IMG/VR virus record: IMGVR_UViG_3300003154_000002 | Span: 1 to 64,000 of that record | DNA: 64,000 bases | Source: a virus | Reading direction: 5' to 3' (one strand) | Shown here: positions 1 to 64,000 of the stretch, piece by piece | Position numbering within the stretch: position 1 is the first letter of the stretch | Layout: each line of letters starts with the position of its first letter | The notes under the pieces: model-generated | Databases searched by the model: none | What the model was told of the DNA's origin: nothing | Seen by the model: only the letters and a program-made list of their open reading frames with translations | Program-made: the position numbers and the translations under genes

Positions 1-1
1 T

Positions 2-91
2 AGGGCTGCTAAAGTTACTTTAGAGGTAGAATCAGAACTTACACCAATTATTAAAAATGGAAGCGTTATTGATTGGGGATTAGATGACTAA
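2..91 (+). CDS. 3' end of a gene cut by the window start (...NGSVIDWGLDD*)
   Basis: Frame 2 is open from the first base to TAA 89-91. It overlaps the next ATG (84), as at many junctions here. No function can be inferred. Confidence 0.3.
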   Translation, partial: RAAKVTLEVESELTPIIKNGSVIDWGLDD

Positions 92-581
92 AAAGAAAAC
101 CAGAAAGGTTGTTATTAACAGTTGTTATGGAGGGTTTGGTTTGTCCCACGCTGGTGTGTTAGAATACTGTAAAATGAAAGGATGGCAAGTTAAATGCTGG
201 TTCGACAATTCGACAGCTAAAATTTATTTATGTCTTCAAGATGATCCTCGATTTAAGGATGAGAATATTAAAGATTCTTATGGGAAAGCAAATATTACCA
301 AAGAAGAGTTTGATAAACTCGAAGCAATGTGCTTAGATAAAGGCGAAAGACGTATGATGCTTTATCCACATTATGTGATCAAAGAAGCTAAAGATTGGTG
401 CGATAGAGATATAAAAAGAGATGATCCTACTCTGATTAAGGTTGTTGAAAAATTAGGTAGCGCTGCTAGTGGTAATTGTGCCAATCTAAGAATTGTAGAA
501 ATTCCCTCAGATATTGAATGGGTCATATCAGAATATGATGGATTAGAGTCGGTGGAAGAAAAGCACCGCTCGTGGGGGTAA
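84..581 (+). CDS. hypothetical phage protein (N-terminal NSCYGGFGLS motif)
   Basis: 165-aa ORF in the co-directional packed operon. The CYGGFGLS motif recurs in uncharacterised phage proteins, as far as I recall. Confidence 0.65.
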   Translation: MTKKKTRKVVINSCYGGFGLSHAGVLEYCKMKGWQVKCWFDNSTAKIYLCLQDDPRFKDENIKDSYGKANITKEEFDKLEAMCLDKGERRMMLYPHYVIKEAKDWCDRDIKRDDPTLIKVVEKLGSAASGNCANLRIVEIPSDIEWVISEYDGLESVEEKHRSWG

Positions 582-582
582 T

Positions 583-825
583 ATGTGTGATATTTACATG
601 CATAAATGTCCAGTATGTAACGAAGAAATAGATATGCATTTGTCTGATTTTAATACGCCGAGAGAAGAAGTAGCGGTATTTCATCAACCCTGTTTTGAAA
701 AAGCTTGTAGAGTTTGGACAGAGAAAGATTTTGGTCCGCCTTTTGAAGGTAAAAGACCTGTTGTTGTTATTAGTTTGTCTGATACAGCTTTAAAGAACAA
801 AGACGGTAATCATCCTAACTGGTAA
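583..825 (+). CDS. small Cys/His-rich hypothetical protein
   Basis: 80-aa ORF starting 2 nt after the previous stop. Contains CPVCNEE...HQPC...C. Confidence 0.55.
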   Translation: MCDIYMHKCPVCNEEIDMHLSDFNTPREEVAVFHQPCFEKACRVWTEKDFGPPFEGKRPVVVISLSDTALKNKDGNHPNW

Positions 826-833
826 AGGAATAT

Positions 834-995
834 ATGAAATATTTATTAATTAGTTTCTTATTTATAGCCGGATGCAACTCAGATAATATAAGAGCTTGTG
901 GTAGTTCTTGTAATGGTTTTATGAAAAGTTATGATACTAAAAATCAACAGTGTATCTGTATGACTTTCGAAGAAATGTGCAAGAAGGGAGAATAA
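834..995 (+). CDS. small putative lipoprotein (53 aa, below ORF-track cutoff)
   Basis: ATG at 834. MKYLLISFLFIAGC is a lipobox-like signal, followed by a Cys-rich mature part. Stop at 993-995 sits just before the next ATG (997), so the ORF fills the gap exactly. Confidence 0.5.
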   Translation: MKYLLISFLFIAGCNSDNIRACGSSCNGFMKSYDTKNQQCICMTFEEMCKKGE

Positions 996-996
996 A

Positions 997-1206
997 ATGG
1001 TACGAGTTAAATTTCATTTTGCTGATTGGCAAAAAAATGGAGTTAGTATTTTAGAAACAGAAGAAGGACAAGATTTATCGATAGGTAATTTTCATCCTGG
1101 GGCTATGTTTACCGGAACCATGGATATGGATTTACACGAATTTGCAGAAATTAAAGAGGGAGTTAATAAAGGATTTACTCCTGTTTTTACTATTTCATTT
1201 AAATGA
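997..1206 (+). CDS. hypothetical protein
   Basis: 69-aa ORF with an ATGA overlap onto the next gene. Confidence 0.55.
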   Translation: MVRVKFHFADWQKNGVSILETEEGQDLSIGNFHPGAMFTGTMDMDLHEFAEIKEGVNKGFTPVFTISFK

Positions 1207-1439
1207 GAAGAGGTTCTTTTAAATGTGGGCTTTGTGGTAAGGTATTTACCATAAATGTTAATCCACTTAGAGAATTTACAGAGGATTGTCCTAAAAATAG
1301 ACAAATAAGAACCTCTGGATCAGTACATCATTGGAATTATTCTGTCATAGAAACACTTAAAGCATTAAGAAAGGAGGGCAAAAAGAATGGTAGACAGAAA
1401 AGAATATCTGAAAGAATATCACAGCAGACCAGAAAATAA
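1203..1439 (+). CDS. small protein, IETLK-tail family member
   Basis: CGLCGK near the N-terminus and ...VIETLKALRKEG near the C-terminus. The tail overlaps the next gene by 53 nt. Confidence 0.5.
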   Translation: MRRGSFKCGLCGKVFTINVNPLREFTEDCPKNRQIRTSGSVHHWNYSVIETLKALRKEGKKNGRQKRISERISQQTRK

Positions 1440-1806
1440 AGAGCGAGAAAGAATATATAGAAAATTTTATAGACAAACAGAACAAGGAAAAGCTTCTGTA
1501 AAAAGATGTAATACTAAATATTATAAGGAAACAAAAAGAAACTGTCACCTAAAAGAAAAATATGGTTTAACATTAGCAGAATACAATGACCTACTTCGAA
1601 AACAAAACTATAAATGCGCTATTTGCGAAACTGAATATACGGGTGGAAAAAAACAGTTTAACGTAGATCATTGCCACAAAACAGGAAAGGTGAGAGAAAT
1701 TTTATGCGATAAATGCAATTGGGGATTAGGATCTTTTAATGATGACCCAAAACTCTTAGATAAAGCCTCTAATTACTTAAGGAAATACGATGATAAAACG
1801 ACATAG
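1387..1806 (+). CDS. endonuclease VII-type (His-Me finger) nuclease
   Basis: CAICE...FNVDHCHKTGKVREILCDKCNWGLGSF matches the DHCH-TG-x-R-x-LC-x2-CN signature of T4 gp49-like Endo VII. Confidence 0.85.
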   Translation: MVDRKEYLKEYHSRPENKERERIYRKFYRQTEQGKASVKRCNTKYYKETKRNCHLKEKYGLTLAEYNDLLRKQNYKCAICETEYTGGKKQFNVDHCHKTGKVREILCDKCNWGLGSFNDDPKLLDKASNYLRKYDDKTT

Positions 1807-2266
1807 GAACATAGACTTAAGTAAAAGGACGATTCCTAAGGCCCGGAAAGCGTTAAAACGGCTCGTAGAGCGACGAAAACAACGATTTGCTAGTACAGGG
1901 TTCAAAGTATTGTTACCCCCGTACAAACAGATTATAGGCCAAAGATTCAGTCAATCTCAGCTTATGTCAACGTGCCCTTATTGTAGTTCGCCGTTAATTG
2001 TAACTGAAGCTGGTACTGTATGCTCTGGTAAGAACTTACGTAAGATTGCATTAGATATTTATAATACTGTTCGTAAATGGGGTCCAAAGGCTGAATTATT
2101 CCTGAGTAAGAAGGCAAATAGATTTTTCGACATATGGATGATTCTGGGCCGAGACATGGATTGTCAGTATATTTTGGGGACGGAAGAGTCTAGATTTAGG
2201 ATTAATAATCGTATTCTTCGGCCAGGAGTGGATAGAAAAAAGATCTTTAGCAGTAAGAAGAGATAG
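1790..2266 (+). CDS. basic hypothetical protein with Zn-ribbon-like CPYC...C
   Basis: 158-aa ORF, co-directional and Lys/Arg-rich. Confidence 0.5.
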   Translation: MIKRHRNIDLSKRTIPKARKALKRLVERRKQRFASTGFKVLLPPYKQIIGQRFSQSQLMSTCPYCSSPLIVTEAGTVCSGKNLRKIALDIYNTVRKWGPKAELFLSKKANRFFDIWMILGRDMDCQYILGTEESRFRINNRILRPGVDRKKIFSSKKR

Positions 2267-2267
2267 T

Positions 2268-2777
2268 ATGCTAAGTAAAAAATGTACAGAGTGTAACAAA
2301 ATAAAACCCATAACAAAGTTTTACTTTGAGAAAAGAGGAAAGTATAATAAAAGAAGTAAGTGTATCAAGTGTTTTCTGTTTCTGACAAGAAAGTACGCAG
2401 AAGAATATAAAGAAACACGTAATAAAAAACTTAAAAAAAGAAGGGCTAATGATATTCCTTTTAAGTTATCCGAAATATTAAGAAGCAGGTTATACAAAGT
2501 TATTGTTGGTAAGGTAAAACAAGGATCGTCTGTTAGAGATTTAGGCTGTTCCATTGAATTTCTTAAAAAATATTTGGAATCAAAATTTAAGCCAAAAATG
2601 AGTTGGAAAAATTATGGTAAATGGCATATCGATCATATTTTACCGTTAAGTGAGTTCGATTTAACAAATAGAAAACAGTTTTTACAAGCTTGTAATTACA
2701 AAAATTTACAGCCGTTGTGGGCAAAAGAAAACATAGCAAAACACAATAAGACTATTTTCTCAGCTAAAAAGAAATGA
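2268..2777 (+). CDS. HNH homing endonuclease (paralog family A)
   Basis: WHIDHILPLS...NLQPLWAKEN motif. The C-terminal ~80 aa are clearly paralogous to 28007-28666 and 39804-40433. Confidence 0.85.
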   Translation: MLSKKCTECNKIKPITKFYFEKRGKYNKRSKCIKCFLFLTRKYAEEYKETRNKKLKKRRANDIPFKLSEILRSRLYKVIVGKVKQGSSVRDLGCSIEFLKKYLESKFKPKMSWKNYGKWHIDHILPLSEFDLTNRKQFLQACNYKNLQPLWAKENIAKHNKTIFSAKKK

Positions 2778-3079
2778 AAAAAGATCTCAAAAGAGCCTAT
2801 AAAGTTGGACAAGTAGTTGATTTTGCTGTTGGATATACTGAAGATTGGGCAAAAGTGTTTGATAAAACACCGGGAGTTAAGGGAAAAGGTAAAATAATAA
2901 AGATAAAGTATAGAAGGGGAAAAGGACCAATATTCCTTCCTAAACCACACTTAGATTACTTTATACAACATGAAACAATTGATGCTATGGGAAATAAGAA
3001 ATATAAGGTGTGGATATGTGATTATTGGCGTTTGGGTAAGATACATATATTAGATACTTGGAGAGCTGCTAAGAAATAA
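2774..3079 (+). CDS. small protein, IETLK-tail family (divergent)
   Basis: N-terminal YKVGQVVDF and C-terminal ILDTWRAAKK. Confidence 0.55.
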   Translation: MKKDLKRAYKVGQVVDFAVGYTEDWAKVFDKTPGVKGKGKIIKIKYRRGKGPIFLPKPHLDYFIQHETIDAMGNKKYKVWICDYWRLGKIHILDTWRAAKK

Positions 3080-3294
3080 TGTATAAAGTTGGTGACATAG
3101 TAAAATTTCGTCCGAGATTTTCACCGAAAACGGTGAGAACGGGAATGATAATTCGTATGTCAAATGGTACGTATACAATAATGCAATTAGATGGGCTTAG
3201 TGCAGAGCAAACTAGTTATAGAAATATCCTAAGTTTAGATGTTATCAGTAAACTAAAGTACATCAAAAAATGCTACAAAAAGGAGAAAAAATGA
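3079..3294 (+). CDS. small protein, IETLK-tail family
   Basis: MYKVGDIVKF... at the start and ...VISKLKYIKK at the end. Confidence 0.55.
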   Translation: MYKVGDIVKFRPRFSPKTVRTGMIIRMSNGTYTIMQLDGLSAEQTSYRNILSLDVISKLKYIKKCYKKEKK

Positions 3295-3521
3295 ACGAGT
3301 CTGTTAATTATTATTATCCGCGAAATAAAGACGGGCAAAGAATGGGGCATTCTATTGCTGTTATTCAAAAAGAGGGTAAGGTGTTTGTTGGTTTCTCTCT
3401 GCTAGGAAAGGGAGATAAATTTAATCGTAAGATTGGTAGAGCTATTGCTGAATCCAGAGCGAGAAAACAAATCGAACAATACGAAAACAGAAAGAATAAC
3501 CCATTTACTGCGAAGAATTGA
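3291..3521 (+). CDS. hypothetical protein
   Basis: Start refined to ATG 3291, which follows AAAGGAGAAAAA. The track start is 3270. Confidence 0.6.
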   Translation: MNESVNYYYPRNKDGQRMGHSIAVIQKEGKVFVGFSLLGKGDKFNRKIGRAIAESRARKQIEQYENRKNNPFTAKN

Positions 3522-3527
3522 GGATAT

Positions 3528-3815
3528 GTGTTAAAGAGGGGACAGATTGTAAAGATTAAACCGAACTTCTATAAAGTTTGCAATAATGAAAATATAGAAG
3601 ATTACATTACCTGTAAGGTAAATCATTCCGGTAAGAATCTTATGGGCGAAGTTATGGAATGTGTTTATTGCGGGGATGGAATGTATAGCGTATTATTATT
3701 GCTAAATACTTGCGGAGAATTGCATCCTATTGTAGTTGAGCCAAAAGACGTTAAGATTGATACAATTAAAACTCTTAAGAACCTTAAGAAGAGAAAATGT
3801 GCCCTATTAAAGTAG
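3528..3815 (+). CDS. small protein, IETLK-tail family
   Basis: MLKRGQIVKI... and ...IDTIKTLKNLKK. Confidence 0.6.
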   Translation: MLKRGQIVKIKPNFYKVCNNENIEDYITCKVNHSGKNLMGEVMECVYCGDGMYSVLLLLNTCGELHPIVVEPKDVKIDTIKTLKNLKKRKCALLK

Positions 3816-4123
3816 GGGATTACATAAAGCTTAATGTACCTTTTGAAGAAGTTAATGCTTGGAATTTAGCTGCGGCTATGGGTGCATTAGCTACAAAACA
3901 TAAAATATGTTGTACCGATCATGAAGAGAAAAAGATTATAGCTGAAGTTATTGAACAGAAATCAATGAATTATGGTGGTACTCGGCCCGGAGAGAAATAT
4001 TTAATAACTCTAACGTTCGTTAAACTCAACGTATGCGAAGGCGTACATTGTATTTTAATTGATGAAAGAGATTGTACGTTTTACCCCATAGGTATACTTA
4101 AAGCCGCTAAGAGTAACAAATGA
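3797..4123 (+). CDS. small protein, IETLK-tail family
   Basis: IKVGDYIKL... and ...PIGILKAAKSNK. Confidence 0.6.
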   Translation: MCPIKVGDYIKLNVPFEEVNAWNLAAAMGALATKHKICCTDHEEKKIIAEVIEQKSMNYGGTRPGEKYLITLTFVKLNVCEGVHCILIDERDCTFYPIGILKAAKSNK

Positions 4124-4371
4124 TTAAAGTTGGACAAGTATATACATGCAAAGTTTGCATGAATGGGGGATGTCTTCTGAGAATAGAAAATATTGACATA
4201 CACAATAGAATAGAATATGCGACGTTCGATGATAAAGCAGGTTGTAGAAAATCAACAACTACGACAGCAGAAAGCTATATAAAATCGGGCGAAATGAAAC
4301 TTGAACCAATTAAAACCCTAAAATATATGAAGGAGAATAAGTGTACTGCGTCAATTGCGGAAAAAAACTAA
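4120..4371 (+). CDS. small protein, IETLK-tail family (CxxC subgroup)
   Basis: MIKVGQVYTCKVCMNGGC... and ...PIKTLKYMKENK. Confidence 0.6.
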   Translation: MIKVGQVYTCKVCMNGGCLLRIENIDIHNRIEYATFDDKAGCRKSTTTTAESYIKSGEMKLEPIKTLKYMKENKCTASIAEKN

Positions 4372-4535
4372 AAACAAAAGATTCCAAGTTTGAGGTTGTT
4401 TGTGACGAATTTTGTCTTGAAGGAGCTATGAAATATGACGAACTACTTAAAAGTGTTGGACCTGATAAAGCTCGAAACCTCTGGAAAAGAGAAAGAACGC
4501 ATTCTAAAAACAAACGACTCGGTAGAGCTGCGTGA
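4341..4535 (+). CDS. possible small Zn-ribbon protein (uncertain)
   Basis: GTG start after AAGGAG. Has CVNCGKK...C..FC but overlaps the ligase by about 100 nt out of frame. Confidence 0.3.
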   Translation: MYCVNCGKKLKTKDSKFEVVCDEFCLEGAMKYDELLKSVGPDKARNLWKRERTHSKNKRLGRAA

Positions 4536-5670
4536 ATATCTTTCTATTGCGCTCGATAAAGACAGGGTATATCACGTAAAAAAGTTTCCGACAGGGTTAG
4601 TTGGGGATAAAGTGTTTTCGTCCGTTTCCGGTAAAGGGTTTATTAAATTTAAAAACTTAATTAAACTATTGGAGACAAATGAAATCAGCGGTCACTTGGC
4701 TCAAAATACAATCTTTGATTGTTTTGGTTCATTTACACCAAAAGAGCAAGAATGGTATCGCAAGGCTTTGCTTAAAGAGGCTATTAATATTGGTCGTGAA
4801 ATTGTAAATAAGGCTTTCCCCAAGTTAGTAAACAAATTTGTTGTAATGCTCGCCCCGAATACCCAGCCGGATTTGGACAATATTAAATATCCTAAGATCA
4901 TTCAACCTAAGATTGATGGTTTTAGGGCTATTTATATTCCGGGGCAAGGTTTAGTTGGCCGGAACGGAAAGAAGATTAGGAATACAAACTTACATGAACA
5001 TTTCTTAAGCTTATACATGACAAATACGCATGTATTTGACGGTGAGCTATATTGCCACGGCGTTGGGTTCAATAAAGTAGCTTCAGTGTTAAATAGTGCA
5101 GCGGGCGTTATCCCATTTGGCTTAAAATACCATGTTTTTGATGGTATGACGACCTCGGAATGGGCAAAAAAGAAGTGTTCGACCAAATACGAGGATAGAC
5201 TCTCTACATTTCAGGAATTAGATAAGGTTGCCCCGCTTAAGAATGTTAACGTGTTGGGGGCTGAAAAGGTTAGTTCCAAACAAGAAGCAATGAACAAATA
5301 TTCATTGTATATTAAGGGCGGATATGAAGGGGCTATGTTAAAAGACCCTGATTCCATATATACATGGAAAAGAGTCACACTAAAATCTGAAGTATTGCTT
5401 AAAGTTAAGCCCTATGTTACAGAAGACCTAAAGATTGTCGGTTGCGAAGAGGGTGAAGGAAAGTATGTTGGTAAGTTGGGCAAATTGATAGTCGATTATA
5501 AGGGCGTCTCAGTCGGGGTAGGCACCGGGTTTACGGACGAGGAAAGATCGTCGCTCTGGAGCCAAAAGAACGCGTTACAGGGGCGATTTATCGAGGTCCG
5601 GGGAATGGAAATCACGGCTGATAAATCAATTAGGCATCCGGTATACATTAGATTTAGAGACGACAAATGA
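4435..5670 (+). CDS. ATP-dependent DNA ligase
   Basis: Motif I PKIDGFRAI (KxDG adenylation lysine), motif III VFDGELY, motif IV EGAMLK, motif V LLKVKP. Confidence 0.9.
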   Translation: MTNYLKVLDLIKLETSGKEKERILKTNDSVELREYLSIALDKDRVYHVKKFPTGLVGDKVFSSVSGKGFIKFKNLIKLLETNEISGHLAQNTIFDCFGSFTPKEQEWYRKALLKEAINIGREIVNKAFPKLVNKFVVMLAPNTQPDLDNIKYPKIIQPKIDGFRAIYIPGQGLVGRNGKKIRNTNLHEHFLSLYMTNTHVFDGELYCHGVGFNKVASVLNSAAGVIPFGLKYHVFDGMTTSEWAKKKCSTKYEDRLSTFQELDKVAPLKNVNVLGAEKVSSKQEAMNKYSLYIKGGYEGAMLKDPDSIYTWKRVTLKSEVLLKVKPYVTEDLKIVGCEEGEGKYVGKLGKLIVDYKGVSVGVGTGFTDEERSSLWSQKNALQGRFIEVRGMEITADKSIRHPVYIRFRDDK

Positions 5671-5897
5671 TTCCTAAAGTAGGACAAGTTTATAATTGTA
5701 ATATGTGCAATAACAAATGTGCGTTTAGCATAATAAGAATAAGAAACAATAAACTGTTTTACAAATATCTAAGTTATGTGAAGAGAGAAAAGTGTTGTAG
5801 AGCATTTGATGATATTTATGATTTTTGCGAACATCTCCATAACGGTTACTTTATATTAAATACTATTGAAACTTTGAAGGAATATAAAAAGAAATGA
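5667..5897 (+). CDS. small protein, IETLK-tail family (CxxC subgroup)
   Basis: IPKVGQVYNCNMCNNKC... and ...TIETLKEYKKK. Confidence 0.6.
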   Translation: MIPKVGQVYNCNMCNNKCAFSIIRIRNNKLFYKYLSYVKREKCCRAFDDIYDFCEHLHNGYFILNTIETLKEYKKK

Positions 5898-6163
5898 TTC
5901 CAATTGAAATAGGACAAATATATAAATGTTTCTCTTGCGAAAAAGGATGCAGAGAAAGAGTGACAAGAATAACAAAAGATAGAGTTAAGTATGTACCTCT
6001 TCAACCAAAACTAAGAGATAGTGACTGTTACGCGGTAGATGGATACGATAATTCTGAGACAAAGAAAGAATATATTAGTATGATAGAACAGAAAACCCTA
6101 AAATTAGAACCTATCAGTATCTTAAAATACTACAAGAAAGTGGGGAGAAATGACTCACGCTAG
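5894..6163 (+). CDS. small protein, IETLK-tail family (CxxC subgroup)
   Basis: IEIGQIYKCFSCEKGC... and ...PISILKYYKK. Confidence 0.6.
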   Translation: MIPIEIGQIYKCFSCEKGCRERVTRITKDRVKYVPLQPKLRDSDCYAVDGYDNSETKKEYISMIEQKTLKLEPISILKYYKKVGRNDSR

Positions 6164-6341
6164 AGCGACTGCTATTGCTAAACTGTTAGCAGAGAAAGAT
6201 TTTAAGGATTTGCTGTACCTCAAGTTTGGTTCCGAGGGGTATAACGGAGAAGACTTAATTGAAGTACTTCAACAAATATCCGATAAAGAATTAGAACTAA
6301 CTAGGAATAGACAGAATGAAACGGATTCAGACTCCGATTAG
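6150..6341 (+). CDS. small acidic hypothetical protein
   Basis: 63-aa ORF, co-directional, overlapping its neighbours. Confidence 0.5.
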   Translation: MTHARATAIAKLLAEKDFKDLLYLKFGSEGYNGEDLIEVLQQISDKELELTRNRQNETDSDSD

Positions 6342-6585
6342 TCTTAATCAAGTTAGAGCCTTAATCAAAGAACGTCACCCAAATTTACCCTACAAAATTG
6401 CTAAATGTGAGGATACAGAAGATGTAGAACTTATTGTTAATAACAGACTTATTATAGATTTCGTTCGTACAGAGAAAACAGCAATGTCTCATTTATACCA
6501 ATCACCAGATGATTGGCAAATATATAACTACAAAATAAACTATATTAAAACACTTAAGTTCTTAAAAGAAAAGAATGCCAAATAA
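6316..6585 (+). CDS. small protein, IETLK-tail family
   Basis: C-terminal ...YIKTLKFLKEKNAK. Confidence 0.55.
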   Translation: MKRIQTPISLNQVRALIKERHPNLPYKIAKCEDTEDVELIVNNRLIIDFVRTEKTAMSHLYQSPDDWQIYNYKINYIKTLKFLKEKNAK

Positions 6586-6784
6586 AATTAGATCTGGAAA
6601 ATACTGTCAAGAATGTTCTTGCTATTATTGCCCATTGGCTACTATAGAGGGATATTCCAACGATGATAGCGAAGAATGTGCTAGATGCATAAATACTAAA
6701 GATGAATGCGAATCTTGTGGGGGAACTGGATACGAACAAATAACTGTAATTGAATATTTAAAGAGATTAAAGAATGGAAGATAA
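6575..6784 (+). CDS. small Cys-rich protein, IETLK-tail family
   Basis: CQECSCYYC...CARC...CESCGG followed by VIEYLKRLKNG. Confidence 0.55.
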   Translation: MPNKIRSGKYCQECSCYYCPLATIEGYSNDDSEECARCINTKDECESCGGTGYEQITVIEYLKRLKNGR

Positions 6785-7232
6785 GTCACATAAAACTGCT
6801 ATCTATAGAGCTAAACCTAGTAACCCTACAAAGTATTTAGCGAATAGTGGATTGATTAATTATCCGGCTTTAGATTATGGGAGTGGGCATGGAAAAGATG
6901 CTGATGTCTATAATCTTGATAAGTATGATCCCCATTACTATCCGCAGAAACCACAGAAAGAATATAAGACCGTTGTTTGTAATTACGTTCTTAATGTTCT
7001 GGATAAGGATAAAGCTCCGGAAGTATTTAAGGGTATTAAAGACGTATTGACAAATGATGGAATAGCGTATATAACTGTTCGTCGGGATATTAAAGAACCT
7101 ATTAAAACTAAAATAGGAACATTACAAAGACCTGTATATTTAGGTCTTAAAACAGTTAAGAAAACCAAAGATTTTGAAATGTATTCGATGACAAAAGAAG
7201 ATGAACCAGAGGAGGTAGACAATGGGGACTAA
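6774..7232 (+). CDS. SAM-dependent methyltransferase-like protein
   Basis: ALDYGSGHGKD resembles class I MTase motif I. VVCNYVLNVL and DGIAYITV resemble the following strands. No DPPY/NPPY DNA-MTase motif is seen. Confidence 0.5.
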   Translation: MEDKSHKTAIYRAKPSNPTKYLANSGLINYPALDYGSGHGKDADVYNLDKYDPHYYPQKPQKEYKTVVCNYVLNVLDKDKAPEVFKGIKDVLTNDGIAYITVRRDIKEPIKTKIGTLQRPVYLGLKTVKKTKDFEMYSMTKEDEPEEVDNGD

Positions 7233-7551
7233 CTATTACGTAAAAGCGCATAATTGTCCTTTTTGTAGCCGATTCGATGAAATACACATTGGTAAATCTT
7301 CGATAGGATGGAAACCATTACTTCACGCCAACCAATATAAATACTATAAAAATTGGGAAGAAATGAAAGAATGGTTGAAGGATCAAAAGATATACGACGA
7401 ATATGATAGGCAAATCGATTATGATAAATTTGTTAACTTTTTTGAAGAAAAACAAAAAGACCCAAAAAATCTTGAACATTTGCCAGAACATTTTATAGAT
7501 GGAGATAAAAAGATTGACGGGTGGGATTTTCTTAACCATTATTTTAGTTAA
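7222..7551 (+). CDS. hypothetical protein
   Basis: 109-aa ORF containing NYYVKAHNCPFC...IHIGKSSIGW. Confidence 0.55.
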   Translation: MGTNYYVKAHNCPFCSRFDEIHIGKSSIGWKPLLHANQYKYYKNWEEMKEWLKDQKIYDEYDRQIDYDKFVNFFEEKQKDPKNLEHLPEHFIDGDKKIDGWDFLNHYFS

Positions 7552-7562
7552 AGGAGAATAAA

Positions 7563-8159
7563 TTGAAGCTACCATACGACCTTTGTGTAATTGACCTAGA
7601 AAGTAATGGTCCAAGTGGGCCTATTATTGAAATTGGAGCTACAGTACTAACTCGTAAAGGTATTATACTTGGAGAGTATCAACAGTTTGTGAAGATTAGT
7701 GAGGCTCTTAAGCCTGAAATTACAGAGCTAACTGGTATTACAGAGGAGAATCTAAGCGTAGGAGGCTTGCCCTTTGTAGCTGCACTTGAAGGCTTTGTTA
7801 AATGGATACAGAAAGAGCTAGGTACAAAGAACTTTCTAATTGCCTCATGGAGCAATTGGGATACTGCTACGCTTCGTAAGGAGTGTGAACAGTGCAATAT
7901 AGAGTATCCTTTCAGAGGCAAGACACTAGACGTTAAGAGTGTTGTATTGTGGATGTCCTACCTTATGGATAGAGATGTACATGGTGAGGGACTAGGGAAT
8001 ATGCTAGAGTGTTGGGATCTTAAGTTTGTTGGTTCCCCACATTCTGCCCGATGTGATGCTAAAAATACAGCTATTCTTCTAAAGACTGTTTGGGAATACT
8101 ATGATAAGAGGTCGGATATCCTCCTTACAACTATCCGAGAGCTGGGACTAGCAAAGTGA
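7563..8159 (+). CDS. DEDDh 3'-5' exonuclease (DnaQ/KapD-like)
   Basis: TTG start after AAGGAG. Exo I CVIDLESNG, Exo II SWSNWDTA, Exo III HSARCDAKNTA (H-x4-D). Confidence 0.8.
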   Translation: MKLPYDLCVIDLESNGPSGPIIEIGATVLTRKGIILGEYQQFVKISEALKPEITELTGITEENLSVGGLPFVAALEGFVKWIQKELGTKNFLIASWSNWDTATLRKECEQCNIEYPFRGKTLDVKSVVLWMSYLMDRDVHGEGLGNMLECWDLKFVGSPHSARCDAKNTAILLKTVWEYYDKRSDILLTTIRELGLAK

Positions 8160-8425
8160 CTACAAAGAAAGACGAAAGAGTAACTTACAAAGTTGGGCAA
8201 ATCGTTAAAGTAAAGAAACAATACTATCCAGATCAAAACGTTACTGGCATGGTTGTAGCTACTAGAATAGATAACCCGGATAGTTACTTAGTTACTTGGT
8301 ATGAAGCACATGAAGCATGGACAAAAACAAGCGATATTATCGAAGTCTGCCCTATTGAAACTTTAAAAGCAGCTAAGAATAACCCGGAAGTAGAGGAGCT
8401 ATTGAATGACTGCAAAACAAGTTAA
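8156..8425 (+). CDS. small protein, IETLK-tail family
   Basis: YKVGQIVKVK... and ...PIETLKAAKNN. Confidence 0.6.
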   Translation: MTTKKDERVTYKVGQIVKVKKQYYPDQNVTGMVVATRIDNPDSYLVTWYEAHEAWTKTSDIIEVCPIETLKAAKNNPEVEELLNDCKTS

Positions 8426-8657
8426 ACTTATAGTAGCTGAAGTAGAGAAAGCTCTAATGGCTACTTATGGTTTAGCTAAAATGGTTACTCCTAAACAACA
8501 GGAGTTTTTAGACTTGGTAGCTAAGAATATTAAACCTATTAAGTTTAAGGAGAATAAGAATGTCGTGGAAGATGCTACCGGGTTGGAAGATGCTACCGTT
8601 AAACACACAGCAACAAATAAAATATCGGGGACAGAGAGCGGGGAAGACTTACACTAG
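8406..8657 (+). CDS. hypothetical protein
   Basis: 83-aa ORF. Contains the VEDATG/LEDATV duplication encoded by a 15-nt direct repeat at 8566-8598. Confidence 0.45.
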   Translation: MTAKQVKLIVAEVEKALMATYGLAKMVTPKQQEFLDLVAKNIKPIKFKENKNVVEDATGLEDATVKHTATNKISGTESGEDLH

Positions 8658-8664
8658 TCTTAAT

Positions 8665-9159
8665 ATGGTATTAAATCCTGTTTCTGGTGGGGCTTTCATT
8701 AAGCCCGGTAAAGAGACTTATGTTAAGCTTCAAAAGAACACAGTAGTAAAACTTGTAACTGGCATTAGGGTAGAAGTTTCTACTACTCTCTCCAAGTTTT
8801 GGAAAGGTATGGATAAAGTTAAAAAAGGTATGTTAGAAAGGGAGGATCAATTTTGGCGTAAATATGACGACTATGAGTTTGTCAAGGAAAAAGTAATTTC
8901 TTTAGCACAATCCTACAAAATTGCTAAATATGCTATTGTTAGAAAGTTTGAAAGCTACGGATACGATGGTAGTGCTATGTGTGGTCGTTATGATTGTGCC
9001 CTTATGGATAGTACCGGAATCATTTTAGCGCTTCATCGTTGTGTTGATATTACACAAGAAGATAAGCCAGATACTATCAAAACACTTAAGTTAGCGAAAT
9101 CATTGAAGAATCGTAAATACGTAAAATATTTGATGAATAAAAGTTACCTTTCGTTATAA
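8665..9159 (+). CDS. hypothetical protein, IETLK-tail family
   Basis: Start refined to ATG 8665, just after the stop of the previous gene (track start 8560). C-terminal ...DTIKTLKLAKSLKNRK. Confidence 0.55.
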   Translation: MVLNPVSGGAFIKPGKETYVKLQKNTVVKLVTGIRVEVSTTLSKFWKGMDKVKKGMLEREDQFWRKYDDYEFVKEKVISLAQSYKIAKYAIVRKFESYGYDGSAMCGRYDCALMDSTGIILALHRCVDITQEDKPDTIKTLKLAKSLKNRKYVKYLMNKSYLSL

Positions 9160-9173
9160 ATACTATAATAATC
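9149..9173 (+). repeat. 25-bp exact repeat TTTCGTTATAAATACTATAATAATC (copy 1), containing TATAAT
   Basis: Identical to 18452-18476. Spans the last codons and stop of the upstream gene and runs into the intergenic spacer. Confidence 0.9.
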
Positions 9174-9185
9174 CATGGTATTTAT

Positions 9186-9482
9186 ATGAAGGAAGATTTC
9201 TTAGACATTTCTTACGACTATTTAGAAGAATGTGTAAACGCTATTAAAAATCTTCTAAAAAATAATTATCCTAATTTGGAGTATTATTTTACTAAAGATA
9301 TTACAACGAATAGAATTAAGTTATTTATTCAAAATAAGGTTTTTAATCTTGTCCCAGAAACAATAGAAGTAAATTCATATGGATATCGTTTTAGTTATAC
9401 GACTTATAGGATCACTACAAACGTTGGAGATACGTTAAAAATACTTAAGAGTAAGGAAAATAATGGACAAAATAAAGTGTAG
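9186..9482 (+). CDS. hypothetical protein, IETLK-tail family
   Basis: C-terminal ...GDTLKILKSKENN. Confidence 0.55.
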   Translation: MKEDFLDISYDYLEECVNAIKNLLKNNYPNLEYYFTKDITTNRIKLFIQNKVFNLVPETIEVNSYGYRFSYTTYRITTNVGDTLKILKSKENNGQNKV

Positions 9483-9720
9483 TTTTTTCGGTTGTCAGAA
9501 CATAATGGACGTTAAAAACAACGAAGTAAAAGCGATTAATATTCGTAATGATGGGCACAGATTTGTGTGTTTATCTCATTATAATTTTGTTAAAGAAAAC
9601 AATATTAAACCGTCTTTAGAATTAATTTATGGACCAAAAAAAGAGAGGAAGCATGAAAACAAAAACTTTTTTCGTAACCAAAAACGGCCAAATTGGAAGG
9701 CACAAACTCCGAAAGACTGA
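9463..9720 (+). CDS. hypothetical protein
   Basis: 85-aa co-directional ORF. Its basic tail overlaps the next gene. Confidence 0.45.
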   Translation: MDKIKCSFFGCQNIMDVKNNEVKAINIRNDGHRFVCLSHYNFVKENNIKPSLELIYGPKKERKHENKNFFRNQKRPNWKAQTPKD

Positions 9721-9916
9721 AATTGCCGGTTGTGGTATTATGTATCCTGATCAAAACGTTATTGTTTATACAAAGTTAGGCAATAAATATCCGTTTAATT
9801 TTGATGAGATTCATGTCGGAACTCATGCTATGACTCAACTTGTTATGTTAGCTGAAGGAGACGAAATTATCAAGTTAGACTTAGTTACTGACACAACTGT
9901 TCATCCTTCTACTTAA
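9629..9916 (+). CDS. hypothetical protein
   Basis: 95-aa ORF. ATG 9653, after GAGAGGAAG, is a more likely start. Confidence 0.5.
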   Translation: MDQKKRGSMKTKTFFVTKNGQIGRHKLRKTEIAGCGIMYPDQNVIVYTKLGNKYPFNFDEIHVGTHAMTQLVMLAEGDEIIKLDLVTDTTVHPST

Positions 9917-10052
9917 GTATACCGTATACTTCTTATTCTTATATATAACTAAGAAATAAAGAAAATGAAACTAATACGTTCTACATAAATGGAATGTATA
10001 TAGATATACCGTTTACGTAGCTATTATTTAAGTTACATATACTAGGAGACAA

Positions 10053-10271
10053 ATGAAAATCAACATTGGTGATACTGTAGTTCCTAATTACTATCTCGGT
10101 ACAATCGTTAACATTGACGAAACTCAAGTAACTATTGAATATAAAAATTACATGGGTGATATCCGTCATAGTTATCTAACCGAAGAACAAGCTAAGTCTA
10201 AAGGAAAAACACTAGAACAACATGTTGATGATTCTTTAATAATCATACAAAGGAAAGAGTATAATGAATAA
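10053..10271 (+). CDS. hypothetical protein
   Basis: ATG follows TAGGAGAC. First gene after the 136-bp non-coding gap. Confidence 0.55.
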   Translation: MKINIGDTVVPNYYLGTIVNIDETQVTIEYKNYMGDIRHSYLTEEQAKSKGKTLEQHVDDSLIIIQRKEYNE

Positions 10272-10599
10272 GTTGTTTACTGCTTTAGTTATTGCTGGAT
10301 GTTTACTGTTAGCTCCGTTGGCTAAGGCTCAAAGTTGGACTCAATGTCCCCGTATACCAACAGACGAAATTACTCAGTTTGGTATGAATTCAAACGTAGA
10401 CCTTACGTTTATGGTTCACGTAAACGAAAAGGGAGAGTTAGAATATTGGGCCTATTTAACAGAACCACATGTAGTAAGAGCAGACGGAGTTTATAAAGGT
10501 ATTCCAGCGTACAAGAGTGGTTTTAGAAAGTTTATAGAAACATTAGGTGAAGGTTCTGGAGATGGATACGAACCGCCAGCTAGTAGGCGTTGGAGGTAA
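10264..10599 (+). CDS. secreted protein or lipoprotein
   Basis: N-terminal MNKLFTALVIAGCLLLAPLAKAQS is a signal peptide with a possible IAGC lipobox. Confidence 0.6.
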   Translation: MNKLFTALVIAGCLLLAPLAKAQSWTQCPRIPTDEITQFGMNSNVDLTFMVHVNEKGELEYWAYLTEPHVVRADGVYKGIPAYKSGFRKFIETLGEGSGDGYEPPASRRWR

Positions 10600-10600
10600 A

Positions 10601-10804
10601 ATGAGTAAAAACGTTACATATGAAATAGATAAAGAACATTACGGTTTATTTAAGAAAACAGTAAAAACTGGTGCCTTCTTCAAGAAAGACACTAAGATTG
10701 AGATAACGTTTGAAGAATTAACAGAAAGAGAACAGGCTATTTATGATTTTTTTATGAATAAGATATATAGCCTTGAATATCCTCCTAAAAAGAAACACAA
10801 ATGA
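10601..10804 (+). CDS. hypothetical protein
   Basis: Start refined to ATG 10601 after GGAGGTAAA (track start 10547). Confidence 0.55.
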   Translation: MSKNVTYEIDKEHYGLFKKTVKTGAFFKKDTKIEITFEELTEREQAIYDFFMNKIYSLEYPPKKKHK

Positions 10805-11172
10805 TTAACGAAAAACCAATGCAGTTAGCAAAACGAATGTCTTATCTTGGAATAGGACGAGTAAGAATAGGAGCCGTATTGGTAAACGGTAAAAACGTAT
10901 TTAGTGGTTTTAATAAATCAAATAAAACACATCCTCTTTGTTCTACAAATAGTTATAGAAGGCTTCACGCAGAAATTAGTTGTTGCGTAGGAAGAGATAG
11001 AAGTACGCTAGAGGGAGGAACAATGTACGTTTACCGAGAGGACAGAGAAGGACGAATAGCAATATCTAAACCTTGTCCCAACTGTCAAGAGTATCTTAGA
11101 GTAGTCGGGATTAAAAGATGTTATTATACAGATCCTAGAATAATCGGAAATGTGGGAATGATAAATTTATGA
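10801..11172 (+). CDS. dCMP/cytidine deaminase-family zinc enzyme
   Basis: HAE (LHAEISC) plus PCPNC, the H-A-E...P-C-x2-C zinc-binding signature. Confidence 0.8.
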   Translation: MINEKPMQLAKRMSYLGIGRVRIGAVLVNGKNVFSGFNKSNKTHPLCSTNSYRRLHAEISCCVGRDRSTLEGGTMYVYREDREGRIAISKPCPNCQEYLRVVGIKRCYYTDPRIIGNVGMINL

Positions 11173-11483
11173 GGTATCGTTTTATAAAACTTATTCGCAA
11201 AGAGGACGAAACAGGAATTAGCGGAACAGGAGAGGTAGCAAATGGAATCGTTCTACCATCAGGTAAAGCAGTACTTTGGTGGAACACACAAGTAACATCA
11301 GTAGCGATTTACGATAGTTTAACAAACGTCATTGATTTACACGGCCACAACGGAAAGACGGACGTTGTAGATATTACGGACCCAGAAGAACTCTTAGAAT
11401 TATTTGGTATCGAATCTAAAACGTGTTTGAAGAAATCTTATTGCAAGAGGCATAATGGAACAGAAACAAAAAGAACCGTATAA
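11169..11483 (+). CDS. hypothetical protein
   Basis: 104-aa ORF with an ATGA overlap. Confidence 0.6.
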   Translation: MRYRFIKLIRKEDETGISGTGEVANGIVLPSGKAVLWWNTQVTSVAIYDSLTNVIDLHGHNGKTDVVDITDPEELLELFGIESKTCLKKSYCKRHNGTETKRTV

Positions 11484-12165
11484 GTTTAAACCTATTAATC
11501 CTACAATTCTTCAATTACAAGTGTTGAAAGAGCAAGGAGCTAATCCTGACGCTAAATACTTTCAGTTGATTAATTTCAAAAAGTATAGGTCAGAACAAAC
11601 GACTACGATTCAATTCGAAAAAGGTATACCTTCTGTTACCTTTGATGAATCTGGAAAAGAAGTTCGCCACAGATATTACAGGGACAAAAAGATCGAATGT
11701 AATAGTTGGGTGATTTCGAAATTGTTTATTCCAATTAAGGACTTCAAAGTAGAAATTATAAAAAATGCCGGTCATTATTTTAGCGATAGCGGCGATACAA
11801 TAATGTTTGATAGAATCGGAGTTTTTCTTCCGACAAACGTCTTTCTTACTGTAGAAACACCTAGAGCGTTAAACGACACGGTTGCTAAGAAACTTAAATC
11901 TTACATTAAAGACTATTGTTTTACTTGTGTATTTAGAACTACGGCTCATACAAACGAGTATATTTGTTCTCAGACTTCGGCTATAAAGAAAGTAGAAAAA
12001 GAAAACGACTACAATTTAGCTTTTAACATGTTAACTCAGTACGCTAACCTTTCTCGTAAGAATTGGTCGTTCGTTAAATATGAACCAAAGAATTACGTAG
12101 CATTAGATCCTTATAACATTAAGCTTAGAGAAGAGTTAATCTCTTACACGGACGAGGTGATATGA
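11455..12165 (+). CDS. hypothetical protein
   Basis: 236-aa ORF with no recognisable motif. Confidence 0.6.
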   Translation: MEQKQKEPYKFKPINPTILQLQVLKEQGANPDAKYFQLINFKKYRSEQTTTIQFEKGIPSVTFDESGKEVRHRYYRDKKIECNSWVISKLFIPIKDFKVEIIKNAGHYFSDSGDTIMFDRIGVFLPTNVFLTVETPRALNDTVAKKLKSYIKDYCFTCVFRTTAHTNEYICSQTSAIKKVEKENDYNLAFNMLTQYANLSRKNWSFVKYEPKNYVALDPYNIKLREELISYTDEVI

Positions 12166-12284
12166 ACAAATATGAATGTCCTATTTGTGGAGCTGGAGAT
12201 AATAAACATTTTCATTTAGATCCAGTTACAGGTAAGATTATTGAGATAAGAGAAGATTATAGAGAATTTTATACTGGTTGTTAA
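12162..12284 (+). CDS. possible 40-aa Zn-ribbon peptide (below track cutoff)
   Basis: ATGA overlap with the previous stop. Begins MNKYECPICGAGDNKHFH... Confidence 0.4.
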   Translation: MNKYECPICGAGDNKHFHLDPVTGKIIEIREDYREFYTGC

Positions 12285-12291
12285 AAGGAAT

Positions 12292-12380
12292 CCTCCTGAT
12301 CCGAAGCGGAACGTCAGTCTTATAAACTGAGCGCACTAGATTGGTGCCGGTTGTAGGGGCAGTACCTACCAGGAGGACCA
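12292..12380 (+). tRNA. non-canonical type II (long variable arm) tRNA-like gene, anticodon UAU
   Basis: 7-bp acceptor CCTCCTG/CAGGAGG followed by A and CCA. Anticodon arm TCAGT-CTTATAA-ACTGA. Extra arm GCAC-TAGATTG-GTGC. T arm GTAGG-GGCAGTA-CCTAC, with no T-Psi-C. The D region CCGAAGCGGAACG is short and cannot form a normal D stem. Confidence 0.45.
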
Positions 12381-12387
12381 AACTTAT

Positions 12388-12762
12388 ATGAAATATAAAT
12401 GTAGAATATGTAATAAATTTCTATCTAAGTCTAAATTTTACTCCTCTAATTATAGAGGTAGAAAAAGTGTTCAGTCAGCTTGTATTAGATGTAAGCACTT
12501 AGACGATAAAAAACGAAGAGATGAATGTATAGCATTCTTTAATTCCGAAAAGGAAAAGACCCCATGCGTAGATTGCGGAGGTTATTTCCCCGGATGCGTG
12601 ATGGATTATCATCACATAAAGAACAAAAAGTACGAAGTATCTAAATTAATACGCGGTAGTAGATCTTCTAAGGAAACTATTTTAAAAGAGATAGCAAAAT
12701 GTATTGTTATTTGTGCTAATTGTCACAGAATAAGAACTCAAAAATTAAATAAGAATTTATGA
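12388..12762 (+). CDS. HNH endonuclease
   Basis: CVDCGG...DYHHIKNK...CANCHRIRT (HNH with a CxxC pair). Confidence 0.8.
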   Translation: MKYKCRICNKFLSKSKFYSSNYRGRKSVQSACIRCKHLDDKKRRDECIAFFNSEKEKTPCVDCGGYFPGCVMDYHHIKNKKYEVSKLIRGSRSSKETILKEIAKCIVICANCHRIRTQKLNKNL

Positions 12763-12787
12763 ATAAGAAGAAACATTTAAGATCACC

Positions 12788-12813
12788 TATTAGGATATTG
12801 TTACCTCCTAATA
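12788..12813 (+). terminator. stem-loop TATTAGGA-N10-TCCTAATA downstream of the HNH gene
   Basis: 8-bp inverted repeat read directly from the sequence. No clear U-tract follows, so terminator function is uncertain. Confidence 0.3.
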
Positions 12814-12858
12814 AATTGATTGTACCTAAAAACGTATATAACAGAAAGAAGGAAAAGA

Positions 12859-13068
12859 ATGGAATCAAAATCGACACCGAAATCGAAAGCAACAGCAGCA
12901 ACAAGTACAACGACAAGTAAGAAGTCAAAGGCTGGCGGAGAGGCTAAAAAGAAAGACATTAAAGTTAAGTCTTATATGAAGAAGTCTGGTGCTTATTATA
13001 CTCCGTTCAAGCGTACAAAGCAGAAACCAGCAAGCGTAAAGGATCAATTCTCTGGAAAAAAGGCGTAA
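12859..13068 (+). CDS. Lys/Ser/Thr-rich basic protein
   Basis: Start refined to ATG 12859 after AGAAGGAAAAGA. Low-complexity basic sequence KSKATAATSTTTSKKSKAGGEAKKK. Confidence 0.5.
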   Translation: MESKSTPKSKATAATSTTTSKKSKAGGEAKKKDIKVKSYMKKSGAYYTPFKRTKQKPASVKDQFSGKKA

Positions 13069-13072
13069 TAAA

Positions 13073-13246
13073 ATGAGTTTTAGACAATGGATAAGAATTC
13101 CTTTGTATGATCCTTTTTGTAAACCTGGATGTTTAGCGTGTAAATTTAATGACATGTTAATGACATCTGCCATTTTGTTTGCGTCATTTAATTTTTCCTT
13201 TTGTCTAACCTTAGTTTTAATCCAAAAATTAGGATATCTTAAATAA
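13073..13246 (+). CDS. possible 57-aa hydrophobic/Cys peptide (below cutoff)
   Basis: Fills the 13069-13247 gap exactly. Preferred over the antisense ORF 12925-13281. Confidence 0.35.
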   Translation: MSFRQWIRIPLYDPFCKPGCLACKFNDMLMTSAILFASFNFSFCLTLVLIQKLGYLK

Positions 13247-13247
13247 A

Positions 13248-13505
13248 ATGCGATACGAATATCAAACAATAGGCCCAACACCGGCTTATAATTTAGAAGA
13301 CGAGATTAATAGTATTTCAATTCATTGGCCTTTGTATCGAATAGCTTTTATTGTTCCTGTTACTAAAAGCATACATGTAAATATGTCAAAATCAGACGCA
13401 ATAAATAGTAATGGATCATTACACATAGACCATAGTTTTATGATTATACTAGAGAAAAAGAGCACTGTTCAAGAATTAGTAGATATTAAACAGGAGAATA
13501 CATGA
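13248..13505 (+). CDS. hypothetical protein
   Basis: 85-aa co-directional ORF. Confidence 0.5.
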   Translation: MRYEYQTIGPTPAYNLEDEINSISIHWPLYRIAFIVPVTKSIHVNMSKSDAINSNGSLHIDHSFMIILEKKSTVQELVDIKQENT

Positions 13506-13765
13506 AAACAGGTTTACTTATATCAGCATTTATTGTTTGGAGAATGGTCGGATCTGGTATCGCCGGTGATCCTAAATGGATTCAATGTGAGAAGTTCGAA
13601 CAGCAATCTTGTGGTATGAATTTCTACAACTGCACTACAAAAATGGATTATCGTTGTATGAATAATGTAGAAGTATTAGAAACGTCACCAGAAAAAGTTG
13701 AGGGTAGAACGTACAGAGCTAATAGTAATGCAGAATTTATTGATCCTCCTTTTTGGTTTCATTAA
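13502..13765 (+). CDS. secreted or membrane Cys-rich protein
   Basis: Hydrophobic N-terminus MKTGLLISAFIVWRMVGSGIAG, followed by 5 Cys. Confidence 0.55.
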   Translation: MKTGLLISAFIVWRMVGSGIAGDPKWIQCEKFEQQSCGMNFYNCTTKMDYRCMNNVEVLETSPEKVEGRTYRANSNAEFIDPPFWFH

Positions 13766-13766
13766 A

Positions 13767-13889
13767 ATGAAAAAGAGTGAACCTCATTTTTGTCCGAACT
13801 GTGGAAAAATTCTAGAGGAGAGAAACTGTAAACTAATCTGCAAAACAAGAGGGTGTGGATATCATGTATCTTGCGCCGATATAGTATAG
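13767..13889 (+). CDS. 40-aa Zn-ribbon peptide
   Basis: Start refined to ATG 13767. Contains CPNCGK...CKLIC...GCG. Confidence 0.45.
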   Translation: MKKSEPHFCPNCGKILEERNCKLICKTRGCGYHVSCADIV

Positions 13890-13898
13890 CGTGATATT

Positions 13899-14033
13899 AT
13901 GAAAGAATTTAAACACGATTTATTTCGTGCTGTTTCTATAGGCTTTGCATTAGGTATAGGCGCAGCCGTATTTGTGAATACGTTTTTAATTATTATGATG
14001 ATGTTAAATTACATCCAGTCTGGAGGAAGATGA
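13899..14033 (+). CDS. possible 44-aa single-pass membrane peptide (below cutoff)
   Basis: VSIGFALGIGAAVFVNTFLIIMMML looks like a TM helix. The stop overlaps the next ATG. Confidence 0.4.
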   Translation: MKEFKHDLFRAVSIGFALGIGAAVFVNTFLIIMMMLNYIQSGGR

Positions 14034-14584
14034 TGGAAAACAAATTAGATGGAAAAGAAAATATAATCGACATTAATCAGTATATGGATGAATTTAAAGA
14101 TGGTATCCGTCTCCATATTGGATGCGGGTTAGATATCCGCCCAGGGTTCATTAACATTGATCCTTTCTCCGAACACGCTCAAGCAGATTGGGACGCAGGT
14201 AAATTACCATTTAAAGATAATTCAGTAGACGTAATATTTAACTCGATGACCATTGAGCATTTTCCTATGCCTAGAGTTGTTCCTATATTGACAGAATGGT
14301 ACAGAGTATTAAAGCGTGGTGGTAGATTAGTAATCTATACGTCTAATATTATAGACGTTTGTAGAAAGACCATCGAAACGTATGAGAACAAAGAACTAAA
14401 TTTGATGTATCTGTACGGTTCACAAACAAGAGAAGGTCATGGGCATGGTTGTGGATTTACCCAAGAAAGTTTGTTTAAGGTATTAGTAGAAGCTGGATTT
14501 ATGGGCGCACAGTTTGCAGCACCAGAAGCTACATGGATGGGTAAAGGATATCACGATATTTTAGCTATGGCCGAGAAGAGTTAA
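14030..14584 (+). CDS. class I SAM-dependent methyltransferase
   Basis: LHIGCGLDIRPGFINID (motif I), DVIFNSMTIEHF, LKRGGRLVIY. No DNA-MTase catalytic motif is recognised. Confidence 0.75.
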   Translation: MMENKLDGKENIIDINQYMDEFKDGIRLHIGCGLDIRPGFINIDPFSEHAQADWDAGKLPFKDNSVDVIFNSMTIEHFPMPRVVPILTEWYRVLKRGGRLVIYTSNIIDVCRKTIETYENKELNLMYLYGSQTREGHGHGCGFTQESLFKVLVEAGFMGAQFAAPEATWMGKGYHDILAMAEKS

Positions 14585-15129
14585 TGGGCAAACTCAGAAA
14601 AGATTTGTCTGGTAAAAGATTTTTTAGATTAAAGGTGCTAGAATTTGACAAATTTGTTACTCAAGGTTCTAATAAAGTGGCAAAATTTTTATGTAAGTGC
14701 GATTGCGGAAATATAAAATCTATAAAAGGAACACATCTCTCTCGCGGTGACACAAAAAGTTGCGGATGTTACAAACCAAACAAATTGCCAATAGGAGAGG
14801 CAGCATTTAACAGCGTTTACAATAATTATAAAAGAAATGCAAAAAATAGAAAACTAGAATGGGATATTTCAAAAGAAAAAGTAAAAAAGATTACTTCCGA
14901 AAATTGCTATTATTGTAATCAGACAGCCAAAAATAAACATAAAAATTATAGAGGAAATGGTTATTATACATACAATGGTATAGATCGAATAAATAACGCC
15001 AAAGGATATATAGCCACAAACATAGTTCCTTGTTGTAAGATATGTAATTGGATGAAGCTCCATCTTTCTAAAAAAGAGTTTATCAAACACATTAGGAGAA
15101 TTTATGGGTTTAGAGCAAATAAAGGTTGA
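14584..15129 (+). CDS. HNH endonuclease (paralog family B)
   Basis: CKCDCG...SCGC, NAKNRKLEWDIS, YNGIDRINNAKGY...VPCCKICNWMK. Paralog of 36845-37477. Confidence 0.8.
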   Translation: MGKLRKDLSGKRFFRLKVLEFDKFVTQGSNKVAKFLCKCDCGNIKSIKGTHLSRGDTKSCGCYKPNKLPIGEAAFNSVYNNYKRNAKNRKLEWDISKEKVKKITSENCYYCNQTAKNKHKNYRGNGYYTYNGIDRINNAKGYIATNIVPCCKICNWMKLHLSKKEFIKHIRRIYGFRANKG

Positions 15130-15808
15130 GTTGCAAGAAAAGATGGGGAACGACCGCAGTATAGCGATGGCTGCGTGGACTTCTAGTATTGATAAGTCCC
15201 GTGCAGAGGAAAGACCAGAAAACGATATAACTAAAGTTATTAAGATGTTAGCAGAAGGTGGACACGGCGTACCATTTGAATCTGTTGTACTTAGATTCTG
15301 GATTAGGATGCCCCTGTTTTGTGACCGACAATTAATGACACACCGAGTCGCATCTCATTCAGGAATGTCTGGAAGATACCGCACAATGCCTAACGATCAT
15401 TACATTATTCCTGAAGACGTTCTTGAGTTAATGAATAAGGTAGCCAATGATTGTTCTCAAGGGAAACAACTAGTTTCCAATTTAGAATTTATGTCCGATG
15501 CATCAATAAGCGCGTATTCAGACATGATGTATTTTGCTAAGAAAAGCAAAGATGTTGGAACAATTACAAACGATGAATACAAACGTATTCGAGAAATCGC
15601 TAGAGGAGTAATGCCTCAATCGGCTATGACAGAACGTGTTACTATTATGAATTTGCGGAGTTTTGCTAATTTTTATAGACTACGTTCAGATAGCCACGCC
15701 CAACCAGAGATTCAACAAGTAGCTAAGTTGATGATGCAAGAAGTTAAAGAAAGTAATATTTGTCCTATAGCGTTAGAAGAGTTAGAAAAAGTTGGATGGA
15801 AGATATAA
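15104..15808 (+). CDS. thyX: FAD-dependent thymidylate synthase ThyX
   Basis: THRVASHSGMSGRY matches the ThyX RHRxxSxxxxSxR signature. Length (234 aa) is typical. Confidence 0.9.
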   Translation: MGLEQIKVELQEKMGNDRSIAMAAWTSSIDKSRAEERPENDITKVIKMLAEGGHGVPFESVVLRFWIRMPLFCDRQLMTHRVASHSGMSGRYRTMPNDHYIIPEDVLELMNKVANDCSQGKQLVSNLEFMSDASISAYSDMMYFAKKSKDVGTITNDEYKRIREIARGVMPQSAMTERVTIMNLRSFANFYRLRSDSHAQPEIQQVAKLMMQEVKESNICPIALEELEKVGWKI

Positions 15809-15812
15809 TCGT

Positions 15813-15887
15813 TCCCGGTCTGGTGTAATTGGTAGCACACGACACTGTTACTGTTGAGGAGACGTTCGAATCGTAGACCGGGAGCCA
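15813..15887 (+). tRNA. tRNA-Asn: tRNA-Asn (anticodon GUU), with an irregular T stem
   Basis: Acceptor TCCCGGT/ACCGGGA followed by G and CCA. Anticodon arm CGACA-CTGTTAC-TGTTG. T loop TTCGAAT. The two basal T-stem pairs are mismatched (alternative 9-bp acceptor plus 3-bp T stem). Confidence 0.65.
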
Positions 15888-15905
15888 AATTTGTGAGGAA
15901 ATTAA

Positions 15906-16484
15906 ATGAGTAACATTCAACAAATTAAGTTAGAATCTATTTTTAGAGACAAACCTCTTGACTGGAAAACGGAGTTAAAATATCGAGCTTGGCGTGTTTG
16001 GGAAAAGGTTAGTTTGTTTCATTTCAGACACAAGCTAAAAAGTGGATATGACTATTTCAAGATAGGTTATAAATCTTTTGATTTTGATAGCTCCTGCGCT
16101 CTTGAAGAATTTGTTTGGAAGTTGGGCAGAGTAAGAAAGTGTCTGACTAGAAACAATTTTTTCGAAGGCGTCGAAGAAGAATGCGCTAAAATTAAAAGAG
16201 TAGAAGAGCTTATTACCAGAGTACTCAATGACGATTATTTTGATATCTTTGAAAAACCTATTATTGAGAAGTATGGGGAACTCAGACATAAGTGGATGGA
16301 CGCGAAACCGGAAGATAGATCAGTAGAACTAAAACATTGGAGAGAGAAACAAACTCCTGAAAACGAAGAAGAGATTCGCGCAGCGGAAAGAGAAGCATAT
16401 CAAAAAGCTTGGGAGTTAAGAGAGCAAGAGTGGACAGAAGCGATAGATATTATCAAAAACAATATTTTTAAATGGTGGGATTAA
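15906..16484 (+). CDS. hypothetical protein
   Basis: 192-aa ORF with a charged helical C-terminal half. Confidence 0.6.
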   Translation: MSNIQQIKLESIFRDKPLDWKTELKYRAWRVWEKVSLFHFRHKLKSGYDYFKIGYKSFDFDSSCALEEFVWKLGRVRKCLTRNNFFEGVEEECAKIKRVEELITRVLNDDYFDIFEKPIIEKYGELRHKWMDAKPEDRSVELKHWREKQTPENEEEIRAAEREAYQKAWELREQEWTEAIDIIKNNIFKWWD

Positions 16485-16494
16485 AGGAGATTAT

Positions 16495-16656
16495 ATGTCA
16501 AGCAAAAAGAAACATGTATGTAAGTGTGAGTATACTTGGGCACAATACGCCATGGTGACGTATTTAACTTTTGTTGGTGCATTTCTTTCTACATTAGAGA
16601 TTATTCATGTGTTAGAACATTTAGGATTAACCAAATTATATAGTATTCTATTTTAA
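16495..16656 (+). CDS. possible 53-aa membrane peptide (below cutoff)
   Basis: ATG follows AAAGGAGA. TM-like segment YAMVTYLTFVGAFLSTLEII. Fills the gap. Confidence 0.4.
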   Translation: MSSKKKHVCKCEYTWAQYAMVTYLTFVGAFLSTLEIIHVLEHLGLTKLYSILF

Positions 16657-16663
16657 GGACAGA

Positions 16664-17323
16664 ATGGAAGTTATGGGTTTAAAACTAGTTTGCATAAGCG
16701 ACACTCATAATAACGACCTAACAAAGTTAAAATTACCAGAAGGAGATATTCTTATTCATTCTGGTGATTTCACGATGATGGGTACGTTAAATGAAGTTCG
16801 CGCAGCAATGGGCCAGCTAAAGGAAATAGCCAATGACTACGGCCACGTTGTATTTACCGCAGGTAATCACGATTGGTTATTTGAAAGACAGCCCGAAGTA
16901 GCAGAAGATCTTGTACCAAAGAACTGTGTTTATTTAAACGATTCAGAAACTACGATTGAAGGATTAGAAATATACGCTTCACCAATCACTCCGTGGTTTG
17001 GAAGTTGGGCATTTAATAAACACGTTGGGCAATCTATCCAAAGACATTGGGATATGATTCCGACAAACACTGACATATTAATTACTCATGGTCCAGCTTA
17101 TGGTATTCTGGATACCGTAAATAACGGGGCCAAAGAAGAACATTGTGGTTGTATCCAATTATTAAGAACTATTCACGATAAAGTACAACCAAAACTTCAT
17201 ATATGCGGTCATATTCATGAAGGACATGGTATATTAACTGTTGGTAAAACAACATTTATTAACGGGAGTCTGTTGGACGATTACTACCATAAAGTATATG
17301 ATCCAATAGTTTTTGATATTTGA
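16664..17323 (+). CDS. calcineurin-like metallophosphoesterase
   Basis: CISDTHN, HSGDF, AGNHD, THGP and GHIHEGHG motifs. Confidence 0.85.
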   Translation: MEVMGLKLVCISDTHNNDLTKLKLPEGDILIHSGDFTMMGTLNEVRAAMGQLKEIANDYGHVVFTAGNHDWLFERQPEVAEDLVPKNCVYLNDSETTIEGLEIYASPITPWFGSWAFNKHVGQSIQRHWDMIPTNTDILITHGPAYGILDTVNNGAKEEHCGCIQLLRTIHDKVQPKLHICGHIHEGHGILTVGKTTFINGSLLDDYYHKVYDPIVFDI

Positions 17324-17553
17324 CAAAACCTTATATCATAGATTTCCACGGTCTTACAATAAAACAATCGAGACAATTGTTCTTTTGGATGGTTGAAAAG
17401 GGACAGGGAATAAAGAAATTATCATTGGTTACTGGAAATGGAGAAATCCAAAAAGAAATAGTAAGACTGTTAGGGGACTATTCAATTAGTTGGCATTTCG
17501 ATGGACCCAACAGAGGATGTATAATTGTTTATATGGGAATGGAGGATGCATGA
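17320..17553 (+). CDS. Smr-like domain protein
   Basis: IIDFHGLTIKQSRQ...LVTGNGE resembles the Smr DLHG...TGxG pattern. Weak call. Confidence 0.45.
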   Translation: MTKPYIIDFHGLTIKQSRQLFFWMVEKGQGIKKLSLVTGNGEIQKEIVRLLGDYSISWHFDGPNRGCIIVYMGMEDA

Positions 17554-17750
17554 AAGATATAGCATTACTTATAGCGGGTATAGGTTTAGTCCTTCTGGGT
17601 TTAATCGGAATATTTTTGATAGAAGGTTTTATAATCAAAACTCTTTGGAATATAATATTTATTAATTATCCTATCGGTTTTAAATCTGGTGTAGCTGCTG
17701 CCATACTAGCAGACTTATTCTTTTGGAGAATTCAAGCTTCAACAAAATAA
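17550..17750 (+). CDS. small multi-pass membrane protein
   Basis: Start refined to ATG 17550 after GGAGGA. Two hydrophobic helices. Confidence 0.55.
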   Translation: MKDIALLIAGIGLVLLGLIGIFLIEGFIIKTLWNIIFINYPIGFKSGVAAAILADLFFWRIQASTK

Positions 17751-17751
17751 T

Positions 17752-18462
17752 ATGAATGAAAAAGATTTTAAAAAACAAAATCGTAAAGATGTTTGTTCTG
17801 GTTGCCCCAAAAGAACGCCTTGTGGCACAATGGATAGTATTTGTGGACTTGTAACACTTTGTCCAGTATGCGAAATAAAAGATACATGTACTGGAGAATG
17901 TAGTCAAGTAAAAGCATATCTTAGCAGAGGTAATCAAGGTAGAACAGGCGAAATTCTTACCAAAAATATTGGTTCTATGGATGATTTTTATTCTTTCCAG
18001 AACTATAATTTAAATAATGAAAATATAATTGAACGAACAAAAAGATACACCATTAATGAAGTGCCTTGGGGGTCTATCTCTTCCAGAGAGAAGACCTTAA
18101 TTATAGACTACTTCTTGAATCGTAAAACCCTCGCAGAGCTATCTAAAGAGCATAGCTTGACTCAAGGCCGGATTTCTCAGCTTTTGTTCGGCTCAAAGGG
18201 TTCTAGCAAGTCAAACAAGAAGAAAATATTACCAACCTGGGGGGCCTTAAAAACACTTCGAGAATATATTACTTATAGAGACTTGTATACAAGATATGGT
18301 CATAATTTGTTTCCAACGCAACGACAAGTTATAAAAGCTTATTACTTTGACTACAAAACAGTAAAGGAAATAGCTAAAGAAACCAATACGTTAACTATCA
18401 CGGTTTACAAACGTCTGGCCTTCGCAAGAAAAAAGCTGAAGAAATTTGCCGTTTCGTTATAA
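17752..18462 (+). CDS. sigma-70 region-4-like/HTH regulator with Cys-rich N-terminus
   Basis: Two HTH-like segments: LSREKTLIIDYFLNRKTLAELSKEHSLTQGRISQLL and PTQRQVIKAYYFDYKTVKEIAKETNTLTITVYKRLAFARKKL. About 9 Cys lie in the first 50 aa. Confidence 0.5.
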   Translation: MNEKDFKKQNRKDVCSGCPKRTPCGTMDSICGLVTLCPVCEIKDTCTGECSQVKAYLSRGNQGRTGEILTKNIGSMDDFYSFQNYNLNNENIIERTKRYTINEVPWGSISSREKTLIIDYFLNRKTLAELSKEHSLTQGRISQLLFGSKGSSKSNKKKILPTWGALKTLREYITYRDLYTRYGHNLFPTQRQVIKAYYFDYKTVKEIAKETNTLTITVYKRLAFARKKLKKFAVSL

Positions 18463-18476
18463 ATACTATAATAATC
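18452..18476 (+). repeat. 25-bp exact repeat TTTCGTTATAAATACTATAATAATC (copy 2)
   Basis: Identical to 9149-9173. Lies 22 nt upstream of the tRNA at 18498. Confidence 0.9.
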
Positions 18477-18497
18477 GATGTGTATTATAGAGGGTGA

Positions 18498-18572
18498 TGC
18501 GGGGTGGCGCAGTAGTAGCGCGGAAGCCTCATAAGCTTTAGGTCGAAGGTGCAATTCCTTCCCCCGCTACCA
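18498..18572 (+). tRNA. tRNA-Met: tRNA with CAU anticodon (Met, or Ile2 if lysidinylated)
   Basis: Acceptor (T)GCGGGG/CCCCGC(T) with a U1-U72 mismatch, A73, CCA. U8. D arm GCGC-AGTAGTA-GCGC. Anticodon arm GAAGC-CTCATAA-GCTTT. T arm GAAGG-TGCAATT-CCTTC. Confidence 0.75.
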
Positions 18573-18577
18573 AAACT

Positions 18578-19015
18578 ATGAAAAAATATATAATCGCATT
18601 GTGTTTACTTGCTTCATGCGGCGGGCATGACTTAAAAGTAAACATAACAAATATGTGTGAAGTTCAACTTGGTAAGAAAGCAGTTGAACGTATTGCTGGA
18701 ATCGAGTTAAACATTCCCGCTTATAGATCTATAAATCCTATGGATCAACAATATGTTTGTGGCCAAAAAGCAGATAATGAAGAACAAATAAAATACATGG
18801 CATGTGCCTCTATTATCGGAGCATTTCTTGGGGGTATAAGTGGTGAATATTTATGCCAGCAAGCATTTCATGAATACTTACACTATGCATCAGCCGAAAA
18901 ATGCAATCAGTTTTATGATTTTACTCAATGTTTTCCTAGAGTCTACCCAGAAGCAATGGTAGAAGCCTGTAAGAATACTAATCAAATCTGTGGAACAGTT
19001 AACGATCCTGAATAG
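18578..19015 (+). CDS. lipoprotein, Cys-rich
   Basis: MKKYIIALCLLASCGG is a signal peptide with the lipobox LASC. Confidence 0.65.
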   Translation: MKKYIIALCLLASCGGHDLKVNITNMCEVQLGKKAVERIAGIELNIPAYRSINPMDQQYVCGQKADNEEQIKYMACASIIGAFLGGISGEYLCQQAFHEYLHYASAEKCNQFYDFTQCFPRVYPEAMVEACKNTNQICGTVNDPE

Positions 19016-19023
19016 AAGGGGAA

Positions 19024-19200
19024 ATGACTAAATTAGAATTCCTAGAGAGCCTACTCGAAGAAGTAGAAAGCTCTAATTCAATAGAAGAAATAGAAGAATT
19101 ACTACAAGCTAAGATCGAAGAGGCACAAACAGAAGAAGAACTCGCCGTTAGTAATCTATCTGAAGAAACCGAAGAAGACGAAGAGGAAGATTCCTATTAA
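19024..19200 (+). CDS. 58-aa highly acidic protein (below cutoff)
   Basis: MTKLEFLESLLEEVESSNSIEEIEELLQAKIEEAQTEEELAVSNLSEETEEDEEEDSY. Roughly 45% of residues are Glu/Asp. Fills the gap after 19015. Confidence 0.5.
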   Translation: MTKLEFLESLLEEVESSNSIEEIEELLQAKIEEAQTEEELAVSNLSEETEEDEEEDSY

Positions 19201-19263
19201 ATTCAACTAATATAATTGTTCATTAGCCTACGGGCTTCGACAATAACCTATCGGAGAATTAAA

Positions 19264-19470
19264 ATGAAATACCCAGAAACGATTTATGTTCGTAAAGAAG
19301 GTTCAGACCAACCTGTAAGTCCTGGTGGATTAACTTGTGATAGTGTTTATTTCTGTTGCGCCCCAGAACTAGAAAGAATCGTGCCATTAAGTAGTGAGCC
19401 GGTAACAATCGGAGTTTATCGTCTTGTAGAAACAAAAGAAGCAAGAGCAGAAATTGTAATTAAGAGTTAA
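19264..19470 (+). CDS. hypothetical protein
   Basis: Start refined to ATG 19264 after GGAGAATTAAA (the track's TTG at 19216 is unlikely). Confidence 0.5.
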   Translation: MKYPETIYVRKEGSDQPVSPGGLTCDSVYFCCAPELERIVPLSSEPVTIGVYRLVETKEARAEIVIKS

Positions 19471-19472
19471 GT

Positions 19473-20111
19473 ATGAATAGAAAACATATGCCAACAGTAC
19501 GGGAATCTATTACTCATAGGTTCTCTATAGCCGGGCATGACGGTTATGTAACAGCGGGTAAATTTGAAGACGGGGCATTAGGTGAGATATTTATACTAAT
19601 GTCTAAAGAAGGTTCTACATTATCGGGTCTATTAGATTGTTTCGCCATTTCTATTTCTATCGGTTTGCAGCGCGGCGTAACTCTATCAGAATATGTAGAT
19701 AAGTTTTGCCACGTTAGGTTTGAACCGTCAGGAATGACAGGTAATCCTGAAATCCCTATAGCTAAATCTATTATTGATTATGTTTTTCGTTGGCTAGCTA
19801 CTCAGTTCCTAAGTAAAGAAGAGATGCGGTCTATCGGTATTATAGAACAAAAAAAGATACCAACAGTACAAGAATATTTAGCTAGTCCTGCGGCAGCAGC
19901 AGACGACGAAGAACAAGTTGTAACAGAAACACTTGGCGAAGAAACAAAAAAACTTATAAAAGAAATGAATGATTCTATAAATCATGCACCAAAAGCATTG
20001 TTTCAAAATCAAGAAGATGCTCCAACTTGCCCTGACTGCGGGGCTATAATGCAAAGATCAGGTAGTTGTTATCTTTGTTCACAATGTGGAAGAACATCGG
20101 GGTGTAGTTAA
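19473..20111 (+). CDS. nrdJ: class II (B12-dependent) ribonucleotide reductase, C-terminal fragment only (NrdJb-like)
   Basis: ESITHRFSIAGHDGYVTAGKFEDGALGEIFILMSKEGSTLSGLLDCFAISISIGLQRGV...RFEPSGMTGNPEIPIAKSIIDYVFRWL, then a terminal CPDCG...CYLCSQCG...GCS. This is the conserved C-terminal block of NrdJ. No N-terminal catalytic barrel lies adjacent. Confidence 0.8.
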   Translation: MNRKHMPTVRESITHRFSIAGHDGYVTAGKFEDGALGEIFILMSKEGSTLSGLLDCFAISISIGLQRGVTLSEYVDKFCHVRFEPSGMTGNPEIPIAKSIIDYVFRWLATQFLSKEEMRSIGIIEQKKIPTVQEYLASPAAAADDEEQVVTETLGEETKKLIKEMNDSINHAPKALFQNQEDAPTCPDCGAIMQRSGSCYLCSQCGRTSGCS

Positions 20112-20119
20112 AGGATAAT

Positions 20120-20605
20120 ATGAAAGAACGAGATAAGACAAATAAATTAGTATCGGATGATTGGTTTGAGGGGCATGACGTATTTTGGATTAGCCCGGAC
20201 AACCAAAGAAGCGTGTTATTAAATCCTGGTAGAGATGTTGTTTGGTTTAAAAAAAGTTATCCTGTTAAAGGAGAGGTCGCTCTAACGCATAAAGAATATA
20301 TCAGAGATCTTCCACAAAAACTAAAAGGTCGTATTGTTGGGGTCTCTGCCACAAGTCAGAATGGACATTTAAAGAGTAAGCCAGTGGGTACATTCTTTGA
20401 GTTGTTTGAAAGTAATCAGGGTTGGAGAGTATGGACTTCTCCTCGGGAGTATTATGAACTTAATGGAAAGAATAGAACAAAAAATAGACAAGTACAAAAA
20501 CCTTCTTGCCCAAACTGTCGTTGTTCTTCAGGCTCTAAAGAAGAAGGATACGGGGGACAAAAAAACGAACATACTTGTCAAAACCATACAACTACCGGAA
20601 CTTAA
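20120..20605 (+). CDS. hypothetical protein (3' end uncertain)
   Basis: 161-aa ORF. The last ~50 aa look like out-of-frame sequence and overlap 20454-20672. Confidence 0.5.
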   Translation: MKERDKTNKLVSDDWFEGHDVFWISPDNQRSVLLNPGRDVVWFKKSYPVKGEVALTHKEYIRDLPQKLKGRIVGVSATSQNGHLKSKPVGTFFELFESNQGWRVWTSPREYYELNGKNRTKNRQVQKPSCPNCRCSSGSKEEGYGGQKNEHTCQNHTTTGT

Positions 20606-20672
20606 AGAAAGAGTACAAAACTACAGAGCTATCATAGACGATTTAGAAGAACTAAAAAATGAAGAGGTATAA
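20454..20672 (+). CDS. coiled-coil hypothetical protein
   Basis: ATG 20454 (or 20463) after GGGAG. Heptad-like MERIEQKIDKYKNLLAQ...LEELKNEE. Confidence 0.5.
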   Translation: MNLMERIEQKIDKYKNLLAQTVVVLQALKKKDTGDKKTNILVKTIQLPELKERVQNYRAIIDDLEELKNEEV

Positions 20673-20844
20673 ATGTACAATTTGTGGTTTTGTCTGTAGT
20701 CTTACTTATAGAACAAAATTTCCAATAAAAAGTACGGATTTATACGCCAAAAATGGAGATATTCTTAGTGTAGGACACATACACAATTTTAAATTCTCAA
20801 CAATAGAAACCCTAAAGGCGATAAAGAATGAAGCTAAGACTTAG
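20659..20844 (+). CDS. small protein, IETLK-tail family (CxxC subgroup)
   Basis: RYKCTICGFVC... and ...STIETLKAIKNEAKT. Confidence 0.55.
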   Translation: MKRYKCTICGFVCSLTYRTKFPIKSTDLYAKNGDILSVGHIHNFKFSTIETLKAIKNEAKT

Positions 20845-21937
20845 TCATACAAGAGCCTCTACATTTAAGTCTTGTTCCCAAAAGGACTATCTTAAATATA
20901 AGCTCAAGATATATCCAAAGGAGCAGGGAGCTAGTTTAGACTTTGGTTCGAGTATAGACGTAGCTTTGGCCTATCTGTTGAAATCAAAGCTCCCCAATGC
21001 TCTATACGATGGGTTATTGGGGTATAAAGACGTATTTGAGAACGATAGTGAACGGGGTTGGAACCTAGCTTTTGACGATTCTACAATTCATTATAGAAGA
21101 GCTGATTACGATTCTTTAGTTGTATCTGGCGACAATGACCAAGCTAGTATTAATACCTGGGGAGAAGAGTTAGGGGTATCTTCGTTTGATGCTTTAGCCG
21201 CCGAAAAGACTAGTAAATACAAGAGATTCGACGGGAACCTGTTAAAGATGTTCAATAGGCTATGCTGGTTGTCTATGTTACGCAAAGGACATTTAATGCT
21301 TGACGCTTTTGTCAGGGATATAATGCCTAAAATTAAAAGGGTAATAGCCGTACAGCACGAAGTAAACGGCAACATAGATGAAAACACAGAAGTAATCGGA
21401 ATCATTGATTTAATTTGTGAGTTTGAGGGGTACCCAGTTCCGATAGTTTTTGATATAAAGACTTCAGCCCAGCCTTATGATTCTTATAAAGCATTGTTTT
21501 CTGAACAATTGTTACTGTATCTTGGGGCGACTAGGGAAGAGTTAAAAACAAGTTATGTAGGTTTCCTCGTCATGTTAAAGAATATGACCAGAAAGCATTA
21601 CTGTAGTAAATGCGGAATAGAAAAAAACAGTAAACATCAAACTTGTCCGGTAGAAAAAAATGGTGTAAGATGTAATGGAGATTGGAAAGATGTACCCGTA
21701 GGAGAGACACAGATACAAATCGAATCAATACCCAAAGCAAAAACAGACGCTTTTCTTACTGGACTATCTAACTTAGCGGAGGTAATCAAATTAGATAAAC
21801 CATATCCAAATTACGAACGCTGTCACGATTATGGTATGTGCGATTATTTCGCACTTTGCCACTACGGCGATAAGTCGAAGTATAAGTTTCCAGAAGATAG
21901 AAAATTGCCTGTAATAAACGAGGAGAAGAAACAATGA
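20828..21937 (+). CDS. PD-(D/E)XK Cas4/RecB-like exonuclease
   Basis: IGIIDLICEF...VFDIKTS (D...D-x-K), EQLLLYL (QxxxY), an N-terminal Cys (KSCSQ) plus C-terminal CHDYGMCDYFALC (Cas4-type 4-Cys cluster), and an inserted CSKCG...CP...C ribbon. Confidence 0.8.
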   Translation: MKLRLSHTRASTFKSCSQKDYLKYKLKIYPKEQGASLDFGSSIDVALAYLLKSKLPNALYDGLLGYKDVFENDSERGWNLAFDDSTIHYRRADYDSLVVSGDNDQASINTWGEELGVSSFDALAAEKTSKYKRFDGNLLKMFNRLCWLSMLRKGHLMLDAFVRDIMPKIKRVIAVQHEVNGNIDENTEVIGIIDLICEFEGYPVPIVFDIKTSAQPYDSYKALFSEQLLLYLGATREELKTSYVGFLVMLKNMTRKHYCSKCGIEKNSKHQTCPVEKNGVRCNGDWKDVPVGETQIQIESIPKAKTDAFLTGLSNLAEVIKLDKPYPNYERCHDYGMCDYFALCHYGDKSKYKFPEDRKLPVINEEKKQ

Positions 21938-22605
21938 CATTGTTAGAAAAGTTAGCTAATATCACAGATGAGTTTGGCTCACTAACCAAGTCAGGAGAGA
22001 ATCCTGCCTTTAAGTACAAGTACGTTAAGGGCGAAGATTCAATGAAGCAATTTAGAGTTCTCGAAGTGAAGCACAAGATTAAGGTTATTCCTGCGGTACA
22101 ACCAAATTCGTTAGTCATTACTCCTAAGAAGGATACTGGATTTGTAACTACATTTATTATGGATTACAATATCTATGATCTGGAGTCTGATGCTAAACTA
22201 ACAGTTAGTATTCCTACACAGGGTTATGATACTACAGATAAAGCGACTTTCAAAGGAATGACAGGAGGATTTAAATATTTCTTGTTGCAGACATTTAGTT
22301 ATAGTTCCGATGATCCGGAAGCAGCAGAAGAAGAGATCCCTTTTGAGATCCCCGCAAAGACGTCATTCAAAAATACAGCACCAGCAAAAACGGATAGTAG
22401 AGTGTCTACATTTACTACAGGACAGAATCAAACGGGTCCGGTACAACCTGTAGGATTTAAGCCTAAGATTGTTGGCACGGAAGTTGCAACTACTAGTAGT
22501 AACACTACGAGCAAGTTTAGTGACATGCTTCCTAAGACTGGCGCAAGCGTGTCATTCAAAGAGAGTGGACTCAGCAGCGCATTTAAGCCAACGGAGAGTA
22601 AGTAA
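21934..22605 (+). CDS. ERF-like single-strand annealing protein (tentative)
   Basis: NPAFKYKYVKGEDSM resembles the ERF N-x-x-F-K-S-K-Y-A-x-L motif. Sits beside an exonuclease. Ser/Thr-rich tail. Confidence 0.5.
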   Translation: MTLLEKLANITDEFGSLTKSGENPAFKYKYVKGEDSMKQFRVLEVKHKIKVIPAVQPNSLVITPKKDTGFVTTFIMDYNIYDLESDAKLTVSIPTQGYDTTDKATFKGMTGGFKYFLLQTFSYSSDDPEAAEEEIPFEIPAKTSFKNTAPAKTDSRVSTFTTGQNQTGPVQPVGFKPKIVGTEVATTSSNTTSKFSDMLPKTGASVSFKESGLSSAFKPTESK

Positions 22606-23117
22606 TGGAGGAAAATAAACTAACACCAGAACAGGTAGTAGAAGAAGTAAATGCTCTTGAAAAGAAGGAAGAAGCAGAAAAACTTACTCTAACGGGGCCG
22701 GTTACAGAAGTAACAGACCTAAAAACAGAGGAGACAAAGACTCCTGAACAAGCAAAAAAAATGACAGCACATGATTATATTGTGCAGGCAGCAAGAGATC
22801 ATATTTCTGGAATGCAGTATATCAGTACTCATATGAAAGAATTAAGTAAGAAAGCAATAACAAGAGTTTCTGTAGCATTATTAAAAACACCAGAAGAAGG
22901 ATCAAAAATAAATTTTCAAAGCGAATTAGAGAGAGCTATTTACGGAGTAGGACAAAGAGTATTAAACGCAAGGACTACATTGATATTAAGTCATATGCAG
23001 TCTCGTATTCAGGAAGATAAAGTAAAAGAACAAGAACAAAAACCAGTAGAACAAACAACAAGTGATAATAAGGAGATAGAAAATGACGGATCAGAAGATA
23101 CTATCAAACAACCCTAG
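22605..23117 (+). CDS. acidic hypothetical protein
   Basis: 170-aa ORF with a TAATG junction. Confidence 0.55.
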   Translation: MEENKLTPEQVVEEVNALEKKEEAEKLTLTGPVTEVTDLKTEETKTPEQAKKMTAHDYIVQAARDHISGMQYISTHMKELSKKAITRVSVALLKTPEEGSKINFQSELERAIYGVGQRVLNARTTLILSHMQSRIQEDKVKEQEQKPVEQTTSDNKEIENDGSEDTIKQP

Positions 23118-23382
23118 TGTAGATGCTAATGGCGAACCTACCTCCCTGGTAATTGGCGTAGCTTGGGATAAGGAATCAAAGAACAAGCCGGGTCTAACTT
23201 ATCAAAGCATTGCGTTCTTGGGAAAGAAGGATACGGATGAGTATGAAGTGATTCTTCGTCGTAAGTCAGACGGTAGCGAGTTGTCATTATATGATTCTAA
23301 ATGTGTGATGTTTAATTCTACTAAGAAGGACGGAGATAATCCAAAGAAGCCTGATAGGATTATTCGCGTATTCCTTTCATAA
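23083..23382 (+). CDS. hypothetical protein (possible small ssDNA-binding/OB protein)
   Basis: 99-aa ORF in the recombination/replication block. Function is a guess from context only. Confidence 0.45.
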   Translation: MTDQKILSNNPSVDANGEPTSLVIGVAWDKESKNKPGLTYQSIAFLGKKDTDEYEVILRRKSDGSELSLYDSKCVMFNSTKKDGDNPKKPDRIIRVFLS

Positions 23383-23395
23383 TTAGTAGCTTGTC

Positions 23396-23424
23396 CGGAG
23401 GTGGGAAGTTAAGTACCACCTCCG
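23396..23424 (+). terminator. GC-rich stem-loop CGGAGGTGG-N11-CCACCTCCG
   Basis: 9-bp perfect stem in the 54-bp gap before the GTG-start HNH gene. No U-tract follows, so it could be a terminator, a processing site or a protein-binding site. Confidence 0.35.
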
Positions 23425-23436
23425 AAAGGAAAGAAA

Positions 23437-23949
23437 GTGAAATGTAAAATATGTAACTTAAATAAATCAGAAAAAGAATTCTACGATCATTCAGTAACGC
23501 GCACACTTGCTAGTGGTATGCTAAAAACATACAATAACAAATATGGAAAATGTATCAAATGTTATTTATCCGATGGTAGAATTTTACGTAATAGATTTTT
23601 AAAAGCAAAAAGAGTGGCTATAGGAAGAAAATTAGAATGGTCAATTTCATTTGAAGAATTTGAAAAATTACAAGAAAACAAACAATGTTTCTATTGTGAG
23701 GGATCATTACCCGAAGTAGGTTGTGGTTTAGATAGAAAGGATAATTCCATAGGATATGTAATCAATAATGTCGTGCCGTGTTGCCGTGGATGTAATTTGA
23801 TAAAAAATCATTTACTTACACACGAAGAAATGTTACAGATTAGACCAATACTAATTAAATCGAGACTGAGGAGAGAATGCCAGAAAAATTTATCGAATTT
23901 AGAAAAGGACTTATTAACCGTGAAAAACGAGCAACAGTTATTGAGTTAG
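23437..23949 (+). CDS. HNH endonuclease (paralog family C)
   Basis: KLEWSISFEEF, CFYCEG...GLDRKDNSIGYVINNVVPCCRGCNLIKN. Paralog of 29775-30266. Confidence 0.8.
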   Translation: MKCKICNLNKSEKEFYDHSVTRTLASGMLKTYNNKYGKCIKCYLSDGRILRNRFLKAKRVAIGRKLEWSISFEEFEKLQENKQCFYCEGSLPEVGCGLDRKDNSIGYVINNVVPCCRGCNLIKNHLLTHEEMLQIRPILIKSRLRRECQKNLSNLEKDLLTVKNEQQLLS

Positions 23950-25862
23950 ATAAATTAACGACTAATGTTACTCCTTACGAGGATTGTTATAGAAGTTTAT
24001 TTTATTATAATTCAGATATTTTAACTCATCTTATTTCGGCTGGATCTGTTTCTGGATTTCACGGAAAGACCGGCATAGATAAAATTATCTGGGATTTTGA
24101 TAATGAAGATTTAAATGTCTCTCAAAAAGATGCTCTATCATTAATAGAACGCTTGATAACTGAGTATGACTTAAGAAAAGAAGAGATCGGTATTTTCTTT
24201 TCCGGGAGGAAAGGATTTGCTATAGAGATAAATGTTAACGGTATTGTCGGTTTAGATGGAGTTTTACACGAAAATATCCCCATTTTTACAAAAAAGTTTT
24301 GCACCAAATTAGCTGAAGATTTAGAAAGTTTCGATAGAGTTATTTATAATATTAATCGCCTTTACCGCATTAATGGAACTCTTCATCAGAAAACTTCTGT
24401 TGTTAAAGGTAATGAGGTTCGTTTATTTAAGACTAGTTTGTCTTATGACCAACTTAAGAATCTTAAGGTCGAGGATATTAAAGAGTATTGTATCGAACTT
24501 CACCTTCCGCTAGAAGTCGAAAGTATCGCAAAGCCGGAAAAGCTCTCTTGGTTAATGGAGGAAATTAAAAAGAACGTAGATAATCTAGCTAAGACTCTAC
24601 CAGTATTTGCACAAGTCACAGGTTTACCTGATGATTCTAGTGCGCCGTTTGGTCAGAAGGTTTGCATTTGGCGTTTAACGCAGGGGAATATTACAGACTA
24701 TAGAGATAATGCTCTATTGGCTATTGCCGACAACGATAAGAAGATGGGGCTTCCTCCTACGGTAGTTAAAGGTAAACTTATGGGCGTTCTTGAGTTAATG
24801 GATGCCAGCAATCCGAATAAAGCAAAGTTAGATCCGGTTAGTGAAACCGACATCGATAGAATCGTTAGACAGACGTTTAGTAATAATTATGATTTCGGTT
24901 GTCACAATCCAATCTTAGCAAAGGTCTGCAGTAAACGTTGTTATCTTGCACCAAAGGTATTTAAGAATGACGTTACTTCTGTAACTACTTTCTTGGAAGC
25001 ATATAGGAACTCTAGTAAGTTCTACAGAGAGTATTATAAGAATATTGTACCCACGGGTATTAGTAGCATTGATAATAATATGCCTTTGTTCTTAGGTACT
25101 TATAATCTATTGGTTGGTAAACCGGGTACAGGTAAGACATCTTTGATGCTTAATTTTATGCGTAATGCGAGTATGGCTGATATTCCAGCTATCTTCTTTA
25201 GTATGGATATGAGTGAGGAGATGTTAATTCAGAGATGTGCCCCAATCATTATTAGAAATCCGAACGGTACACCTAAGTTTAGTGGTAAAGAATTCATGCA
25301 GGCCCACGCAAAAGGTGATTTAAAACTAATGCGAGAAGCTGAAGAAGAGTTCGCAAAGCTGTCTTCTAATGTATTGATTAGTTCCAAATCCAAACTTACG
25401 GTTTCCGATATTAAAAAAGAAGTCGAAGCGCAAGAAGCAAGGTGGGGTAAGAAAGTTAAGCTACTTATCGTAGATTATGTTCAGCTACTGACTTCTGATA
25501 AAGAAGGATACGCTAATGCTACATTCAATGCAGATGAAATTAAAACGTTAGCAAAAGATATGAATCTCTGTTTCTTAGGGTTATCTCAAGCAACAGGAAG
25601 CTATAATGATGCTAATATTATGGCTAAAGGTAGCCGGGCATGGGAAGAAGGCGCGTCAACGCAATTAAATTGTTGGAGGCCATTCCACAAGATCAATTCT
25701 GACCATGATTGGATAATGACCTTACAGATGTCCAAAAACAGACTAGGGCCTTCTGACAGGGTAGATTTGTACTGGCACGGTAGCTCAGGCGTTGTAAGAG
25801 ATTTAGAAGAAGGCGAACAAATTGAATGGGCGGCGTTGAAAGAAACAATGGATCATGACTAA
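23877..25862 (+). CDS. bifunctional primase (AEP/prim-pol-like N-terminus) and DnaB-family SF4 helicase
   Basis: N-terminal IIWDFDNED and FFSGRKGFAIEI resemble AEP motifs I and II. C-terminal Walker A GKPGTGKTSLMLN and Walker B LLIVDYVQLL. Confidence 0.8.
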   Translation: MPEKFIEFRKGLINREKRATVIELDKLTTNVTPYEDCYRSLFYYNSDILTHLISAGSVSGFHGKTGIDKIIWDFDNEDLNVSQKDALSLIERLITEYDLRKEEIGIFFSGRKGFAIEINVNGIVGLDGVLHENIPIFTKKFCTKLAEDLESFDRVIYNINRLYRINGTLHQKTSVVKGNEVRLFKTSLSYDQLKNLKVEDIKEYCIELHLPLEVESIAKPEKLSWLMEEIKKNVDNLAKTLPVFAQVTGLPDDSSAPFGQKVCIWRLTQGNITDYRDNALLAIADNDKKMGLPPTVVKGKLMGVLELMDASNPNKAKLDPVSETDIDRIVRQTFSNNYDFGCHNPILAKVCSKRCYLAPKVFKNDVTSVTTFLEAYRNSSKFYREYYKNIVPTGISSIDNNMPLFLGTYNLLVGKPGTGKTSLMLNFMRNASMADIPAIFFSMDMSEEMLIQRCAPIIIRNPNGTPKFSGKEFMQAHAKGDLKLMREAEEEFAKLSSNVLISSKSKLTVSDIKKEVEAQEARWGKKVKLLIVDYVQLLTSDKEGYANATFNADEIKTLAKDMNLCFLGLSQATGSYNDANIMAKGSRAWEEGASTQLNCWRPFHKINSDHDWIMTLQMSKNRLGPSDRVDLYWHGSSGVVRDLEEGEQIEWAALKETMDHD

Positions 25863-28023
25863 AAACTATTATATAGCTAATACACAAGAACAAAAATCAG
25901 CGGTCTTAGAATATTTGATGGGAGTACATGGTGTAATAGCGGTAGATACAGAAACAACAAGTGCTGATCCCTTTAGTTGTGATTTGTTGGGTATTTCGTT
26001 TTCGTGCAAAGAAGGAGAAGCATTTTATATCCCGGTTGATAATGGTATTCTTTCCTCACGTCCCCATTTTGACGAAAATCATTGGTTTTTGCTAGATGAA
26101 ATTTTAAGAGATTCTAGAAATTTATTAGTAATGCATAATAGTGTATTTGATATTCTAGTATTTAAGAACACGTTAAGAATAGATTGTAGAGAAAGACTCC
26201 ACGCAGATACAATCTTAATGAAACATACGGTAGATGAGAGCAGACCACACGGTTTAAAAGAAACAGCAATGAAATATCTTGGTGCTGAGTGGGGCGATGA
26301 TAGAGAAGATCTTAAGGCTTCTGTTCTCGCCAATGGTGGTAAGTGGTCTAAGGCAGAAAAGAACTTTGATAAAGCAGACTTAGATATATTGGGTAAGTAT
26401 GCTTGTGCCGACGCGGATATGACGTTTAGGCTGTATAACTTATTTGAACAGAAACTAATAGACCAGAACTTACACGACTTCTTCTACAAAGCGGAGGTGA
26501 TGCCTTTAAACTATGTTGTAATCAATATGGTTGAGAGGGGTATTAAAGTAGATGTAGATTATTATACTAATCTGAAGAAGGAACTAGAGAAGGAAGTTAG
26601 TGAGTTAGAAAGTAAAGTGCATGAAGATTTGGTTCAGTCACATAACGATATATACACAACATTAGAGTCACACTTACTTGAGAAGAAAGTTCCTATAAAA
26701 GCTAAGGGCGCATTGTTTGAACAAATGTTCATGGATGAAGGTATCCCACTTGTTTATAACAAAAAGACGGGAAATCCCACTTTTACACAAACGGTAGTAG
26801 AAGACGCCTTAAAAGATACCCCGGATAGTAAGTTACTTCAGTGGAGATTAGGAAAGATAACAGAAGCAGAGTTTCTAAAAACAGAGAGTGACAAGGTAGC
26901 TAAAGCGCGTAAGACCTTGTATTTAAAAGATAATGAGTCTCCATATATTGTTAATCTTGGTTCCAACGATCAATTAGGAGAGCTTTTATTTAAGCATTTG
27001 GGTGAGGTAGCAGAGAAGAAAACAGACGGCGGTAAGCCTCAAGTAGACGACGAAATTCTAGAGAAGTTTGTAGGTAAGTACAAATTTATTGAGTATTTAC
27101 TACAACTTAAGAAGGTTAGGAAGCTTCTTTCAACCTATGTTGAGGCGGCGGTAAATAAGAACGTAAACGGAGTAATTCATCCGAATTGGCTTCAGTTTGG
27201 TACCGAGTCTGGTAGGTTCTCGTGCGTGAATCCTAACTACCAAAACCTCCCAAGGGAAGATAAGAGGATCAAGAAAGGCATTATAGCAAGAGAAGGTATG
27301 GTACTGATAGGTGCAGATTACGCGCAATTAGAAGCAAGATGTTTTGCTCATTGTAGTAATGAAAAGAAACTTATTGATGCATTTAAAGATAATAATGACT
27401 TCTATGGAACATTAGCAATAGATTTATTTGGACTTGATTGTAAAGCCAACGAAGTAAAAGAAAAATATCCAGACATAAGATTTAAATCAAAAGTAGTAGG
27501 TTTAGCAACCACATACGGAGCTGGAAAATATAGATTGAGTTCTCTTCTAAATACAACTGTATCCGAAGCAGAAAAATTTAGAGAAAATTATTTTAAAAAA
27601 TATACAAGTTTAGCAAAATATATAAGACAATGTCAAGGGCACGTCCTTTTAAAAGGATGGATAGCTAACGAAACAGGAAGAATAAGACATTTTCCAGACA
27701 TAAAAAAACTTAAAAATAAAAAAGATCGTGTATCAAAAAGACAATTTAATGGGATGTTAAATTTATCTGTGAATTTTCCAATACAGTCTCTAGCGGCATC
27801 TATTATCAATAGAGCAATCATAGCTATGTCGCTAAAGTTTATAACAGAAGGCATAGATGCTAACGTAATAATGATGGTACACGACTCGGTCGTCGTGGAG
27901 TGTGAAGAGGGAATGGCGCTAAAGTGTCACAAAATTATACAAGATTGTATGGAAAACACATATAAACTTAATGTAGCACTCAGCGCAATTCCACAGATAG
28001 GAAAAAATGTCGGAGAAGTATAA
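25855..28023 (+). CDS. family A DNA polymerase with 3'-5' exonuclease domain
   Basis: Exo I IAVDTETT. Pol motif A GADYAQLEAR, motif B RFKSKVVGLATTYGAG, motif C MVHDSVVVE. Confidence 0.9.
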   Translation: MTKNYYIANTQEQKSAVLEYLMGVHGVIAVDTETTSADPFSCDLLGISFSCKEGEAFYIPVDNGILSSRPHFDENHWFLLDEILRDSRNLLVMHNSVFDILVFKNTLRIDCRERLHADTILMKHTVDESRPHGLKETAMKYLGAEWGDDREDLKASVLANGGKWSKAEKNFDKADLDILGKYACADADMTFRLYNLFEQKLIDQNLHDFFYKAEVMPLNYVVINMVERGIKVDVDYYTNLKKELEKEVSELESKVHEDLVQSHNDIYTTLESHLLEKKVPIKAKGALFEQMFMDEGIPLVYNKKTGNPTFTQTVVEDALKDTPDSKLLQWRLGKITEAEFLKTESDKVAKARKTLYLKDNESPYIVNLGSNDQLGELLFKHLGEVAEKKTDGGKPQVDDEILEKFVGKYKFIEYLLQLKKVRKLLSTYVEAAVNKNVNGVIHPNWLQFGTESGRFSCVNPNYQNLPREDKRIKKGIIAREGMVLIGADYAQLEARCFAHCSNEKKLIDAFKDNNDFYGTLAIDLFGLDCKANEVKEKYPDIRFKSKVVGLATTYGAGKYRLSSLLNTTVSEAEKFRENYFKKYTSLAKYIRQCQGHVLLKGWIANETGRIRHFPDIKKLKNKKDRVSKRQFNGMLNLSVNFPIQSLAASIINRAIIAMSLKFITEGIDANVIMMVHDSVVVECEEGMALKCHKIIQDCMENTYKLNVALSAIPQIGKNVGEV

Positions 28024-28666
28024 AACATGCTCTGTTTGCAAAAAACGAAAATCAATATCCAAATTCAGTCGACAAATAGATGGAAAAATGGGTGTAAAAC
28101 CGGATTGTAAAGAATGTAGAGCAAAAAGACAAAAGAACTGGAGAAAAGATAATCCAAATTATCATAAAGAGTATTATAAACTTTGGTGCAAACTTCATCC
28201 AGAAAAAATAAAGGAATATGCCAAAAAATATAATAAACTTAATAGAGAAATTCTTTCTAGAAAAAAGAAAGAACGTAGAGCAACGAAAGAAGGAAAAGAG
28301 ATAAGAAAAATATGGGACAGTAATAATTATATCAATAATCCGAACCACAAACTAAGAATTTCTCTCAGAAATAGATGTAATAAAGCAATAAAAAACAACT
28401 ATAAACAAGGGTCTTTTGTAAAAGATCTTGGATGTTCTATCGAAGAACTTAGAAAATACTTAGAATCAAAATTTAAACCCGGAATGACTTGGAATAATTG
28501 GTCCTTCTATGGATGGCACATTGATCATATTAAACCTTTAAGTAGTTTTAATCTAGAAAACAGAAAAGAGTTTTTAGAAGCATGTCATTATACTAATTTG
28601 CAACCTTTGTGGTGGAAAGATAATTTGATCAAATCCAAGAAAATAAATCTAGCGGAGACAAAATGA
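28007..28666 (+). CDS. HNH homing endonuclease (paralog family A)
   Basis: GWHIDHIKPLS...NLQPLWWKDN. About 70% nucleotide-level similarity by eye to the 3' part of 2268-2777. Confidence 0.85.
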   Translation: MSEKYKTCSVCKKRKSISKFSRQIDGKMGVKPDCKECRAKRQKNWRKDNPNYHKEYYKLWCKLHPEKIKEYAKKYNKLNREILSRKKKERRATKEGKEIRKIWDSNNYINNPNHKLRISLRNRCNKAIKNNYKQGSFVKDLGCSIEELRKYLESKFKPGMTWNNWSFYGWHIDHIKPLSSFNLENRKEFLEACHYTNLQPLWWKDNLIKSKKINLAETK

Positions 28667-29385
28667 ACAAAGTGCTATTAATTCCCGATGTGCATGTTCC
28701 GTACCATGATAAGAAAGCGTTTAACTTAATGCTTAAAGCGGGTACGGAATTTAAACCAGATACAATTGTTATTATGGGAGATTTTATAGACAATTACTCC
28801 ATAAGCAGATATGATAAGAGTCCAGAAAGGGAAAAACATTTAAAATGGGAGGTAGTGGAAGCAAACAAAAGACTAAACGAAATAGATAGGATTAATCCAG
28901 AAGCAACAAAGATATTTATTGCTGGAAATCACGAAGAGAGATTAGATACATATATTAAGAAAGAAGCTCCTGAATTGTTTGGATTAGTAGATACTCAGGG
29001 GTTGTTGAAACTAAAAGAAAGAAAGTATAAGTTTTATCCTTATGGCAAACATCATAAGTTAGGAAAACTTATTGCAACTCATGGCACGTTAACCCGAAAG
29101 GGTATCGCCAGGGTAATGATCGAAAAGTATGGTAAATCAGTTTGTTTCGGTCACGTTCACAAGATAGAACAGGCAATTAAAGTAAACGCTTTAAATGAAT
29201 GTCATGTCGGATTTACAATGGGTTGGTTGGGCGATATAAAGAAAACAGATTATATCAAAGACTTTACAGACTGGATGTTAGGTTTTGCTACAGCAGTGAT
29301 ACTTCCGAATGGTAATTTCTTTCACCAAGTACATCCTATTGTCGGTTATAAGTGTTACGTAAACGGTAAGATATACGAGAACTAA
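28663..29385 (+). CDS. calcineurin-like metallophosphoesterase
   Basis: IPDVHVPYHD, MGDFIDN, AGNHEER, THG and GHVH motifs. Confidence 0.85.
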   Translation: MNKVLLIPDVHVPYHDKKAFNLMLKAGTEFKPDTIVIMGDFIDNYSISRYDKSPEREKHLKWEVVEANKRLNEIDRINPEATKIFIAGNHEERLDTYIKKEAPELFGLVDTQGLLKLKERKYKFYPYGKHHKLGKLIATHGTLTRKGIARVMIEKYGKSVCFGHVHKIEQAIKVNALNECHVGFTMGWLGDIKKTDYIKDFTDWMLGFATAVILPNGNFFHQVHPIVGYKCYVNGKIYEN

Positions 29386-29386
29386 A

Positions 29387-29551
29387 ATGAAAAAACAGAT
29401 GGAAATAAATAATCTACAAGATCTGATAGTAAATAAATTATTAGAAGAATACTCAGAAGACGATTACATGTCTCTAAGTGATAAAGAGTATAGAATAAAT
29501 GATATATTAGACAATATAGCTAAATTATTAATTAGAATGGTAAAAGAATAA
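29387..29551 (+). CDS. possible 54-aa acidic helical peptide (below cutoff)
   Basis: ATG lies 2 nt after the previous stop. Fills the gap before csp. Confidence 0.4.
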   Translation: MKKQMEINNLQDLIVNKLLEEYSEDDYMSLSDKEYRINDILDNIAKLLIRMVKE

Positions 29552-29573
29552 CAAATAAACAAAAGGAATAAAA

Positions 29574-29774
29574 ATGATTCAAGGGAAAGTTAAGTGGTTC
29601 AATTCAAAAAAGGGATTTGGGTTTATCACAAAAGATGATGGGACAGACGTGTTCGTACATCACACAGGAATTAATGGAGAAGGATTTAAAAATCTCGAAG
29701 AGGGTGAATCAGTAGAGTTTGAGCTTATGGACGGTCAAAAGGGTCCACAGGCTACGAGTGTAAACAAGCTCTAA
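29574..29774 (+). CDS. cold-shock domain protein (CspA family)
   Basis: [15 protein letters not shown] (RNP1) and VFVHHTGI (RNP2). Confidence 0.9.
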
Positions 29775-30266
29775 ATGAAAATCTGTTGCTGTTGTAAAAA
29801 GAAAAAGACAAAAGATAACTTTTTTAGAGACAAATCTAGATCTGATGGTTTTTCTTATCATTGCAAAGCTTGCGATAAAATAAAGTCAAAACTATTTTTC
29901 TTAAAAAATCCAAGTTTTTATAAAGAAAAATATGCTAGAACTAAAATGTCTAGATATTCGCAACCTAAAACAAGATACAACGCGGCAAAGAGATCTTCAA
30001 GATACAATCAAATAAGTTGGAGAATAACATTTAAAGACTATCTAAAAGTAGTAAGTAAACAATGTGTGTATTGCGGTCATTCCTTACCTCTCACCGGAAG
30101 TGGCCTAGATAGAATAAATAGTAATATCGGATACACACATAAAAACGTTGTCCCTTGTTGCACTGTGTGTAATATGATTAAAAACAATGTTTTTACTTAT
30201 TCTGAAATGTTATTACTTGGTAAAATAGTAAGAAAAATAAGGAGAACTAGATGTCTACAAAGATAG
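29775..30266 (+). CDS. HNH endonuclease (paralog family C)
   Basis: CVYCGH...GSGLDRINSNIGYTHKNVVPCCTVCNMIKN. Confidence 0.8.
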   Translation: MKICCCCKKKKTKDNFFRDKSRSDGFSYHCKACDKIKSKLFFLKNPSFYKEKYARTKMSRYSQPKTRYNAAKRSSRYNQISWRITFKDYLKVVSKQCVYCGHSLPLTGSGLDRINSNIGYTHKNVVPCCTVCNMIKNNVFTYSEMLLLGKIVRKIRRTRCLQR

Positions 30267-30952
30267 TTAGTCTATCCGGTGAGTCTGAAACTGGAAAAGA
30301 TACTTTCGCCGCTCCCCTAATTAAACGAGGTTGGAAATACGCTTCTTTTGCGGAGCCTTTGAAGGAGATGTGTAAACAGCTGTTTGGAATAGCTGATTAT
30401 TTTGTCAATGATCCTACGGGCAAAAAATCTATGTTCGTTAGACCCAGAATACTTACCCCAAAGATTTATGCTCAAATTATCGGATATATGGAGAAATCTT
30501 ACCATTTAGAGGATATGCAAGATATAATATCTAAAGTAAGACAAGAATGTGTGGACAAACCTTTTAAAAACACTGGTAAATATTTAGAATTTAGTTCACC
30601 AAGAAAGCTCTTACAGTTTGTCGGCACAGATATTTGCCGAGAAGTATTTCCAGAATATTTTCTTGATATGCTCAAAAAAGAACTTGATAGAGACGTTCGT
30701 AATGCTGTTATTACTGATTCTCGGTTTCCAAATGAACGAGAAATGTTAAAGAACGAATTTGGAGCTACATTAATTAGAATTAAGAGACCCGGATATACGC
30801 TAGACAGTGAAATGAACAATAGACCCCAAGTAGAAGGATCAGTAGTGCATGTATCTGAAAGTTCGTTGGGGGCAGATTCAGAATACGATATTATTATTCT
30901 AAATAACGGAAATATAGATGAATTACAAACAAGAGCCCTAACCTTGTTGTAG
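30251..30952 (+). CDS. P-loop deoxynucleoside monophosphate kinase-like protein
   Basis: LSGESETGKDT P-loop. ITDSRFPNE resembles phage (T5-type) dNMP kinases. Confidence 0.6.
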   Translation: MSTKIVSLSGESETGKDTFAAPLIKRGWKYASFAEPLKEMCKQLFGIADYFVNDPTGKKSMFVRPRILTPKIYAQIIGYMEKSYHLEDMQDIISKVRQECVDKPFKNTGKYLEFSSPRKLLQFVGTDICREVFPEYFLDMLKKELDRDVRNAVITDSRFPNEREMLKNEFGATLIRIKRPGYTLDSEMNNRPQVEGSVVHVSESSLGADSEYDIIILNNGNIDELQTRALTLL

Positions 30953-30961
30953 GAGAAATAT

Positions 30962-31159
30962 ATGTTAGTATGTGACCTCTGTAAACAAAAAATAAGTGGA
31001 GATTCGTATGTAAAATACGTTTTTCCTAAAATGATAAATCACGGCAAAATAGAACAATGGTATGACGCTATGGATATTTGTCAGGGATGCAGCATCTCTT
31101 GTGCAAAATCATGCGGTATCGTAGTAACAGAGGTCAAAAATGAAAAAGAAACAACCTAA
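30962..31159 (+). CDS. small Cys-rich hypothetical protein
   Basis: 65-aa ORF with CDLC...CQGC. Confidence 0.5.
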   Translation: MLVCDLCKQKISGDSYVKYVFPKMINHGKIEQWYDAMDICQGCSISCAKSCGIVVTEVKNEKETT

Positions 31160-31454
31160 AGTTGGAGATCTAGCTGAAGTTAAGTGGTTAGATATAGTGT
31201 GGTTTCTCGACATTGACGATCTTGAAATGGAACAATTCAAGAATGGTGGGGATACAAGATACACCGTTGGATATATAGCTGGGATAGATAGAGATAAGAT
31301 TCTTATTAGTTCCGAATTGGACGAAGACAGAGACCCAAATAGAGACTTTAATCTTATTCCAATGTCCAACGTTAAAGGTATAGAAATAATCAGAGAAGGA
31401 ACTTTTGATAATTGGGGAGGGGTTCTTCCCAAGAAAGATAAGAATGACCAATAA
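31140..31454 (+). CDS. hypothetical protein (KVGD start, no IETLK tail)
   Basis: Begins MKKKQPKVGDLAEVKW... Confidence 0.55.
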   Translation: MKKKQPKVGDLAEVKWLDIVWFLDIDDLEMEQFKNGGDTRYTVGYIAGIDRDKILISSELDEDRDPNRDFNLIPMSNVKGIEIIREGTFDNWGGVLPKKDKNDQ

Positions 31455-31596
31455 CAAAAAAATTCAAATAGAATTTAAAGTAAAATTAGATAAAACTTCT
31501 AAACAAAACTTAAAATATATAACAGATAGTTTAAAAATAATTAGAGAAAATTCTAAGTTCTTAAATGAATTAAGGAAATGCGTAAATGACAACTAA
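31444..31596 (+). CDS. small basic hypothetical protein
   Basis: Start refined to ATG 31444 (track start 31405). Confidence 0.45.
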   Translation: MTNNKKIQIEFKVKLDKTSKQNLKYITDSLKIIRENSKFLNELRKCVNDN

Positions 31597-32203
31597 GAAA
31601 GAAGAAGAAATCAATACTGATGGAGGGAATGTTTTATTTCTCGACATTAGTTCTAGCTGTACGGGTTACGCTATTGGTAACTTAGATATGGCTAAAAGAA
31701 TAGGTAACATTACTAAAGCGGGAGTTATCTGGTTCGATGATAATTGGACCCACGGACAGAAATACAATTATCTATATAACTTTGTATTAAATAAATCTTA
31801 CATTGAAGATAATATCTTTGATGTAGTGGCCGAAGCTTACATGGTTAATACTAAGAAGATGTGCGGTACACTCATCATCCCCGAAGCAACAGGAGCAATT
31901 AAGTGTGCTTGTTACGAAGCTAATCCGCCGTTGGGATTTGAACAGATATATCCACAAACGTGGAGATCGGTATTAAAGATTAAGAGGGATAAGAATTTTG
32001 ATGGTTCAAAGGGTTGGAAGTTGCCTGCTAAAGAGTGGGTAAAAAAGAACTTATCAGTAACTATTCCTGATAAAATTAAATCAAATATTACAGGTAAAGA
32101 CAGACCAACTCCTTATGATTTTTTTGATTGTTTGTGTATCGCTTCTGCTTGGCTAACCAAAAAAGGAGCCACAAAGGTAGTATTTAACGGAGTAATTGAA
32201 TGA
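31586..32203 (+). CDS. RuvC-like Holliday junction resolvase
   Basis: VLFLDISSSCTGYAIG (first catalytic Asp) and VVAEAYM (Glu), an RNase H-fold pattern. Confidence 0.7.
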   Translation: MTTKKEEEINTDGGNVLFLDISSSCTGYAIGNLDMAKRIGNITKAGVIWFDDNWTHGQKYNYLYNFVLNKSYIEDNIFDVVAEAYMVNTKKMCGTLIIPEATGAIKCACYEANPPLGFEQIYPQTWRSVLKIKRDKNFDGSKGWKLPAKEWVKKNLSVTIPDKIKSNITGKDRPTPYDFFDCLCIASAWLTKKGATKVVFNGVIE

Positions 32204-32532
32204 AGTGGATAAAGAATCCAAGCACCAACTGTAGTGATACAATGCTCTCATTAGCGGTGTGGGGATTTATGTTTTGTATAGGAATTACTGCTTGTTCTCT
32301 ATTTTATTTAGTAACAACGGGTCAAAGTTTAGAAGGACTAAGCAATGTGTCTATATTAGTAGGAACAATTATGACTTCCACAATAGGAGCTTATACGGCT
32401 CGTAAATGGACAGATGTTAAATACGGAAACGGACATTCAGTAGAAAGAGAAGAACAACCCACTCCTATTGTTGGTGTTCCATTAGATCTTCCGCCAGTTT
32501 CGCCGGAAGAAGAAGGAAAGGACGGAGTATGA
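32200..32532 (+). CDS. two-pass membrane protein
   Basis: Two TM segments, LSLAVWGFMFCIGITACSLFYLV and ILVGTIMTSTIGAYTA. Confidence 0.6.
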   Translation: MKWIKNPSTNCSDTMLSLAVWGFMFCIGITACSLFYLVTTGQSLEGLSNVSILVGTIMTSTIGAYTARKWTDVKYGNGHSVEREEQPTPIVGVPLDLPPVSPEEEGKDGV

Positions 32533-32834
32533 TATCATTTATAAAGAACTATTGGTACTACATTGTAGGAGGTATTGTTGTTGCTGCTGTTTTAGTTTTT
32601 CTTAGGGACGCAGATAGGGCAGCGATGTTGGCTTCTTTCTTTAAGCGTAAACGAGTAGAAGAAGATGTTAATAAAATTAAAGAGTCCTTAGCAGTAAATA
32701 ATGCGGATATTAAAGCAAACGATGATCAGTTAGCAGATTTAGCATTACACCTTAAGGCACAAAAGGTAGAGGTCAAAAATGCAAATGATGAAGAAATTAA
32801 AGACTTTTATGAAAAATATTTCAAAAACAAGTAA
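32529..32834 (+). CDS. N-terminally anchored coiled-coil membrane protein
   Basis: YWYYIVGGIVVAAVLVFL TM segment followed by a charged helical region. Confidence 0.6.
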   Translation: MISFIKNYWYYIVGGIVVAAVLVFLRDADRAAMLASFFKRKRVEEDVNKIKESLAVNNADIKANDDQLADLALHLKAQKVEVKNANDEEIKDFYEKYFKNK

Positions 32835-33486
32835 TTCGGTAAATGATTCGATAACAGATAATATAACTATTAGTACTTTAGGCGGTACTGGTTGGGTTTC
32901 TCTGCCAGCAGGAAGTGGGCTAACTGTACAAAATCCTTCATATAGTACTACAATAACTTCTAATCTCCCTTATTATACTTATACTCCAGCTTCAACATCC
33001 GCTTCTACAACAAGTTCTGGAAATGTTTATGGTACGGTCGGTGCTTGGGGTAATACTATAACGTCTACAAATACTAATTATCAGTGGTGGACAGATACAA
33101 ATATATATAGTTTCTCTATTAAAATTCCTGGTAAAGAAGACATAGAAATTAACAAAGTAATATTTTCCGACGTTTTAAGAGACGATAAAGTAGAAACATG
33201 TATGATTCTTTCTACTTATACTGTAGATAAAAAATTGTCAGAGTCCTATAAAGTGGGGGAAAAGTTTGAATTTATTCATGTGTTTGATTATACACGTCAG
33301 GGGGAGAAGAAAAGGTATCTATACTCTCTACAAGATTGCATCGTATCTAGAATAAATAAAACAGAAGAAAGACATTCTCCAACATCTATTACTATTAACA
33401 CTTCTCCGATGGAAGAAATATTTATAACCTATAAAAAGAAAGAAGTATCTCCCAAATTTGAGGAATGGTTTAAAGTTGTGAGGTAA
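32779..33486 (+). CDS. Ser/Thr-rich hypothetical protein
   Basis: 235-aa ORF. Start is ambiguous (32779, 32785 or 32809). Confidence 0.55.
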   Translation: MQMMKKLKTFMKNISKTSNSVNDSITDNITISTLGGTGWVSLPAGSGLTVQNPSYSTTITSNLPYYTYTPASTSASTTSSGNVYGTVGAWGNTITSTNTNYQWWTDTNIYSFSIKIPGKEDIEINKVIFSDVLRDDKVETCMILSTYTVDKKLSESYKVGEKFEFIHVFDYTRQGEKKRYLYSLQDCIVSRINKTEERHSPTSITINTSPMEEIFITYKKKEVSPKFEEWFKVVR

Positions 33487-33488
33487 AT

Positions 33489-33671
33489 ATGAGTAAGATA
33501 AGAGTTAAGTTAAACGACGAAACTAAAGAATTAGAATATAAACCTGATATGGAATGTCCTTTCTGTGTAGAGGGAGATTTAGGAGAAGGATTTCCGGGAG
33601 ATCAATGTTTTATGTGTGGGGCATTAGTAACCGGCATTTATGGAACTAAGAAAATTTCCGAGGACGTATGA
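33489..33671 (+). CDS. small Zn-ribbon-like protein
   Basis: Contains CPFC...CFMCG. Confidence 0.5.
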   Translation: MSKIRVKLNDETKELEYKPDMECPFCVEGDLGEGFPGDQCFMCGALVTGIYGTKKISEDV

Positions 33672-34087
33672 AAAAAATAATAGCTTTGTTTTTAGGACTA
33701 TTAATTATTAGCCCGCCCACTTTTGCTGATTCAACTTCGTTAGTTCCTGTTAAAGTAGAGGCGAACCAACAATACACATTCAAAACTGAAGGCTGGTACT
33801 TTACTAAAGAGGCTGAAGTATTCTTACGACAAAGGTTAGTAGAAAGAGACGCTATTCAAAAGCAACTAACGTTGACTCAGGACAGTAACTCTAAGTTACA
33901 AGAGAACGTAAAGTTACAGGAACAAATCTCAGAAAAATATAGAAAGACTTGGTTAGAAACAGAAGATGAATTAACTAAGTATTTGAAGCAAGAGAATAGA
34001 AGTAAGTTCTGGTACATTGTTTTAGGAGGAGCTTTGGTTGTGGCCTCTGGCCTAGCTATTGGTTACGCCGCTAAAGCTATTAAATAA
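33668..34087 (+). CDS. signal peptide plus coiled coil plus C-terminal TM protein
   Basis: MKKIIALFLGLLIISPPTFA signal, a heptad-rich middle, and C-terminal WYIVLGGALVVASGLAIGYAA. Confidence 0.6.
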   Translation: MKKIIALFLGLLIISPPTFADSTSLVPVKVEANQQYTFKTEGWYFTKEAEVFLRQRLVERDAIQKQLTLTQDSNSKLQENVKLQEQISEKYRKTWLETEDELTKYLKQENRSKFWYIVLGGALVVASGLAIGYAAKAIK

Positions 34088-34647
34088 TGGTTTGGATAGT
34101 AACCGCCCTTCTTATTATAATTGGCTATTGGTTTTATAGACAAGAAATTAAACCAAAAAGATCTGTAGGATTACCAGAAGACGAATCATATAACATTAAT
34201 CAAGAATCTGCTTTTAAGTACGAAATTAATTCATTGCGGGAAGATATAGGTAGTTTACAATTATTGTTAACCAGTAAAACTAAAGACTTAGAGGAAGCTA
34301 ATCGCAAATTACAAGAGGCAGAAGATAAGATTGGTAAACAAGAAGAAAGCAATCAAAGGGTATTAAGTCTAAAGAAGAGTTCTGAAATACGATTAGGTAA
34401 TGCGGCTGAACAATTAGCCCCATTCCTAGAAGGATTTAACCATGATCCTCGTTACTTACGGTTCTTAGGTAGTCCAATAGACTATATAGCTTTTGATAAA
34501 GAAGGTATCACTTTTATAGAGATTAAATCTGGGAATAGTCATTTAAGTCATAATCAAAAGAACATTAAACGACTAGTCAAAGAAGGGAAGATAAAATGGC
34601 AGGAATTCCGGGTAAGTGGCAAAGCGCAAATCAACCGCAAGAACTAA
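34087..34647 (+). CDS. membrane-anchored endonuclease related to archaeal Holliday junction resolvase (COG4741/PF10107-like)
   Basis: N-terminal TM (VWIVTALLIIIGYWF), a coiled coil, then GSPIDYIAFDKEGITFIEIKSGNSHLSHNQKNI, which matches the D...E-x-K core of that family as I recall it. Confidence 0.55.
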   Translation: MVWIVTALLIIIGYWFYRQEIKPKRSVGLPEDESYNINQESAFKYEINSLREDIGSLQLLLTSKTKDLEEANRKLQEAEDKIGKQEESNQRVLSLKKSSEIRLGNAAEQLAPFLEGFNHDPRYLRFLGSPIDYIAFDKEGITFIEIKSGNSHLSHNQKNIKRLVKEGKIKWQEFRVSGKAQINRKN

Positions 34648-35000
34648 AGAAGGTAGAAGACATTTACGATATTGTTGATAGTGCTTTTCAGGCTGGTGAG
34701 CTGTGGTGTGATGCAGCATCTATCCATCAGCGTTATAAAGAGGGGGAAAAGAACGCTTTCTCCAAGATTAGAAATGCTGTAAAGTCTAATCCTCTTCCGG
34801 CGGGTAAGAAAGCATGGACACAACAAGAGATAGACGATGCAGCCTACTCTCACGCTGATTGGGAAAAGTACCTAAACGAGTGGAATGAAGCTTATAAGAT
34901 GATGCTTAAAGCTAGAAATAATTATGATGCTTGGGTGAATAAGTTGGAAGCTGCTCGTTCAAAGATGGCTACGGATAGACTTTTACATAAGGTGATGTGA
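34596..35000 (+). CDS. hypothetical protein
   Basis: 134-aa ORF that overlaps the previous gene by 52 nt. Confidence 0.5.
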   Translation: MAGIPGKWQSANQPQELKKVEDIYDIVDSAFQAGELWCDAASIHQRYKEGEKNAFSKIRNAVKSNPLPAGKKAWTQQEIDDAAYSHADWEKYLNEWNEAYKMMLKARNNYDAWVNKLEAARSKMATDRLLHKVM

Positions 35001-35185
35001 TGAACTTTAAAATAACTATAGAAACAGAAGAGGGTCGCATAGCTACCAACGAAAGAAATATATCTATTGACATGTTTATGTTAAACAGCAAAGAAATAAT
35101 GGAAGCAAAATTAATTTCCGACGCAGCGGACGGAGCCATGCTTTGTATGAGAACTCTTTTAAAACCCCCTACAGAGGAAAAGTAA
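34997..35185 (+). CDS. hypothetical protein
   Basis: 62-aa ORF with an ATGA overlap. Confidence 0.45.
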   Translation: MMNFKITIETEEGRIATNERNISIDMFMLNSKEIMEAKLISDAADGAMLCMRTLLKPPTEEK

Positions 35186-35186
35186 T

Positions 35187-35477
35187 ATGTGGAAAATGGT
35201 TTGTAAACATGCTTTTTCAATAAATTTTAATATAAATGAGGCTTTTAATTCAGAAGCCGAAGAAATAGAAATGGTAGATCTCAGTAAAGTATATGAGCTA
35301 TACTCAAAATACGGCGTAGATGGAATATACGCTTTTGTCTCTTATAAGAGGGAACAAGAAATGACGCGAATATTTAATAGCGATGCTGTTCATTCTGATG
35401 CGTTACCGGAATTTAGAACAGATAATTATTATGCAGCTAAAGAACAACTCGAAAAAGAAGAATACAAAGTTTCATGA
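35187..35477 (+). CDS. hypothetical protein
   Basis: 96-aa co-directional ORF. Confidence 0.5.
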   Translation: MWKMVCKHAFSINFNINEAFNSEAEEIEMVDLSKVYELYSKYGVDGIYAFVSYKREQEMTRIFNSDAVHSDALPEFRTDNYYAAKEQLEKEEYKVS

Positions 35478-35510
35478 CTGAGTCTTACGAAAATTCAGAG
35501 GTATAATTTT

Positions 35511-35681
35511 ATGAATAATAAATTCCCCATGACTCTTGATTTAGAGAATTGTACTATTACGTTTGATTCATTATCTCAAATGCGAACTTACCTAGAAAAA
35601 CATTTGACTAAAGATTATGATGTTTATAATATATTTGAGTGGTTTCTTCGCTGCACAAATTATTACGACTTGGAGAAATAA
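35511..35681 (+). CDS. possible 56-aa protein (below cutoff)
   Basis: ATG after GAGGTATAATTTT. Its stop lies 1 nt before a GTG (35683) that has its own GGAG. Confidence 0.4.
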   Translation: MNNKFPMTLDLENCTITFDSLSQMRTYLEKHLTKDYDVYNIFEWFLRCTNYYDLEK

Positions 35682-35895
35682 AGTGGCTAAAGATTTTAAA
35701 AATAAAGTCAGGGAAGCAATAGCAAATTACATTAGTTCGGAAGGATGTGATTGTTGTCAAGGAGACGATCACGCTAAACACGAAGAAGATTTGGCAAAAT
35801 TATTAAACATACCAGAATATCCTGACGGATACGGATACGATTTCAGTCAATTTACAACTAAAGTTATTCGGACGAAGACAAGGAAAACTAAATGA
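35617..35895 (+). CDS. hypothetical protein (start uncertain: ATG 35617 or GTG 35683)
   Basis: No RBS precedes 35617. The 35683 GTG model fits the upstream small ORF. Contains a CDCCQGDDH motif. Confidence 0.45.
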   Translation: MMFIIYLSGFFAAQIITTWRNKVAKDFKNKVREAIANYISSEGCDCCQGDDHAKHEEDLAKLLNIPEYPDGYGYDFSQFTTKVIRTKTRKTK

Positions 35896-36848
35896 AAGAA
35901 CAGCTAAAAGAACTAAAGAAACTAGCTGAAGCTCAGTTTGGAAAAGGTAGTATCTTTTTATTGGGCGATGATGAAATACCACAACTAGAAGTGGTTCCTA
36001 CAGGAATAGTATCTTTGGACAAAGCGACTGGAATAGGAGGATTTCCTAGAGGTAGGATTATTGAAATATTAGGTCCAGAGTCGGGGGGAAAAAGCACAAC
36101 AGCTATGTATATTGCTGCTGCAGCCCAAAGAGGAGGGTTAAATGTAGCATATATTGATTCCGAACATTCTCTTGATTTGAATTTAGCCAAAACATTGGGC
36201 ATAAATGTAGAAGAACTACTAGTTAGCCAACCTACTTCTGGAGAAGAGGCGTTGGAAATAACAGAGTTTTTGGCTAGAACAGGAGAAGTGGGGGTCGTTG
36301 TAATAGATTCCGTTAGCGCCCTAACACCAAAAGCGGAGATCGAAGGAGAGATGGGCCAAAGTAATATTGGCCTTCAAGCCCGGCTTTTAAGTCAAGCATG
36401 CCGAAAATTAACTTCCGTATTGAGCAAAACAAATACGTTAGTTATATTCATTAATCAAATTCGGCATAAAATAGGAATAATGTTCGGTAACCCGGAAACA
36501 ACTAGTGGTGGTCTTGCTTTACGCTTTTATAGTTCCATGCGGGTAGAGGTACGTAGAGGAGAATCATTAAAAGAAGGCGACAAAATTATCGGCCATATGA
36601 TGAAGATTAAATTTGTAAAGAATAAATGTGCCTCACCTTTTTCTACTACAGAGTTGCCTCTTTATTATGGAGTTGGAATAAATTTAGCAGAAGATGTTTT
36701 TAACCTTGCATTAGAACAAAGTATAATTGCAAAATCAGGTTCGTGGTATTCTTATAAAGATATTAAAATAGGACAAGGATCAGAACAGGCAATAAAGTAT
36801 GTCGCAGAAAATAATTTAATAGAACAATTAAAAAAAGAATTACAATGA
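35892..36848 (+). CDS. recA: RecA recombinase
   Basis: FGKGSI, GRIIEILGPESGGKST (Walker A), VVVIDSVSAL (Walker B), IFINQIRHKIG, GGLALRFYSS. Collinear with bacterial RecA. Confidence 0.95.
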   Translation: MKEQLKELKKLAEAQFGKGSIFLLGDDEIPQLEVVPTGIVSLDKATGIGGFPRGRIIEILGPESGGKSTTAMYIAAAAQRGGLNVAYIDSEHSLDLNLAKTLGINVEELLVSQPTSGEEALEITEFLARTGEVGVVVIDSVSALTPKAEIEGEMGQSNIGLQARLLSQACRKLTSVLSKTNTLVIFINQIRHKIGIMFGNPETTSGGLALRFYSSMRVEVRRGESLKEGDKIIGHMMKIKFVKNKCASPFSTTELPLYYGVGINLAEDVFNLALEQSIIAKSGSWYSYKDIKIGQGSEQAIKYVAENNLIEQLKKELQ

Positions 36849-37477
36849 AAACCCCGCTCTTAAAACTTCCATATCCAACAAAAAATGGAAGAGAGTACAA
36901 CTTAACCGGATTAAAACTGGGTAAATTAACAATCATTAAAAAGATAAGAATGGGGAAATATAATCACTGGGAATGTAAATGTGAGTGCGGAAAAACTTGC
37001 TTTCCTATGACGGGAACTATTACTTGCGGCGATGCTCGTTCTTGTGGCTGCCAGAGAAAAGAGACACTGGCAAAAAAGCGACTCCCAAAAGGAGAGGTCG
37101 GTTTTAGATATGCATTATCTCTTTATAAAAGAAATGCTAGACTAAGAAATTTAGAATGGAACTTATCTAACGAAGAGGCAAAAACTTTGTTTCAGGGGGA
37201 TTGTTATTATTGTGGAGATAAAAATTCTAATCTTTTCGTACCGCCAAAAAGTTCAGGATATTCAGAAAGTGGCACAATCTATACACAATATTCCTATAAT
37301 GGAATAGATAGATTAAATTCTTCCATAGGATATACAATAAATAATTGTGTTAGTTGCTGCAGAACATGTAATTTTGGTAAACAGGATTTAAATTATTCAG
37401 ACTTTCTTCTTTGGATAAGAAAAGTGAACAATTTTACATTAAATAGGAGTTTAATAAATGTTTCAGAAGGGTCATAA
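36845..37477 (+). CDS. HNH endonuclease (paralog family B)
   Basis: CKCECG...SCGC, NLEWNLS, YNGIDRLNSSIGY...CCRTCNFGK. Confidence 0.8.
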   Translation: MKTPLLKLPYPTKNGREYNLTGLKLGKLTIIKKIRMGKYNHWECKCECGKTCFPMTGTITCGDARSCGCQRKETLAKKRLPKGEVGFRYALSLYKRNARLRNLEWNLSNEEAKTLFQGDCYYCGDKNSNLFVPPKSSGYSESGTIYTQYSYNGIDRLNSSIGYTINNCVSCCRTCNFGKQDLNYSDFLLWIRKVNNFTLNRSLINVSEGS

Positions 37478-37763
37478 ACCTGTTCGTAAAGCTACTCCTA
37501 AAATCGATTCTAAGGTCGAAAAACCCTCAAATACGCTTAATCCAGTAGAGGAACTAGTCAATAGGGTACCTAAGCTCTACCAAAATCAGTATAGACTGGC
37601 TTTAATAGGGAAAGCGTCCTATTCTAAAGCTATAAAGATGAAATGTTATGAGTGTTGTGGTTTCGAGGACGTAAGGGAAAGAGTGCCGGAATGTACTGTA
37701 TTTAGTTGCCCATTATGGAATTATAGGGGTGGAAAGAGGCGGAAAGACAATGTGTCAGTTTAA
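37458..37763 (+). CDS. phage Cys-cluster hypothetical protein
   Basis: AIKMKCYECCGFE...CTVFSCPLWNYRGG, a pattern I recall from many phage genomes. Confidence 0.6.
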   Translation: MFQKGHKPVRKATPKIDSKVEKPSNTLNPVEELVNRVPKLYQNQYRLALIGKASYSKAIKMKCYECCGFEDVRERVPECTVFSCPLWNYRGGKRRKDNVSV

Positions 37764-38082
37764 ACCAGGAGTTAAGTTAGAAAAACAGATAGCCGACAGG
37801 GATGAAGCTTATAAAGAGTTTGTACGCAGTCTTCCCTGTCTTATATGTGGTAAACCTAGCCGGGCACATCATATTGAGGTAAATGGAATAGGAATTAAGG
37901 GTTCTGATTATAGTTGTATTAATTTGTGCGACAACCATCATACAATAAAAGATGAATCTATTCACAAGTTAGGTACTGTAAATTTTGAAAGGTATCATAG
38001 ACTGAATTTACAGGAGCATCAAATTCAACTACTTAGACAGTACATTCGTCAAAAAACAAAGGAAGCCAATGAAACTAATTGA
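37729..38082 (+). CDS. putative His-Me finger nuclease (DUF968-like)
   Basis: LPCLICGKPSRAHHI...GIKGSDYSCINLCDNHH. Confidence 0.5.
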   Translation: MERGGKTMCQFKPGVKLEKQIADRDEAYKEFVRSLPCLICGKPSRAHHIEVNGIGIKGSDYSCINLCDNHHTIKDESIHKLGTVNFERYHRLNLQEHQIQLLRQYIRQKTKEANETN

Positions 38083-39097
38083 TATGGATAATTTTGTTAC
38101 TTTTGATGACGTATTAATTGAACCCCGTTTCTCTCTTATCGACAGCCGTAAGAGTGTGGATCTTTCAACAAAGTGCTTGCGATTAGACTTACCTGTTATT
38201 TCTGCCAATATGAGTACTGTTACTGAGAAGGCAATGGCTTGTACGATGTCCGATAACGGAGGATTAGGAATTTTACATAGATTCCTACCTATTGAGGATA
38301 ATGTAAAGGAATATTTATACGTGATAAATTCTTCAATAAATGCTAGACGATTAGGTGTCTCAATTGGTATTACTGACGGGGAAAAAGAAAGAGCAGACGC
38401 TCTAGTTAAGGCTGGGGCTAAAATAGTTTGTATCGACGTAGCTCACGGCGCACAAATAGGAGTGGTACAACAATATATTTGGCTAAGAGAGAAATACCCA
38501 GAACTAGATATTATTGTTGGTAATTTTGCTACTCGTAGATGTATCAGAGACTTTGCAGATTGTTTAAACCTAAAGAAGTATAAGTCTCCAATTTTTAAAG
38601 TAGGTATAGGCCCCGGTTCAGTTTGTACGACAAGAATTAAAACAGGCTGTGGAGTACCGCAATTATCCGCAATAGCTCAGTGTGCTACTACAGGATTTAT
38701 GATTATAGCTGACGGGGGAATGAGAACTCCAGGGGATATAGCTAAAGCATTAGCAGCAGGAGCAAGCGCAGTAATGATTGGTGGGATGTTAGCGGGGACC
38801 GACGAAGCTCCTGGTGAAATAGAAGAAAATGGCTCTTTCTATAGATACTATAAAGGATCAGCAGCAGACGGATATGGTAACGGTTGGAAGACGTCGGAGG
38901 GTGTAGGATTTAAGATACTACCTAAAGGACCAGCAAAACTAATCCTTAAAGATATCGAAGGCGGGTTACGAAGTGCTTTCACTTACGTAGGGGCGGAAAC
39001 ATTAGAAGAGTTCCAAAAGAAAGCGGAGTTTATTCAAATAACTCCTGCAACTCAAGCGGAGAATAGGGCTCACTATGAACAGAAAAGAGACAGATAA
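38069..39097 (+). CDS. guaC: GMP reductase / IMP dehydrogenase-family oxidoreductase lacking the CBS domain (GuaC-like)
   Basis: [37 protein letters not shown], catalytic loop [27 protein letters not shown]. At 342 aa there is no Bateman insert. Confidence 0.85.
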
Positions 39098-39248
39098 CTT
39101 TACGCATGAAATTTTTAACGATCCAAAAATATTTAAGAAAGATAGTTTTCGTACAGTACAAATTGATGATAAGTCTTCTGTAGTGTACGGAGTAAGGGAA
39201 GCAGACAACAAAGAAATCATTCACAAATTACTATTGAGGAAGAAATGA
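39075..39248 (+). CDS. possible 57-aa protein (below cutoff)
   Basis: ATG 39075 after GGAGAATAGGG. Its stop forms ATGA with the next gene. Explains the gap better than the antisense ORFs at 39002-39224. Confidence 0.35.
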   Translation: MNRKETDNFTHEIFNDPKIFKKDSFRTVQIDDKSSVVYGVREADNKEIIHKLLLRKK

Positions 39249-39454
39249 AAAAGAAACTACCTAGAGAATATTGGATAGCATTACCTCCAGCAGATTATGA
39301 AGGACCACCAGCAGCGTGGACTTTTAAGGAAACAGCAGAACGATGTTCGTTTCCTGTAAGAGATCAAACAGAGTTAAGTGGTGTTAGGTTATTTAAGCCC
39401 GTAGAAGTAGTACACGTCATTGAAAACCTAGCCGCAAAAACAAAAAAGAAATGA
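39245..39454 (+). CDS. hypothetical protein
   Basis: 69-aa co-directional ORF. Confidence 0.5.
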   Translation: MKKKLPREYWIALPPADYEGPPAAWTFKETAERCSFPVRDQTELSGVRLFKPVEVVHVIENLAAKTKKK

Positions 39455-39609
39455 AACATCATAACGGCTTTATAGGGATGTTGTGTACATACTGCCACTG
39501 TTTGTGGCATATGTTATTAATGCATTGTAAACCTCCTCATCAGGTTTGTAGTTATAAAGGGAACAACGGAAAAACACAATGGTACTGTTCTAATACTTTA
39601 GAGGAATAA
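39451..39609 (+). CDS. possible 52-aa Cys/His-rich peptide (below cutoff)
   Basis: ATGA overlap. Contains CTYCHCLWH...HC...C...C. Confidence 0.35.
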   Translation: MKHHNGFIGMLCTYCHCLWHMLLMHCKPPHQVCSYKGNNGKTQWYCSNTLEE

Positions 39610-39611
39610 AA

Positions 39612-39800
39612 ATGAAACAAAAGAAAGTATATACCTTAATCGTTGATTGTATCGCTAAGGGTTGTTATCTTGATCGTAAGAAAGCTTTAGCCGACAAGAA
39701 AATATGGGAAGCAAAAGAACGTAAGAAACATCTCAATTACGAAGAGTCTTATTTTAAAGATCTTGTTTGGGTGGATAACGGCGTAGTGCTTAGGGGGTAA
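39612..39800 (+). CDS. hypothetical protein
   Basis: 62-aa ORF. ATG follows GAGGAATAAAA. Confidence 0.5.
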   Translation: MKQKKVYTLIVDCIAKGCYLDRKKALADKKIWEAKERKKHLNYEESYFKDLVWVDNGVVLRG

Positions 39801-39803
39801 GCA

Positions 39804-40433
39804 TTGTCTATTAAGTACTATTTTACAGGTAAACCATGTAAAAACGGCCACATAGATAAAAGATATCTTAATACCGGTATTTGTTATGCTTGTAAAAGGG
39901 AACGTAACAAAAGAGATTACAACAAGCATACAAAACGAGCATTAGTTATATGTCATCGATCTTATTTAAATAACAGAGAAAGATGTTTAAAGGGATCTCA
40001 ATTATGGTCTGAAAACAATAGGCAAAAATCAAACGAGATAAAGAAAAATTATAAAATAAGACACAGAGACAAATATCTTGAGTCCGAAAGAAACAGAGAA
40101 AAAGAAAAGAGAAAAGATCCATTGTATAGAACTAATAAGGCTATCTCAAAACAAATATGGAATTTTATGAAGACAAAGAAAGCCAAGAGGCATTGGGAAA
40201 CAATCCTAGGTTATTCTTTCGAGGATCTTAAAAAGCACTTATCTTCAAATTTTAGTAAAGAAATGACATGGGATAATTATGGAACATTTTGGGAGATAGA
40301 TCACATTAAGCCAATATCGTGGTTTACTAAATCAGCAACAGATTCCAACATAAAGAAAATTTGGGCGATTAGTAACTTACAACCATTACCAATACATACA
40401 AATAGATCTAAATCAAACAGATATGAGGGATAG
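39804..40433 (+). CDS. HNH homing endonuclease (paralog family A)
   Basis: TTG start. YFTGKPCKNGHI...C.AC N-terminal module and WEIDHIKPIS...NLQPL. Confidence 0.8.
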   Translation: MSIKYYFTGKPCKNGHIDKRYLNTGICYACKRERNKRDYNKHTKRALVICHRSYLNNRERCLKGSQLWSENNRQKSNEIKKNYKIRHRDKYLESERNREKEKRKDPLYRTNKAISKQIWNFMKTKKAKRHWETILGYSFEDLKKHLSSNFSKEMTWDNYGTFWEIDHIKPISWFTKSATDSNIKKIWAISNLQPLPIHTNRSKSNRYEG

Positions 40434-40761
40434 TATGACATTAAACGAATATCAAGTTAAGGCCGCAACAACCGCGATTTACCCCAAAGATGTGGGGCTA
40501 GTATATACGGTATTAGGGTTGGCTTCTGAGGCAGGAGAAGTAGCAGGCAAACTAAAAAAGATTTACAGAGATTTTGATGGAATATTAACATCGGAACAAA
40601 AAATAGAATTAGCCAATGAAGCGATGGATTGCGTGTGGTACGCCTCTCAAATTCTTAAAGAGTTAGACATAACATTTGAAACAGCGGCACAAACAAACAT
40701 TGAAAAACTTATATCCAGACGAGAAAGAGGAGTTATAAAAGGAAATGGCGACAATCGCTAA
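40423..40761 (+). CDS. mazG: MazG-like nucleoside triphosphate pyrophosphohydrolase
   Basis: LNEYQ...GLASEAGEVAGKLKKIYRD...EAMDCVWY (EExxE...ExxD pattern). Confidence 0.8.
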   Translation: MRDSMTLNEYQVKAATTAIYPKDVGLVYTVLGLASEAGEVAGKLKKIYRDFDGILTSEQKIELANEAMDCVWYASQILKELDITFETAAQTNIEKLISRRERGVIKGNGDNR

Positions 40762-40930
40762 AGAATCAAATAAGACTCCACCGGGAGTAAAGAAGACTAA
40801 AGAGGGTTATCGTATTATCGTAGCCGGAAGAGAATTAAGTATTAAAGAAGCTATGAGATTTGCTAGTGACTTACTTATTGCTATATCTTGGATGAGCAAC
40901 AAAGAGGAGAAAAGAGATGTTCGTGAATAA
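40745..40930 (+). CDS. hypothetical protein
   Basis: 61-aa co-directional ORF. Confidence 0.45.
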   Translation: MATIAKESNKTPPGVKKTKEGYRIIVAGRELSIKEAMRFASDLLIAISWMSNKEEKRDVRE

Positions 40931-41162
40931 AGTAAACAAAATAAACTCTTTTAAAGAACTCTTAAACGAGATCGGTTGGAGTTGGGACTATCCAAGTCAT
41001 AACCTGTTGAGAGACAAGGAAGGTAACTTTATACTTAATAAGTTATACATAACTCCAACCACCGTATCTTACAAAGAAGATAATTGGGATTTATCCCCAG
41101 GAGTATTTGAAAATGTAGTAAAGTTCTATGAGTTTTTAGAAAGTATTAAAGATCCTGTTTAA
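40917..41162 (+). CDS. hypothetical protein (last gene of plus-strand arm)
   Basis: 81-aa ORF. Its 3' end overlaps the convergent endolysin gene by 17 nt. Confidence 0.5.
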   Translation: MFVNKVNKINSFKELLNEIGWSWDYPSHNLLRDKEGNFILNKLYITPTTVSYKEDNWDLSPGVFENVVKFYEFLESIKDPV

Positions 41163-41742
41163 ATTTATACAAATCAAACTTATCCCCCAAATCTACCTTT
41201 CGACCGGGTGGAATAGCAACAGCTTTATGATCTGTAATACTATCTTTGCCTATGTTGTACTTTGACATTAACCTTCTCACTAGCCAAAGTAGTGATTTAT
41301 ATTCTTCTTCAGTTAACGGGTCTTTGGTTGTATCCCCCGTTAACTCGATCCCAATAGAAAACGAATTAACCCCTCTCACACCATTATATTCTGATACACC
41401 AGCGTGCCAAGCCACATCTTCGTCTTTAACCAATTGATATATTTCACCCTGTCGCCCTATAATATAATGTGTACTAGCTTTAGCTTCAATATTACATAAC
41501 CAACTTAAAGCGCCTTCTATGCTATTGCTTCCTGTGTGATGAAGTACTATTAACGTTATTTGCCTATTCGGTTTAATAGTATACATTGAAGTAGGATGCC
41601 AAGTAATTATTCTTTGTTCATTGTTTTTTGTATCTGACATAGGAATATTATGTTTTATTATAATAGGTACCGTTCTTTTTTGCTCTCTTTTTGCAAATAT
41701 AGAAGTAAGAAAGCTGAACAAAGTTTGCAATAAACCTAACAT
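41146..41742 (-). CDS. N-acetylmuramoyl-L-alanine amidase endolysin (Amidase_2/PGRP fold) with hydrophobic N-terminus
   Basis: LIVLHHTGS, STHYIIGRQGEIYQLV, AWHAG and FSIGIELTG motifs. N-terminal MLGLLQTLFSFLTSIFA. Confidence 0.85.
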   Translation of the reverse strand: MLGLLQTLFSFLTSIFAKREQKRTVPIIIKHNIPMSDTKNNEQRIITWHPTSMYTIKPNRQITLIVLHHTGSNSIEGALSWLCNIEAKASTHYIIGRQGEIYQLVKDEDVAWHAGVSEYNGVRGVNSFSIGIELTGDTTKDPLTEEEYKSLLWLVRRLMSKYNIGKDSITDHKAVAIPPGRKVDLGDKFDLYKFKQDL

Positions 41743-41743
41743 A

Positions 41744-41965
41744 CTAGTTCCCCTTTATTTGAAGAAACGTATATAACAAAGCTATTCCTGCCGGAAAAGC
41801 CCCACCTATCATTCCCCATAATCCGACTTTTACTTTTATCATCGCTACGTCCATACGTACTCGATCTACCTTATTACTCAAATCACTGATATCTTCATCT
41901 AATCTTTTCAATTCAGATAAAACTAATTTCTGATATTCTGACCAACCGTTTTCTCCATGAGTCAT
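41744..41965 (-). CDS. holin-like small membrane protein
   Basis: 73 aa. Helical N-terminus and one C-terminal TM (VGLWGMIGGAFPAGIALLYTFL). Lies directly upstream of the endolysin. Confidence 0.5.
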   Translation of the reverse strand: MTHGENGWSEYQKLVLSELKRLDEDISDLSNKVDRVRMDVAMIKVKVGLWGMIGGAFPAGIALLYTFLQIKGN

Positions 41966-41967
41966 AA

Positions 41968-42429
41968 TTACTCCAACTTCTGTTCAACGCCGCTAACCTC
42001 AACAGCAATAACTAAAATTCCAATTACTTCTCCCTCTTTATTTTTATAAGGGACTTTTATAGTTCTTACTGTTAGTGTTTTACCTTTTCTATTAGTTATA
42101 TTTTCTAGATACGAATGTTTTATTCCTCTATCCAAAACAACTAAATCATCTCTATAAAATTTATCTGACTGTTCTTTTGTATACCACTGTTCCATGTTCG
42201 TATTAATCATTTTATCGGCGGTGGTCCCACAAAAATCGGCCATATATTTATTGACTCTAATATAATTGTTCTTCTTATCCTTAAGACATATAAAAGCAGG
42301 AATAGTATCAATCATACTTTCTAATTCCCATTTAATATCTTGTAAGGCGTAGAGTTTTTCTACAAATTTTCTCCTGCTTCTTGTATTCTTAAGAATGTAT
42401 CTGCAGACATTATAACTCCCTATACCCAA
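41968..42429 (-). CDS. stand-alone PAS-domain protein
   Basis: IPAFICLKDKKNNYIRVNKYMADFCGTTADKMINTNMEQWY...DDLVVLDRGIKHSYLENITNRKGKTLTVRTIKVPYKNKEGEVIGILVIAVEVSG follows the PAS pattern over its whole length. No output domain. Confidence 0.7.
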   Translation of the reverse strand: MGIGSYNVCRYILKNTRSRRKFVEKLYALQDIKWELESMIDTIPAFICLKDKKNNYIRVNKYMADFCGTTADKMINTNMEQWYTKEQSDKFYRDDLVVLDRGIKHSYLENITNRKGKTLTVRTIKVPYKNKEGEVIGILVIAVEVSGVEQKLE

Positions 42430-42749
42430 CCATAATTGATTGTTTTCAATTTTTTAAGGACTTGTTCTTTAGATAATCCTGATCCTTCTATATAAGCTTC
42501 TAATTCCCATTTCTTACGCCACGGATTATAAAATAAAGGTAAACAAAACAAATAAAGAAAGTAATATTTAAACATCCCAACTTTAGACATTTGTTCTATA
42601 TGAATGTTTTCATGGGCCACTAATCTAGTACTTGGTGTATAGCCAACGGGACAATAAAGAGTATGCCCAATTAACGTACAAAATTTACTCGTTGGATGAG
42701 CTATTGGATAGGTTAGCCACCATATCCAAGATTTAGGTTTAAAGTTCAC
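42420..42749 (-). CDS. small HExxH-motif protein (putative metallopeptidase-like or fibre accessory)
   Basis: VAHENIHIEQ motif, a hydrophobic stretch FKYYFLYLFCLPLF, and a position directly downstream of the tail fibre gene. Confidence 0.4.
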   Translation of the reverse strand: MNFKPKSWIWWLTYPIAHPTSKFCTLIGHTLYCPVGYTPSTRLVAHENIHIEQMSKVGMFKYYFLYLFCLPLFYNPWRKKWELEAYIEGSGLSKEQVLKKLKTINYGWV

Positions 42750-42752
42750 GGA

Positions 42753-44630
42753 TTATCCTCTAAAAACAACATATGAAAAAGCAGCATCTGTACGTGTTCC
42801 ACTAGCAGCAAATGCAATATAAACATCAAACGAATCAGAATCTACCGACTGAACTGTAGCGATTATCGCGGCAGATGAAAATACAGTAACTATAACCGGA
42901 TATGATGTATTAGCCATAGTATTACTTAAATTGATTCTATAAATTCCACTACCCGACGTATGAGAACCGCCAGAATAATTCCAAGTACGTCCAGACGTAC
43001 CATTAGAATTAATTGTTCCCCAAGCTGCAGGAAAAGAATCCCCATAAAATTTAAATGATAAACCAGACGAATCTCCCGTGGCCGGATTTACATAAAGACC
43101 ATCATGTGCTGTTAATGTATCAGCAAAATAACCCGTTGAATTTGCCTGAAAGGAACTAGTACTAAGGTGCGCCCCACAAGTAATATCCCCGGTTGTTGTT
43201 ACACTACTCCCAGTAATAGCTCCGGTAGCAGCTATATTTTCAGTGGCGGTAATACTTCTTCCAGCGATAACTCCATTAGGACTCACAGCAAGAGCATTAA
43301 CATTCCCACCTGTAGCATTAAAATTTCCTGTATTAGAAGAAATACTCCCACTAGCAGAAATAGTTGAACCAGAAGAAATATACCCACTCGTTGCAACAAT
43401 ATTCCCTACAGACGTAGTAATATTCCCCGTTGTTGCTACGCTACCTCCAGTAATTGCGCCGGAACTAGCTATAGTAGTTCCAGAAATAGCGGTACCAGCA
43501 ATTGAACCAGTACTTATTATTTGAGTTGGGCGTATAACAGAGGCTTCACCTTGAGTACCATCATGATTGTGGTCTCGGAATTCAGTAACTGCCCGAGTAT
43601 CTTCTAGATTCGAAATGGTCGGAGTAGAATATGAAAAAGTAGCGACTTTTAAATATCTCTTTCCTGTCGATATTCCCGTAGCTGAATCAACAACATAGTG
43701 GTCTCTTTTTACCAACCTAAAAGGAACATTTTGCACAGTTACTGGAACTGTTGTTTTGGCAGCATCGTCTCCTACCGCAGGTTCTCTGCTAATAAGAAAT
43801 GTTACTGTTTCCCCAGATCCGGTAAAAGAAGAGTCTATAATTGTAAAATTATTTCCGTCCGAATCTATTAATTGTCCATAAATATATTCATCTACATCTG
43901 GGGAAGAATAAGGTATTTTCTTAGCCGTGTTTAGAAAAGTAACGGAGCAGTTAGCTCCCTCGGTTGATAAAGCAGTTAAAGAAACACTGCTTATTTTAAG
44001 ATCCGAAGCTGTCGGTGTAACAGAAATTTCATTAACGTAATGATATGTACTTCCAGATAAAGGATACGTTGGAGTGTTAGTCAAATCAGCAGAAGGAACT
44101 ACGTGAATTTTGTAGATTAATCTACCCTTAAATTCAGTAGTCTCAGAAAGATTTTCTCCAATCAAGAAAGGATCGATAGCGACTCCCGTTTCTGGTGAAC
44201 CAGAGGCTTTAACGAGTTCTTCTAGGGCTTCAATAACAACAGAATAAGCCAGTGCTGGTGTAGTTCCCCCAGAATTAAAAGTAATAGCTTTACCACCAAC
44301 ATCCGTAGACGTTGCTGATAGGTCGGTTACAGTAGTATTGAGAGGTAACGTACCACCATTTACTAGTGCGTCTGTTCCAGATTTTAACAGGAATGGTAAT
44401 CCATCACACCATCCTTCTCCTGGTCTAACAACTAAAGTACCACTTTTATTCTCTACGAGAAAGGCATCACTAACACACACATCTCCGTAAGTTTGTTTAA
44501 TGTGATTTCGGAGCTGCTCAAAAGATTCGAGCTGTAAATCAGTGGCTTCTGATGCCAATAAATATTTAGCTTCTTGGAACTTACTCCGATAATATTTATT
44601 AGGTCTAAAAGAATTATAAAGCTTAGACAT
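42753..44630 (-). CDS. tail fibre protein
   Basis: 625 aa at the end of the baseplate block. Gly/Ser/Thr/Ile-rich short repeats (SGAITGGSVATTGNITTSVGNIVATSG...) and a beta-rich C-terminal domain. Confidence 0.7.
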   Translation of the reverse strand: MSKLYNSFRPNKYYRSKFQEAKYLLASEATDLQLESFEQLRNHIKQTYGDVCVSDAFLVENKSGTLVVRPGEGWCDGLPFLLKSGTDALVNGGTLPLNTTVTDLSATSTDVGGKAITFNSGGTTPALAYSVVIEALEELVKASGSPETGVAIDPFLIGENLSETTEFKGRLIYKIHVVPSADLTNTPTYPLSGSTYHYVNEISVTPTASDLKISSVSLTALSTEGANCSVTFLNTAKKIPYSSPDVDEYIYGQLIDSDGNNFTIIDSSFTGSGETVTFLISREPAVGDDAAKTTVPVTVQNVPFRLVKRDHYVVDSATGISTGKRYLKVATFSYSTPTISNLEDTRAVTEFRDHNHDGTQGEASVIRPTQIISTGSIAGTAISGTTIASSGAITGGSVATTGNITTSVGNIVATSGYISSGSTISASGSISSNTGNFNATGGNVNALAVSPNGVIAGRSITATENIAATGAITGSSVTTTGDITCGAHLSTSSFQANSTGYFADTLTAHDGLYVNPATGDSSGLSFKFYGDSFPAAWGTINSNGTSGRTWNYSGGSHTSGSGIYRINLSNTMANTSYPVIVTVFSSAAIIATVQSVDSDSFDVYIAFAASGTRTDAAFSYVVFRG

Positions 44631-44642
44631 TAAATTCTCCTG

Positions 44643-47489
44643 TTATGTAAACTGAAAAGCCACTCTTGCAAATGATGGCTCGAATTCTTTCATATAAGTT
44701 AATAGTTTAGTAAATCGTAAAGCATTTAAAGGAGATAGAACCGCGTATTCTCCTTCCATCACTGTATTCTGTACAACACCAAGCATTGTAATGCTAGTAG
44801 AATCGTTGCCCGAAATAACAAATATTTCATTAACTTTATCTTGTCTCGGTAATATATAATTACCCACAAGACTATCCACATTCCCAAAATCCGCCAAAGA
44901 ATCTGTTAATGTTGTTGTTCCATCAGAATTTATAGTGAGCGTACTAGTCATTGCTCCAACATATAATGCAATATTATTTATAATAACATCATATTCTCTA
45001 AAAGTAAAATACCCAGGAATTCTAATACCTGAACTAGAAGTCGGAGAATAGAATCTACCGGCATCTCTTAATGCTGTGGTTTGATAAATAAATCCTCCAC
45101 CAGTATCATCAAGAGGTAAATCCGTATCTAATCTTATTCTATTAGAAGAAACAAATACTTCTCTAACTATAAAGAAATTACCTTCTCCGTCTAAGAATCT
45201 ATCGCCCACTTGAACTTCTGATAAATCACAGGTAGAATATTGTACGTACCCGGTAATATTATCATAAGTATATGTTACAGGCGTAGCATCTATACCATCA
45301 GACATGGGAGGATAAGATCTAATATTACCGAATAAACGCATATTACCGTGAGTAGAAGCAAAGGTGGAAAACACAATAGTGCTATCTCCAGTACCGCTCA
45401 TTTTTGTTAATATACCACTATCTTCTGGTATAGCGGGTCCAGTAGTTTCTAGTGTTGTCCCGCCAGTTATTGTTCCTGTAACAGTATAAGTATTTCCGTT
45501 GTTAGTATAAGTAGCCCCCGCTGTGGCATCGGCGGCGGTTACTGTAAAAGTATATTCTGGTGCGGCCGACCAAAAACCTAATGCTCTAAGATCTTCAGTA
45601 GAAATAGAAGTTTCATCCACAATTACAGAAGCGTCTTTAGTACCATTTGTAACATCCCAAGTTGTTAATATTCGTATAAAATCTACGATACCCTGCTTAG
45701 TTCCTTTTAGTTGCCAAGTAGGTAATAAATCTGTAACGATTCTTCTCATATGATCTACACCCATACTAGAAGAAACATTACTCAAACCTGTTTGTAAACT
45801 TTTATTAGGTAAAATAGAATATAACATTTTATCAGGATCTGTTAAATTAAAAGTTTTTACCGAGCCATATAACTCATTAAAGCCAAATCCAAAGACTTTC
45901 ATCAAATCTTCTAAATCGTCTGTTGTATCTAGTTGTTTAAATACGTTTGGCCAATAATTCATTAAACGAGTATCAAAGTTTTCGTTTTTTATGGACAACG
46001 CTATTTGTTGTGTAGAATTAGGATCATCGTAAACTGCATAAGATGTTTGTGCTACATTCTTATTTTTCTTGTGGACAAAAATTGTATAGTAATAGTATTG
46101 ATCATCTTCTAATCCAGTACCAACCCTATTCTTTGCTTCATAAGTATTTAAGATATTATCAATATAACCAAATTGGCCGACTAAACTTTGTGATGGTGCA
46201 GTATAGTCCGAAAATTCTTGTAAAATAGTATAAACTAGAGGACGATTTTGATCTATTTTTACAGGTGGATTAAAATAAATTCTATGTTCTGTATTCGAAA
46301 TAATCGCTGAAGTAGCTTCGTATGATATATTTGGTTCTACACTCAAATCAAGAGCTGTAAAAGAAATCATTCTATAACGTAATTCATTTGGAATAAATGT
46401 TTGAGAGTAATCTTCAATATAATTTACATCAAAAACTCTCTTATATGGCAAAACAGAATCGCTAACAGATACACTTGAGCTAATACTCTTATTCAATTCC
46501 ATGTACGTAGAAGTAGAATCTACTACTGAAATTGTATCAGTTAGTCTATTTAACGGCAAAGACGGACTAACTACTTCGGATACTGTAATAGTGTCTGATA
46601 GACTAATTATTGGCGTAAGATTATAAGTAAGACTTTCAGATACTACTGCGTTACTTAAAATACTAGTACTTTGGTTCAATCCGCTAGTAGACGTACTCTC
46701 AGAAATACTAATCGTATCTGTTAAAGACGCCCCAGATATACCAAGATAAAGATTCTTTGTAACAGTATCAGTAACATTAATATTATCTGTTTTAGTACTT
46801 GTTAGAAAAGCAGCAATAATTCCAGTAGAGGTGGAATCCGAAACATTAGTTGTGTCAGATAAACTCTTTGTAACATCAGAAACACCATATCCGGGTATTT
46901 CTACCGTTATTGATTCACTAACAGCAATATTATCCGTATCTGAATGAGTTCCACCGCTTTCAGTATAATATACGTTAACTGTTATATAATCTACTTGCGC
47001 CCCAGTTGCCGTTCCGCTTATAGCATATAAATAAAAAGCTACGGCAAAATTATTTGTTTCAAAATCAGATTTGGTCCAAGTTCTTCCCCACAGTGTTGTT
47101 GGACCTCCGAACGTGATTTCAGCGTCGGTATTTGAAGTAAAATCCTTACGATAAGAAGCACCAGCTGCGGTATAATTGCTTCCGGTATTCCAAGTCATAA
47201 ACCCGGCTAATCTAGCATAATCTGTACCTGTGCCCCCAAGTCTACTACCAGTAAGCTTAATTTCGACACCATCAATAGTGGCGTCAGTGGGAATTTTATC
47301 ACTTAAATTGGTCGAACCATCCCAAAAATGATACCACTCTCCCCAACCTCCTGAACCAACAGAGCTTTGAGAAGCATAGGTCGAATCTAAACTATAAGCA
47401 TTTTTAGGATTGGTCCATGCTCCCCAAACACCTTCTGTAAAATCAGCAAATGCATCATCATGAGCATATGTTACGCCAGTACTTGCCAC
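44643..47489 (-). CDS. large tail fibre / baseplate-distal protein
   Basis: 948 aa with about 160 aa of S-[DE]-[ST]-I-[ST]-V-S-[ED]-like repeats. Assigned by position between the baseplate and the fibre. Confidence 0.6.
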   Translation of the reverse strand: MASTGVTYAHDDAFADFTEGVWGAWTNPKNAYSLDSTYASQSSVGSGGWGEWYHFWDGSTNLSDKIPTDATIDGVEIKLTGSRLGGTGTDYARLAGFMTWNTGSNYTAAGASYRKDFTSNTDAEITFGGPTTLWGRTWTKSDFETNNFAVAFYLYAISGTATGAQVDYITVNVYYTESGGTHSDTDNIAVSESITVEIPGYGVSDVTKSLSDTTNVSDSTSTGIIAAFLTSTKTDNINVTDTVTKNLYLGISGASLTDTISISESTSTSGLNQSTSILSNAVVSESLTYNLTPIISLSDTITVSEVVSPSLPLNRLTDTISVVDSTSTYMELNKSISSSVSVSDSVLPYKRVFDVNYIEDYSQTFIPNELRYRMISFTALDLSVEPNISYEATSAIISNTEHRIYFNPPVKIDQNRPLVYTILQEFSDYTAPSQSLVGQFGYIDNILNTYEAKNRVGTGLEDDQYYYYTIFVHKKNKNVAQTSYAVYDDPNSTQQIALSIKNENFDTRLMNYWPNVFKQLDTTDDLEDLMKVFGFGFNELYGSVKTFNLTDPDKMLYSILPNKSLQTGLSNVSSSMGVDHMRRIVTDLLPTWQLKGTKQGIVDFIRILTTWDVTNGTKDASVIVDETSISTEDLRALGFWSAAPEYTFTVTAADATAGATYTNNGNTYTVTGTITGGTTLETTGPAIPEDSGILTKMSGTGDSTIVFSTFASTHGNMRLFGNIRSYPPMSDGIDATPVTYTYDNITGYVQYSTCDLSEVQVGDRFLDGEGNFFIVREVFVSSNRIRLDTDLPLDDTGGGFIYQTTALRDAGRFYSPTSSSGIRIPGYFTFREYDVIINNIALYVGAMTSTLTINSDGTTTLTDSLADFGNVDSLVGNYILPRQDKVNEIFVISGNDSTSITMLGVVQNTVMEGEYAVLSPLNALRFTKLLTYMKEFEPSFARVAFQFT

Positions 47490-47505
47490 AGGATATTACT
47501 CCTTA

Positions 47506-48006
47506 TTAAAGTGTATTTCCCAAAGCACTTATAGTGCCCGTGATAGCTGGTTTATTAGTATTTGGAAAATCTACCAGCACAACATATTGTCCCGATGCGG
47601 GAGAACCGCTAACAATCAATTCCGTAGCAGTATTACTTAATATTCGAAAATGATGACTTAATGAGTCTCTAAGAATTCTTCCGGTTAATGGCGGATCAAC
47701 AGGAAATGTGGCAGATAAATCTTGTAATTTTCCATTATATCCAATACCAACCGTTCCTAAAATTTCACTCGCTCTATATATTTCTATCTGAGATAAGTCC
47801 GTAAATCCTGATGTTTTAACTTTACTCGAAAATGTAGGATCATTATTATACAGCTCTAAAGGAAAAGAATCTTTTCTTCGACAAATAATTATCTCGTCTT
47901 CAGAAGAAAAATCTAATGGTTTTTCGAATGATAGAGTTATCTCATTTGGTTTGGAACTTATTGCCTTTAGATCTTTTACTAATCCAGGTCCAGTTAATAC
48001 CGCCAT
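47506..48006 (-). CDS. baseplate-associated protein (P2 gpI position)
   Basis: 166 aa immediately downstream of the J-like gene. Assigned by position only. Confidence 0.4.
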   Translation of the reverse strand: MAVLTGPGLVKDLKAISSKPNEITLSFEKPLDFSSEDEIIICRRKDSFPLELYNNDPTFSSKVKTSGFTDLSQIEIYRASEILGTVGIGYNGKLQDLSATFPVDPPLTGRILRDSLSHHFRILSNTATELIVSGSPASGQYVVLVDFPNTNKPAITGTISALGNTL

Positions 48007-48019
48007 TAAAGACTCCTAA

Positions 48020-48136
48020 TTATACTATCTTTTTAAAAATAGATTTAATCTTATCTTTCCAAGATTGTGGCATATATTTCTTAACCGCCCAAACAATTAC
48101 CACTACCAATGCTATTTCTATAATTAACTTAATCAT
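48020..48136 (-). CDS. possible 38-aa membrane peptide (below cutoff)
   Basis: AAGGAG lies 7 nt upstream of ATG 48136. Sequence MIKLIIEIALVVVIVWAVKKY... Confidence 0.35.
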   Translation of the reverse strand: MIKLIIEIALVVVIVWAVKKYMPQSWKDKIKSIFKKIV

Positions 48137-48153
48137 AATATCTCCTTTAATTA

Positions 48154-51100
48154 TTATTCTACGCCGCCCCTAAGATCAAAATCAATATCGCTTTCTAAAA
48201 GTTCTGGTATTTCATATGCTCTTAAATTGGCTATATCTCCAAGATACTTAGAGGTTCTAAATATAATATTATCAACGATGCTATCATCGGAAACTTTTCG
48301 ACCAAAATCATTTACAGAATCGGTATTACCAGGAATGATGACCAACGAAGCTGGAGTGCTATGCCCGGAATTTAATCCACCTGTAAAACCATTAAAAGTA
48401 AGTCCAGAAACAGCCGGTGATATTAATACTATAGGAAGATTTCCCTCACTACCAGGTGTATGATTTAGCAACTTTACTACCTCATCCGTTACATTAACCA
48501 TTTGAGTATTTCCGTTTGAAGCTTCTATACGCAAATGCGTATAAGAACTAGCCTGTGTATTTATAGCATTTATAATTACAGTTTTAATACTAGCGGCATT
48601 AGTAGTTGATCCAATGTCTATAATTACGGGAATTACAGCATTATCATTCCCGCTATTCATATAATCCGCTACAGATACTTTATCAATAACATTAGCTGTT
48701 CGCGTTCCAACGGTAACCGAAGAAGAATTAGATTTAAAAGCAAACGTAGTTATTCTTGTTACTGTCCCACTGCCGGAAGTAGCGTCACTTAATAATGGCT
48801 GTTCGTAAGTTATGGTATAAGTTGTAACTGCTGTAACTTTAAAAGGAGTAGAACAATTGAAAGTATCATTAGTAACACCGTCGATCAATACATAATCGTC
48901 CACAGCAATATTATGTGCGGAAGTCGTAGTTATTGTTACTTCTGAAGTAAAAGTTACTGGGGAATAAACCCGAACAGCACCATTTGCTGCTATGTTTTTT
49001 TGTACGTCACTAATAGTAAATGTAGTATGATCTGGAATATTTGCTTTTGTGAGTGCCGAATCTAAAACAATTGTACCTAAAGCTTTTATACCAGTGCCAG
49101 ATTCAGAATCTGCTAGGCCAGCTACAACACATATTTCTGAATTATCTGGATAATACGGTTTTGTTATAGTTATTGGTGTTCCCAAAGATGAAATAGTAGG
49201 AACAGAAGTTACCGAAGAATCAAACAATACGTTTACTGTTTTTAGTATGTCATCAGCGCCACTAACATTGTATACATTTAAATCAGAGGTAACTAACGAA
49301 TAATCTGTAGGATTGTCAGAAACATCGCTTAAATCAGGATCCCCCGCACATTGAACTTGTGCAAACCCTGCTGATGGGGTATCCACCGTAAATGAAGTGG
49401 CTGTGGCCGGAATACCAAAACTTCCTGTCGCTGTTTGCGGCATTGATATTTGAAAAATATCACCAATAGTACCTATAGTATGAAAAGACCCTCCAACATA
49501 AAAAACAGTGTTATGATTATTATATTGTATAGCAGATGCGCCCGAATAAAGATAGTCATTGAATAAAATATTTTTACCTATAAAACTTTTAACTATTTTA
49601 TAATCTCCACTAGTTACCGCAGATACGCCAGCGTCATTTAATGCTGTAGCAGAAAGAGTTATAGAGTGTGCATCATTAGCACTAATAGACCAAATGTTGT
49701 TCGCTACGTCCACTAATAGATAATTTGTAACATACTCATTTACTAAAAATGTTTTAGTAGAATCGTATAAAATACTGGTACCAGACGTATTTACTCCGGT
49801 AGAGGTGCTCTCTAAAACAGAAAAATTCAACATTGTATCAGTTAAACTATTTGCGTCTAATGATGTAACTTTACCATTAATTTTTTTAAATACGGAATAA
49901 GTATTATTTACTGGAGATGCCGCATTATAATCCGCACCTAAAAGCCACTCATATTCATCACAAGAGGAAAAAATTTCTATAGGAGCAACCAAATAATTCG
50001 CATTAGCTGTAGCTATTGGATTTGGCCGATAAGTACATCTTATAAATTCAAATCTATCAATACCTTCTAGAGTAGAAATTAACGCTTGTAAATCTTTAAG
50101 TTTTATTTTTTGAGCAAATTTAGTACCTTTATCATCCGTATCTCCGGTATTAAAATCAAAAAATTCAGATAGAGCATCTGATATATTTGTCTGAACAATC
50201 GTTCTAGAAGCACCAGAAGACAGATAAGCTAGTAATTTAAATAAAACATTAACACCATAAGCGTCTTTTAAAGTAAAGGTGGTCGTGACTAATTTACGCT
50301 TATCTAGAAAATCTTCTATTTCCGCTTTTAAAACAGTATTATCAGTTATGTTAGTAATACTAGTACCAGCAGGAACAATATAAACGTCAATATCTGTACC
50401 GGGATCGACCAAATTAGAATCTGCGGAAGCTTTAGCTACGCCACTGATATTTGCTAATACTACATTAGCATAATCCTCTAAAGTTACCGCTCTTTCTATT
50501 GTATTTAAAGCATATGGGATTGTTGCTTTTAATTGAGCGATAGAAGGTTCATCTGTACCACCACTAAATTCCGTTAGGTTAGTAACTGAAATAACGAAGT
50601 TCAAAGGATCTGATAAAGTCGTTAGAGTATTAACTGGTATATTTCCTATAGTTCCACCACCAGTTCTATATTCCACTTGTATAGAATCATTCGGGGATAA
50701 TTGACGTCCAAATACACCATCTCCAAACACTAATGTACCTTTACCAGAAGAATCCAACGAAACTTTGTAATGGGTATCTGCGGGCAAACTTCTGATAAAA
50801 GTATCGACCAAAGTATATTGATCACCATTTACTTTAACTATCGGAGATATAAACTCAACTGTAGAGATAAGTTGATCAACGACCATCGAAGAATAACCTA
50901 AAATAACTTCTTCGTTTTGTACCCCTCTAGCTTTAAAACTTTCTGTTCTTCGTGTTCCTTGTAATACTGGTATAGAAACAACCAATGTTTCAGGATTAGA
51001 TAGTTGGGTCGTAAAAAATTCTGCCCCATTTTGGGCCACTAACCTAGTGCCTACAGGAATAGCACCGGTAGGACTATAATTGCCTGTGGCCGATAAAGTA

Positions 51101-51417
51101 AAAGTGGCTGTGCCAGAGGCAGACGTAGAAGTAGAAACATAATAGCCGAATTGTTTAGCTATATTTAATACCGCCTGTCTAAGAGTCGCTGTTTCTAACG
51201 TACTCTGCGTAGCTTGTACGTCTAAATAAAAGAATATTAAATCTCCAACATAGGCTACTAATTCTAGCCATGTTCGGCTAAAATCATCCACGTTGAAACT
51301 GGTCCATTGTCTGTTTCCAGCTGTACCAGTTCCATAGTTTACAGTAGCATAAGTAATTAATGCATCTACTATCGAATCAAAATCTTTTGCAATATAGTCA
51401 ATATCTTTCGTGGCCAT
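48154..51417 (-). CDS. baseplate J-like (gp6/gpJ family) wedge protein, unusually large
   Basis: N-terminal DFDSIVDALITYA...WTSFNVDDFSRTWLELVAYVGDLIFFYLD resembles Baseplate_J. Lies directly downstream of the gp25-like gene. 1087 aa. Confidence 0.7.
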   Translation of the reverse strand: MATKDIDYIAKDFDSIVDALITYATVNYGTGTAGNRQWTSFNVDDFSRTWLELVAYVGDLIFFYLDVQATQSTLETATLRQAVLNIAKQFGYYVSTSTSASGTATFTLSATGNYSPTGAIPVGTRLVAQNGAEFFTTQLSNPETLVVSIPVLQGTRRTESFKARGVQNEEVILGYSSMVVDQLISTVEFISPIVKVNGDQYTLVDTFIRSLPADTHYKVSLDSSGKGTLVFGDGVFGRQLSPNDSIQVEYRTGGGTIGNIPVNTLTTLSDPLNFVISVTNLTEFSGGTDEPSIAQLKATIPYALNTIERAVTLEDYANVVLANISGVAKASADSNLVDPGTDIDVYIVPAGTSITNITDNTVLKAEIEDFLDKRKLVTTTFTLKDAYGVNVLFKLLAYLSSGASRTIVQTNISDALSEFFDFNTGDTDDKGTKFAQKIKLKDLQALISTLEGIDRFEFIRCTYRPNPIATANANYLVAPIEIFSSCDEYEWLLGADYNAASPVNNTYSVFKKINGKVTSLDANSLTDTMLNFSVLESTSTGVNTSGTSILYDSTKTFLVNEYVTNYLLVDVANNIWSISANDAHSITLSATALNDAGVSAVTSGDYKIVKSFIGKNILFNDYLYSGASAIQYNNHNTVFYVGGSFHTIGTIGDIFQISMPQTATGSFGIPATATSFTVDTPSAGFAQVQCAGDPDLSDVSDNPTDYSLVTSDLNVYNVSGADDILKTVNVLFDSSVTSVPTISSLGTPITITKPYYPDNSEICVVAGLADSESGTGIKALGTIVLDSALTKANIPDHTTFTISDVQKNIAANGAVRVYSPVTFTSEVTITTTSAHNIAVDDYVLIDGVTNDTFNCSTPFKVTAVTTYTITYEQPLLSDATSGSGTVTRITTFAFKSNSSSVTVGTRTANVIDKVSVADYMNSGNDNAVIPVIIDIGSTTNAASIKTVIINAINTQASSYTHLRIEASNGNTQMVNVTDEVVKLLNHTPGSEGNLPIVLISPAVSGLTFNGFTGGLNSGHSTPASLVIIPGNTDSVNDFGRKVSDDSIVDNIIFRTSKYLGDIANLRAYEIPELLESDIDFDLRGGVE

Positions 51418-51420
51418 CGT

Positions 51421-51807
51421 TTACCTCTGACTCATTTCTGTTACTGGCTTAAATGGAAATACTAAGTTAGCTACTGTGTTAGTTGTTTTGATTAATACTC
51501 GTATATTAAAAAATACCAGCCCTTTTGTTCTATTTTTTGAAGGGGTCACATCAAGCAACGTTACTCTAGGTTCAAATTTATTTATAGCTTTAATAATATC
51601 TCTTGTGCCTTCAGACGCAGCTACGTCTAAATTATCCCACAATCTAGCCGATAAATTGCAACCAAAATCTGGCCTCATTACCCGCTCTCCAAAATTTGTC
51701 ATTATTAATAATTGGATATCTTGGAAAATCAAATCTTCTCCAGATTGAGGTATAAATTTATTAACTATAGGGCATTTTAATGCCTTACCTAAAAAATCTT
51801 TTATCAT
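51421..51807 (-). CDS. gp25/GPW-like baseplate wedge protein
   Basis: IQLLIMTNFGERVMRPDFGCNL...FEPRVTLLDV is the GPW_gp25 pattern. Confidence 0.8.
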   Translation of the reverse strand: MIKDFLGKALKCPIVNKFIPQSGEDLIFQDIQLLIMTNFGERVMRPDFGCNLSARLWDNLDVAASEGTRDIIKAINKFEPRVTLLDVTPSKNRTKGLVFFNIRVLIKTTNTVANLVFPFKPVTEMSQR

Positions 51808-51809
51808 AT

Positions 51810-51986
51810 TTATACCGCTGGTCCTGTAATAGTAGCTCCGCTAACCGAACATGATTCTATATAATTTTTTATGGCTGTAGCTAATTCATCTGAATAAGTG
51901 CTTATAACAGCATCTCTATTATCCGGATTTCCACCAGCATCATAAGCTGCTCCTATTAGAGTTTCTATGTCTGATTTTAGGCCCAT
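51810..51986 (-). CDS. 58-aa protein between spike and gp25 genes (below cutoff)
   Basis: ATG 51986 lies 2 nt after the gpV stop and the ORF's stop lies 2 nt before the gp25 ATG. No PAAR motif seen. Confidence 0.45.
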   Translation of the reverse strand: MGLKSDIETLIGAAYDAGGNPDNRDAVISTYSDELATAIKNYIESCSVSGATITGPAV

Positions 51987-51988
51987 AA

Positions 51989-52756
51989 TTACTCCACCTT
52001 ATGTTTGTCTGAAAGTTCGGTACCCACAGTCATCGTTTGAAATGGAGGTCCACTTGGTCCCGCAGGAGTTGGGTGAGTATGCGCCTCAAAGAATGTTTTA
52101 AAAGCATCCCCTCTTATTATTGATTGGGCGGCATTAGTCCCCAACTTAACGTTATTAGCATCTATCTCTATTACATCACTGGACAAATCTACATCAATAA
52201 ATATAGTATTATCTTTATTTTTAATACGTATTCTATTGCTAGAATTAACGTCATCTTCTATTAATTCTATAGTATGACCCGTAGAGGTTTTTATTCGTAT
52301 TCCACGACCACTTGTTGTGTGAGTTACATTACCTCGTTCGTCTACCGTTGCTAAACCGTCGTCAAATTCAATGGAATGACCGCCCGCATGAGTTATTGGA
52401 GTTCCAGATGCATTAAGGGGTCCAGGTGACACCCAACCCCTATTAGTAGGAACATCTCTCCTAAACACCTCCGGCGTATCAGGATTTGACTCTAAACCGT
52501 CATTTACAGTATGGGTAGCAACTGGATAATCTTTATCTCCACCCCCAGCTTCGACGTATACCACTGATCCTATATCTGGGGGACTATAAAAGCCGTCCCC
52601 AGGTGTAAGATAATTAATGAACGATGTTTCACCAAATACGGGGCTATGAACTCGAATACGACCTTTATGTAAGGGGTCTTTGTTATCTATAACAATGGCT
52701 TTAGAACAACCAAAGTAATATAAATCTTTGTCTCTACCACGAATAGGTATGGCCAT
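51989..52756 (-). CDS. baseplate central spike / assembly protein V (gp5 OB-fold-like)
   Basis: DPLHKGRIRVHSPVFGE OB-type start, repeated beta-helix-like HTIELIEDD/IFIDVD segments, and its position. Confidence 0.7.
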   Translation of the reverse strand: MAIPIRGRDKDLYYFGCSKAIVIDNKDPLHKGRIRVHSPVFGETSFINYLTPGDGFYSPPDIGSVVYVEAGGGDKDYPVATHTVNDGLESNPDTPEVFRRDVPTNRGWVSPGPLNASGTPITHAGGHSIEFDDGLATVDERGNVTHTTSGRGIRIKTSTGHTIELIEDDVNSSNRIRIKNKDNTIFIDVDLSSDVIEIDANNVKLGTNAAQSIIRGDAFKTFFEAHTHPTPAGPSGPPFQTMTVGTELSDKHKVE

Positions 52757-54459
52757 TATTTATCGCCTTTCTTAGCCCGTTCCGTGGATTCTATATCAGT
52801 ATCCGATGAACCCATAAGTGTTACTTCAACTTCTGGTAATACTGGTTCTTGGACCATAGAATCTCTATTTGTTACCCCACCCTTTGCAATAGCATTTGTA
52901 TTGGCCATAACTGTACAAATATATCCATCACTTGCGGAAATACGATGAGCAACGGATAAAACATAGTATTCACCGCTATATCTACGACCAATATTAAACA
53001 TGTTTATAGTAGAGGGGCCAAATAAAGGAATACCTAACGTAATAAAGTCTAACCGCAAAGCTCTCGACATTCTTCCGGCGTATAGTTTGGAAGTGGCTTG
53101 ATGGTCACTTACCCCGGCAGATTCATGATACTTGCCAGCACCATTTAGTACGGTATTATCAAACTTTATTTCGGTAGCAGTAGACTCAATAAGCTTTGCT
53201 TCTGATTTATCTTTTGCCACCATTTGTACCGTTACCGGGGATGAATCTCCTATCATCAACTTATTTTCTGTATCTACCCCAGAGGAACTACCGCCCTGAC
53301 CACCTTCTGGAAATAAAGATAAAGTAAAACTTTTAACCGTGTTAAATACGGTACTTGGATATTTCTGTTCTTTCTCTCCACCCTTCCAAGAAAAACAATA
53401 CGTGACTTTTGATTCTTTTTGAATACGGGAAACAACATTAATTACATGAATTAACTTTCCTGTTTCTTTATCGATTCTAGAAGATACCCAATAATGAGCG
53501 TATAATTTTTCAGCTAGATCTTTCAAAAACTCATTAAGAGTCATCCCACTAGCCCAAGTACGATTACTTGATTTTTGTTGCAAATCTAATTTACGTTCTT
53601 CGTCTGTTAACTTAATGTTAGTTTCGCAGTTGGGGATAAAAGTAGCAACAGCCCGAACAACATCATCTACCATCCCCGGCTCATTTGCCGCAACACCGGA
53701 ATAAGAACGTTTATCCATCATTTGTTGATTAGTTAGTTTCAATCTTTTAGCGCAAACACCTCTACTAAAATTAAGACCAACCTCTGGTTTTAACTTAGAA
53801 AACTCACCACTACCGTAGTCTATGGCAAATATTTCTAATGTTGGGATATCGCTTTCATGGGCACGATGAATAATTCTAGCGATTTGTCCAACGACTGTGT
53901 TTGAATGTAAAAGAGGTTCTGTTCCACCATCAGCTTCTCTATAACCCCAAGTTACTTCTACTACGTTACGCTCTTGGAATAGAAAAACAGCCTCACTACT
54001 ATTTTGTTGTTCTTGTTGTAGAGCAGCGTCTGCGCTTTTTTGTAAAGAATCTAATAAAGACGTTCCGTATACTTTAGAGTTTAATAAAGTCTTTTCTTCT
54101 ACAGCTCTTGTTTCTTCTACCTGTTTAATACTCTTATCTATTTCTTCTGGTTTTATATATCTTATTGCTTCGGAACTATTTACATCCAACATTAAGTCTA
54201 ACAAAGATCCGGGATTATCTGTACCTACTTTACCCATCCCTGTACCGGAGTCGTTAAAACTACCCTCAACAAAATTTAACGTAACCTGTCCTATAGAACT
54301 TTGTCCACCGTCAATTACTTGGTTATATTCGAACATAGACAAAAGGGAGGCTACGTGTGGGGGTAAGTCCACTAGTTTCGTAACTCCCTTATTGTTCATA
54401 GGAGGCCCCATTCTGATTTTCAGAAAGGGTGTTCTCATTAAAGAGGTATCTATATACAT
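52756..54459 (-). CDS. baseplate hub protein (P2 gpD / Mu gp44 position)
   Basis: 567 aa between the LysM-like X and the spike. Assignment is mostly positional. Confidence 0.5.
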   Translation of the reverse strand: MYIDTSLMRTPFLKIRMGPPMNNKGVTKLVDLPPHVASLLSMFEYNQVIDGGQSSIGQVTLNFVEGSFNDSGTGMGKVGTDNPGSLLDLMLDVNSSEAIRYIKPEEIDKSIKQVEETRAVEEKTLLNSKVYGTSLLDSLQKSADAALQQEQQNSSEAVFLFQERNVVEVTWGYREADGGTEPLLHSNTVVGQIARIIHRAHESDIPTLEIFAIDYGSGEFSKLKPEVGLNFSRGVCAKRLKLTNQQMMDKRSYSGVAANEPGMVDDVVRAVATFIPNCETNIKLTDEERKLDLQQKSSNRTWASGMTLNEFLKDLAEKLYAHYWVSSRIDKETGKLIHVINVVSRIQKESKVTYCFSWKGGEKEQKYPSTVFNTVKSFTLSLFPEGGQGGSSSGVDTENKLMIGDSSPVTVQMVAKDKSEAKLIESTATEIKFDNTVLNGAGKYHESAGVSDHQATSKLYAGRMSRALRLDFITLGIPLFGPSTINMFNIGRRYSGEYYVLSVAHRISASDGYICTVMANTNAIAKGGVTNRDSMVQEPVLPEVEVTLMGSSDTDIESTERAKKGDK

Positions 54460-54785
54460 TATATTATATCAGAGTTAAGTTTTGAAATAGCACTTAGTAT
54501 TTTACTTAGTGAGGGTATTCTAAGTACCACCCCCAACGTAAGTTCTAGAAACGGATTTTGAATGCTATTAATGTCCATAATAGCCCATCCTAAATCGGCT
54601 CTTTTATAAACCTTATAAGATATTAAGTCAGGTCTATTTTCAAAACCTCCCTCAACAGTTATATAAGTATCGTCCTCTGATTCGTCAATAATAAGAGGTT
54701 CTCTCAAAACCATAAAAGGTTTATTACTACGATCTAATGTAAAGATCCCATTTGTATATCTTGTACCCGATCTAAATCGTGCCAT
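54459..54785 (-). CDS. LysM-like tail protein X
   Basis: DLISYKVYKRADLGWAIMDINSIQNPF...GVVLRIPS resembles a LysM/gpX fold. Position also fits. Confidence 0.55.
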   Translation of the reverse strand: MARFRSGTRYTNGIFTLDRSNKPFMVLREPLIIDESEDDTYITVEGGFENRPDLISYKVYKRADLGWAIMDINSIQNPFLELTLGVVLRIPSLSKILSAISKLNSDII

Positions 54786-54793
54786 AGTTTTTC

Positions 54794-55528
54794 CTAAAAG
54801 ACGTCGTCAGAAGAAATAACAGCATCTACAATTTCGGATAAGTTAAAGGATACAATAGCCTCTATTGGGGTTAAGTCTGGATATTGTTTAGTGATTTTTA
54901 TTTCTATTTTGTCTACAACGAAACTAGAATTTTCTAATGTTCGCTGTCCCAAAGTTGTTCCTACAAGCAATCTAACAGGAGACGGTGACTTGGTAATAGC
55001 CCCTTCCACAACAGGATAAACTAAACTTCTATAATAATCTAATTGATCCGCTATGGATAGTGGTAGAAAATCACTACTAGAATATCCCTCATAAAAAGAA
55101 GAAGGAGCAAGCGAACTACTCATATCCGGTATAGAAATATCGGGAATATTAAACATCTGTCTACCGATATTACCGAGTCTGGTAGTTATAGCACCTCTGG
55201 ATAATTTTGAAGATAGAGGATTTAGTTTCTTACCTCCGTTGGGATCTAAACCAGCGTCATCCGCTAAATCAGCGGTAACTAAAGCGTCAAAACTAACGGA
55301 ACGAACACCACTAGCCAACCATTGTTGTATAGGATCACTTCTGCCAGGAACTTGATGTTTAATCCAATTTGCTGATTTGGTATCTGTCCATGAATCTGGG
55401 TTAAGATACATAATAGCAAAAGATTTTATGTCTGAAATATAATCCTTGTTTTCCTGCGTCTCTTCAGATAAATCCGGAATAATTTGTGCTTTTACAAGTC
55501 CTAATCGTGTATAGAAATTAGCTTTCAT
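54794..55528 (-). CDS. tail protein (position of gpU/DNA-circulation protein)
   Basis: 244 aa immediately downstream of the tape measure. Assigned by position only. Confidence 0.4.
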   Translation of the reverse strand: MKANFYTRLGLVKAQIIPDLSEETQENKDYISDIKSFAIMYLNPDSWTDTKSANWIKHQVPGRSDPIQQWLASGVRSVSFDALVTADLADDAGLDPNGGKKLNPLSSKLSRGAITTRLGNIGRQMFNIPDISIPDMSSSLAPSSFYEGYSSSDFLPLSIADQLDYYRSLVYPVVEGAITKSPSPVRLLVGTTLGQRTLENSSFVVDKIEIKITKQYPDLTPIEAIVSFNLSEIVDAVISSDDVF

Positions 55529-55535
55529 TCTTCAC

Positions 55536-57398
55536 CTATTGTGGTAAAAACACAGAATCTTTTGGATTAGTTATTGTTCGTTGACTGTTTGTAACAAGTT
55601 GTTTTAAATACCCATTTGATCTTGCTATTTCTTCCGCTATAGCTGGGTCCATAGAACTCATATCAGCAGAAGAAGCAAAATCTGTTTGTGCAGCAGTATT
55701 TTCCATAGCACTTTTATATGATCCTCTTGTACGGGCAATCCCGTCTTCGCTAAAATCTCCGTGTCTCTTTCTATCCTCACTAACCATCCAATCAGATATA
55801 GCATCCGAATAAGATCTATCCATTCCCAACCATTTAGGCATATTATCAAGAAGAGTACCTACGCCATAACCTGCCGCCCCAGCCAAACCGACTAAACCAG
55901 CTTTTCCCATAAATCCCAATTTACCAAGAATACCACCAGCCGCTGCTCCTACATCAGAAACGAATAAAGGTAACAAAGGACTCATACCACGTTTACCTAA
56001 TCCAAACGCACCGCCGCCTATAGTAGATATTCCCTTGAGTATTAATCCAACAGCCGCTGCTCCACCAAGAATCTTGCCTATATTTTCTGCTCCACTAAGC
56101 CATCCCTTAGTGGTTTGTTTCCCCTTACTCCACCCAAACAATCCCCCCACCTTTGCTATCAGAGCCCCGGCAGAATCAACAACATACATAAATCCCTTAC
56201 CAACACCTATTAAGGTTTCTTTAAGTGTAATAAGAGCCTTTATTAATCCCCAAATATTATCTCTGGATTGTTTTGGAAAAGCCTTGAAACGTTCATAAAC
56301 ATCCCCGCTAAAGGTAGCCTTACCCGTTTTAGAATCAAACGAATTAAAAGCTTCCCAGAACATTTGAAGCGTAGTACCCATGTTAGCGAAAGTCTTTCCC
56401 CAACTTTCACCTTCGTTTCTAAAAGCTTTTAGTCCGGATAAAGCTATAGTTAATACCCCAGCTATACCAGTTAAAGTAAATCCTAATGGAGCAAGTAAAA
56501 TACTAAACGCAGAAAAACCAGCTACAAGACCTATTAATGCTCCAGAGAACATTATAACATGCCTGGTTAAATCAATAAGACCGTTTCTAATAACTTTTTG
56601 TTTAGTGTCAGTCATCATCATGTACAATTTTTGAAACATCGTACCCGTGACTCTAGACATAGCCTTAACTAATGGATTAACACCCCGCGCAACTAATTCA
56701 CCGAACTGATCCTTTAAACTCTTCGCCTGCGCGCTATATTGCATGAATATTTCTAATGAATCTTCAGTTCCTTTGTTCAACTGAATCTGCTTCTGCATTA
56801 GTTCATTCATAGCTATACGACTAAACGTATTCCAGTTCATAGCTGCAGAACCATAACTCTTGGTCGTTTGGTTGTTTAACTTGATACCAATCTGAAACTG
56901 GTTGTTTACTTTTAATGTGGTAAGATAGGTTTGAAGAAGCCTCTGATTGGCTGTACGAAAAGCATCGCCTAGTTCTTTAACAACGTCTGCCGGATTCTTT
57001 CCTAATACTTTCGCAAATCCGGGGGCCATCTTGAAAATGTTTTCCATGTAATCGGCCTTAACGCCGCCCATTTTCATTTTAATGGCTTCTTGCATCGTTG
57101 TTAACGCATCAACTGTTCCTCTAGAGAATTCTTGTAATTTAAACAAGTACTCTGGTTTAAACATTTCAGCAAACTGTTTACGAATGTACTCAAACGATGC
57201 TCCGGATTTGGCTACGTCGGTTAACTTTTTAAAAGCTATTCCAAACGTTGCTATTAAAGCCGCAGCTGTAAACAAGTTTCTATTGAACTGCTTAATCTCG
57301 TTTCTAAAGTTTTGCACCTGCTGAGTAGCTTTTTTCATTCCAGCAGTAGCTTTATCCTGTAGAACTAGCGTAATTGTGATGTTACTATTTGCGGCCAT
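55536..57398 (-). CDS. tail tape measure protein
   Basis: 620 aa. Helical N-terminus, central hydrophobic Gly/Ala-rich segments, downstream of the frameshifted chaperone. Confidence 0.8.
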   Translation of the reverse strand: MAANSNITITLVLQDKATAGMKKATQQVQNFRNEIKQFNRNLFTAAALIATFGIAFKKLTDVAKSGASFEYIRKQFAEMFKPEYLFKLQEFSRGTVDALTTMQEAIKMKMGGVKADYMENIFKMAPGFAKVLGKNPADVVKELGDAFRTANQRLLQTYLTTLKVNNQFQIGIKLNNQTTKSYGSAAMNWNTFSRIAMNELMQKQIQLNKGTEDSLEIFMQYSAQAKSLKDQFGELVARGVNPLVKAMSRVTGTMFQKLYMMMTDTKQKVIRNGLIDLTRHVIMFSGALIGLVAGFSAFSILLAPLGFTLTGIAGVLTIALSGLKAFRNEGESWGKTFANMGTTLQMFWEAFNSFDSKTGKATFSGDVYERFKAFPKQSRDNIWGLIKALITLKETLIGVGKGFMYVVDSAGALIAKVGGLFGWSKGKQTTKGWLSGAENIGKILGGAAAVGLILKGISTIGGGAFGLGKRGMSPLLPLFVSDVGAAAGGILGKLGFMGKAGLVGLAGAAGYGVGTLLDNMPKWLGMDRSYSDAISDWMVSEDRKRHGDFSEDGIARTRGSYKSAMENTAAQTDFASSADMSSMDPAIAEEIARSNGYLKQLVTNSQRTITNPKDSVFLPQ

Positions 57399-58298
57399 TC
57401 TCTAACTCTCGAACTGCACTTTTATGTGCTTCTAAAAGTTCTTTACGATCTTTCCAATTCATCTCATTTATCTGACTTGGACCCCATCTAAAAACCTGAC
57501 CAAAATAAGCATAATCATTAAACAAGTCAGTTTTATGATCAATATAGTCTGTCGGTATTACGTTATAGGGGTCACCGACTGGGCGAAAAAAAGTGGGTCC
57601 ATAACAGGAAGAGGAGCTTGGTAATCTTTATTACAAGCATCGCAAGTATGAGTGATCTGTAAATCTACGTCTCCACGTAAACCCATATAAACTTCTTCGA
57701 TAAGTTGTAAATCCGTTACGGGAATATCATCTAAATCTGTTTTAGTTATAGGAGATTTATCCCCAATTTTCAATACCGATAACGCCACTGTAGCCGTAAA
57801 TAAGGAAGTCTTTTGATCTTTCATCATTGCGAACATATCAAAAAGATCCTTAAGATAAAGTAATTTAACTTCTACATCAACGTTCTTTTTTGGTAAATGT
57901 AATATTTTTGTTCTTACTTTCTTGTCAGCTATCGGTTTAATTTCCAACGAGTTTAATTCAATCTTCTTAAACTGTTGCTTACCACACTCACTACAAACAG
58001 TGGGCATAGCATAAACATTACCATAAGTAAACTCACGAATTTTAAGAAGAATTACTTCGATGTCTTCCGTAGGGAGTAACCATACAGCATCTTTCGCTGG
58101 TATGGAACAAGGTAGTCCTTCTTTTGTTTGATAATCAACCGCCAAATCCTCGATCAATTTTGGAACGTGACCAAAATTGTTTAAAACCATATCTACATTT
58201 TGTAGGTAGTTTTGTTGTTTCCCCTTAATCTCTTCTACATTAACTCTGTCGTATATAATACCGTCTTTTAGTAAACCACAAGGTAATTCGATAAGCAT
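57385..58298 (-). CDS. tail assembly chaperone, -1 frameshift-extended product (G-T / E-E' type)
   Basis: After a slip at 57585-57591 the -1 frame stays open for 66 codons (RPVGDPYNVIPTDYIDHKTDLFNDYAYFGQVFRWGPSQINEMNWKDRKELLEAHKSAVRELENGRK). It stops at TAG 57385-57387, inside the tape measure start. Confidence 0.65.
57558..58298 (-). CDS. tail assembly chaperone (short, in-frame product)
   Basis: Lies between the tube genes and the tape measure. Ends 13 codons after a T TTT TTC slippery site. Confidence 0.65.
   Translation of the reverse strand: MLIELPCGLLKDGIIYDRVNVEEIKGKQQNYLQNVDMVLNNFGHVPKLIEDLAVDYQTKEGLPCSIPAKDAVWLLPTEDIEVILLKIREFTYGNVYAMPTVCSECGKQQFKKIELNSLEIKPIADKKVRTKILHLPKKNVDVEVKLLYLKDLFDMFAMMKDQKTSLFTATVALSVLKIGDKSPITKTDLDDIPVTDLQLIEEVYMGLRGDVDLQITHTCDACNKDYQAPLPVMDPLFFAQSVTPIT
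57585..57591 (-). promoter_or_regulatory. -1 programmed ribosomal frameshift slippery heptamer T TTT TTC
   Basis: Run of 7 T (7 A on the plus strand, 57586-57592) in X XXY YYZ phase relative to the chaperone frame. Confidence 0.65.
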
Positions 58299-58306
58299 AC
58301 TTCCTC

Positions 58307-58843
58307 CTAAAATGCTTTCAATATATCCGTAAATTTAAACTCTGTTTTTGTATCGAAAGATTCTTCCTCGAAGCCTTCATACTGAAAAGATAACGATTCT
58401 ATACTAAACCCAGAATCGTCTCCTGCTCCAAAATCGCTTCCTGTTTCATACGTAATAGGAACACAGTTTCTCATAATGTAACGTTTAACTGTGTCAGAGT
58501 TTCTGTTTAAATGTTCTATTACGATATCTCTTCTATAGTGTCTATCAGTAGTACTATCAGATATTGCTTCAAATGCTCTCTCCATCCAAGCAGCAAAATC
58601 GCTTGCGTTTGGTTGTGAGATCACACCTCTTTTTAATACTATCGGTTTAAAAGAACCTCGATCATTTAATAGCACCGGATTCATATGTCTTCCACCTTCC
58701 ATGTACTCTTTAGTCATAAAAGTAACGGAAGGAGAGGAACACTCAGTAAATCCGGCCCTAATAAAATTTGTACCAGCAGGAGATAAGATATAAACTCTCC
58801 ATCGGAACTTATCTAAAGGATCATAGTGTGCGCTTCGTGCCAT
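58307..58843 (-). CDS. gp19-family tail tube paralog 3
   Basis: MARSAHYDPLDKFRWRV...RAGFTECSSP...EYMEGG...KRGV...FAAW shares the N-terminal signature of the other two. Confidence 0.7.
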   Translation of the reverse strand: MARSAHYDPLDKFRWRVYILSPAGTNFIRAGFTECSSPSVTFMTKEYMEGGRHMNPVLLNDRGSFKPIVLKRGVISQPNASDFAAWMERAFEAISDSTTDRHYRRDIVIEHLNRNSDTVKRYIMRNCVPITYETGSDFGAGDDSGFSIESLSFQYEGFEEESFDTKTEFKFTDILKAF

Positions 58844-59532
58844 TAGAATATATTTCCTATAGTGCGATTAAGTAAGGTTTCTGGTGTAATCTCTTCATAT
58901 GAGTCGTATCTTACTTCTACTTCTTCTATTAACTTAGCTGAATCTTCTTTTGCCGATAAGGTATCGCCAGGAGAATATGATGCTACCCACGCATTGTGTA
59001 ATACCCACGCTTTAACAACATCCCCAACTCCCAACGCACTTAATCCAGCTGCTCCCGCTACGTTTTCTATCCTATTTAGTCCGAGATATTTTCCTGCTAT
59101 CGGCACTTCCGACAATGCTCCTCCGCGTCCATAAACAGTAATCAATACGTCTCTTCTATAACTCATACTATCTTCTGGCGGGCCTTCAGAAGGATCAGAA
59201 TTACCCCTCATAATACCCGTAGTAGGTTGTATGGTTATATCGTGAACATCTGTTACCCAACGATAAAAATCGGAACTGCTGGTAACTCCTCTACGCATAA
59301 CAATAGGTTCAAAGCGAGTTATTCCGGCAGAATAGAATATGTGCGCAGCATCTATATTTTCTCTGTATTCTAAAACAGTAGCTGTACGTCTAGGTAAAGA
59401 AACTTCAGAAAAACCAGCCCTTAAGAATGAAGTTAGGTTTTGTGTTAAAGCTATGGGATCAAACGATACGTTAAGTATAGATACACCAAACCTAAACTTT
59501 TCTACAGCGTCTACGCGAGAGGATCGTGCCAT
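58843..59532 (-). CDS. gp19-family tail tube paralog 2
   Basis: MARSSRVDAVEKFRFGVS...RAGFSEVSLP...EYREN...RRGV...FYRW. Confidence 0.7.
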   Translation of the reverse strand: MARSSRVDAVEKFRFGVSILNVSFDPIALTQNLTSFLRAGFSEVSLPRRTATVLEYRENIDAAHIFYSAGITRFEPIVMRRGVTSSSDFYRWVTDVHDITIQPTTGIMRGNSDPSEGPPEDSMSYRRDVLITVYGRGGALSEVPIAGKYLGLNRIENVAGAAGLSALGVGDVVKAWVLHNAWVASYSPGDTLSAKEDSAKLIEEVEVRYDSYEEITPETLLNRTIGNIF

Positions 59533-59760
59533 TTATTTCTTCTTTCCCTTTTTTAAAGACTTTTCCATTTTCTCTAATTTAGTATAATAGTTTGGGAATT
59601 CTTTTAAATGATCCATGGCTATTTCTTTAGCAACTTTCTTATTCTTTGTGTGTTCTCTTTCAACCTTAGCCCCTTTTTTTAGGGCTTTAGAATTAAAATC
59701 TTTAGGTTTACTTTTATCTGCTTTACCGCCCTTAAGCTTATCCGCCCAATTTCCCTTCAT
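59533..59760 (-). CDS. small Lys-rich protein (DUF5661-like, tentative)
   Basis: GAKVEREHTKNKKVAKEIAMDHLKEFPNYYTKLEKME, a motif I recall from uncharacterised phage proteins. Confidence 0.5.
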   Translation of the reverse strand: MKGNWADKLKGGKADKSKPKDFNSKALKKGAKVEREHTKNKKVAKEIAMDHLKEFPNYYTKLEKMEKSLKKGKKK

Positions 59761-59780
59761 ACTTCTCTCCTAAAATAGGA

Positions 59781-59802
59781 GGAGGAGAAATAAATCTCCT
59801 CC
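59781..59802 (-). terminator. stem-loop after the major tube gene (GGAGGAGA-N6-TCTCCTCC)
   Basis: On the minus strand: 8-bp GC-rich stem with loop TTTATT, followed by TCCTATTTTAGG, then the RBS of the next gene. Likely a partial terminator. Confidence 0.5.
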
Positions 59803-59818
59803 CCCGAATTGTTGATTA

Positions 59819-60376
59819 TTAGACGTTAGGATTCTGATCTGCCCCAGCAGTGGGCGCAGTAATTTCAGAACCAGTTAACTCAGTGAAAGTTTCATATCCA
59901 ACTACTAGCTGTTCCATTGCTTTCTCACCATCTTCGGAAGCATTTAGATCCGAAGAAGGTTGGAAAGAAACCGGCCATGCATTATAGAGTGTCCATTGTT
60001 TAGATGGAACTCCATCGCGCCGCCACAACGTAATAGTGATATTTCTACGAAATTCGGTACTCTGACCAAGTGGAACTACGTCACCTTTTTGTACGTTAGG
60101 CTGACCTTCAGGTAGAGCCGTTGGATCAAATACTTCCTTAGCCCACGTATAAAAGTCCTGATTTGTAGTCAAACCACGCGACATAGTTACGTCTTCCATC
60201 TTGGCTAGTCCAGGAAACAATTGAACGTTATCCGGAGCATTACCTTCACGATATTCACCTTTTGTTACTGACTGTTTTGGTACAGAAACATCATGGAAAC
60301 CGGCTCTCGTAATACCTTCCCAGGATACGGTAAACCGAAATTTCTCTAATGCATCTACTTTTGAACTTCTTGCCAT
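59819..60376 (-). CDS. major tail tube protein (T4 gp19 / PF06841-type)
   Basis: MARSSKVDALEKFRFTVSW...RAGFHDVSVP...EYREG...PG...SRGL...FYTW, directly downstream of the sheath gene. Confidence 0.8.
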   Translation of the reverse strand: MARSSKVDALEKFRFTVSWEGITRAGFHDVSVPKQSVTKGEYREGNAPDNVQLFPGLAKMEDVTMSRGLTTNQDFYTWAKEVFDPTALPEGQPNVQKGDVVPLGQSTEFRRNITITLWRRDGVPSKQWTLYNAWPVSFQPSSDLNASEDGEKAMEQLVVGYETFTELTGSEITAPTAGADQNPNV

Positions 60377-60388
60377 GACATCCCCTCC

Positions 60389-62998
60389 TTACGCCGCAGC
60401 CTGTGGAATTGGGAATTCGAGAGCAATTTCAATGAATCTCAATGCGATATTTGTACGAACTTGTACTCTAAACTTCATAAGTCCCTTCGCAAGAGCTTCA
60501 GCTGTTGGGGTTACGCTAATAACCCTAAATTGATCGTTTTCCCGCACTCCAGCAGGGAATAGGTAAGAGTTATTTCTGAGGAACGACTTAATAGCATTCT
60601 CAGCTTGAAGCTGGGTAGCTGGTGAGAAATTCTCCCAAATATAAGAACGAAGACCGCTCTCAAGCGACTTCTTAATGAACATATTTGTTCTAATAACTTG
60701 GATAAGTTGTTCTTCAGCCGTGAACGCAGGAGATGTTCCACTGTCGGCGGTATAAGCGCCGAAGATAATCCGACCTGCACCAGGAAACTCAGTAATACGG
60801 TTGATGTAAGCTAGACGTAGAGGACCACCCTCTGTCTTCTCTGAAATGGACAAATCTAGTCCGACTGTACCCGCTAGACCTGCAGCAGAAATACCAGCAG
60901 GAGCTTTACTTACACCACCGATTGAAATATTTGCATCAATACGAGCCATTACGCCCGCTACGTGACCGATAGGATCTACCGTAAGAATAGCACTATCTGT
61001 TGAACGAAGTACTTTAACGTGATTGTAATACCAAGCCGCTACCTTACTAGGATTGTTAACAATTGTTTCTTTATAAGTTACTGCACTTGGTGAAACAATC
61101 GTGGCCGATCCAGAACCAGTAATAGAAGTAGATTCTACTGTTACGTTATAATTTACTTCGTCAATAAGAGTGATAATGTACTTGTTTAAACCAAATACTA
61201 ATAAGTCACCAATAGATACGTTATTTAATGACGGTGAACCAGAAAAATATACCGTGCTTTCTACTAACCCGTTTGATATTGTACTAATAGAGGTAGAAAC
61301 TATAACTCGGTCTGTTTCGGCTGTTCGAATATTTTCTGGGATTGTCAAAAGAGCCATACAATCCGCACCGCGATAAGTATCGCAATAATCAATAAGAGCG
61401 TTTTGTACAACACGAGAAGTAACGCTAGGAACACACACTAGTGCTACATCATCTGTATTATCTAATGCATGAAGACCTTTTCCGTTAGCCGCTGTTCCAA
61501 TATAATCTGAATCCTGAACAACAGCATCAGCAATGAAATATGTTTCAACAGCGCCAACAACATCAGATGGTATTACCAACTTATTTGCTGGTTCAAAAAA
61601 GGTAGGAACGTTTGCTGTACCTGGATTAAACGTTGTATCTACAAAGTAAATTTTCGTTTGTCCGCTACGAATAGAAGAACCTACCGCATTATTAACAACT
61701 TGGTTCGGCGCGATATAAATAGTATCAGCACCGGAATCTACTACGTTAATTATAAAATCGTTATTTGAAGCATCTCTCCAAACACATCCAGCAGATACAG
61801 ATCCTAACCCAGGAGCTGAAGCAAACGTTACAGCACCGGTAGCAGATGTGTATGTTATTCCTATAGCTGAAGCATCAAAACCAGAAACAAGCGTACCACT
61901 AGCAATAATATCAGAACTATCAATTTCATACTCTACGCTATTTAAAATAGCAAAATGCTCATCTAAAGAGCCAACAGCAAATGTTCCTGCCGAAATTGGA
62001 AGAATACCGTAGCCAGCTTCCGCAGTAGAAAACGCTTCTGTGTTTTGAGAACTCAAAGAAGCATTATTGCTAGCTGCTCTATTCGTTTCTGAAATTATAC
62101 TAATTACTCCAGAATAAATTATAGCAGCACCAGCTGTTACGCCAACTCTGTCTACTGTTATTCTATCATTTTCTGGTACTTCCGTAATATAAAATATAGC
62201 ACTAGCAGAATCTATTAGGATATCTCCTACTGAAGCACCCATATCAGCAAATCCGCCACCACTAGCTAGAACAGTAGTACTAGTAGTTGGACTGTCAGCG
62301 TTTGTTAAAGTGATTTGCCCCCTACTATCTCCAGCTTGAACCACCGCATAACTATTAAATCTATCTGCGGCAAATAATCGTAAAATCTTACCTGCGGTGG
62401 AAGTAACATTTATACCATCCGCACAATATACGTTATTCCCAACAAGAGAAACTAACCCTGTTGCGATAGTTAATGTTTCCCCGCTAACTCCAGCAATAGC
62501 AAATAATCTACCATCATCATCTTTAAAATAATCTCCAACTTTTGCTCCAGTACCTACTAATGAAGGTGAACCAGATAATACTAAAGCTCCTGTACTAGCA
62601 GTATAAGAAACTATACTTAACCCAGTAACTATTTCACCTTCATCTAAAATATAACCCGCGTCTCCTGCTTCAGCGAGACCATACTCATAAACGGTACCGC
62701 CAGAAGCAGTGGGAGAAACGTTAACTAAAATAGCCTCGTTTCCTACCCCCGCATTATCATAAAATCCCTGAATCGAATAATAAGCATCACCCAAATAAGT
62801 AGCATTACCAAAATACTCTACCGCACTATCAAGGCTAGTCACCGATGTAGGTGTATCTACCGGCGCTCCTGCTTTAGTGGATCGTAGAATAAATGCAGTA
62901 ATGGCTGTAGCCGCACCAGGAATTTGAATAACTCCCGTAGGCTGGGGTATAACTTCTACTCGTTCTGGACCTGTGTTTGTATTCAATAAGTCCGCCAT
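60389..62998 (-). CDS. contractile tail sheath protein (large, with insertion domains)
   Basis: 869 aa directly upstream of the tube gene. N-terminal GVIQIPG and a C-terminal block (ITEFPGAGRIIFGAYT...IRTNMFIKKSLESGLRSYIWENF...) typical of sheath C-terminal domains. Confidence 0.8.
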   Translation of the reverse strand: MADLLNTNTGPERVEVIPQPTGVIQIPGAATAITAFILRSTKAGAPVDTPTSVTSLDSAVEYFGNATYLGDAYYSIQGFYDNAGVGNEAILVNVSPTASGGTVYEYGLAEAGDAGYILDEGEIVTGLSIVSYTASTGALVLSGSPSLVGTGAKVGDYFKDDDGRLFAIAGVSGETLTIATGLVSLVGNNVYCADGINVTSTAGKILRLFAADRFNSYAVVQAGDSRGQITLTNADSPTTSTTVLASGGGFADMGASVGDILIDSASAIFYITEVPENDRITVDRVGVTAGAAIIYSGVISIISETNRAASNNASLSSQNTEAFSTAEAGYGILPISAGTFAVGSLDEHFAILNSVEYEIDSSDIIASGTLVSGFDASAIGITYTSATGAVTFASAPGLGSVSAGCVWRDASNNDFIINVVDSGADTIYIAPNQVVNNAVGSSIRSGQTKIYFVDTTFNPGTANVPTFFEPANKLVIPSDVVGAVETYFIADAVVQDSDYIGTAANGKGLHALDNTDDVALVCVPSVTSRVVQNALIDYCDTYRGADCMALLTIPENIRTAETDRVIVSTSISTISNGLVESTVYFSGSPSLNNVSIGDLLVFGLNKYIITLIDEVNYNVTVESTSITGSGSATIVSPSAVTYKETIVNNPSKVAAWYYNHVKVLRSTDSAILTVDPIGHVAGVMARIDANISIGGVSKAPAGISAAGLAGTVGLDLSISEKTEGGPLRLAYINRITEFPGAGRIIFGAYTADSGTSPAFTAEEQLIQVIRTNMFIKKSLESGLRSYIWENFSPATQLQAENAIKSFLRNNSYLFPAGVRENDQFRVISVTPTAEALAKGLMKFRVQVRTNIALRFIEIALEFPIPQAAA

Positions 62999-63270
62999 TA
63001 TTTATCTCCGTCTTTTTTTATATTTAAAACCTTCGCCTCTTTTTCAACCACCTTTGTAGGTTTTTTAAAAACCGATGGTTTCTTTTTCTCAGGCGGCTTC
63101 ACTCCAATATTACGCCGCTCATTAACTACTACCAATTTTCTAGTCATGGAGTAATGTCTTACATCACGACTCTGTGGAAGTGACGCGATTTCTCCAACCG
63201 TCATATATTTGGTATAGCCGATACAATCAATGGGTAGAGGTGACCCTGACACGTTTTTGTACCTTTTCAT
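62998..63270 (-). CDS. hypothetical tail-associated protein
   Basis: 90 aa upstream of the sheath gene with a basic C-terminus. Confidence 0.45.
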   Translation of the reverse strand: MKRYKNVSGSPLPIDCIGYTKYMTVGEIASLPQSRDVRHYSMTRKLVVVNERRNIGVKPPEKKKPSVFKKPTKVVEKEAKVLNIKKDGDK

Positions 63271-63294
63271 TTATTCCTCCCTTTAACACTACCC

Positions 63295-64000
63295 TTAAGA
63301 ATAATGCTTCTGCCAAACTCTAAATATTATTGTTTTATTGTCTCTGTTTATACCTGCCCTATAATCTTGCCCAATACCTACTCCGCTAGAAGTAATACTA
63401 CCGACCGTATTTGGTAGGGACTGCGTACCATATGAAGTATCGTCTAAAAAATACTCTGCTGTCTTCGCGCTTCTATCAACATAGACTCTGTGCGTGTGAT
63501 ACGCTCCGCTATTATATGCCGTTGTTATATTAGCATGTGTCCAAGTTACTGTATCCTGATTCCCAGCAGAATCCCTTATAAAGAACTTTCTTGCCTTACT
63601 CGCCGCCACATTTGTCCACGAAAATTCAAACCCAGGTACGCCAGCATTAGCTACTGCAGTTAAATAAGAAATTTGGAACGACTCATTATTGGGAGTATAT
63701 ACCCATTCATCTATCTCAAATTCAAAGTCTTGCATTCCAGGTTCTAAAGCAGTAGTAGCTGAACGTTTATAAAAACCGGCTCCGGCGGCTCCTAATATGA
63801 CTCCAGGGTCTTGCGGAGTACCCGCACTAATGTTATAATAGTTATTAGCGTAGGGTTCTAAAATTATCCCATTTTTACTATCAACAATATTTCCCGATAA
63901 CTCATTCATATCCCAAAGAGCAGCATAAGTAATTAACTGACTACTTATAGACTCAGAAACAAAAACGTTATCCTTTGGTAGCAGATTTAGTTTGTCAATA
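63295..64000 (-). CDS. structural protein with LamG/ConA-like beta-sandwich character (5' end possibly beyond the window)
   Basis: The track ORF starts at ATG 63909, but the same frame stays open to base 64000 (…IDKLNLLPKDNVFVSESISSQLITYAALWD-MNELS…). Confidence 0.5.
   Translation of the reverse strand, partial: IDKLNLLPKDNVFVSESISSQLITYAALWDMNELSGNIVDSKNGIILEPYANNYYNISAGTPQDPGVILGAAGAGFYKRSATTALEPGMQDFEFEIDEWVYTPNNESFQISYLTAVANAGVPGFEFSWTNVAASKARKFFIRDSAGNQDTVTWTHANITTAYNSGAYHTHRVYVDRSAKTAEYFLDDTSYGTQSLPNTVGSITSSGVGIGQDYRAGINRDNKTIIFRVWQKHYS

Follow-up and report, generated by a model that had tools for sequence, protein, structure and literature searches.

Why do fourteen small proteins of one phage, with bodies that mostly look unrelated, share a short motif close to their C-terminal ends, and is that motif maintained as peptide or as DNA? 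The question is raised by a window of 64,000 nucleotides (IMGVR_UViG_3300003154_000002:1-64000, the whole stretch of DNA that was analysed), which is best read as part of an uncultured, myovirus-like phage carrying a multigene, lineage-specific family of small accessory proteins. Thirteen family copies are interspersed in tandem between 1.2 and 9.5 kb and a further one lies at 20.7 kb (n = 14). Within the block of ~8 kb, the small tailed proteins account for half of the genes, the genes are tightly packed and overlaps of 4 nt are frequent. The family genes neighbour replication genes and lie away from virion genes, a position that suggests that their expression is probably early; neither promoters nor terminators were enriched at these genes in the 64-kb window. 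The 14 ORFs and their tails had been listed in a preliminary description of this DNA, and every one of them translates, with its tail, where it had been placed.

Chance, codons and selection on the tail

The strict form of the motif, the regular expression [IL].[TI]LK..K, was scanned in 90 plus-strand and 24 minus-strand gene models, and it was matched nine times among the former, always at most 27 aa from the C-terminus, and not once among the latter. The genome has a G+C content of 35% and its protein ends are Lys-rich, which lends some appeal to the idea of an artefact, by which chance or composition would yield the motif at such C-termini in an AT-rich phage. The chance frequency, which the preliminary description had singled out for checking, proved to be low, since per-protein shuffling gives a mean of 0.20 strict matches (maximum of 4 in 2000 shuffles) against nine observed, with 0.04 expected within 30 aa of the C-terminal end. 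Shuffling of the C-terminal 30 aa alone in the early-block proteins gives 0.035 expected matches against eight observed, so that Lys-rich composition is not the explanation. A six-frame scan with a position-specific scoring matrix (PSSM) found exactly 14 sites, the same 14 as listed, all of them in the coding frame, with no tail site in other frames or beyond these members; L001 and L002, two loci that are related only distantly, contain no match to the tail motif either. With orthologues conserving the motif as well, the artefact is already refuted by the shuffling controls and its probability is negligible.

Individual members, named here by their first nucleotide, fit the motif unevenly: in leave-one-out PSSM scoring nine of the 14 are strong, the 1203 protein is borderline (15.1) and four are degenerate, namely the 3079 (10.3), 9186 (8.9), 6575 (4.7) and 2774 (2.1) proteins. 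A second motif, [KREI][VIR]G[QD][IVY], is found within the first 16 aa of eight proteins, against 0.05 expected. The preliminary description had counted eight K-V-G-[QD] starts; the number stands for this looser motif, but the exact KVGQ-type start is present in only six, the 3528 protein having KRGQ and the 5894 protein EIGQ.

Third codon positions of the tail are near random (0.19-0.57 bits at its I, T and L codons), its Leu residues use both CTN and TTR codons, and the longest identical DNA run between paralogous tails is 14 nt, all of which points to selection at the level of the peptide. Among ten orthologue pairs between the window and the related contig L003, residues are conserved at 57 of 80 positions (71%) in the tail and at 356 of 792 (45%) elsewhere (Fisher p 1e-5), and synonymous changes make up 57% of the differing codons in the tail versus 25% elsewhere (p 2e-6). 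As had been claimed beforehand, the tail is under selection as a peptide and not as DNA, and this selection is stronger than that on the heads.

A contrary view is that the conserved element acts as DNA or RNA, be it a regulatory site, a translational-coupling signal or the cassette-shuffling recombination junction entertained in the preliminary description, and that the peptide is a by-product. It would suit the tight packing and common 4-nt overlaps of the genes, the indels between the window and L003 that take out or swap entire cassettes at gene ends, and the headless, tail-like start of an L003 ORF (9393-9758), which could be a deletion scar. However, indels at gene boundaries are expected from any viable gain or loss of cassettes, the spacing from the tail to the next start codon is variable, synonymous sites are close to randomised, with Leu codons switching between CTN and TTR, no run longer than 14 nt is shared among paralogous tails, and tail differences between orthologues are chiefly synonymous. 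The codon analysis thus largely refutes a DNA-level element, and we regard it as very improbable. A DNA repeat or recombination junction at gene ends was rejected as a candidate: DNA conservation is below that of the peptide and long identical runs are missing.

Heads, orthologues and database searches

The bodies had been called dissimilar, and indeed no similarity is detectable beyond the two ends. Without their tails, they fall into about seven mostly unrelated-looking classes, some of them SH3/KOW-like barrels, several others Cys/His-rich modules that putatively bind zinc, and the rest of other kinds; all 14 member genes lie on the plus strand. Class I comprises the 3528 protein (3528..3815; KRGQIV start, invariant C-x3-H...C-x3-H; tail core IKTLKNLK at 3765-3788), whose orthologues in L003 (8563-8835) and P0015 retain TIKTLK, and the 3797 protein (3797..4123; IKVGDY start and the same C-x3-H...C-x3-H; tail core IGILKAAK at 4088-4111). 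The body of the latter matches the L003 orthologue of the 3528 protein along most of its length (E 8.8e-5), and its own orthologue (L003 9082-9396) retains VIGKLKAAKKNK. Class II consists of three proteins. The 2774 protein (2774..3079; YKVGQVV start, KOW/SH3-like) has a degenerate tail core, LDTWRAAK (3050-3073), while the canonical form, HLDTLKAARK, is present in its L003 orthologue (8043-8348; P0007, 72% identical) and HPLETLKNAKK in its counterpart in P0021. The 3079 protein (3079..3294; MYKVGDIVKF; tail core ISKLKYIK at 3244-3267) has no counterpart in L003, where the entire gene is missing. In the KOW-like 8156 protein (8156..8425; YKVGQIVKV), another conserved segment, P-x-[VIL]-[EK]-E-L, comes after the tail core IETLKAAK (8354-8377), and CPIETLK is invariant in the orthologues of L003 (14630-14902) and L005 (630-917).

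Class III heads combine the N-terminal motif with cysteines. The 4120 protein (4120..4371; KVGQVY-C-x2-C-x4-C...C; tail core IKTLKYMK at 4309-4332) has the highest PSSM score among the members, and its position in L003 is taken by the unrelated 121-aa ORF at 9393-9758, with the headless, tail-like LIYLKLLKAAKENK at its N-terminus. The 5667 protein (5667..5897; KVGQVY-C-x2-C-x3-C; tail core IETLKEYK at 5865-5888) has an orthologue (L003 12066-12296) that retains VIETLKSLKK, and the orthologue (L003 12293-12523) of the 5894 protein (5894..6163; EIGQIY-C-x2-C-x3-C; tail core ISILKYYK at 6113-6136) has VVKTLKYLRR. Class IV contains the 1203 protein (1203..1439; a putative zinc ribbon, CxxC...C...HH; tail core IETLKALR at 1347-1370), the final 53 nt of whose ORF lie inside an Endonuclease_7 ORF (1387-1806) and whose L003 orthologue (7422-7595) retains ITDTLKILK, together with its outlying paralogue, the 20659 protein (20659..20844; YKCTICG...HIH; tail core IETLKAIK at 20803-20826, leave-one-out score 24.6). 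The bodies of these two resemble each other (E 1.5e-4), and a PD-(D/E)XK nuclease gene adjoins the 20659 gene immediately downstream.

The remaining classes lack links to the others. Class V is represented by the 9186 protein (9186..9482; tail core GDTLKILK at 9426-9449), whose orthologue (L003 15576-15872) has the canonical TIETLKRIKN, and a class V-like head, with an N-terminal helix and an h-P-N-L-x-Y segment but no KVGQ, is found in the 6316 protein (6316..6585; tail core IKTLKFLK at 6544-6567, leave-one-out score 17.2), for which no orthologue was found in L003. Class VI is the 6575 protein (6575..6784; Cys-rich, CxxCxGxG-like), with a deviant tail core, IEYLKRLK (6749-6772), and an orthologue (L003 12907-13167) retaining IVEYLKRLHN. 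Assignment of this protein to the DnaJ-type CXXCXGXG zinc fingers was rejected: the window protein has no match to Pfam PF00684 (DnaJ_CXXCXGXG) and the L003 orthologue, at 14.5 bits (E 0.045), stays below the gathering cut-off of 32.7. Class VII is the 164-aa 8665 protein (8665..9159, the longest ORF beginning at 8560; tail core IKTLKLAK at 9076-9099), whose orthologues in L003 (15130-15561) and P0029 (36% identical) retain [DI][TIS]IKTLKLAK.

Profile comparison links class I to II and to III only through 9-14 N-terminal columns, the K-V-G-Q motif, and III to IV weakly, through CxxC; no link to other classes was found for V, VI and VII. Both ends, the N-terminal motif and the tail, are common to eight of the 14 members. 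In class I and II heads a KOW-like opening strand, K-x-G-[QD]-x-V-K-[VIF], can be seen by eye, but a KOW/SH3-like head is present in only about five of the 14, and when ten members were scanned against Pfam, neither a KOW nor an SH3 family came up at E values up to 1. Foldseek matches are all weak (E 3e-3 or worse, TM 0.39-0.50): for the model of the 3528 protein, the best in the PDB are the NusG KOW domain, Spt5, PWWP and PetP (E at least 0.09, TM 0.39-0.47), and small phage ORFans, including T4 P39415, are matched among viral proteins, at best with E 3.3e-3.

The preliminary description knew of no family with this signature, and searches of Pfam, PHROGs, the PDB and GenBank phage records likewise gave no tail-bearing family; in these collections other than PHROGs, and among billions of predicted proteins, no match beyond this rare uncultured lineage was found. 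Nor were the members scattered over known families, as it had considered possible: the only library match among the 14 is that of the 3079 protein, over residues 2-71, to phrog_1945 (E 2.2e-5), which is annotated as of unknown function and which the other 13 do not match. Absence of the tail from related phages, another outcome it had allowed for, was not observed either, the tail persisting in every related contig found, L003 and three further ones (it is retained in L003, in P0015 and P0021, and in P0029 and L005). Degenerate relatives such as PLEALECARR (L003 2900-3151) and VIDTLEYKK (L005 995-1207) keep the hydrophobic residues and have E in place of K. Whole genes have been gained or lost between the window and L003, which fits fast-evolving accessory genes.

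The tail unit and its possible roles

The tail had been pictured as a free peptide at the extreme C-terminus, and this part of the earlier interpretation is not supported, as the conserved Leu stands 6 to 27 residues ahead of the stop codon in the 14 members and the helix is predicted to be ordered and continuous with the body. The conserved unit has ~16 residues, a β-strand (h-x-h-x-[PTV]) and then a basic amphipathic helix with the consensus I-[EKD]-T-L-K-x-h-K-[KN]-x-K. In the AlphaFold2 model of the 3528 protein (four-sequence alignment, pLDDT 76), five strands precede a helix at 79-93, which is the tail, ordered (pLDDT ~80-85) and directly after the last strand; a low-confidence, single-sequence model of the 8156 protein shows a helix at 67-73 after four strands. 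The tail is predicted from these models to continue from the fold as a strand and a basic amphipathic helix, and not to be a floppy terminal peptide. In an alignment of 26 tails, the hydrophobic I(-3) and L(0) are only slightly more invariant than the polar T(-1), K(+1) and K(+4), and such conservation of the polar positions exceeds the needs of simple helix packing; position +3 is hydrophobic and class-specific, suggesting contact with the protein's own head. Net charge is +1 to +9 in 24 of the 26 tails and -9 to +12 in the heads; the ends after the helix are rich in Lys/Arg, and residues beyond +7 are poorly conserved.

We tentatively favour a lineage-specific multigene family in which each protein combines a variable head with the constant C-terminal unit, whose helix may be a common interaction module bringing different heads to one shared partner. 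That partner might be nucleic acid, a protein surface of the host or the phage, or fellow family members through helix-helix association, and the heads, which change fast, would provide the diversity that accessories for host takeover or anti-defence are expected to have.

A serious rival, which we hold to be less likely, is that the helix is purely structural and has no common partner. All or most members would be tandem duplicates of one ancestral small β-rich protein, with a folding core made of the opening strand (KVGQ[IV]) and of the final strand and capping helix (IxTLKxhK), and with middle parts that diverged past recognition or were replaced by insertions, for example zinc knuckles. 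The eight members with both ends, the profile links that the N-terminal motif makes among classes I, II and III and that CxxC makes, weakly, between III and IV, and the helix placed straight after barrel strand 5 of the 3528 protein are consistent with this, as are the weak Foldseek matches to PWWP and PetP, SH3-like proteins in which C-terminal helices pack on the barrel, the character of position +3 and the loss of K but not of hydrophobics in degenerate copies. Against it, classes V, VI and VII have the same tail on heads without similarity to the others, the conservation of the polar T and of both K matches that of I and L in all classes, and P0029 has lost the Cys/His of the 8665-type body, at 36% identity, but still has IKTLKLAK.

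Some of these observations also count against a shared partner: the predicted helix, ordered right after the last strand, could just pack on the head; +3 is hydrophobic and class-specific, and relatives that keep the hydrophobics swap K for E; and with both ends in eight of 14, most members could be one very divergent family whose core is formed by the ends.

The tail could also serve in turnover or sorting, as a signal that a protease or unfoldase would read for the timed removal of early proteins, or that a packaging or export machine would read. A C-terminal element common to otherwise diverse proteins and the Lys/Arg-rich ends beyond the helix would accord with such a role, for which basic ClpX recognition tails and other C-terminal recognition tags offer an analogy. 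It is made improbable by the distance of 6 to 27 residues between motif and C-terminus and the poor conservation past +7, as C-terminal degrons normally rely on terminal residues, and by gene neighbours that belong to replication and not to the virion. Overall, the observation made in the preliminary description is confirmed as real, and its interpretation is partly supported; docking of the tail to a single host hub would be a candidate role.

Comparison with known systems

Small β-barrels (SH3/KOW/Tudor/PWWP-like proteins, T4 P39415 and phrog_1945) resemble class I and II heads in the opening strand, but no TLK tail has been described for any of these groups, phrog_1945 included. Chromatin proteins of the Sso7d/Cren7 type have an SH3-like barrel and, after it, a Lys-rich C-terminal helix; by this likeness, a small basic β-barrel with a short, Lys-rich amphipathic helix would be compatible with nucleic acid as the partner of class I and II members. 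They differ in showing no sequence match and no significant fold match, and heads outside classes I and II are of other kinds. In poxvirus ankyrin proteins, a variable recognition part is joined to a constant C-terminal PRANC/F-box-like domain that plugs into a host hub. By analogy, these also present many paralogues per viral genome, each with a variable part and a constant C-terminal module, but they belong to eukaryotic viruses, their module is a folded domain of ~50 residues with a known partner, and they have no sequence relation to the present family.

In phage T4, gp43, gp33 and gp55 have highly similar, interchangeable C-terminal motifs, hydrophobic and acidic in composition, that dock to the sliding clamp gp45 (PMC2988020). 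Unlike these, the family tails are basic (+1 to +9 in 24 of 26), are predicted to be helical and to run on from the fold, and lie 6-27 residues from the end, where the T4 type sits on a flexible linker at the extreme C-terminus; the carriers number three in T4 and fourteen in this phage. The likeness lies in one short motif borne by otherwise unrelated proteins, and the T4 clamp-binding tails may be taken, as an analogy, for the best precedent of a logic of many heads, one tail and one partner.

A conserved C-terminal unit selected as a peptide

Fourteen small proteins encoded on the + strand, thirteen of them at 1.2-9.5 kb and an outlier at 20659-20844, had been listed in a preliminary description as sharing a C-terminal tail with the core [IL]-x-[TI]-L-K-x-x-K, and all 14 ORFs translate as given there. 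The proteins are named here by ORF start, and the part of each that precedes the tail is called the head. The strict tail pattern is matched 9 times in 90 + strand gene models, in each case at most 27 residues from the C-terminus of a small protein, and never in 24 minus-strand genes. Whole-protein shuffling yields a mean of 0.20 strict matches, with 0.04 near C-termini, while shuffling confined to the 30 C-terminal residues, so that local Lys richness is preserved, yields 0.035 against the 8 observed. A six-frame scan with a position matrix of the tail recovers exactly the same 14 sites, all in frame, and none further, the members scoring 23.5-34.6 and the next best site 9.8; in leave-one-out scoring nine members are strong, 1203 is borderline and four (3079, 9186, 6575 and 2774) are degenerate. 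The tail is thus confirmed, well beyond chance. The K-V-G-[QD]-[IVY] start reported for eight members is likewise real (8 observed, 0.05 expected), and the C-x2-C-x3/4-C said to follow it is seen in three of these eight.

The motif does lie near the C-terminus but not, as had been claimed, at its extreme, since the stop comes 6 to 27 residues after the conserved Leu. The tail may be read as a sorting or turnover signal, but such a variable distance to the C-terminus fits that reading poorly. The conserved unit also exceeds the eight residues of the core; its consensus, h-x-h-x-[PTV]-I-[EKD]-T-L-K-x-h-K-[KN]-x-K, begins with a strand-like alternation and goes on as a helix-like stretch. DVKIDTIKTLKNLKKRK is an example of a tail peptide.

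The third positions of the I, T and L codons carry only 0.19-0.57 bits, against up to 1.6 at first and second positions; all four Thr codons and both CTN and TTR Leu codons are used in the tails, and the longest identical DNA run between any two paralogous tails is 14 nt. These random-like third positions, the switching of Leu codons and the short shared runs bear out the earlier view that selection acts on the peptide, not on the DNA. The same codon data contradict a DNA-level role for the element, including the recombination junction once suggested to shuffle gene cassettes, and cassette indels with ends at gene boundaries would be expected anyway. One oddity keeps a small door open to such a role: on L003, a contig from a related phage, ORF 9393-9758 starts with a headless, tail-like LIYLKLLKAAKENK. 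This 121-aa ORF replaces window 4120-4371, and its motif, MNKKEQTNHTLIYLKLLKAAKENKPC, begins ten codons after the preceding gene's normal tail and is similar to the 4120 tail LKYMKENKC; it may be the scar of a head deletion, or a tail fused before a new body.

Other candidate roles were rejected. The next start codon follows the motif at a variable distance, which disfavours coupling or a ribosome-binding signal, and the information lies in the I, T and L codons, so that the motif does not serve the next gene as a ribosome-binding site or A-rich leader. The tail is too polar for a membrane-targeting helix, and proteins of 61-164 aa with folded heads do not suit a RiPP-type precursor family.

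Head classes and relatives that keep the tail

Without their tails, the proteins sort into about seven head classes by all-against-all BLAST and profile-profile comparison, in keeping with the dissimilar bodies already described. Class I (3528-3815 and 3797-4123) has a KxGQ/D start and a C-x3-H...C-x3-H pattern invariant in five sequences, while class II (8156-8425, 3079-3294 and 2774-3079) has a KOW-like first strand and no Cys/His pattern. Class III (4120-4371, 5667-5897 and 5894-6163) starts with KVGQ[VI]Y-C-x2-C-x3/4-C and has a later Cys, and class IV (1203-1439 and 20659-20844) has CxxC and His residues. Class V comprises 9186-9482 and probably 6316-6585, class VI is 6575-6784, Cys-rich with a CxxCxGxG-like pattern under the Pfam threshold, and class VII is 8665-9159. 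The sole link among classes I, II and III is through 9-14 N-terminal columns, and classes III and IV are joined weakly, via CxxC; for classes V, VI and VII, profile comparison found no link to any class except through the tail.

The five class I sequences are window 3528-3815 and 3797-4123, L003 8563-8835 and 9082-9396, and the outside protein P0015, and G5, E41, L59 and D74 are also invariant in them. The invariant C-x3-H...C-x3-H suggests a zinc site, probably inside an SH3-like barrel, and we know of no described family with such a site in such a barrel. The AlphaFold2 model of the 3528 protein, from a four-sequence alignment (pLDDT 76), has five strands and then a helix at 79-93, which is the tail, with pLDDT of about 80-85 over the motif; a single-sequence model of the 8156 protein (pLDDT 52) was too weak for use. 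In Foldseek the 3528 model has only weak matches (E 3e-3 or worse), which consistently belong to two kinds of protein: small β-barrels (NusG/Spt5 KOW, PWWP, PetP) and small phage proteins that are uncharacterised. The heads of classes I and II are similar to barrels of the KOW/SH3 type, and for membership in that group there was no profile match and no significant fold match.

One outside protein, P0007, came from a profile search and pointed to the syntenic 98-kb Logan contig L003, where all ten orthologues of window members (10/10) retain the tail; those of 2774 and 9186 have canonical tails where the window versions are degenerate. Across these ten pairs, tail-core residues are conserved at 57/80 positions vs 356/792 elsewhere (p 1e-5), and differing codons are synonymous in 57% of cases in the tail vs 25% elsewhere (p 2e-6). 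A constant strand-plus-basic-helix unit is therefore under stronger purifying selection than the heads.

Besides the window's own proteins, HMMER with an eight-member profile, run exhaustively against 1.84 billion representatives, gave only P0007, P0015 and P0021, the other matches being long repeat proteins that cover only the N-terminal third of the profile. P0015 has the tail ...CTIKTLKHYRN, P0021 has a KVGQVV start and the tail ...HPLETLKNAKK, and their genes adjoin on a 1.7-kb JGI contig. The class VII search gave P0029, whose body is only 36% identical and has lost the Cys/His residues, and which still ends in DSIKTLKLAKAK. Its contig, L005, also encodes an 8156 orthologue with the invariant CPIETLK and a new 70-aa body with the end VIDTLEYKK. 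Moreover, 3079 is missing from L003, 4120 is replaced there, and both L003 and L005 carry extra members. The heads thus belong to different sequence classes, and whole cassettes are exchanged, gained or lost from one related phage to another.

Some copies are degenerate in a particular manner: in L003 2900-3151 (PLEALECARRINGK) and L005 995-1207 (VIDTLEYKKNYKK) a conserved Lys is changed to Glu and the hydrophobic positions are kept, and these are possible natural controls for the role of Lys. In 8156-8425 and its orthologues L003 14630-14902 and L005 630-917, a second conserved segment, P-x-[VIL]-[EK]-E-L, follows the tail and makes this group the only class with a net acidic tail region.

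Genomic setting and rarity of the family

The window belongs to a 117,406-bp contig of WGS project AMWB02, from an electrogenic-biofilm metagenome (PMC4595844). It is from a tailed phage of myovirus type, with tail sheath, baseplate J, family A DNA polymerase, DnaB-like helicase, ATP-dependent ligase and two tRNAs, tRNA-Asn (GTT) at 15813-15887 and tRNA-Met (CAT) at 18498-18572; its G+C is ~35%, and the coding strand switches near 40.5 kb. The tail family lies upstream of the replication genes, where small + strand genes are tightly packed in a block, and from this position it is a reasonable inference that they are early genes; a consensus scan for promoters and terminators found no excess. 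Members make up about half of the genes at 1.2-9.5 kb, a lineage-specific multigene family.

Two other ORFs lie among the members, 1387-1806 (Pfam Endonuclease_7, E 4.5e-26) and 2268-2777 (169 aa, Cys-rich, no Pfam match). Both are missing from the syntenic positions of L003, which has its own Endonuclease_7 gene at 11093-11590, after the ligase, and this pattern of presence and absence looks like mobile homing-endonuclease turnover. In its precomputed Pfam annotation, L003 17394-17711 is assigned to PF26761 (Acb5, an anti-CBASS family); the nearly identical orthologue, window 11169-11483, had no match to the Pfam copy of this analysis at E up to 0.01. Were the assignment correct, the tail-family block would have an anti-defence gene just downstream of it. 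The + strand block closes with a full-length gene of IMPDH/GMP reductase type (38069-39097; Pfam IMPDH, E 1.2e-86), which may be an auxiliary gene of nucleotide metabolism.

No close relative was found among 50,697 GenBank phage records (megablast of window 1-12000, no match), where the best DNA polymerase match is 29% identical and comes from Flavobacterium phages, and tblastn of the 3079 and 8156 proteins against GenBank phage records gave no significant match. IMG/VR scans with the ligase, the exonuclease and the 8156 and 3528 orthologue groups gave only two 30%-identical ligase loci, without tails. Metagenome and genome contig collections held no close relative, and an exact window 40-mer was also missing from the genome contigs. 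Word-indexed profile searches with classes I-III, class II and class VII returned only members of this phage lineage. The sole library match of the family is that of 3079 to phrog_1945, of unknown function; this aside, beyond four contig sets there was no relative in IMG/VR, the metagenome and genome collections, Pfam, PHROGs or PDB sequences, the one match of the tail profile to PDB sequences being at chance level. As had been supposed, no described family in Pfam, PHROGs or the PDB carries the tail; the family is rare, and it is new to all three whichever reading of the tail holds.

Possible roles of the tail and comparison with known systems

The tail helix is a candidate common interaction module, a tentative reading that we place a little short of an even chance. 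The main reason for it is that the polar T(-1) and the two lysines, K(+1) and K(+4), counted from the conserved Leu, are as invariant across otherwise unlike heads as I(-3) and the Leu itself; moreover, the tail survives radical change of the head, as in P0029. Candidate partners are the surface of a protein, a nucleic acid (nearly all tails have a net charge of +1 to +9) and the family's own paralogues. A serious rival, although on the unlikely side, is that the helix is a mere capping element of one very divergent fold: both ends are common to eight members, the model predicts an ordered helix that runs on from the barrel, position +3 holds a hydrophobic residue that is specific to the class, and the degenerate copies exchange K for E and retain the hydrophobic residues. 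If the helix were only structural, the family would still be a clean example of an unusually large phage paralogous family, about one gene in two over 8 kb, with its ends frozen and its middle free to vary.

A further-reaching form of the interaction reading, close to the docking peptide first proposed and in our judgement unlikely, is a portable adaptor, in which at least six unrelated heads would plug through one C-terminal helix into a single candidate hub, be it a machine of the host, a scaffold of the phage or a hetero-oligomer formed by the family itself. New heads placed before the old tail would then give new effectors, a phage 'effector tail' system; to our knowledge, nothing like it has been described in bacteriophages. 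No part of phage genomes is less well understood than the small genes of early-type blocks, and a shared adaptor would mean that a single peptide and a single binding experiment give a handle on fourteen proteins. It would also mean that phages diversify host-directed proteins by means of a constant docking helix, the remainder changing.

Some eukaryotic viruses keep a constant docking module and vary the remaining protein, and the tail family is kin in kind to viral multigene families with a constant module. Among phages, the closest functional precedent is found in T4, in which gp43, gp33 and gp55 dock to the gp45 clamp through C-terminal tails that are highly similar and interchangeable (PMC2988020). 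T4-type tails, however, are hydrophobic and acidic and sit on a flexible linker at the very end of the protein, whereas the tails described here have neither that placement nor that linker and are basic. Being without these defining features, the tails of the present family may work like such a system, but they are not members of it.

Follow-up and report, generated by a model that had tools for sequence, protein, structure and literature searches.

The late operon of the phage described here encodes a real PAS domain, located directly upstream of the genes for a holin-like membrane protein and an endolysin. As judged from intact homologues, the true start of the PAS gene is ATG 42410, and the gene is interrupted by a frame break of a single nucleotide, i.e., the copy found in this genome is broken. 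The position of the gene suggests that the protein may be an optional cytoplasmic PAS sensor that modulates the membrane protein and, most likely, the timing of lysis, a reading to which we give slightly less than an even chance. The arrangement is found beyond this phage: pairing of a PAS protein with a member of the same membrane-protein family is frequent and recurs with non-orthologous PAS domains, without being universal. This general pairing is of more interest than the degraded copy carried by this particular phage.

Genome and Organization of the Late Genes

The window, i.e., the whole stretch of DNA that was analyzed, comprises the first 64 kb (64,000 nucleotides) of a 117,406-bp IMG/VR record, which has direct terminal repeats and a completeness rating of 100%; the GC content of the phage genome is ~35%. 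Early and replication genes are found on the plus strand up to position 41162, and the structural genes, which include those for sheath, tube, baseplate-J and fiber-like proteins, are located on the minus strand, from 64000 down to 41146. A megablast search with the PAS region gave no match and revealed no close cultured relative of the phage. The baseplate protein is ~25% identical to its best GenBank phage baseplate matches, and a search for close viral relatives of this protein and of a 948-aa fiber-like protein found none.

At the end of the late arm, the genes are found in the following order of transcription: a 948-aa fiber-like protein, a 625-aa fiber-like protein, a 109-aa protein with an HExxH motif, the PAS region, a 73-aa protein with a single transmembrane (TM) segment and an Amidase_2 endolysin (Table 1). 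The neighbors are thus those named in the first-pass annotation, including the endolysin, the Amidase_2 match of which scores 113.8 bits. The 625-aa fiber-like gene is the last clear structural gene ahead of the accessory and lysis block. The HExxH protein gave no match in Pfam or NCBIfam; its AF2 model is poor (pLDDT 63), and a fold search returned no match. Spacing between the last three genes is tight: the stop codon of the PAS gene and the ATG of the membrane gene (41965) are separated by a 2-nt gap, which had been described correctly, and the stop codon of the membrane gene, which ends at 41744, and the amidase ATG at 41742 are 1 nt apart. A search for promoter or terminator signals that would separate the PAS gene from its neighbors revealed none above chance.

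Table 1. Features at the end of the late arm, in the order of transcription (positions refer to the window)
Feature	Position	Strand	Description	Basis
625-aa distal fiber-like protein	42753..44630	-	tail-fiber-like	weak PHROG tail-fiber match
109-aa HExxH protein	42420..42749	-	separate gene, variably present	
PAS region (mechanical ORF)	41968-42429	-	153-aa ORF	Pfam/TIGRFAM-type profile matches
Ribosome-binding site	42416..42420	-	GGGAG, 5 nt ahead of ATG 42410	read from sequence
True PAS 5' end	42360..42410	-	ATG + 15 codons + TAG (MSADTFLRIQEAGENL*)	matches N-termini of P0018 and L014
Frame break	42360..42369	-	heptamer A_AAT_TTG 42369-42363, then TAG 42362-42360	DNA alignments
Rest of PAS gene	41968..42363	-	VEKLYALQDIKWELES...VEQKLE*; second half of N-terminal helix, PAS core 41989-42309, TAA 41970-41968	
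Internal ATG	42313..42315	-	Met39 of mechanical ORF	start of 115-aa public gene call
73-aa tail-anchored membrane protein	41744..41965	-	helical N-terminal part NGWSEYQKLVLSELKRL... + one C-terminal TM	
Amidase_2 endolysin	41146..41742	-	last late-arm gene	Pfam PF01510 and PHROG endolysin families

The PAS Domain

The PAS assignment is borne out by profile searches, where the Pfam PAS_4 match, spanning the core given in Table 1, scores 38.0 bits (cut-off 23.1), and where the matches of the same ORF to PAS_9 (30.7 bits, cut-off 27), PAS (30.5 bits, cut-off 22.6) and TIGR00229 (39.7 bits, cut-off 22.9) all exceed their cut-offs as well. No other PAS match was found in the 117-kb genome. PAS families alone match the polypeptide, and no kinase, GGDEF or DNA-binding/HTH output part was found in it, i.e., the earlier statement that an output domain is missing also holds.

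An exhaustive HMMER search with the PAS sequence yielded 19,302 proteins at E ≤ 0.001. The top matches are nearly all proteins of 400-4800 residues that harbor many PAS repeats; the best single cellular PAS repeats are 30-37% identical to the phage sequence, and the likeness reaches into the linker helix that precedes the repeat. The only close single-domain relative in this search was a protein of 147 residues, here referred to as P0018, which shares 56% identity with the joined product of the window (55% in the HMMER comparison). The phage protein may be derived from multi-PAS sensor kinases of bacteria, i.e., from their repeats of a linker helix and a PAS domain; in its intact form, it would be composed of ~147 residues, i.e., one 34-residue N-terminal helix and a PAS core with no output domain. 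The protein ends about 8-10 residues past the last PAS strand.

Structure prediction with AF2 was performed for the intact homologue P0018, rather than for the window product, using a 35-sequence alignment. The model (mean pLDDT 96.2) displays a helix at residues 3-36 and, C-terminal to it, a canonical PAS core in which the elements are found in the order beta-beta-alpha-alpha-alpha-beta-beta-beta, i.e., with the five-stranded antiparallel sheet and short helices of this fold. Comparison of the model with the PDB using Foldseek gave 598 matches at E ≤ 0.001, and the best 50 of these 598 are all PAS domains, with VqmA (TM-score 0.70), CPS_1291, NifL, ARNT, Aer and an HTR-like protein among the best matches. 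A search of the PDB with the P0018 sequence gave no match.

The known classes of PAS proteins were considered in turn. A LOV-type domain was rejected because the GXNCRFLQ motif with the adduct-forming Cys is missing in the sequences of the window and of the related contigs L002, L014 and L012. A heme-binding PAS domain of the FixL/DosP type was rejected because the F-alpha helix (residues 79-95 of P0018, LEADKFFRDDKLVLERG; EQSDKFYRDDLVVLDRG in the window) has no His; the His that is conserved in this clade, His99, sits past the F-alpha helix, at the start of G-beta. The Cys of the ADFC motif is replaced by Ser in L014. Inspection of candidate ligand residues, which the first-pass annotation had suggested, did not lead to a cofactor class, as none of the three signatures considered (LOV motif, F-alpha His, invariant ADFC Cys) was identified in the sequences compared. 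A VqmA-type receptor would require a C-terminal DNA-binding domain, and neither this domain nor any match to an HTH family was found. Assignment to the sensor histidine kinase, GGDEF or other PAS-output classes was likewise rejected, as PAS families only were matched and the flanking genes are those for the HExxH and membrane proteins.

The Start of the Gene and the Frame Break

In the first-pass annotation, the PAS protein was described as a complete 153-aa ORF starting at TTG 42429. This ORF is mechanical only: TTG 42429 is not preceded by a Shine-Dalgarno sequence, and the N-termini of the homologues fit the frame of ATG 42410 instead. The 10-nt overlap with the HExxH gene, from which a translational link had been proposed, is an artefact of the TTG start. 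Consequently, the coding region on the minus strand and its PAS fold stand, but the boundaries of the ORF and its intact frame do not.

Several observations point to ATG 42410. The ribosome-binding site ahead of this codon overlaps the last base of the HExxH stop codon; GGAG-type sites with a spacing of 5-6 nt are also found at the membrane, amidase and HExxH genes, and AGGAG/AGGAAG is found ahead of the PAS ATG in L002 and L014. Relative to the PAS core, the 16-codon ORF that begins at ATG 42410 and ends with TAG is found in the +1 frame; its product corresponds to the beginning of the N-terminal helix. The intact 147-aa homologues begin with MSPNNFAKIQEAGQKF... (P0018/L002) and MPEDNFKKIQEAGEHL... 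(L014), and both match the 16-codon ORF. In particular, residues 1-20 of the 153-aa ORF are not matched by the N-terminus of P0018 (MSPNNFAKIQEAGQKFAESY), which matches the 16-codon ORF, and the N-terminus of the intact 147-aa L014 protein (MPEDNFKKIQEAGEHLTSTLY) implies the same start as that of P0018. The frame of the PAS core aligns with the homologues from K21/F22 onward; the alignment with P0018 is gapless, and the 3' part is 54-65% identical, also gapless, to the L002, L014 and L012 proteins. Because the homologue N-termini match the ORF that starts at ATG 42410, the true gene extends from 42410 to 41968 and is frame-broken after codon 16.

Compared to L002 (CAAAAATTTGCT) and L014 (GAACATTTAACA), the window lacks 1 nt at the break, which is located midway in the N-terminal helix. 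The missing base is near GAAAATTTG (42369-42360), within GGAGAAAATTTGTAG of the DNA alignment, and its position is ambiguous, i.e., either in the A-run or in TTG/GTA.

The public gene call begins at the internal ATG 42315, where the Shine-Dalgarno sequence is weak, and its 115-aa product would be the PAS core without 32 of the 34 helix residues. Because the relatives carry Leu or Ile at this position, ATG 42315 is not the ancestral start; it is a possible restart codon. Neither this 115-aa call nor the mechanical ORF of 153 residues is a correct annotation of the gene.

Presence and Absence of the PAS Gene in Related Contigs

Relatives of the PAS gene were obtained only through the exhaustive HMMER search and, indirectly, via the neighboring gene for the 73-aa protein. 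Word-index searches with the PAS ORF and with P0018 returned only the respective sequence itself, a tblastn search with the PAS protein against GenBank phages found none, and scans of IMG/VR and the JGI metagenomes (with the protein, with a two-sequence profile and with a degenerate DNA pattern for RVNKY.ADFC) revealed no PAS relatives.

The gene is intact in L002 (from ENA), where genes for the fiber, HExxH, PAS (147 aa) and membrane proteins are found in this order, and in L014 (from JGI), where the order is fiber, PAS (147 aa), membrane and amidase. In the contigs L007-L013 (also from JGI), the 3' part of the PAS gene is seen ahead of the membrane and amidase genes and is intact as far as it extends. 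In all these PAS-bearing relatives, the PAS gene is located 1-3 nt upstream of the membrane gene. The PAS gene is absent from L003, a 98-kb Logan contig that is syntenic with the window from the baseplate to RecA and is its closest relative; here, genes for the fiber (643 aa) and HExxH (111 aa) proteins are followed, after 26 nt, by the membrane and amidase genes. The same order, again without the PAS gene, is found in the Logan contig L004. The PAS gene is also absent from L005/L006, a temperate forest-soil phage with a membrane protein that is 56% identical to that of the window and with the order of an unrelated 73-aa protein, the membrane protein and Peptidase_M15_4.

Homologues of the 625-aa fiber-like gene are found in synteny in L002, L003 and L014, and the HExxH gene is kept in L002, L003 and L004 and missing from L014. 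The divergence of the PAS proteins (54-65% identity) is similar to that of the amidases (50-65%) and the HExxH proteins (50-62%). The PAS and HExxH genes are optional cassettes between the fiber and lysis genes.

The first-pass annotation had named absence or decay of the PAS gene in close relatives, in combination with an unchanged lysis cassette, as the finding that would speak against its reading of the gene, and this is what is seen: the gene is absent from L003 and L004 and frame-broken in the window. Because the order of the HExxH, membrane and amidase genes in L003 and L004 is unchanged, the PAS protein is not required for lysis. The dispensability of a gene does not, however, show that the gene lacks a function.

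Meaning of the Frame Break

All 131 codons past the break are still open, and the protein part that they encode is 64-65% identical to L014 and L012, which is the same as the identity between L014 and L012. Since this part is open and as conserved as the intact copies, the break would be recent, compensated or artefactual. The window copy is probably inactivated or truncated, in which case it would give either nothing useful or a 115-aa, helix-less core from a restart at ATG 42315; alternatively, the break may be an assembly error.

That the gene is a recent pseudogene, i.e., a decaying accessory gene with no present function in a sub-lineage that is losing it (by the frameshift here and by a clean deletion in L003 and L004), is conceivable but doubtful. 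The break after codon 16 itself argues for such decay, as does the distribution of the gene: L003, the closest relative by synteny and by its membrane protein (84% identity), is devoid of it, and the more distant L012, L014 and L002 keep it intact, such that a loss within the group formed by the window and L003 is parsimonious. However, 131 open codons in a genome with 35% GC, and a similarity that equals the level between homologues, would require the break to be very recent, compensated or unreal, and an in-frame ATG that is unique to the window copy (42315) could still yield the 115-aa PAS core. An unreal break, i.e., an error that arose upon sequencing or assembly of a short run of A and T (A4T3; A5T3 keeps the frame) in a phage that encodes an intact 147-aa protein, would fit with all downstream sequence resembling a gene under selection, and the missing base is indeed in or beside homopolymer runs. 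Nevertheless, errors in runs of 4-5 bases are rare in short-read assemblies, and the large genes of the window are all uninterrupted. Furthermore, in the 12-kb region that is syntenic with L003, most gene lengths are similar (the clearest differences are 948 compared to 909 aa for the large fiber-like protein and 210 compared to 167 aa) and no gene is split across frames, which indicates that the assembly is not generally error-prone. We regard such an error as unlikely.

The broken frame could also be functional, i.e., a programmed -1 ribosomal frameshift at A_AAT_TTG would yield a 16-aa peptide and a 147-aa PAS protein in a fixed ratio, which we consider very improbable. The heptamer is in the X_XXY_YYZ phase in the frame of ATG 42410, immediately ahead of the stop codon; the shifted product, MSADTFLRIQEAGENLVEKLY..., would be exactly 147 residues long like the homologues, where ENL would match EHL of L014, and the predicted folding of the region is somewhat more favorable than that of shuffled sequences (z = -2.35). 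On the other hand, the predicted fold pairs the slippery site with upstream sequence, no suitably spaced downstream stimulatory structure was found, and three related lineages all read the gene in one continuous frame. The heptamer is also the automatic remainder when one A is lost from GAAAAATTTG and, from an estimate based on base composition, would be expected by chance in about one of ten such 16-codon stretches. In addition, the U_UUG tetramer is a very poor shift site, which hardly exceeds background even if a pseudoknot is present, and the heptamers that are efficient in E. coli do not include A_AAU_UUG (PMC4066793).

The Membrane-Protein Family and Its PAS Neighbors

The 73-aa membrane protein belongs to a family for which a profile search revealed 44 IMG/VR loci, with the consensus NGW.EYQKLVL.EL.R ... 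LKVKSGLWG..GG.IP, i.e., a helical part and one C-terminal TM segment. The family gave no match in Pfam; four of its 35 members matched the unannotated phrog_1103, and no annotated PHROG family was matched. Among GenBank phages, just two matches to the family were found, both unannotated, and a profile search of genome contigs revealed no prophage copy of the membrane protein and, hence, no host assignment. The protein has the general features of a holin, as it is small (73 aa), has one C-terminal hydrophobic segment (at least one TM segment is expected) and is encoded beside the endolysin; the membrane-endolysin order is the same in L003, L004, L007-L014 and L005. Membership in a holin family was not found, with phrog_1103 as the only family matched.

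A profile of the window-type PAS domain was searched in six frames in 51 of the 57 loci that were fetched (327 kb for all 57), and all matches are to ORFs that immediately precede the membrane gene. PAS proteins of other types, confirmed with Pfam, are found upstream of the membrane gene in three further clades. Those of L018, L019/20, L021 and L025/26 are composed of 174-178 residues, with an N-terminal TM segment, a coiled coil and a PAS domain, and that of L024 (172 aa; PF00989, 55 bits) of a coiled coil and a PAS domain; in these loci, the PAS gene overlaps the membrane gene by 1-4 nt. In L039, a PAS protein of 279 residues is encoded 25 nt upstream of the membrane gene. The four PAS types (that of the window and those of the three further clades) differ in architecture, and their cross-scores are 14-20 bits, whereas cellular PAS repeats are matched with up to 79 bits. 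Judged from these scores, the nearest relatives of each phage type are cellular PAS domains rather than the remaining phage types, i.e., they are non-orthologous. The trait of having a PAS gene upstream needs five changes on the membrane-protein tree, which is weakly resolved (72 columns, three starred branches).

Most homologues of the membrane protein are found without a PAS neighbor. One large group has the membrane gene between the large terminase (upstream) and portal (downstream) genes, with no endolysin beside it. The slot upstream of the membrane gene is occupied by a Cupin_2 protein in L041 and by unknown proteins of 125-141 residues in other loci of the family; comparison of the PAS profile with such unknown upstream proteins of 133-141 residues (L038, L042, L050) using hhalign revealed no similarity.

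Proposed Function

The first-pass annotation suggested that the PAS protein could couple lysis to a cellular signal. This idea gains from the observation that the PAS gene is located directly upstream of the membrane gene in all PAS-bearing relatives and in three further clades, and loses from the absence of the gene in L003 and L004. Overall, a link to the membrane or lysis step appears plausible, with comparative support from gene neighborhoods. As for the suggested role in fiber function, a fiber-chaperone role was rejected because the PAS clades outside the lineage keep the membrane-protein neighbor, with no fiber gene recognized beside them.

In the preferred reading, i.e., that of a sensor which modulates the holin-like protein, the PAS gene would be expressed in the late operon and be translationally coupled to the membrane gene directly downstream. 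The PAS protein, in which no signal peptide or TM segment is found, would reside in the cytoplasm, as would residues 1-45 of the membrane protein (no signal peptide is found, and KVK is located directly ahead of the TM segment). The PAS protein may bind to this cytoplasmic domain, probably helix to helix via its own N-terminal helix, and the contact would tie the action of the membrane protein, most likely the timing of lysis or release of the endolysin, to an intracellular ligand or state. The PAS protein would then be an accessory regulator of the antiholin type that can be lost without losing lysis, and its absence from L003 and L004, where the cassette is otherwise unchanged, fits with a dispensable regulator. 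Because the gene is frame-broken here and missing in the nearest relative, lysis in this sub-lineage does not depend on the PAS protein, whatever its function. Further points against the preferred reading are that the membrane protein matches no recognized holin family, that its gene is located between terminase and portal genes in one large group, that most of its homologues have no PAS neighbor and that no cofactor signature was identified in the PAS protein.

The recurrent pairing allows a wider formulation, which we regard as possible and yet distinctly less probable than the preferred reading: phages may have acquired bacterial PAS domains of different kinds on at least three or four occasions and, in each case, placed them directly upstream of one family of tail-anchored coiled-coil proteins, as a sensor-gated membrane switch that times lysis. 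The signal to which the PAS domain responds in the infected cell would be a metabolite or reflect the redox or energy state, and a helix-helix contact would hold back or free the holin-like protein, such that lysis would follow the physiology of the host. If this formulation is correct, the frameshifted and deleted copies would be natural variants of the "rapid-lysis" type. The pairing also offers natural controls, with four non-orthologous PAS types next to one membrane family and with intact, deleted and frameshifted copies within one lineage.

A different role can be envisaged in which the PAS protein acts as a decoy, i.e., forms heterodimers via its linker helix and PAS sheet with multi-PAS sensor kinases of the host, thereby blocking or distorting their signalling. 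The identity of 30-37% to PAS repeats of large sensors, the fact that the inter-PAS linker helix is kept and the presence of partners in PAS-PAS heterodimers such as ARNT/HIF among the structural matches are consistent with this role. It is, nevertheless, improbable: genes for host take-over are usually early and the PAS gene is located at the very end of the late operon, and the role would leave unexplained that four unrelated PAS types are found directly upstream of one membrane-protein family.

Comparison with Known Systems

The nearest sequence relatives are the PAS repeats of multi-PAS hybrid sensor kinases (PAS_4/PAS_9, TIGR00229 "sensory box"), with the above-mentioned identity over the linker helix and core, and the phage and kinase repeats have the motifs KD..N.Y.RVNK, DD..V and K.PY in common. 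The phage protein differs from these kinases in being a single module with no kinase part, which ends shortly past the last strand. Within the phage clade, GI.HS is found instead of G.PK, V/I instead of the conserved Trp in RW..T and D/E-V-S/E instead of DIT of the cellular domains.

The best structural match of the PAS core is VqmA of V. cholerae/VqmA_Phage (PDB 6ide, 6ugl and 7dwm), with a query-normalized TM-score of 0.70 and ~20% identity. VqmA_Phage of vibriophage VP882, the only phage PAS protein known to have been characterized, is composed of a PAS and a DNA-binding part and ties a small-molecule signal to the lysis decision (PMC8284805), i.e., the statement in the first-pass annotation that no role had been described for such a protein in phages overlooked this example. 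VqmA is, however, a transcription factor with a C-terminal DNA-binding domain, in a temperate phage, whereas the PAS protein of the window lacks an output domain, is not related to VqmA at the level of sequence and is encoded in the late operon of a large myovirus with direct terminal repeats. Other phage proteins of this fold are the small "PAS domain" proteins of uncultured phages (A0A6J5KZZ3, 169 aa; A0A345MNJ9, 182 aa; A0A6J5NY05, 205 aa) and proteins of the Cellulophaga phages phi18:3 and phi19:1, which likewise have a short PAS fold without an evident output domain; these small phage proteins in UniProt/BFVD, which are uncharacterized, match with Foldseek E-values of 1e-8 to 1e-5 at 11-20% identity. 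Full-text literature searches did not reveal any description of a PAS protein without an output domain in the lysis cassette of a phage.

XhlA of B. subtilis PBSX and gp24.1 of SPP1 are proteins of ~70-90 residues, the N-terminal part of which is a cytoplasmic coiled coil and which have one TM segment at the C-terminus; they are encoded upstream of an amidase. The 73-aa membrane protein has the same architecture and is also found in a lysis cassette upstream of an amidase; this is a resemblance to XhlA (PF10779) rather than membership in its family, as none of 35 members of the membrane-protein family matched PF10779 at E ≤ 0.01.

Apart from the superinfection-triggered lysis inhibition of T-even phages, the timing of lysis is generally attributed to a clock intrinsic to the holin. 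Should a PAS sensor control a holin-like protein, lytic phages might be able to sense the physiological state of the host in the final step of infection. The T4 antiholins RIII (cytoplasmic) and RI (periplasmic) are small, dispensable proteins that bind a domain of the holin and retime lysis on a signal, and loss mutants are viable. The likeness of the phage PAS protein to RI and RIII would be a functional analogy only, as RI and RIII are not PAS proteins and there is no relation in sequence or fold; on the side of the PAS protein, both the binding to the membrane protein and the control of lysis are putative.

Loss or gain of the PAS gene

The closest relative of the phage (L003) does not carry the PAS gene, and here a spacer of 26 nt (L003 5975-6000) is found that, as judged by eye only against window positions 41966-41995, is similar to the last ~25 nt of the PAS gene of the window. 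The likeness, also read by eye, follows the pattern GGC.TGAA...TTGGAGTA and takes in the ribosome-binding site of the membrane-protein gene. The similarity hints that the PAS gene was deleted and not inserted.

Start region of the broken PAS gene

The predicted RNA fold of window 42280-42430 (minus strand) has a minimum free energy of -33.1 kcal/mol (z = -2.35 relative to shuffled sequences). In it, the surroundings of the frame break are paired with the start of the PAS gene, namely its ribosome-binding site (GGGAG) and initial codons. An in-frame ATG at 42313-42315 (minus strand), which encodes Met39 of the mechanical ORF, is unique to the frame-broken window copy; three relatives have Leu or Ile at this position. 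This ATG may compensate for the break by allowing translation to restart, or it may have arisen by chance.

Neighboring genes

The HExxH gene, directly preceded by the fibre gene, encodes a protein (see table) in which the motif HE.IH..Q is invariant; the protein also has a hydrophobic, aromatic stretch (YFLY.FC.P) and the segment NPWR.KWE.EAY. The gene is absent from L014, a PAS-carrying locus. Searches of Pfam and NCBIfam returned no family for the protein, PHROG gave a weak "protease" match alone (E = 0.014), and the AF2 model (pLDDT 63) found no match in a fold search.

HExxH protein and its homologues (109-111 aa)
Locus	Coordinates	Strand	Remark
Window	42420-42749	-	109 aa
L002	1147-1476		homologue
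L003	5639-5974		homologue
L004	617-952		homologue

In one group of viral contigs (IMG/VR loci L022, L023, L027-L032, L034 and L037), the membrane-protein homologue has the large-terminase gene (Terminase_6N) on one side and the portal gene (phrog_213) on the other, an unusual position for a holin. In another IMG/VR locus, L041, a 134-aa Cupin_2 protein (1949-2353) is found directly upstream of the homologue, with an overlap of 8 nt. Cupin_2 is, like PAS, a small ligand-binding fold.

In the amidase, the basic residues KREQKR come after the N-terminal hydrophobic segment, LGLLQTLFSFLTSIFA (window 41676-41742, minus strand), and not before it, a charge arrangement that is unlike that of the usual signal-anchor-release endolysin.
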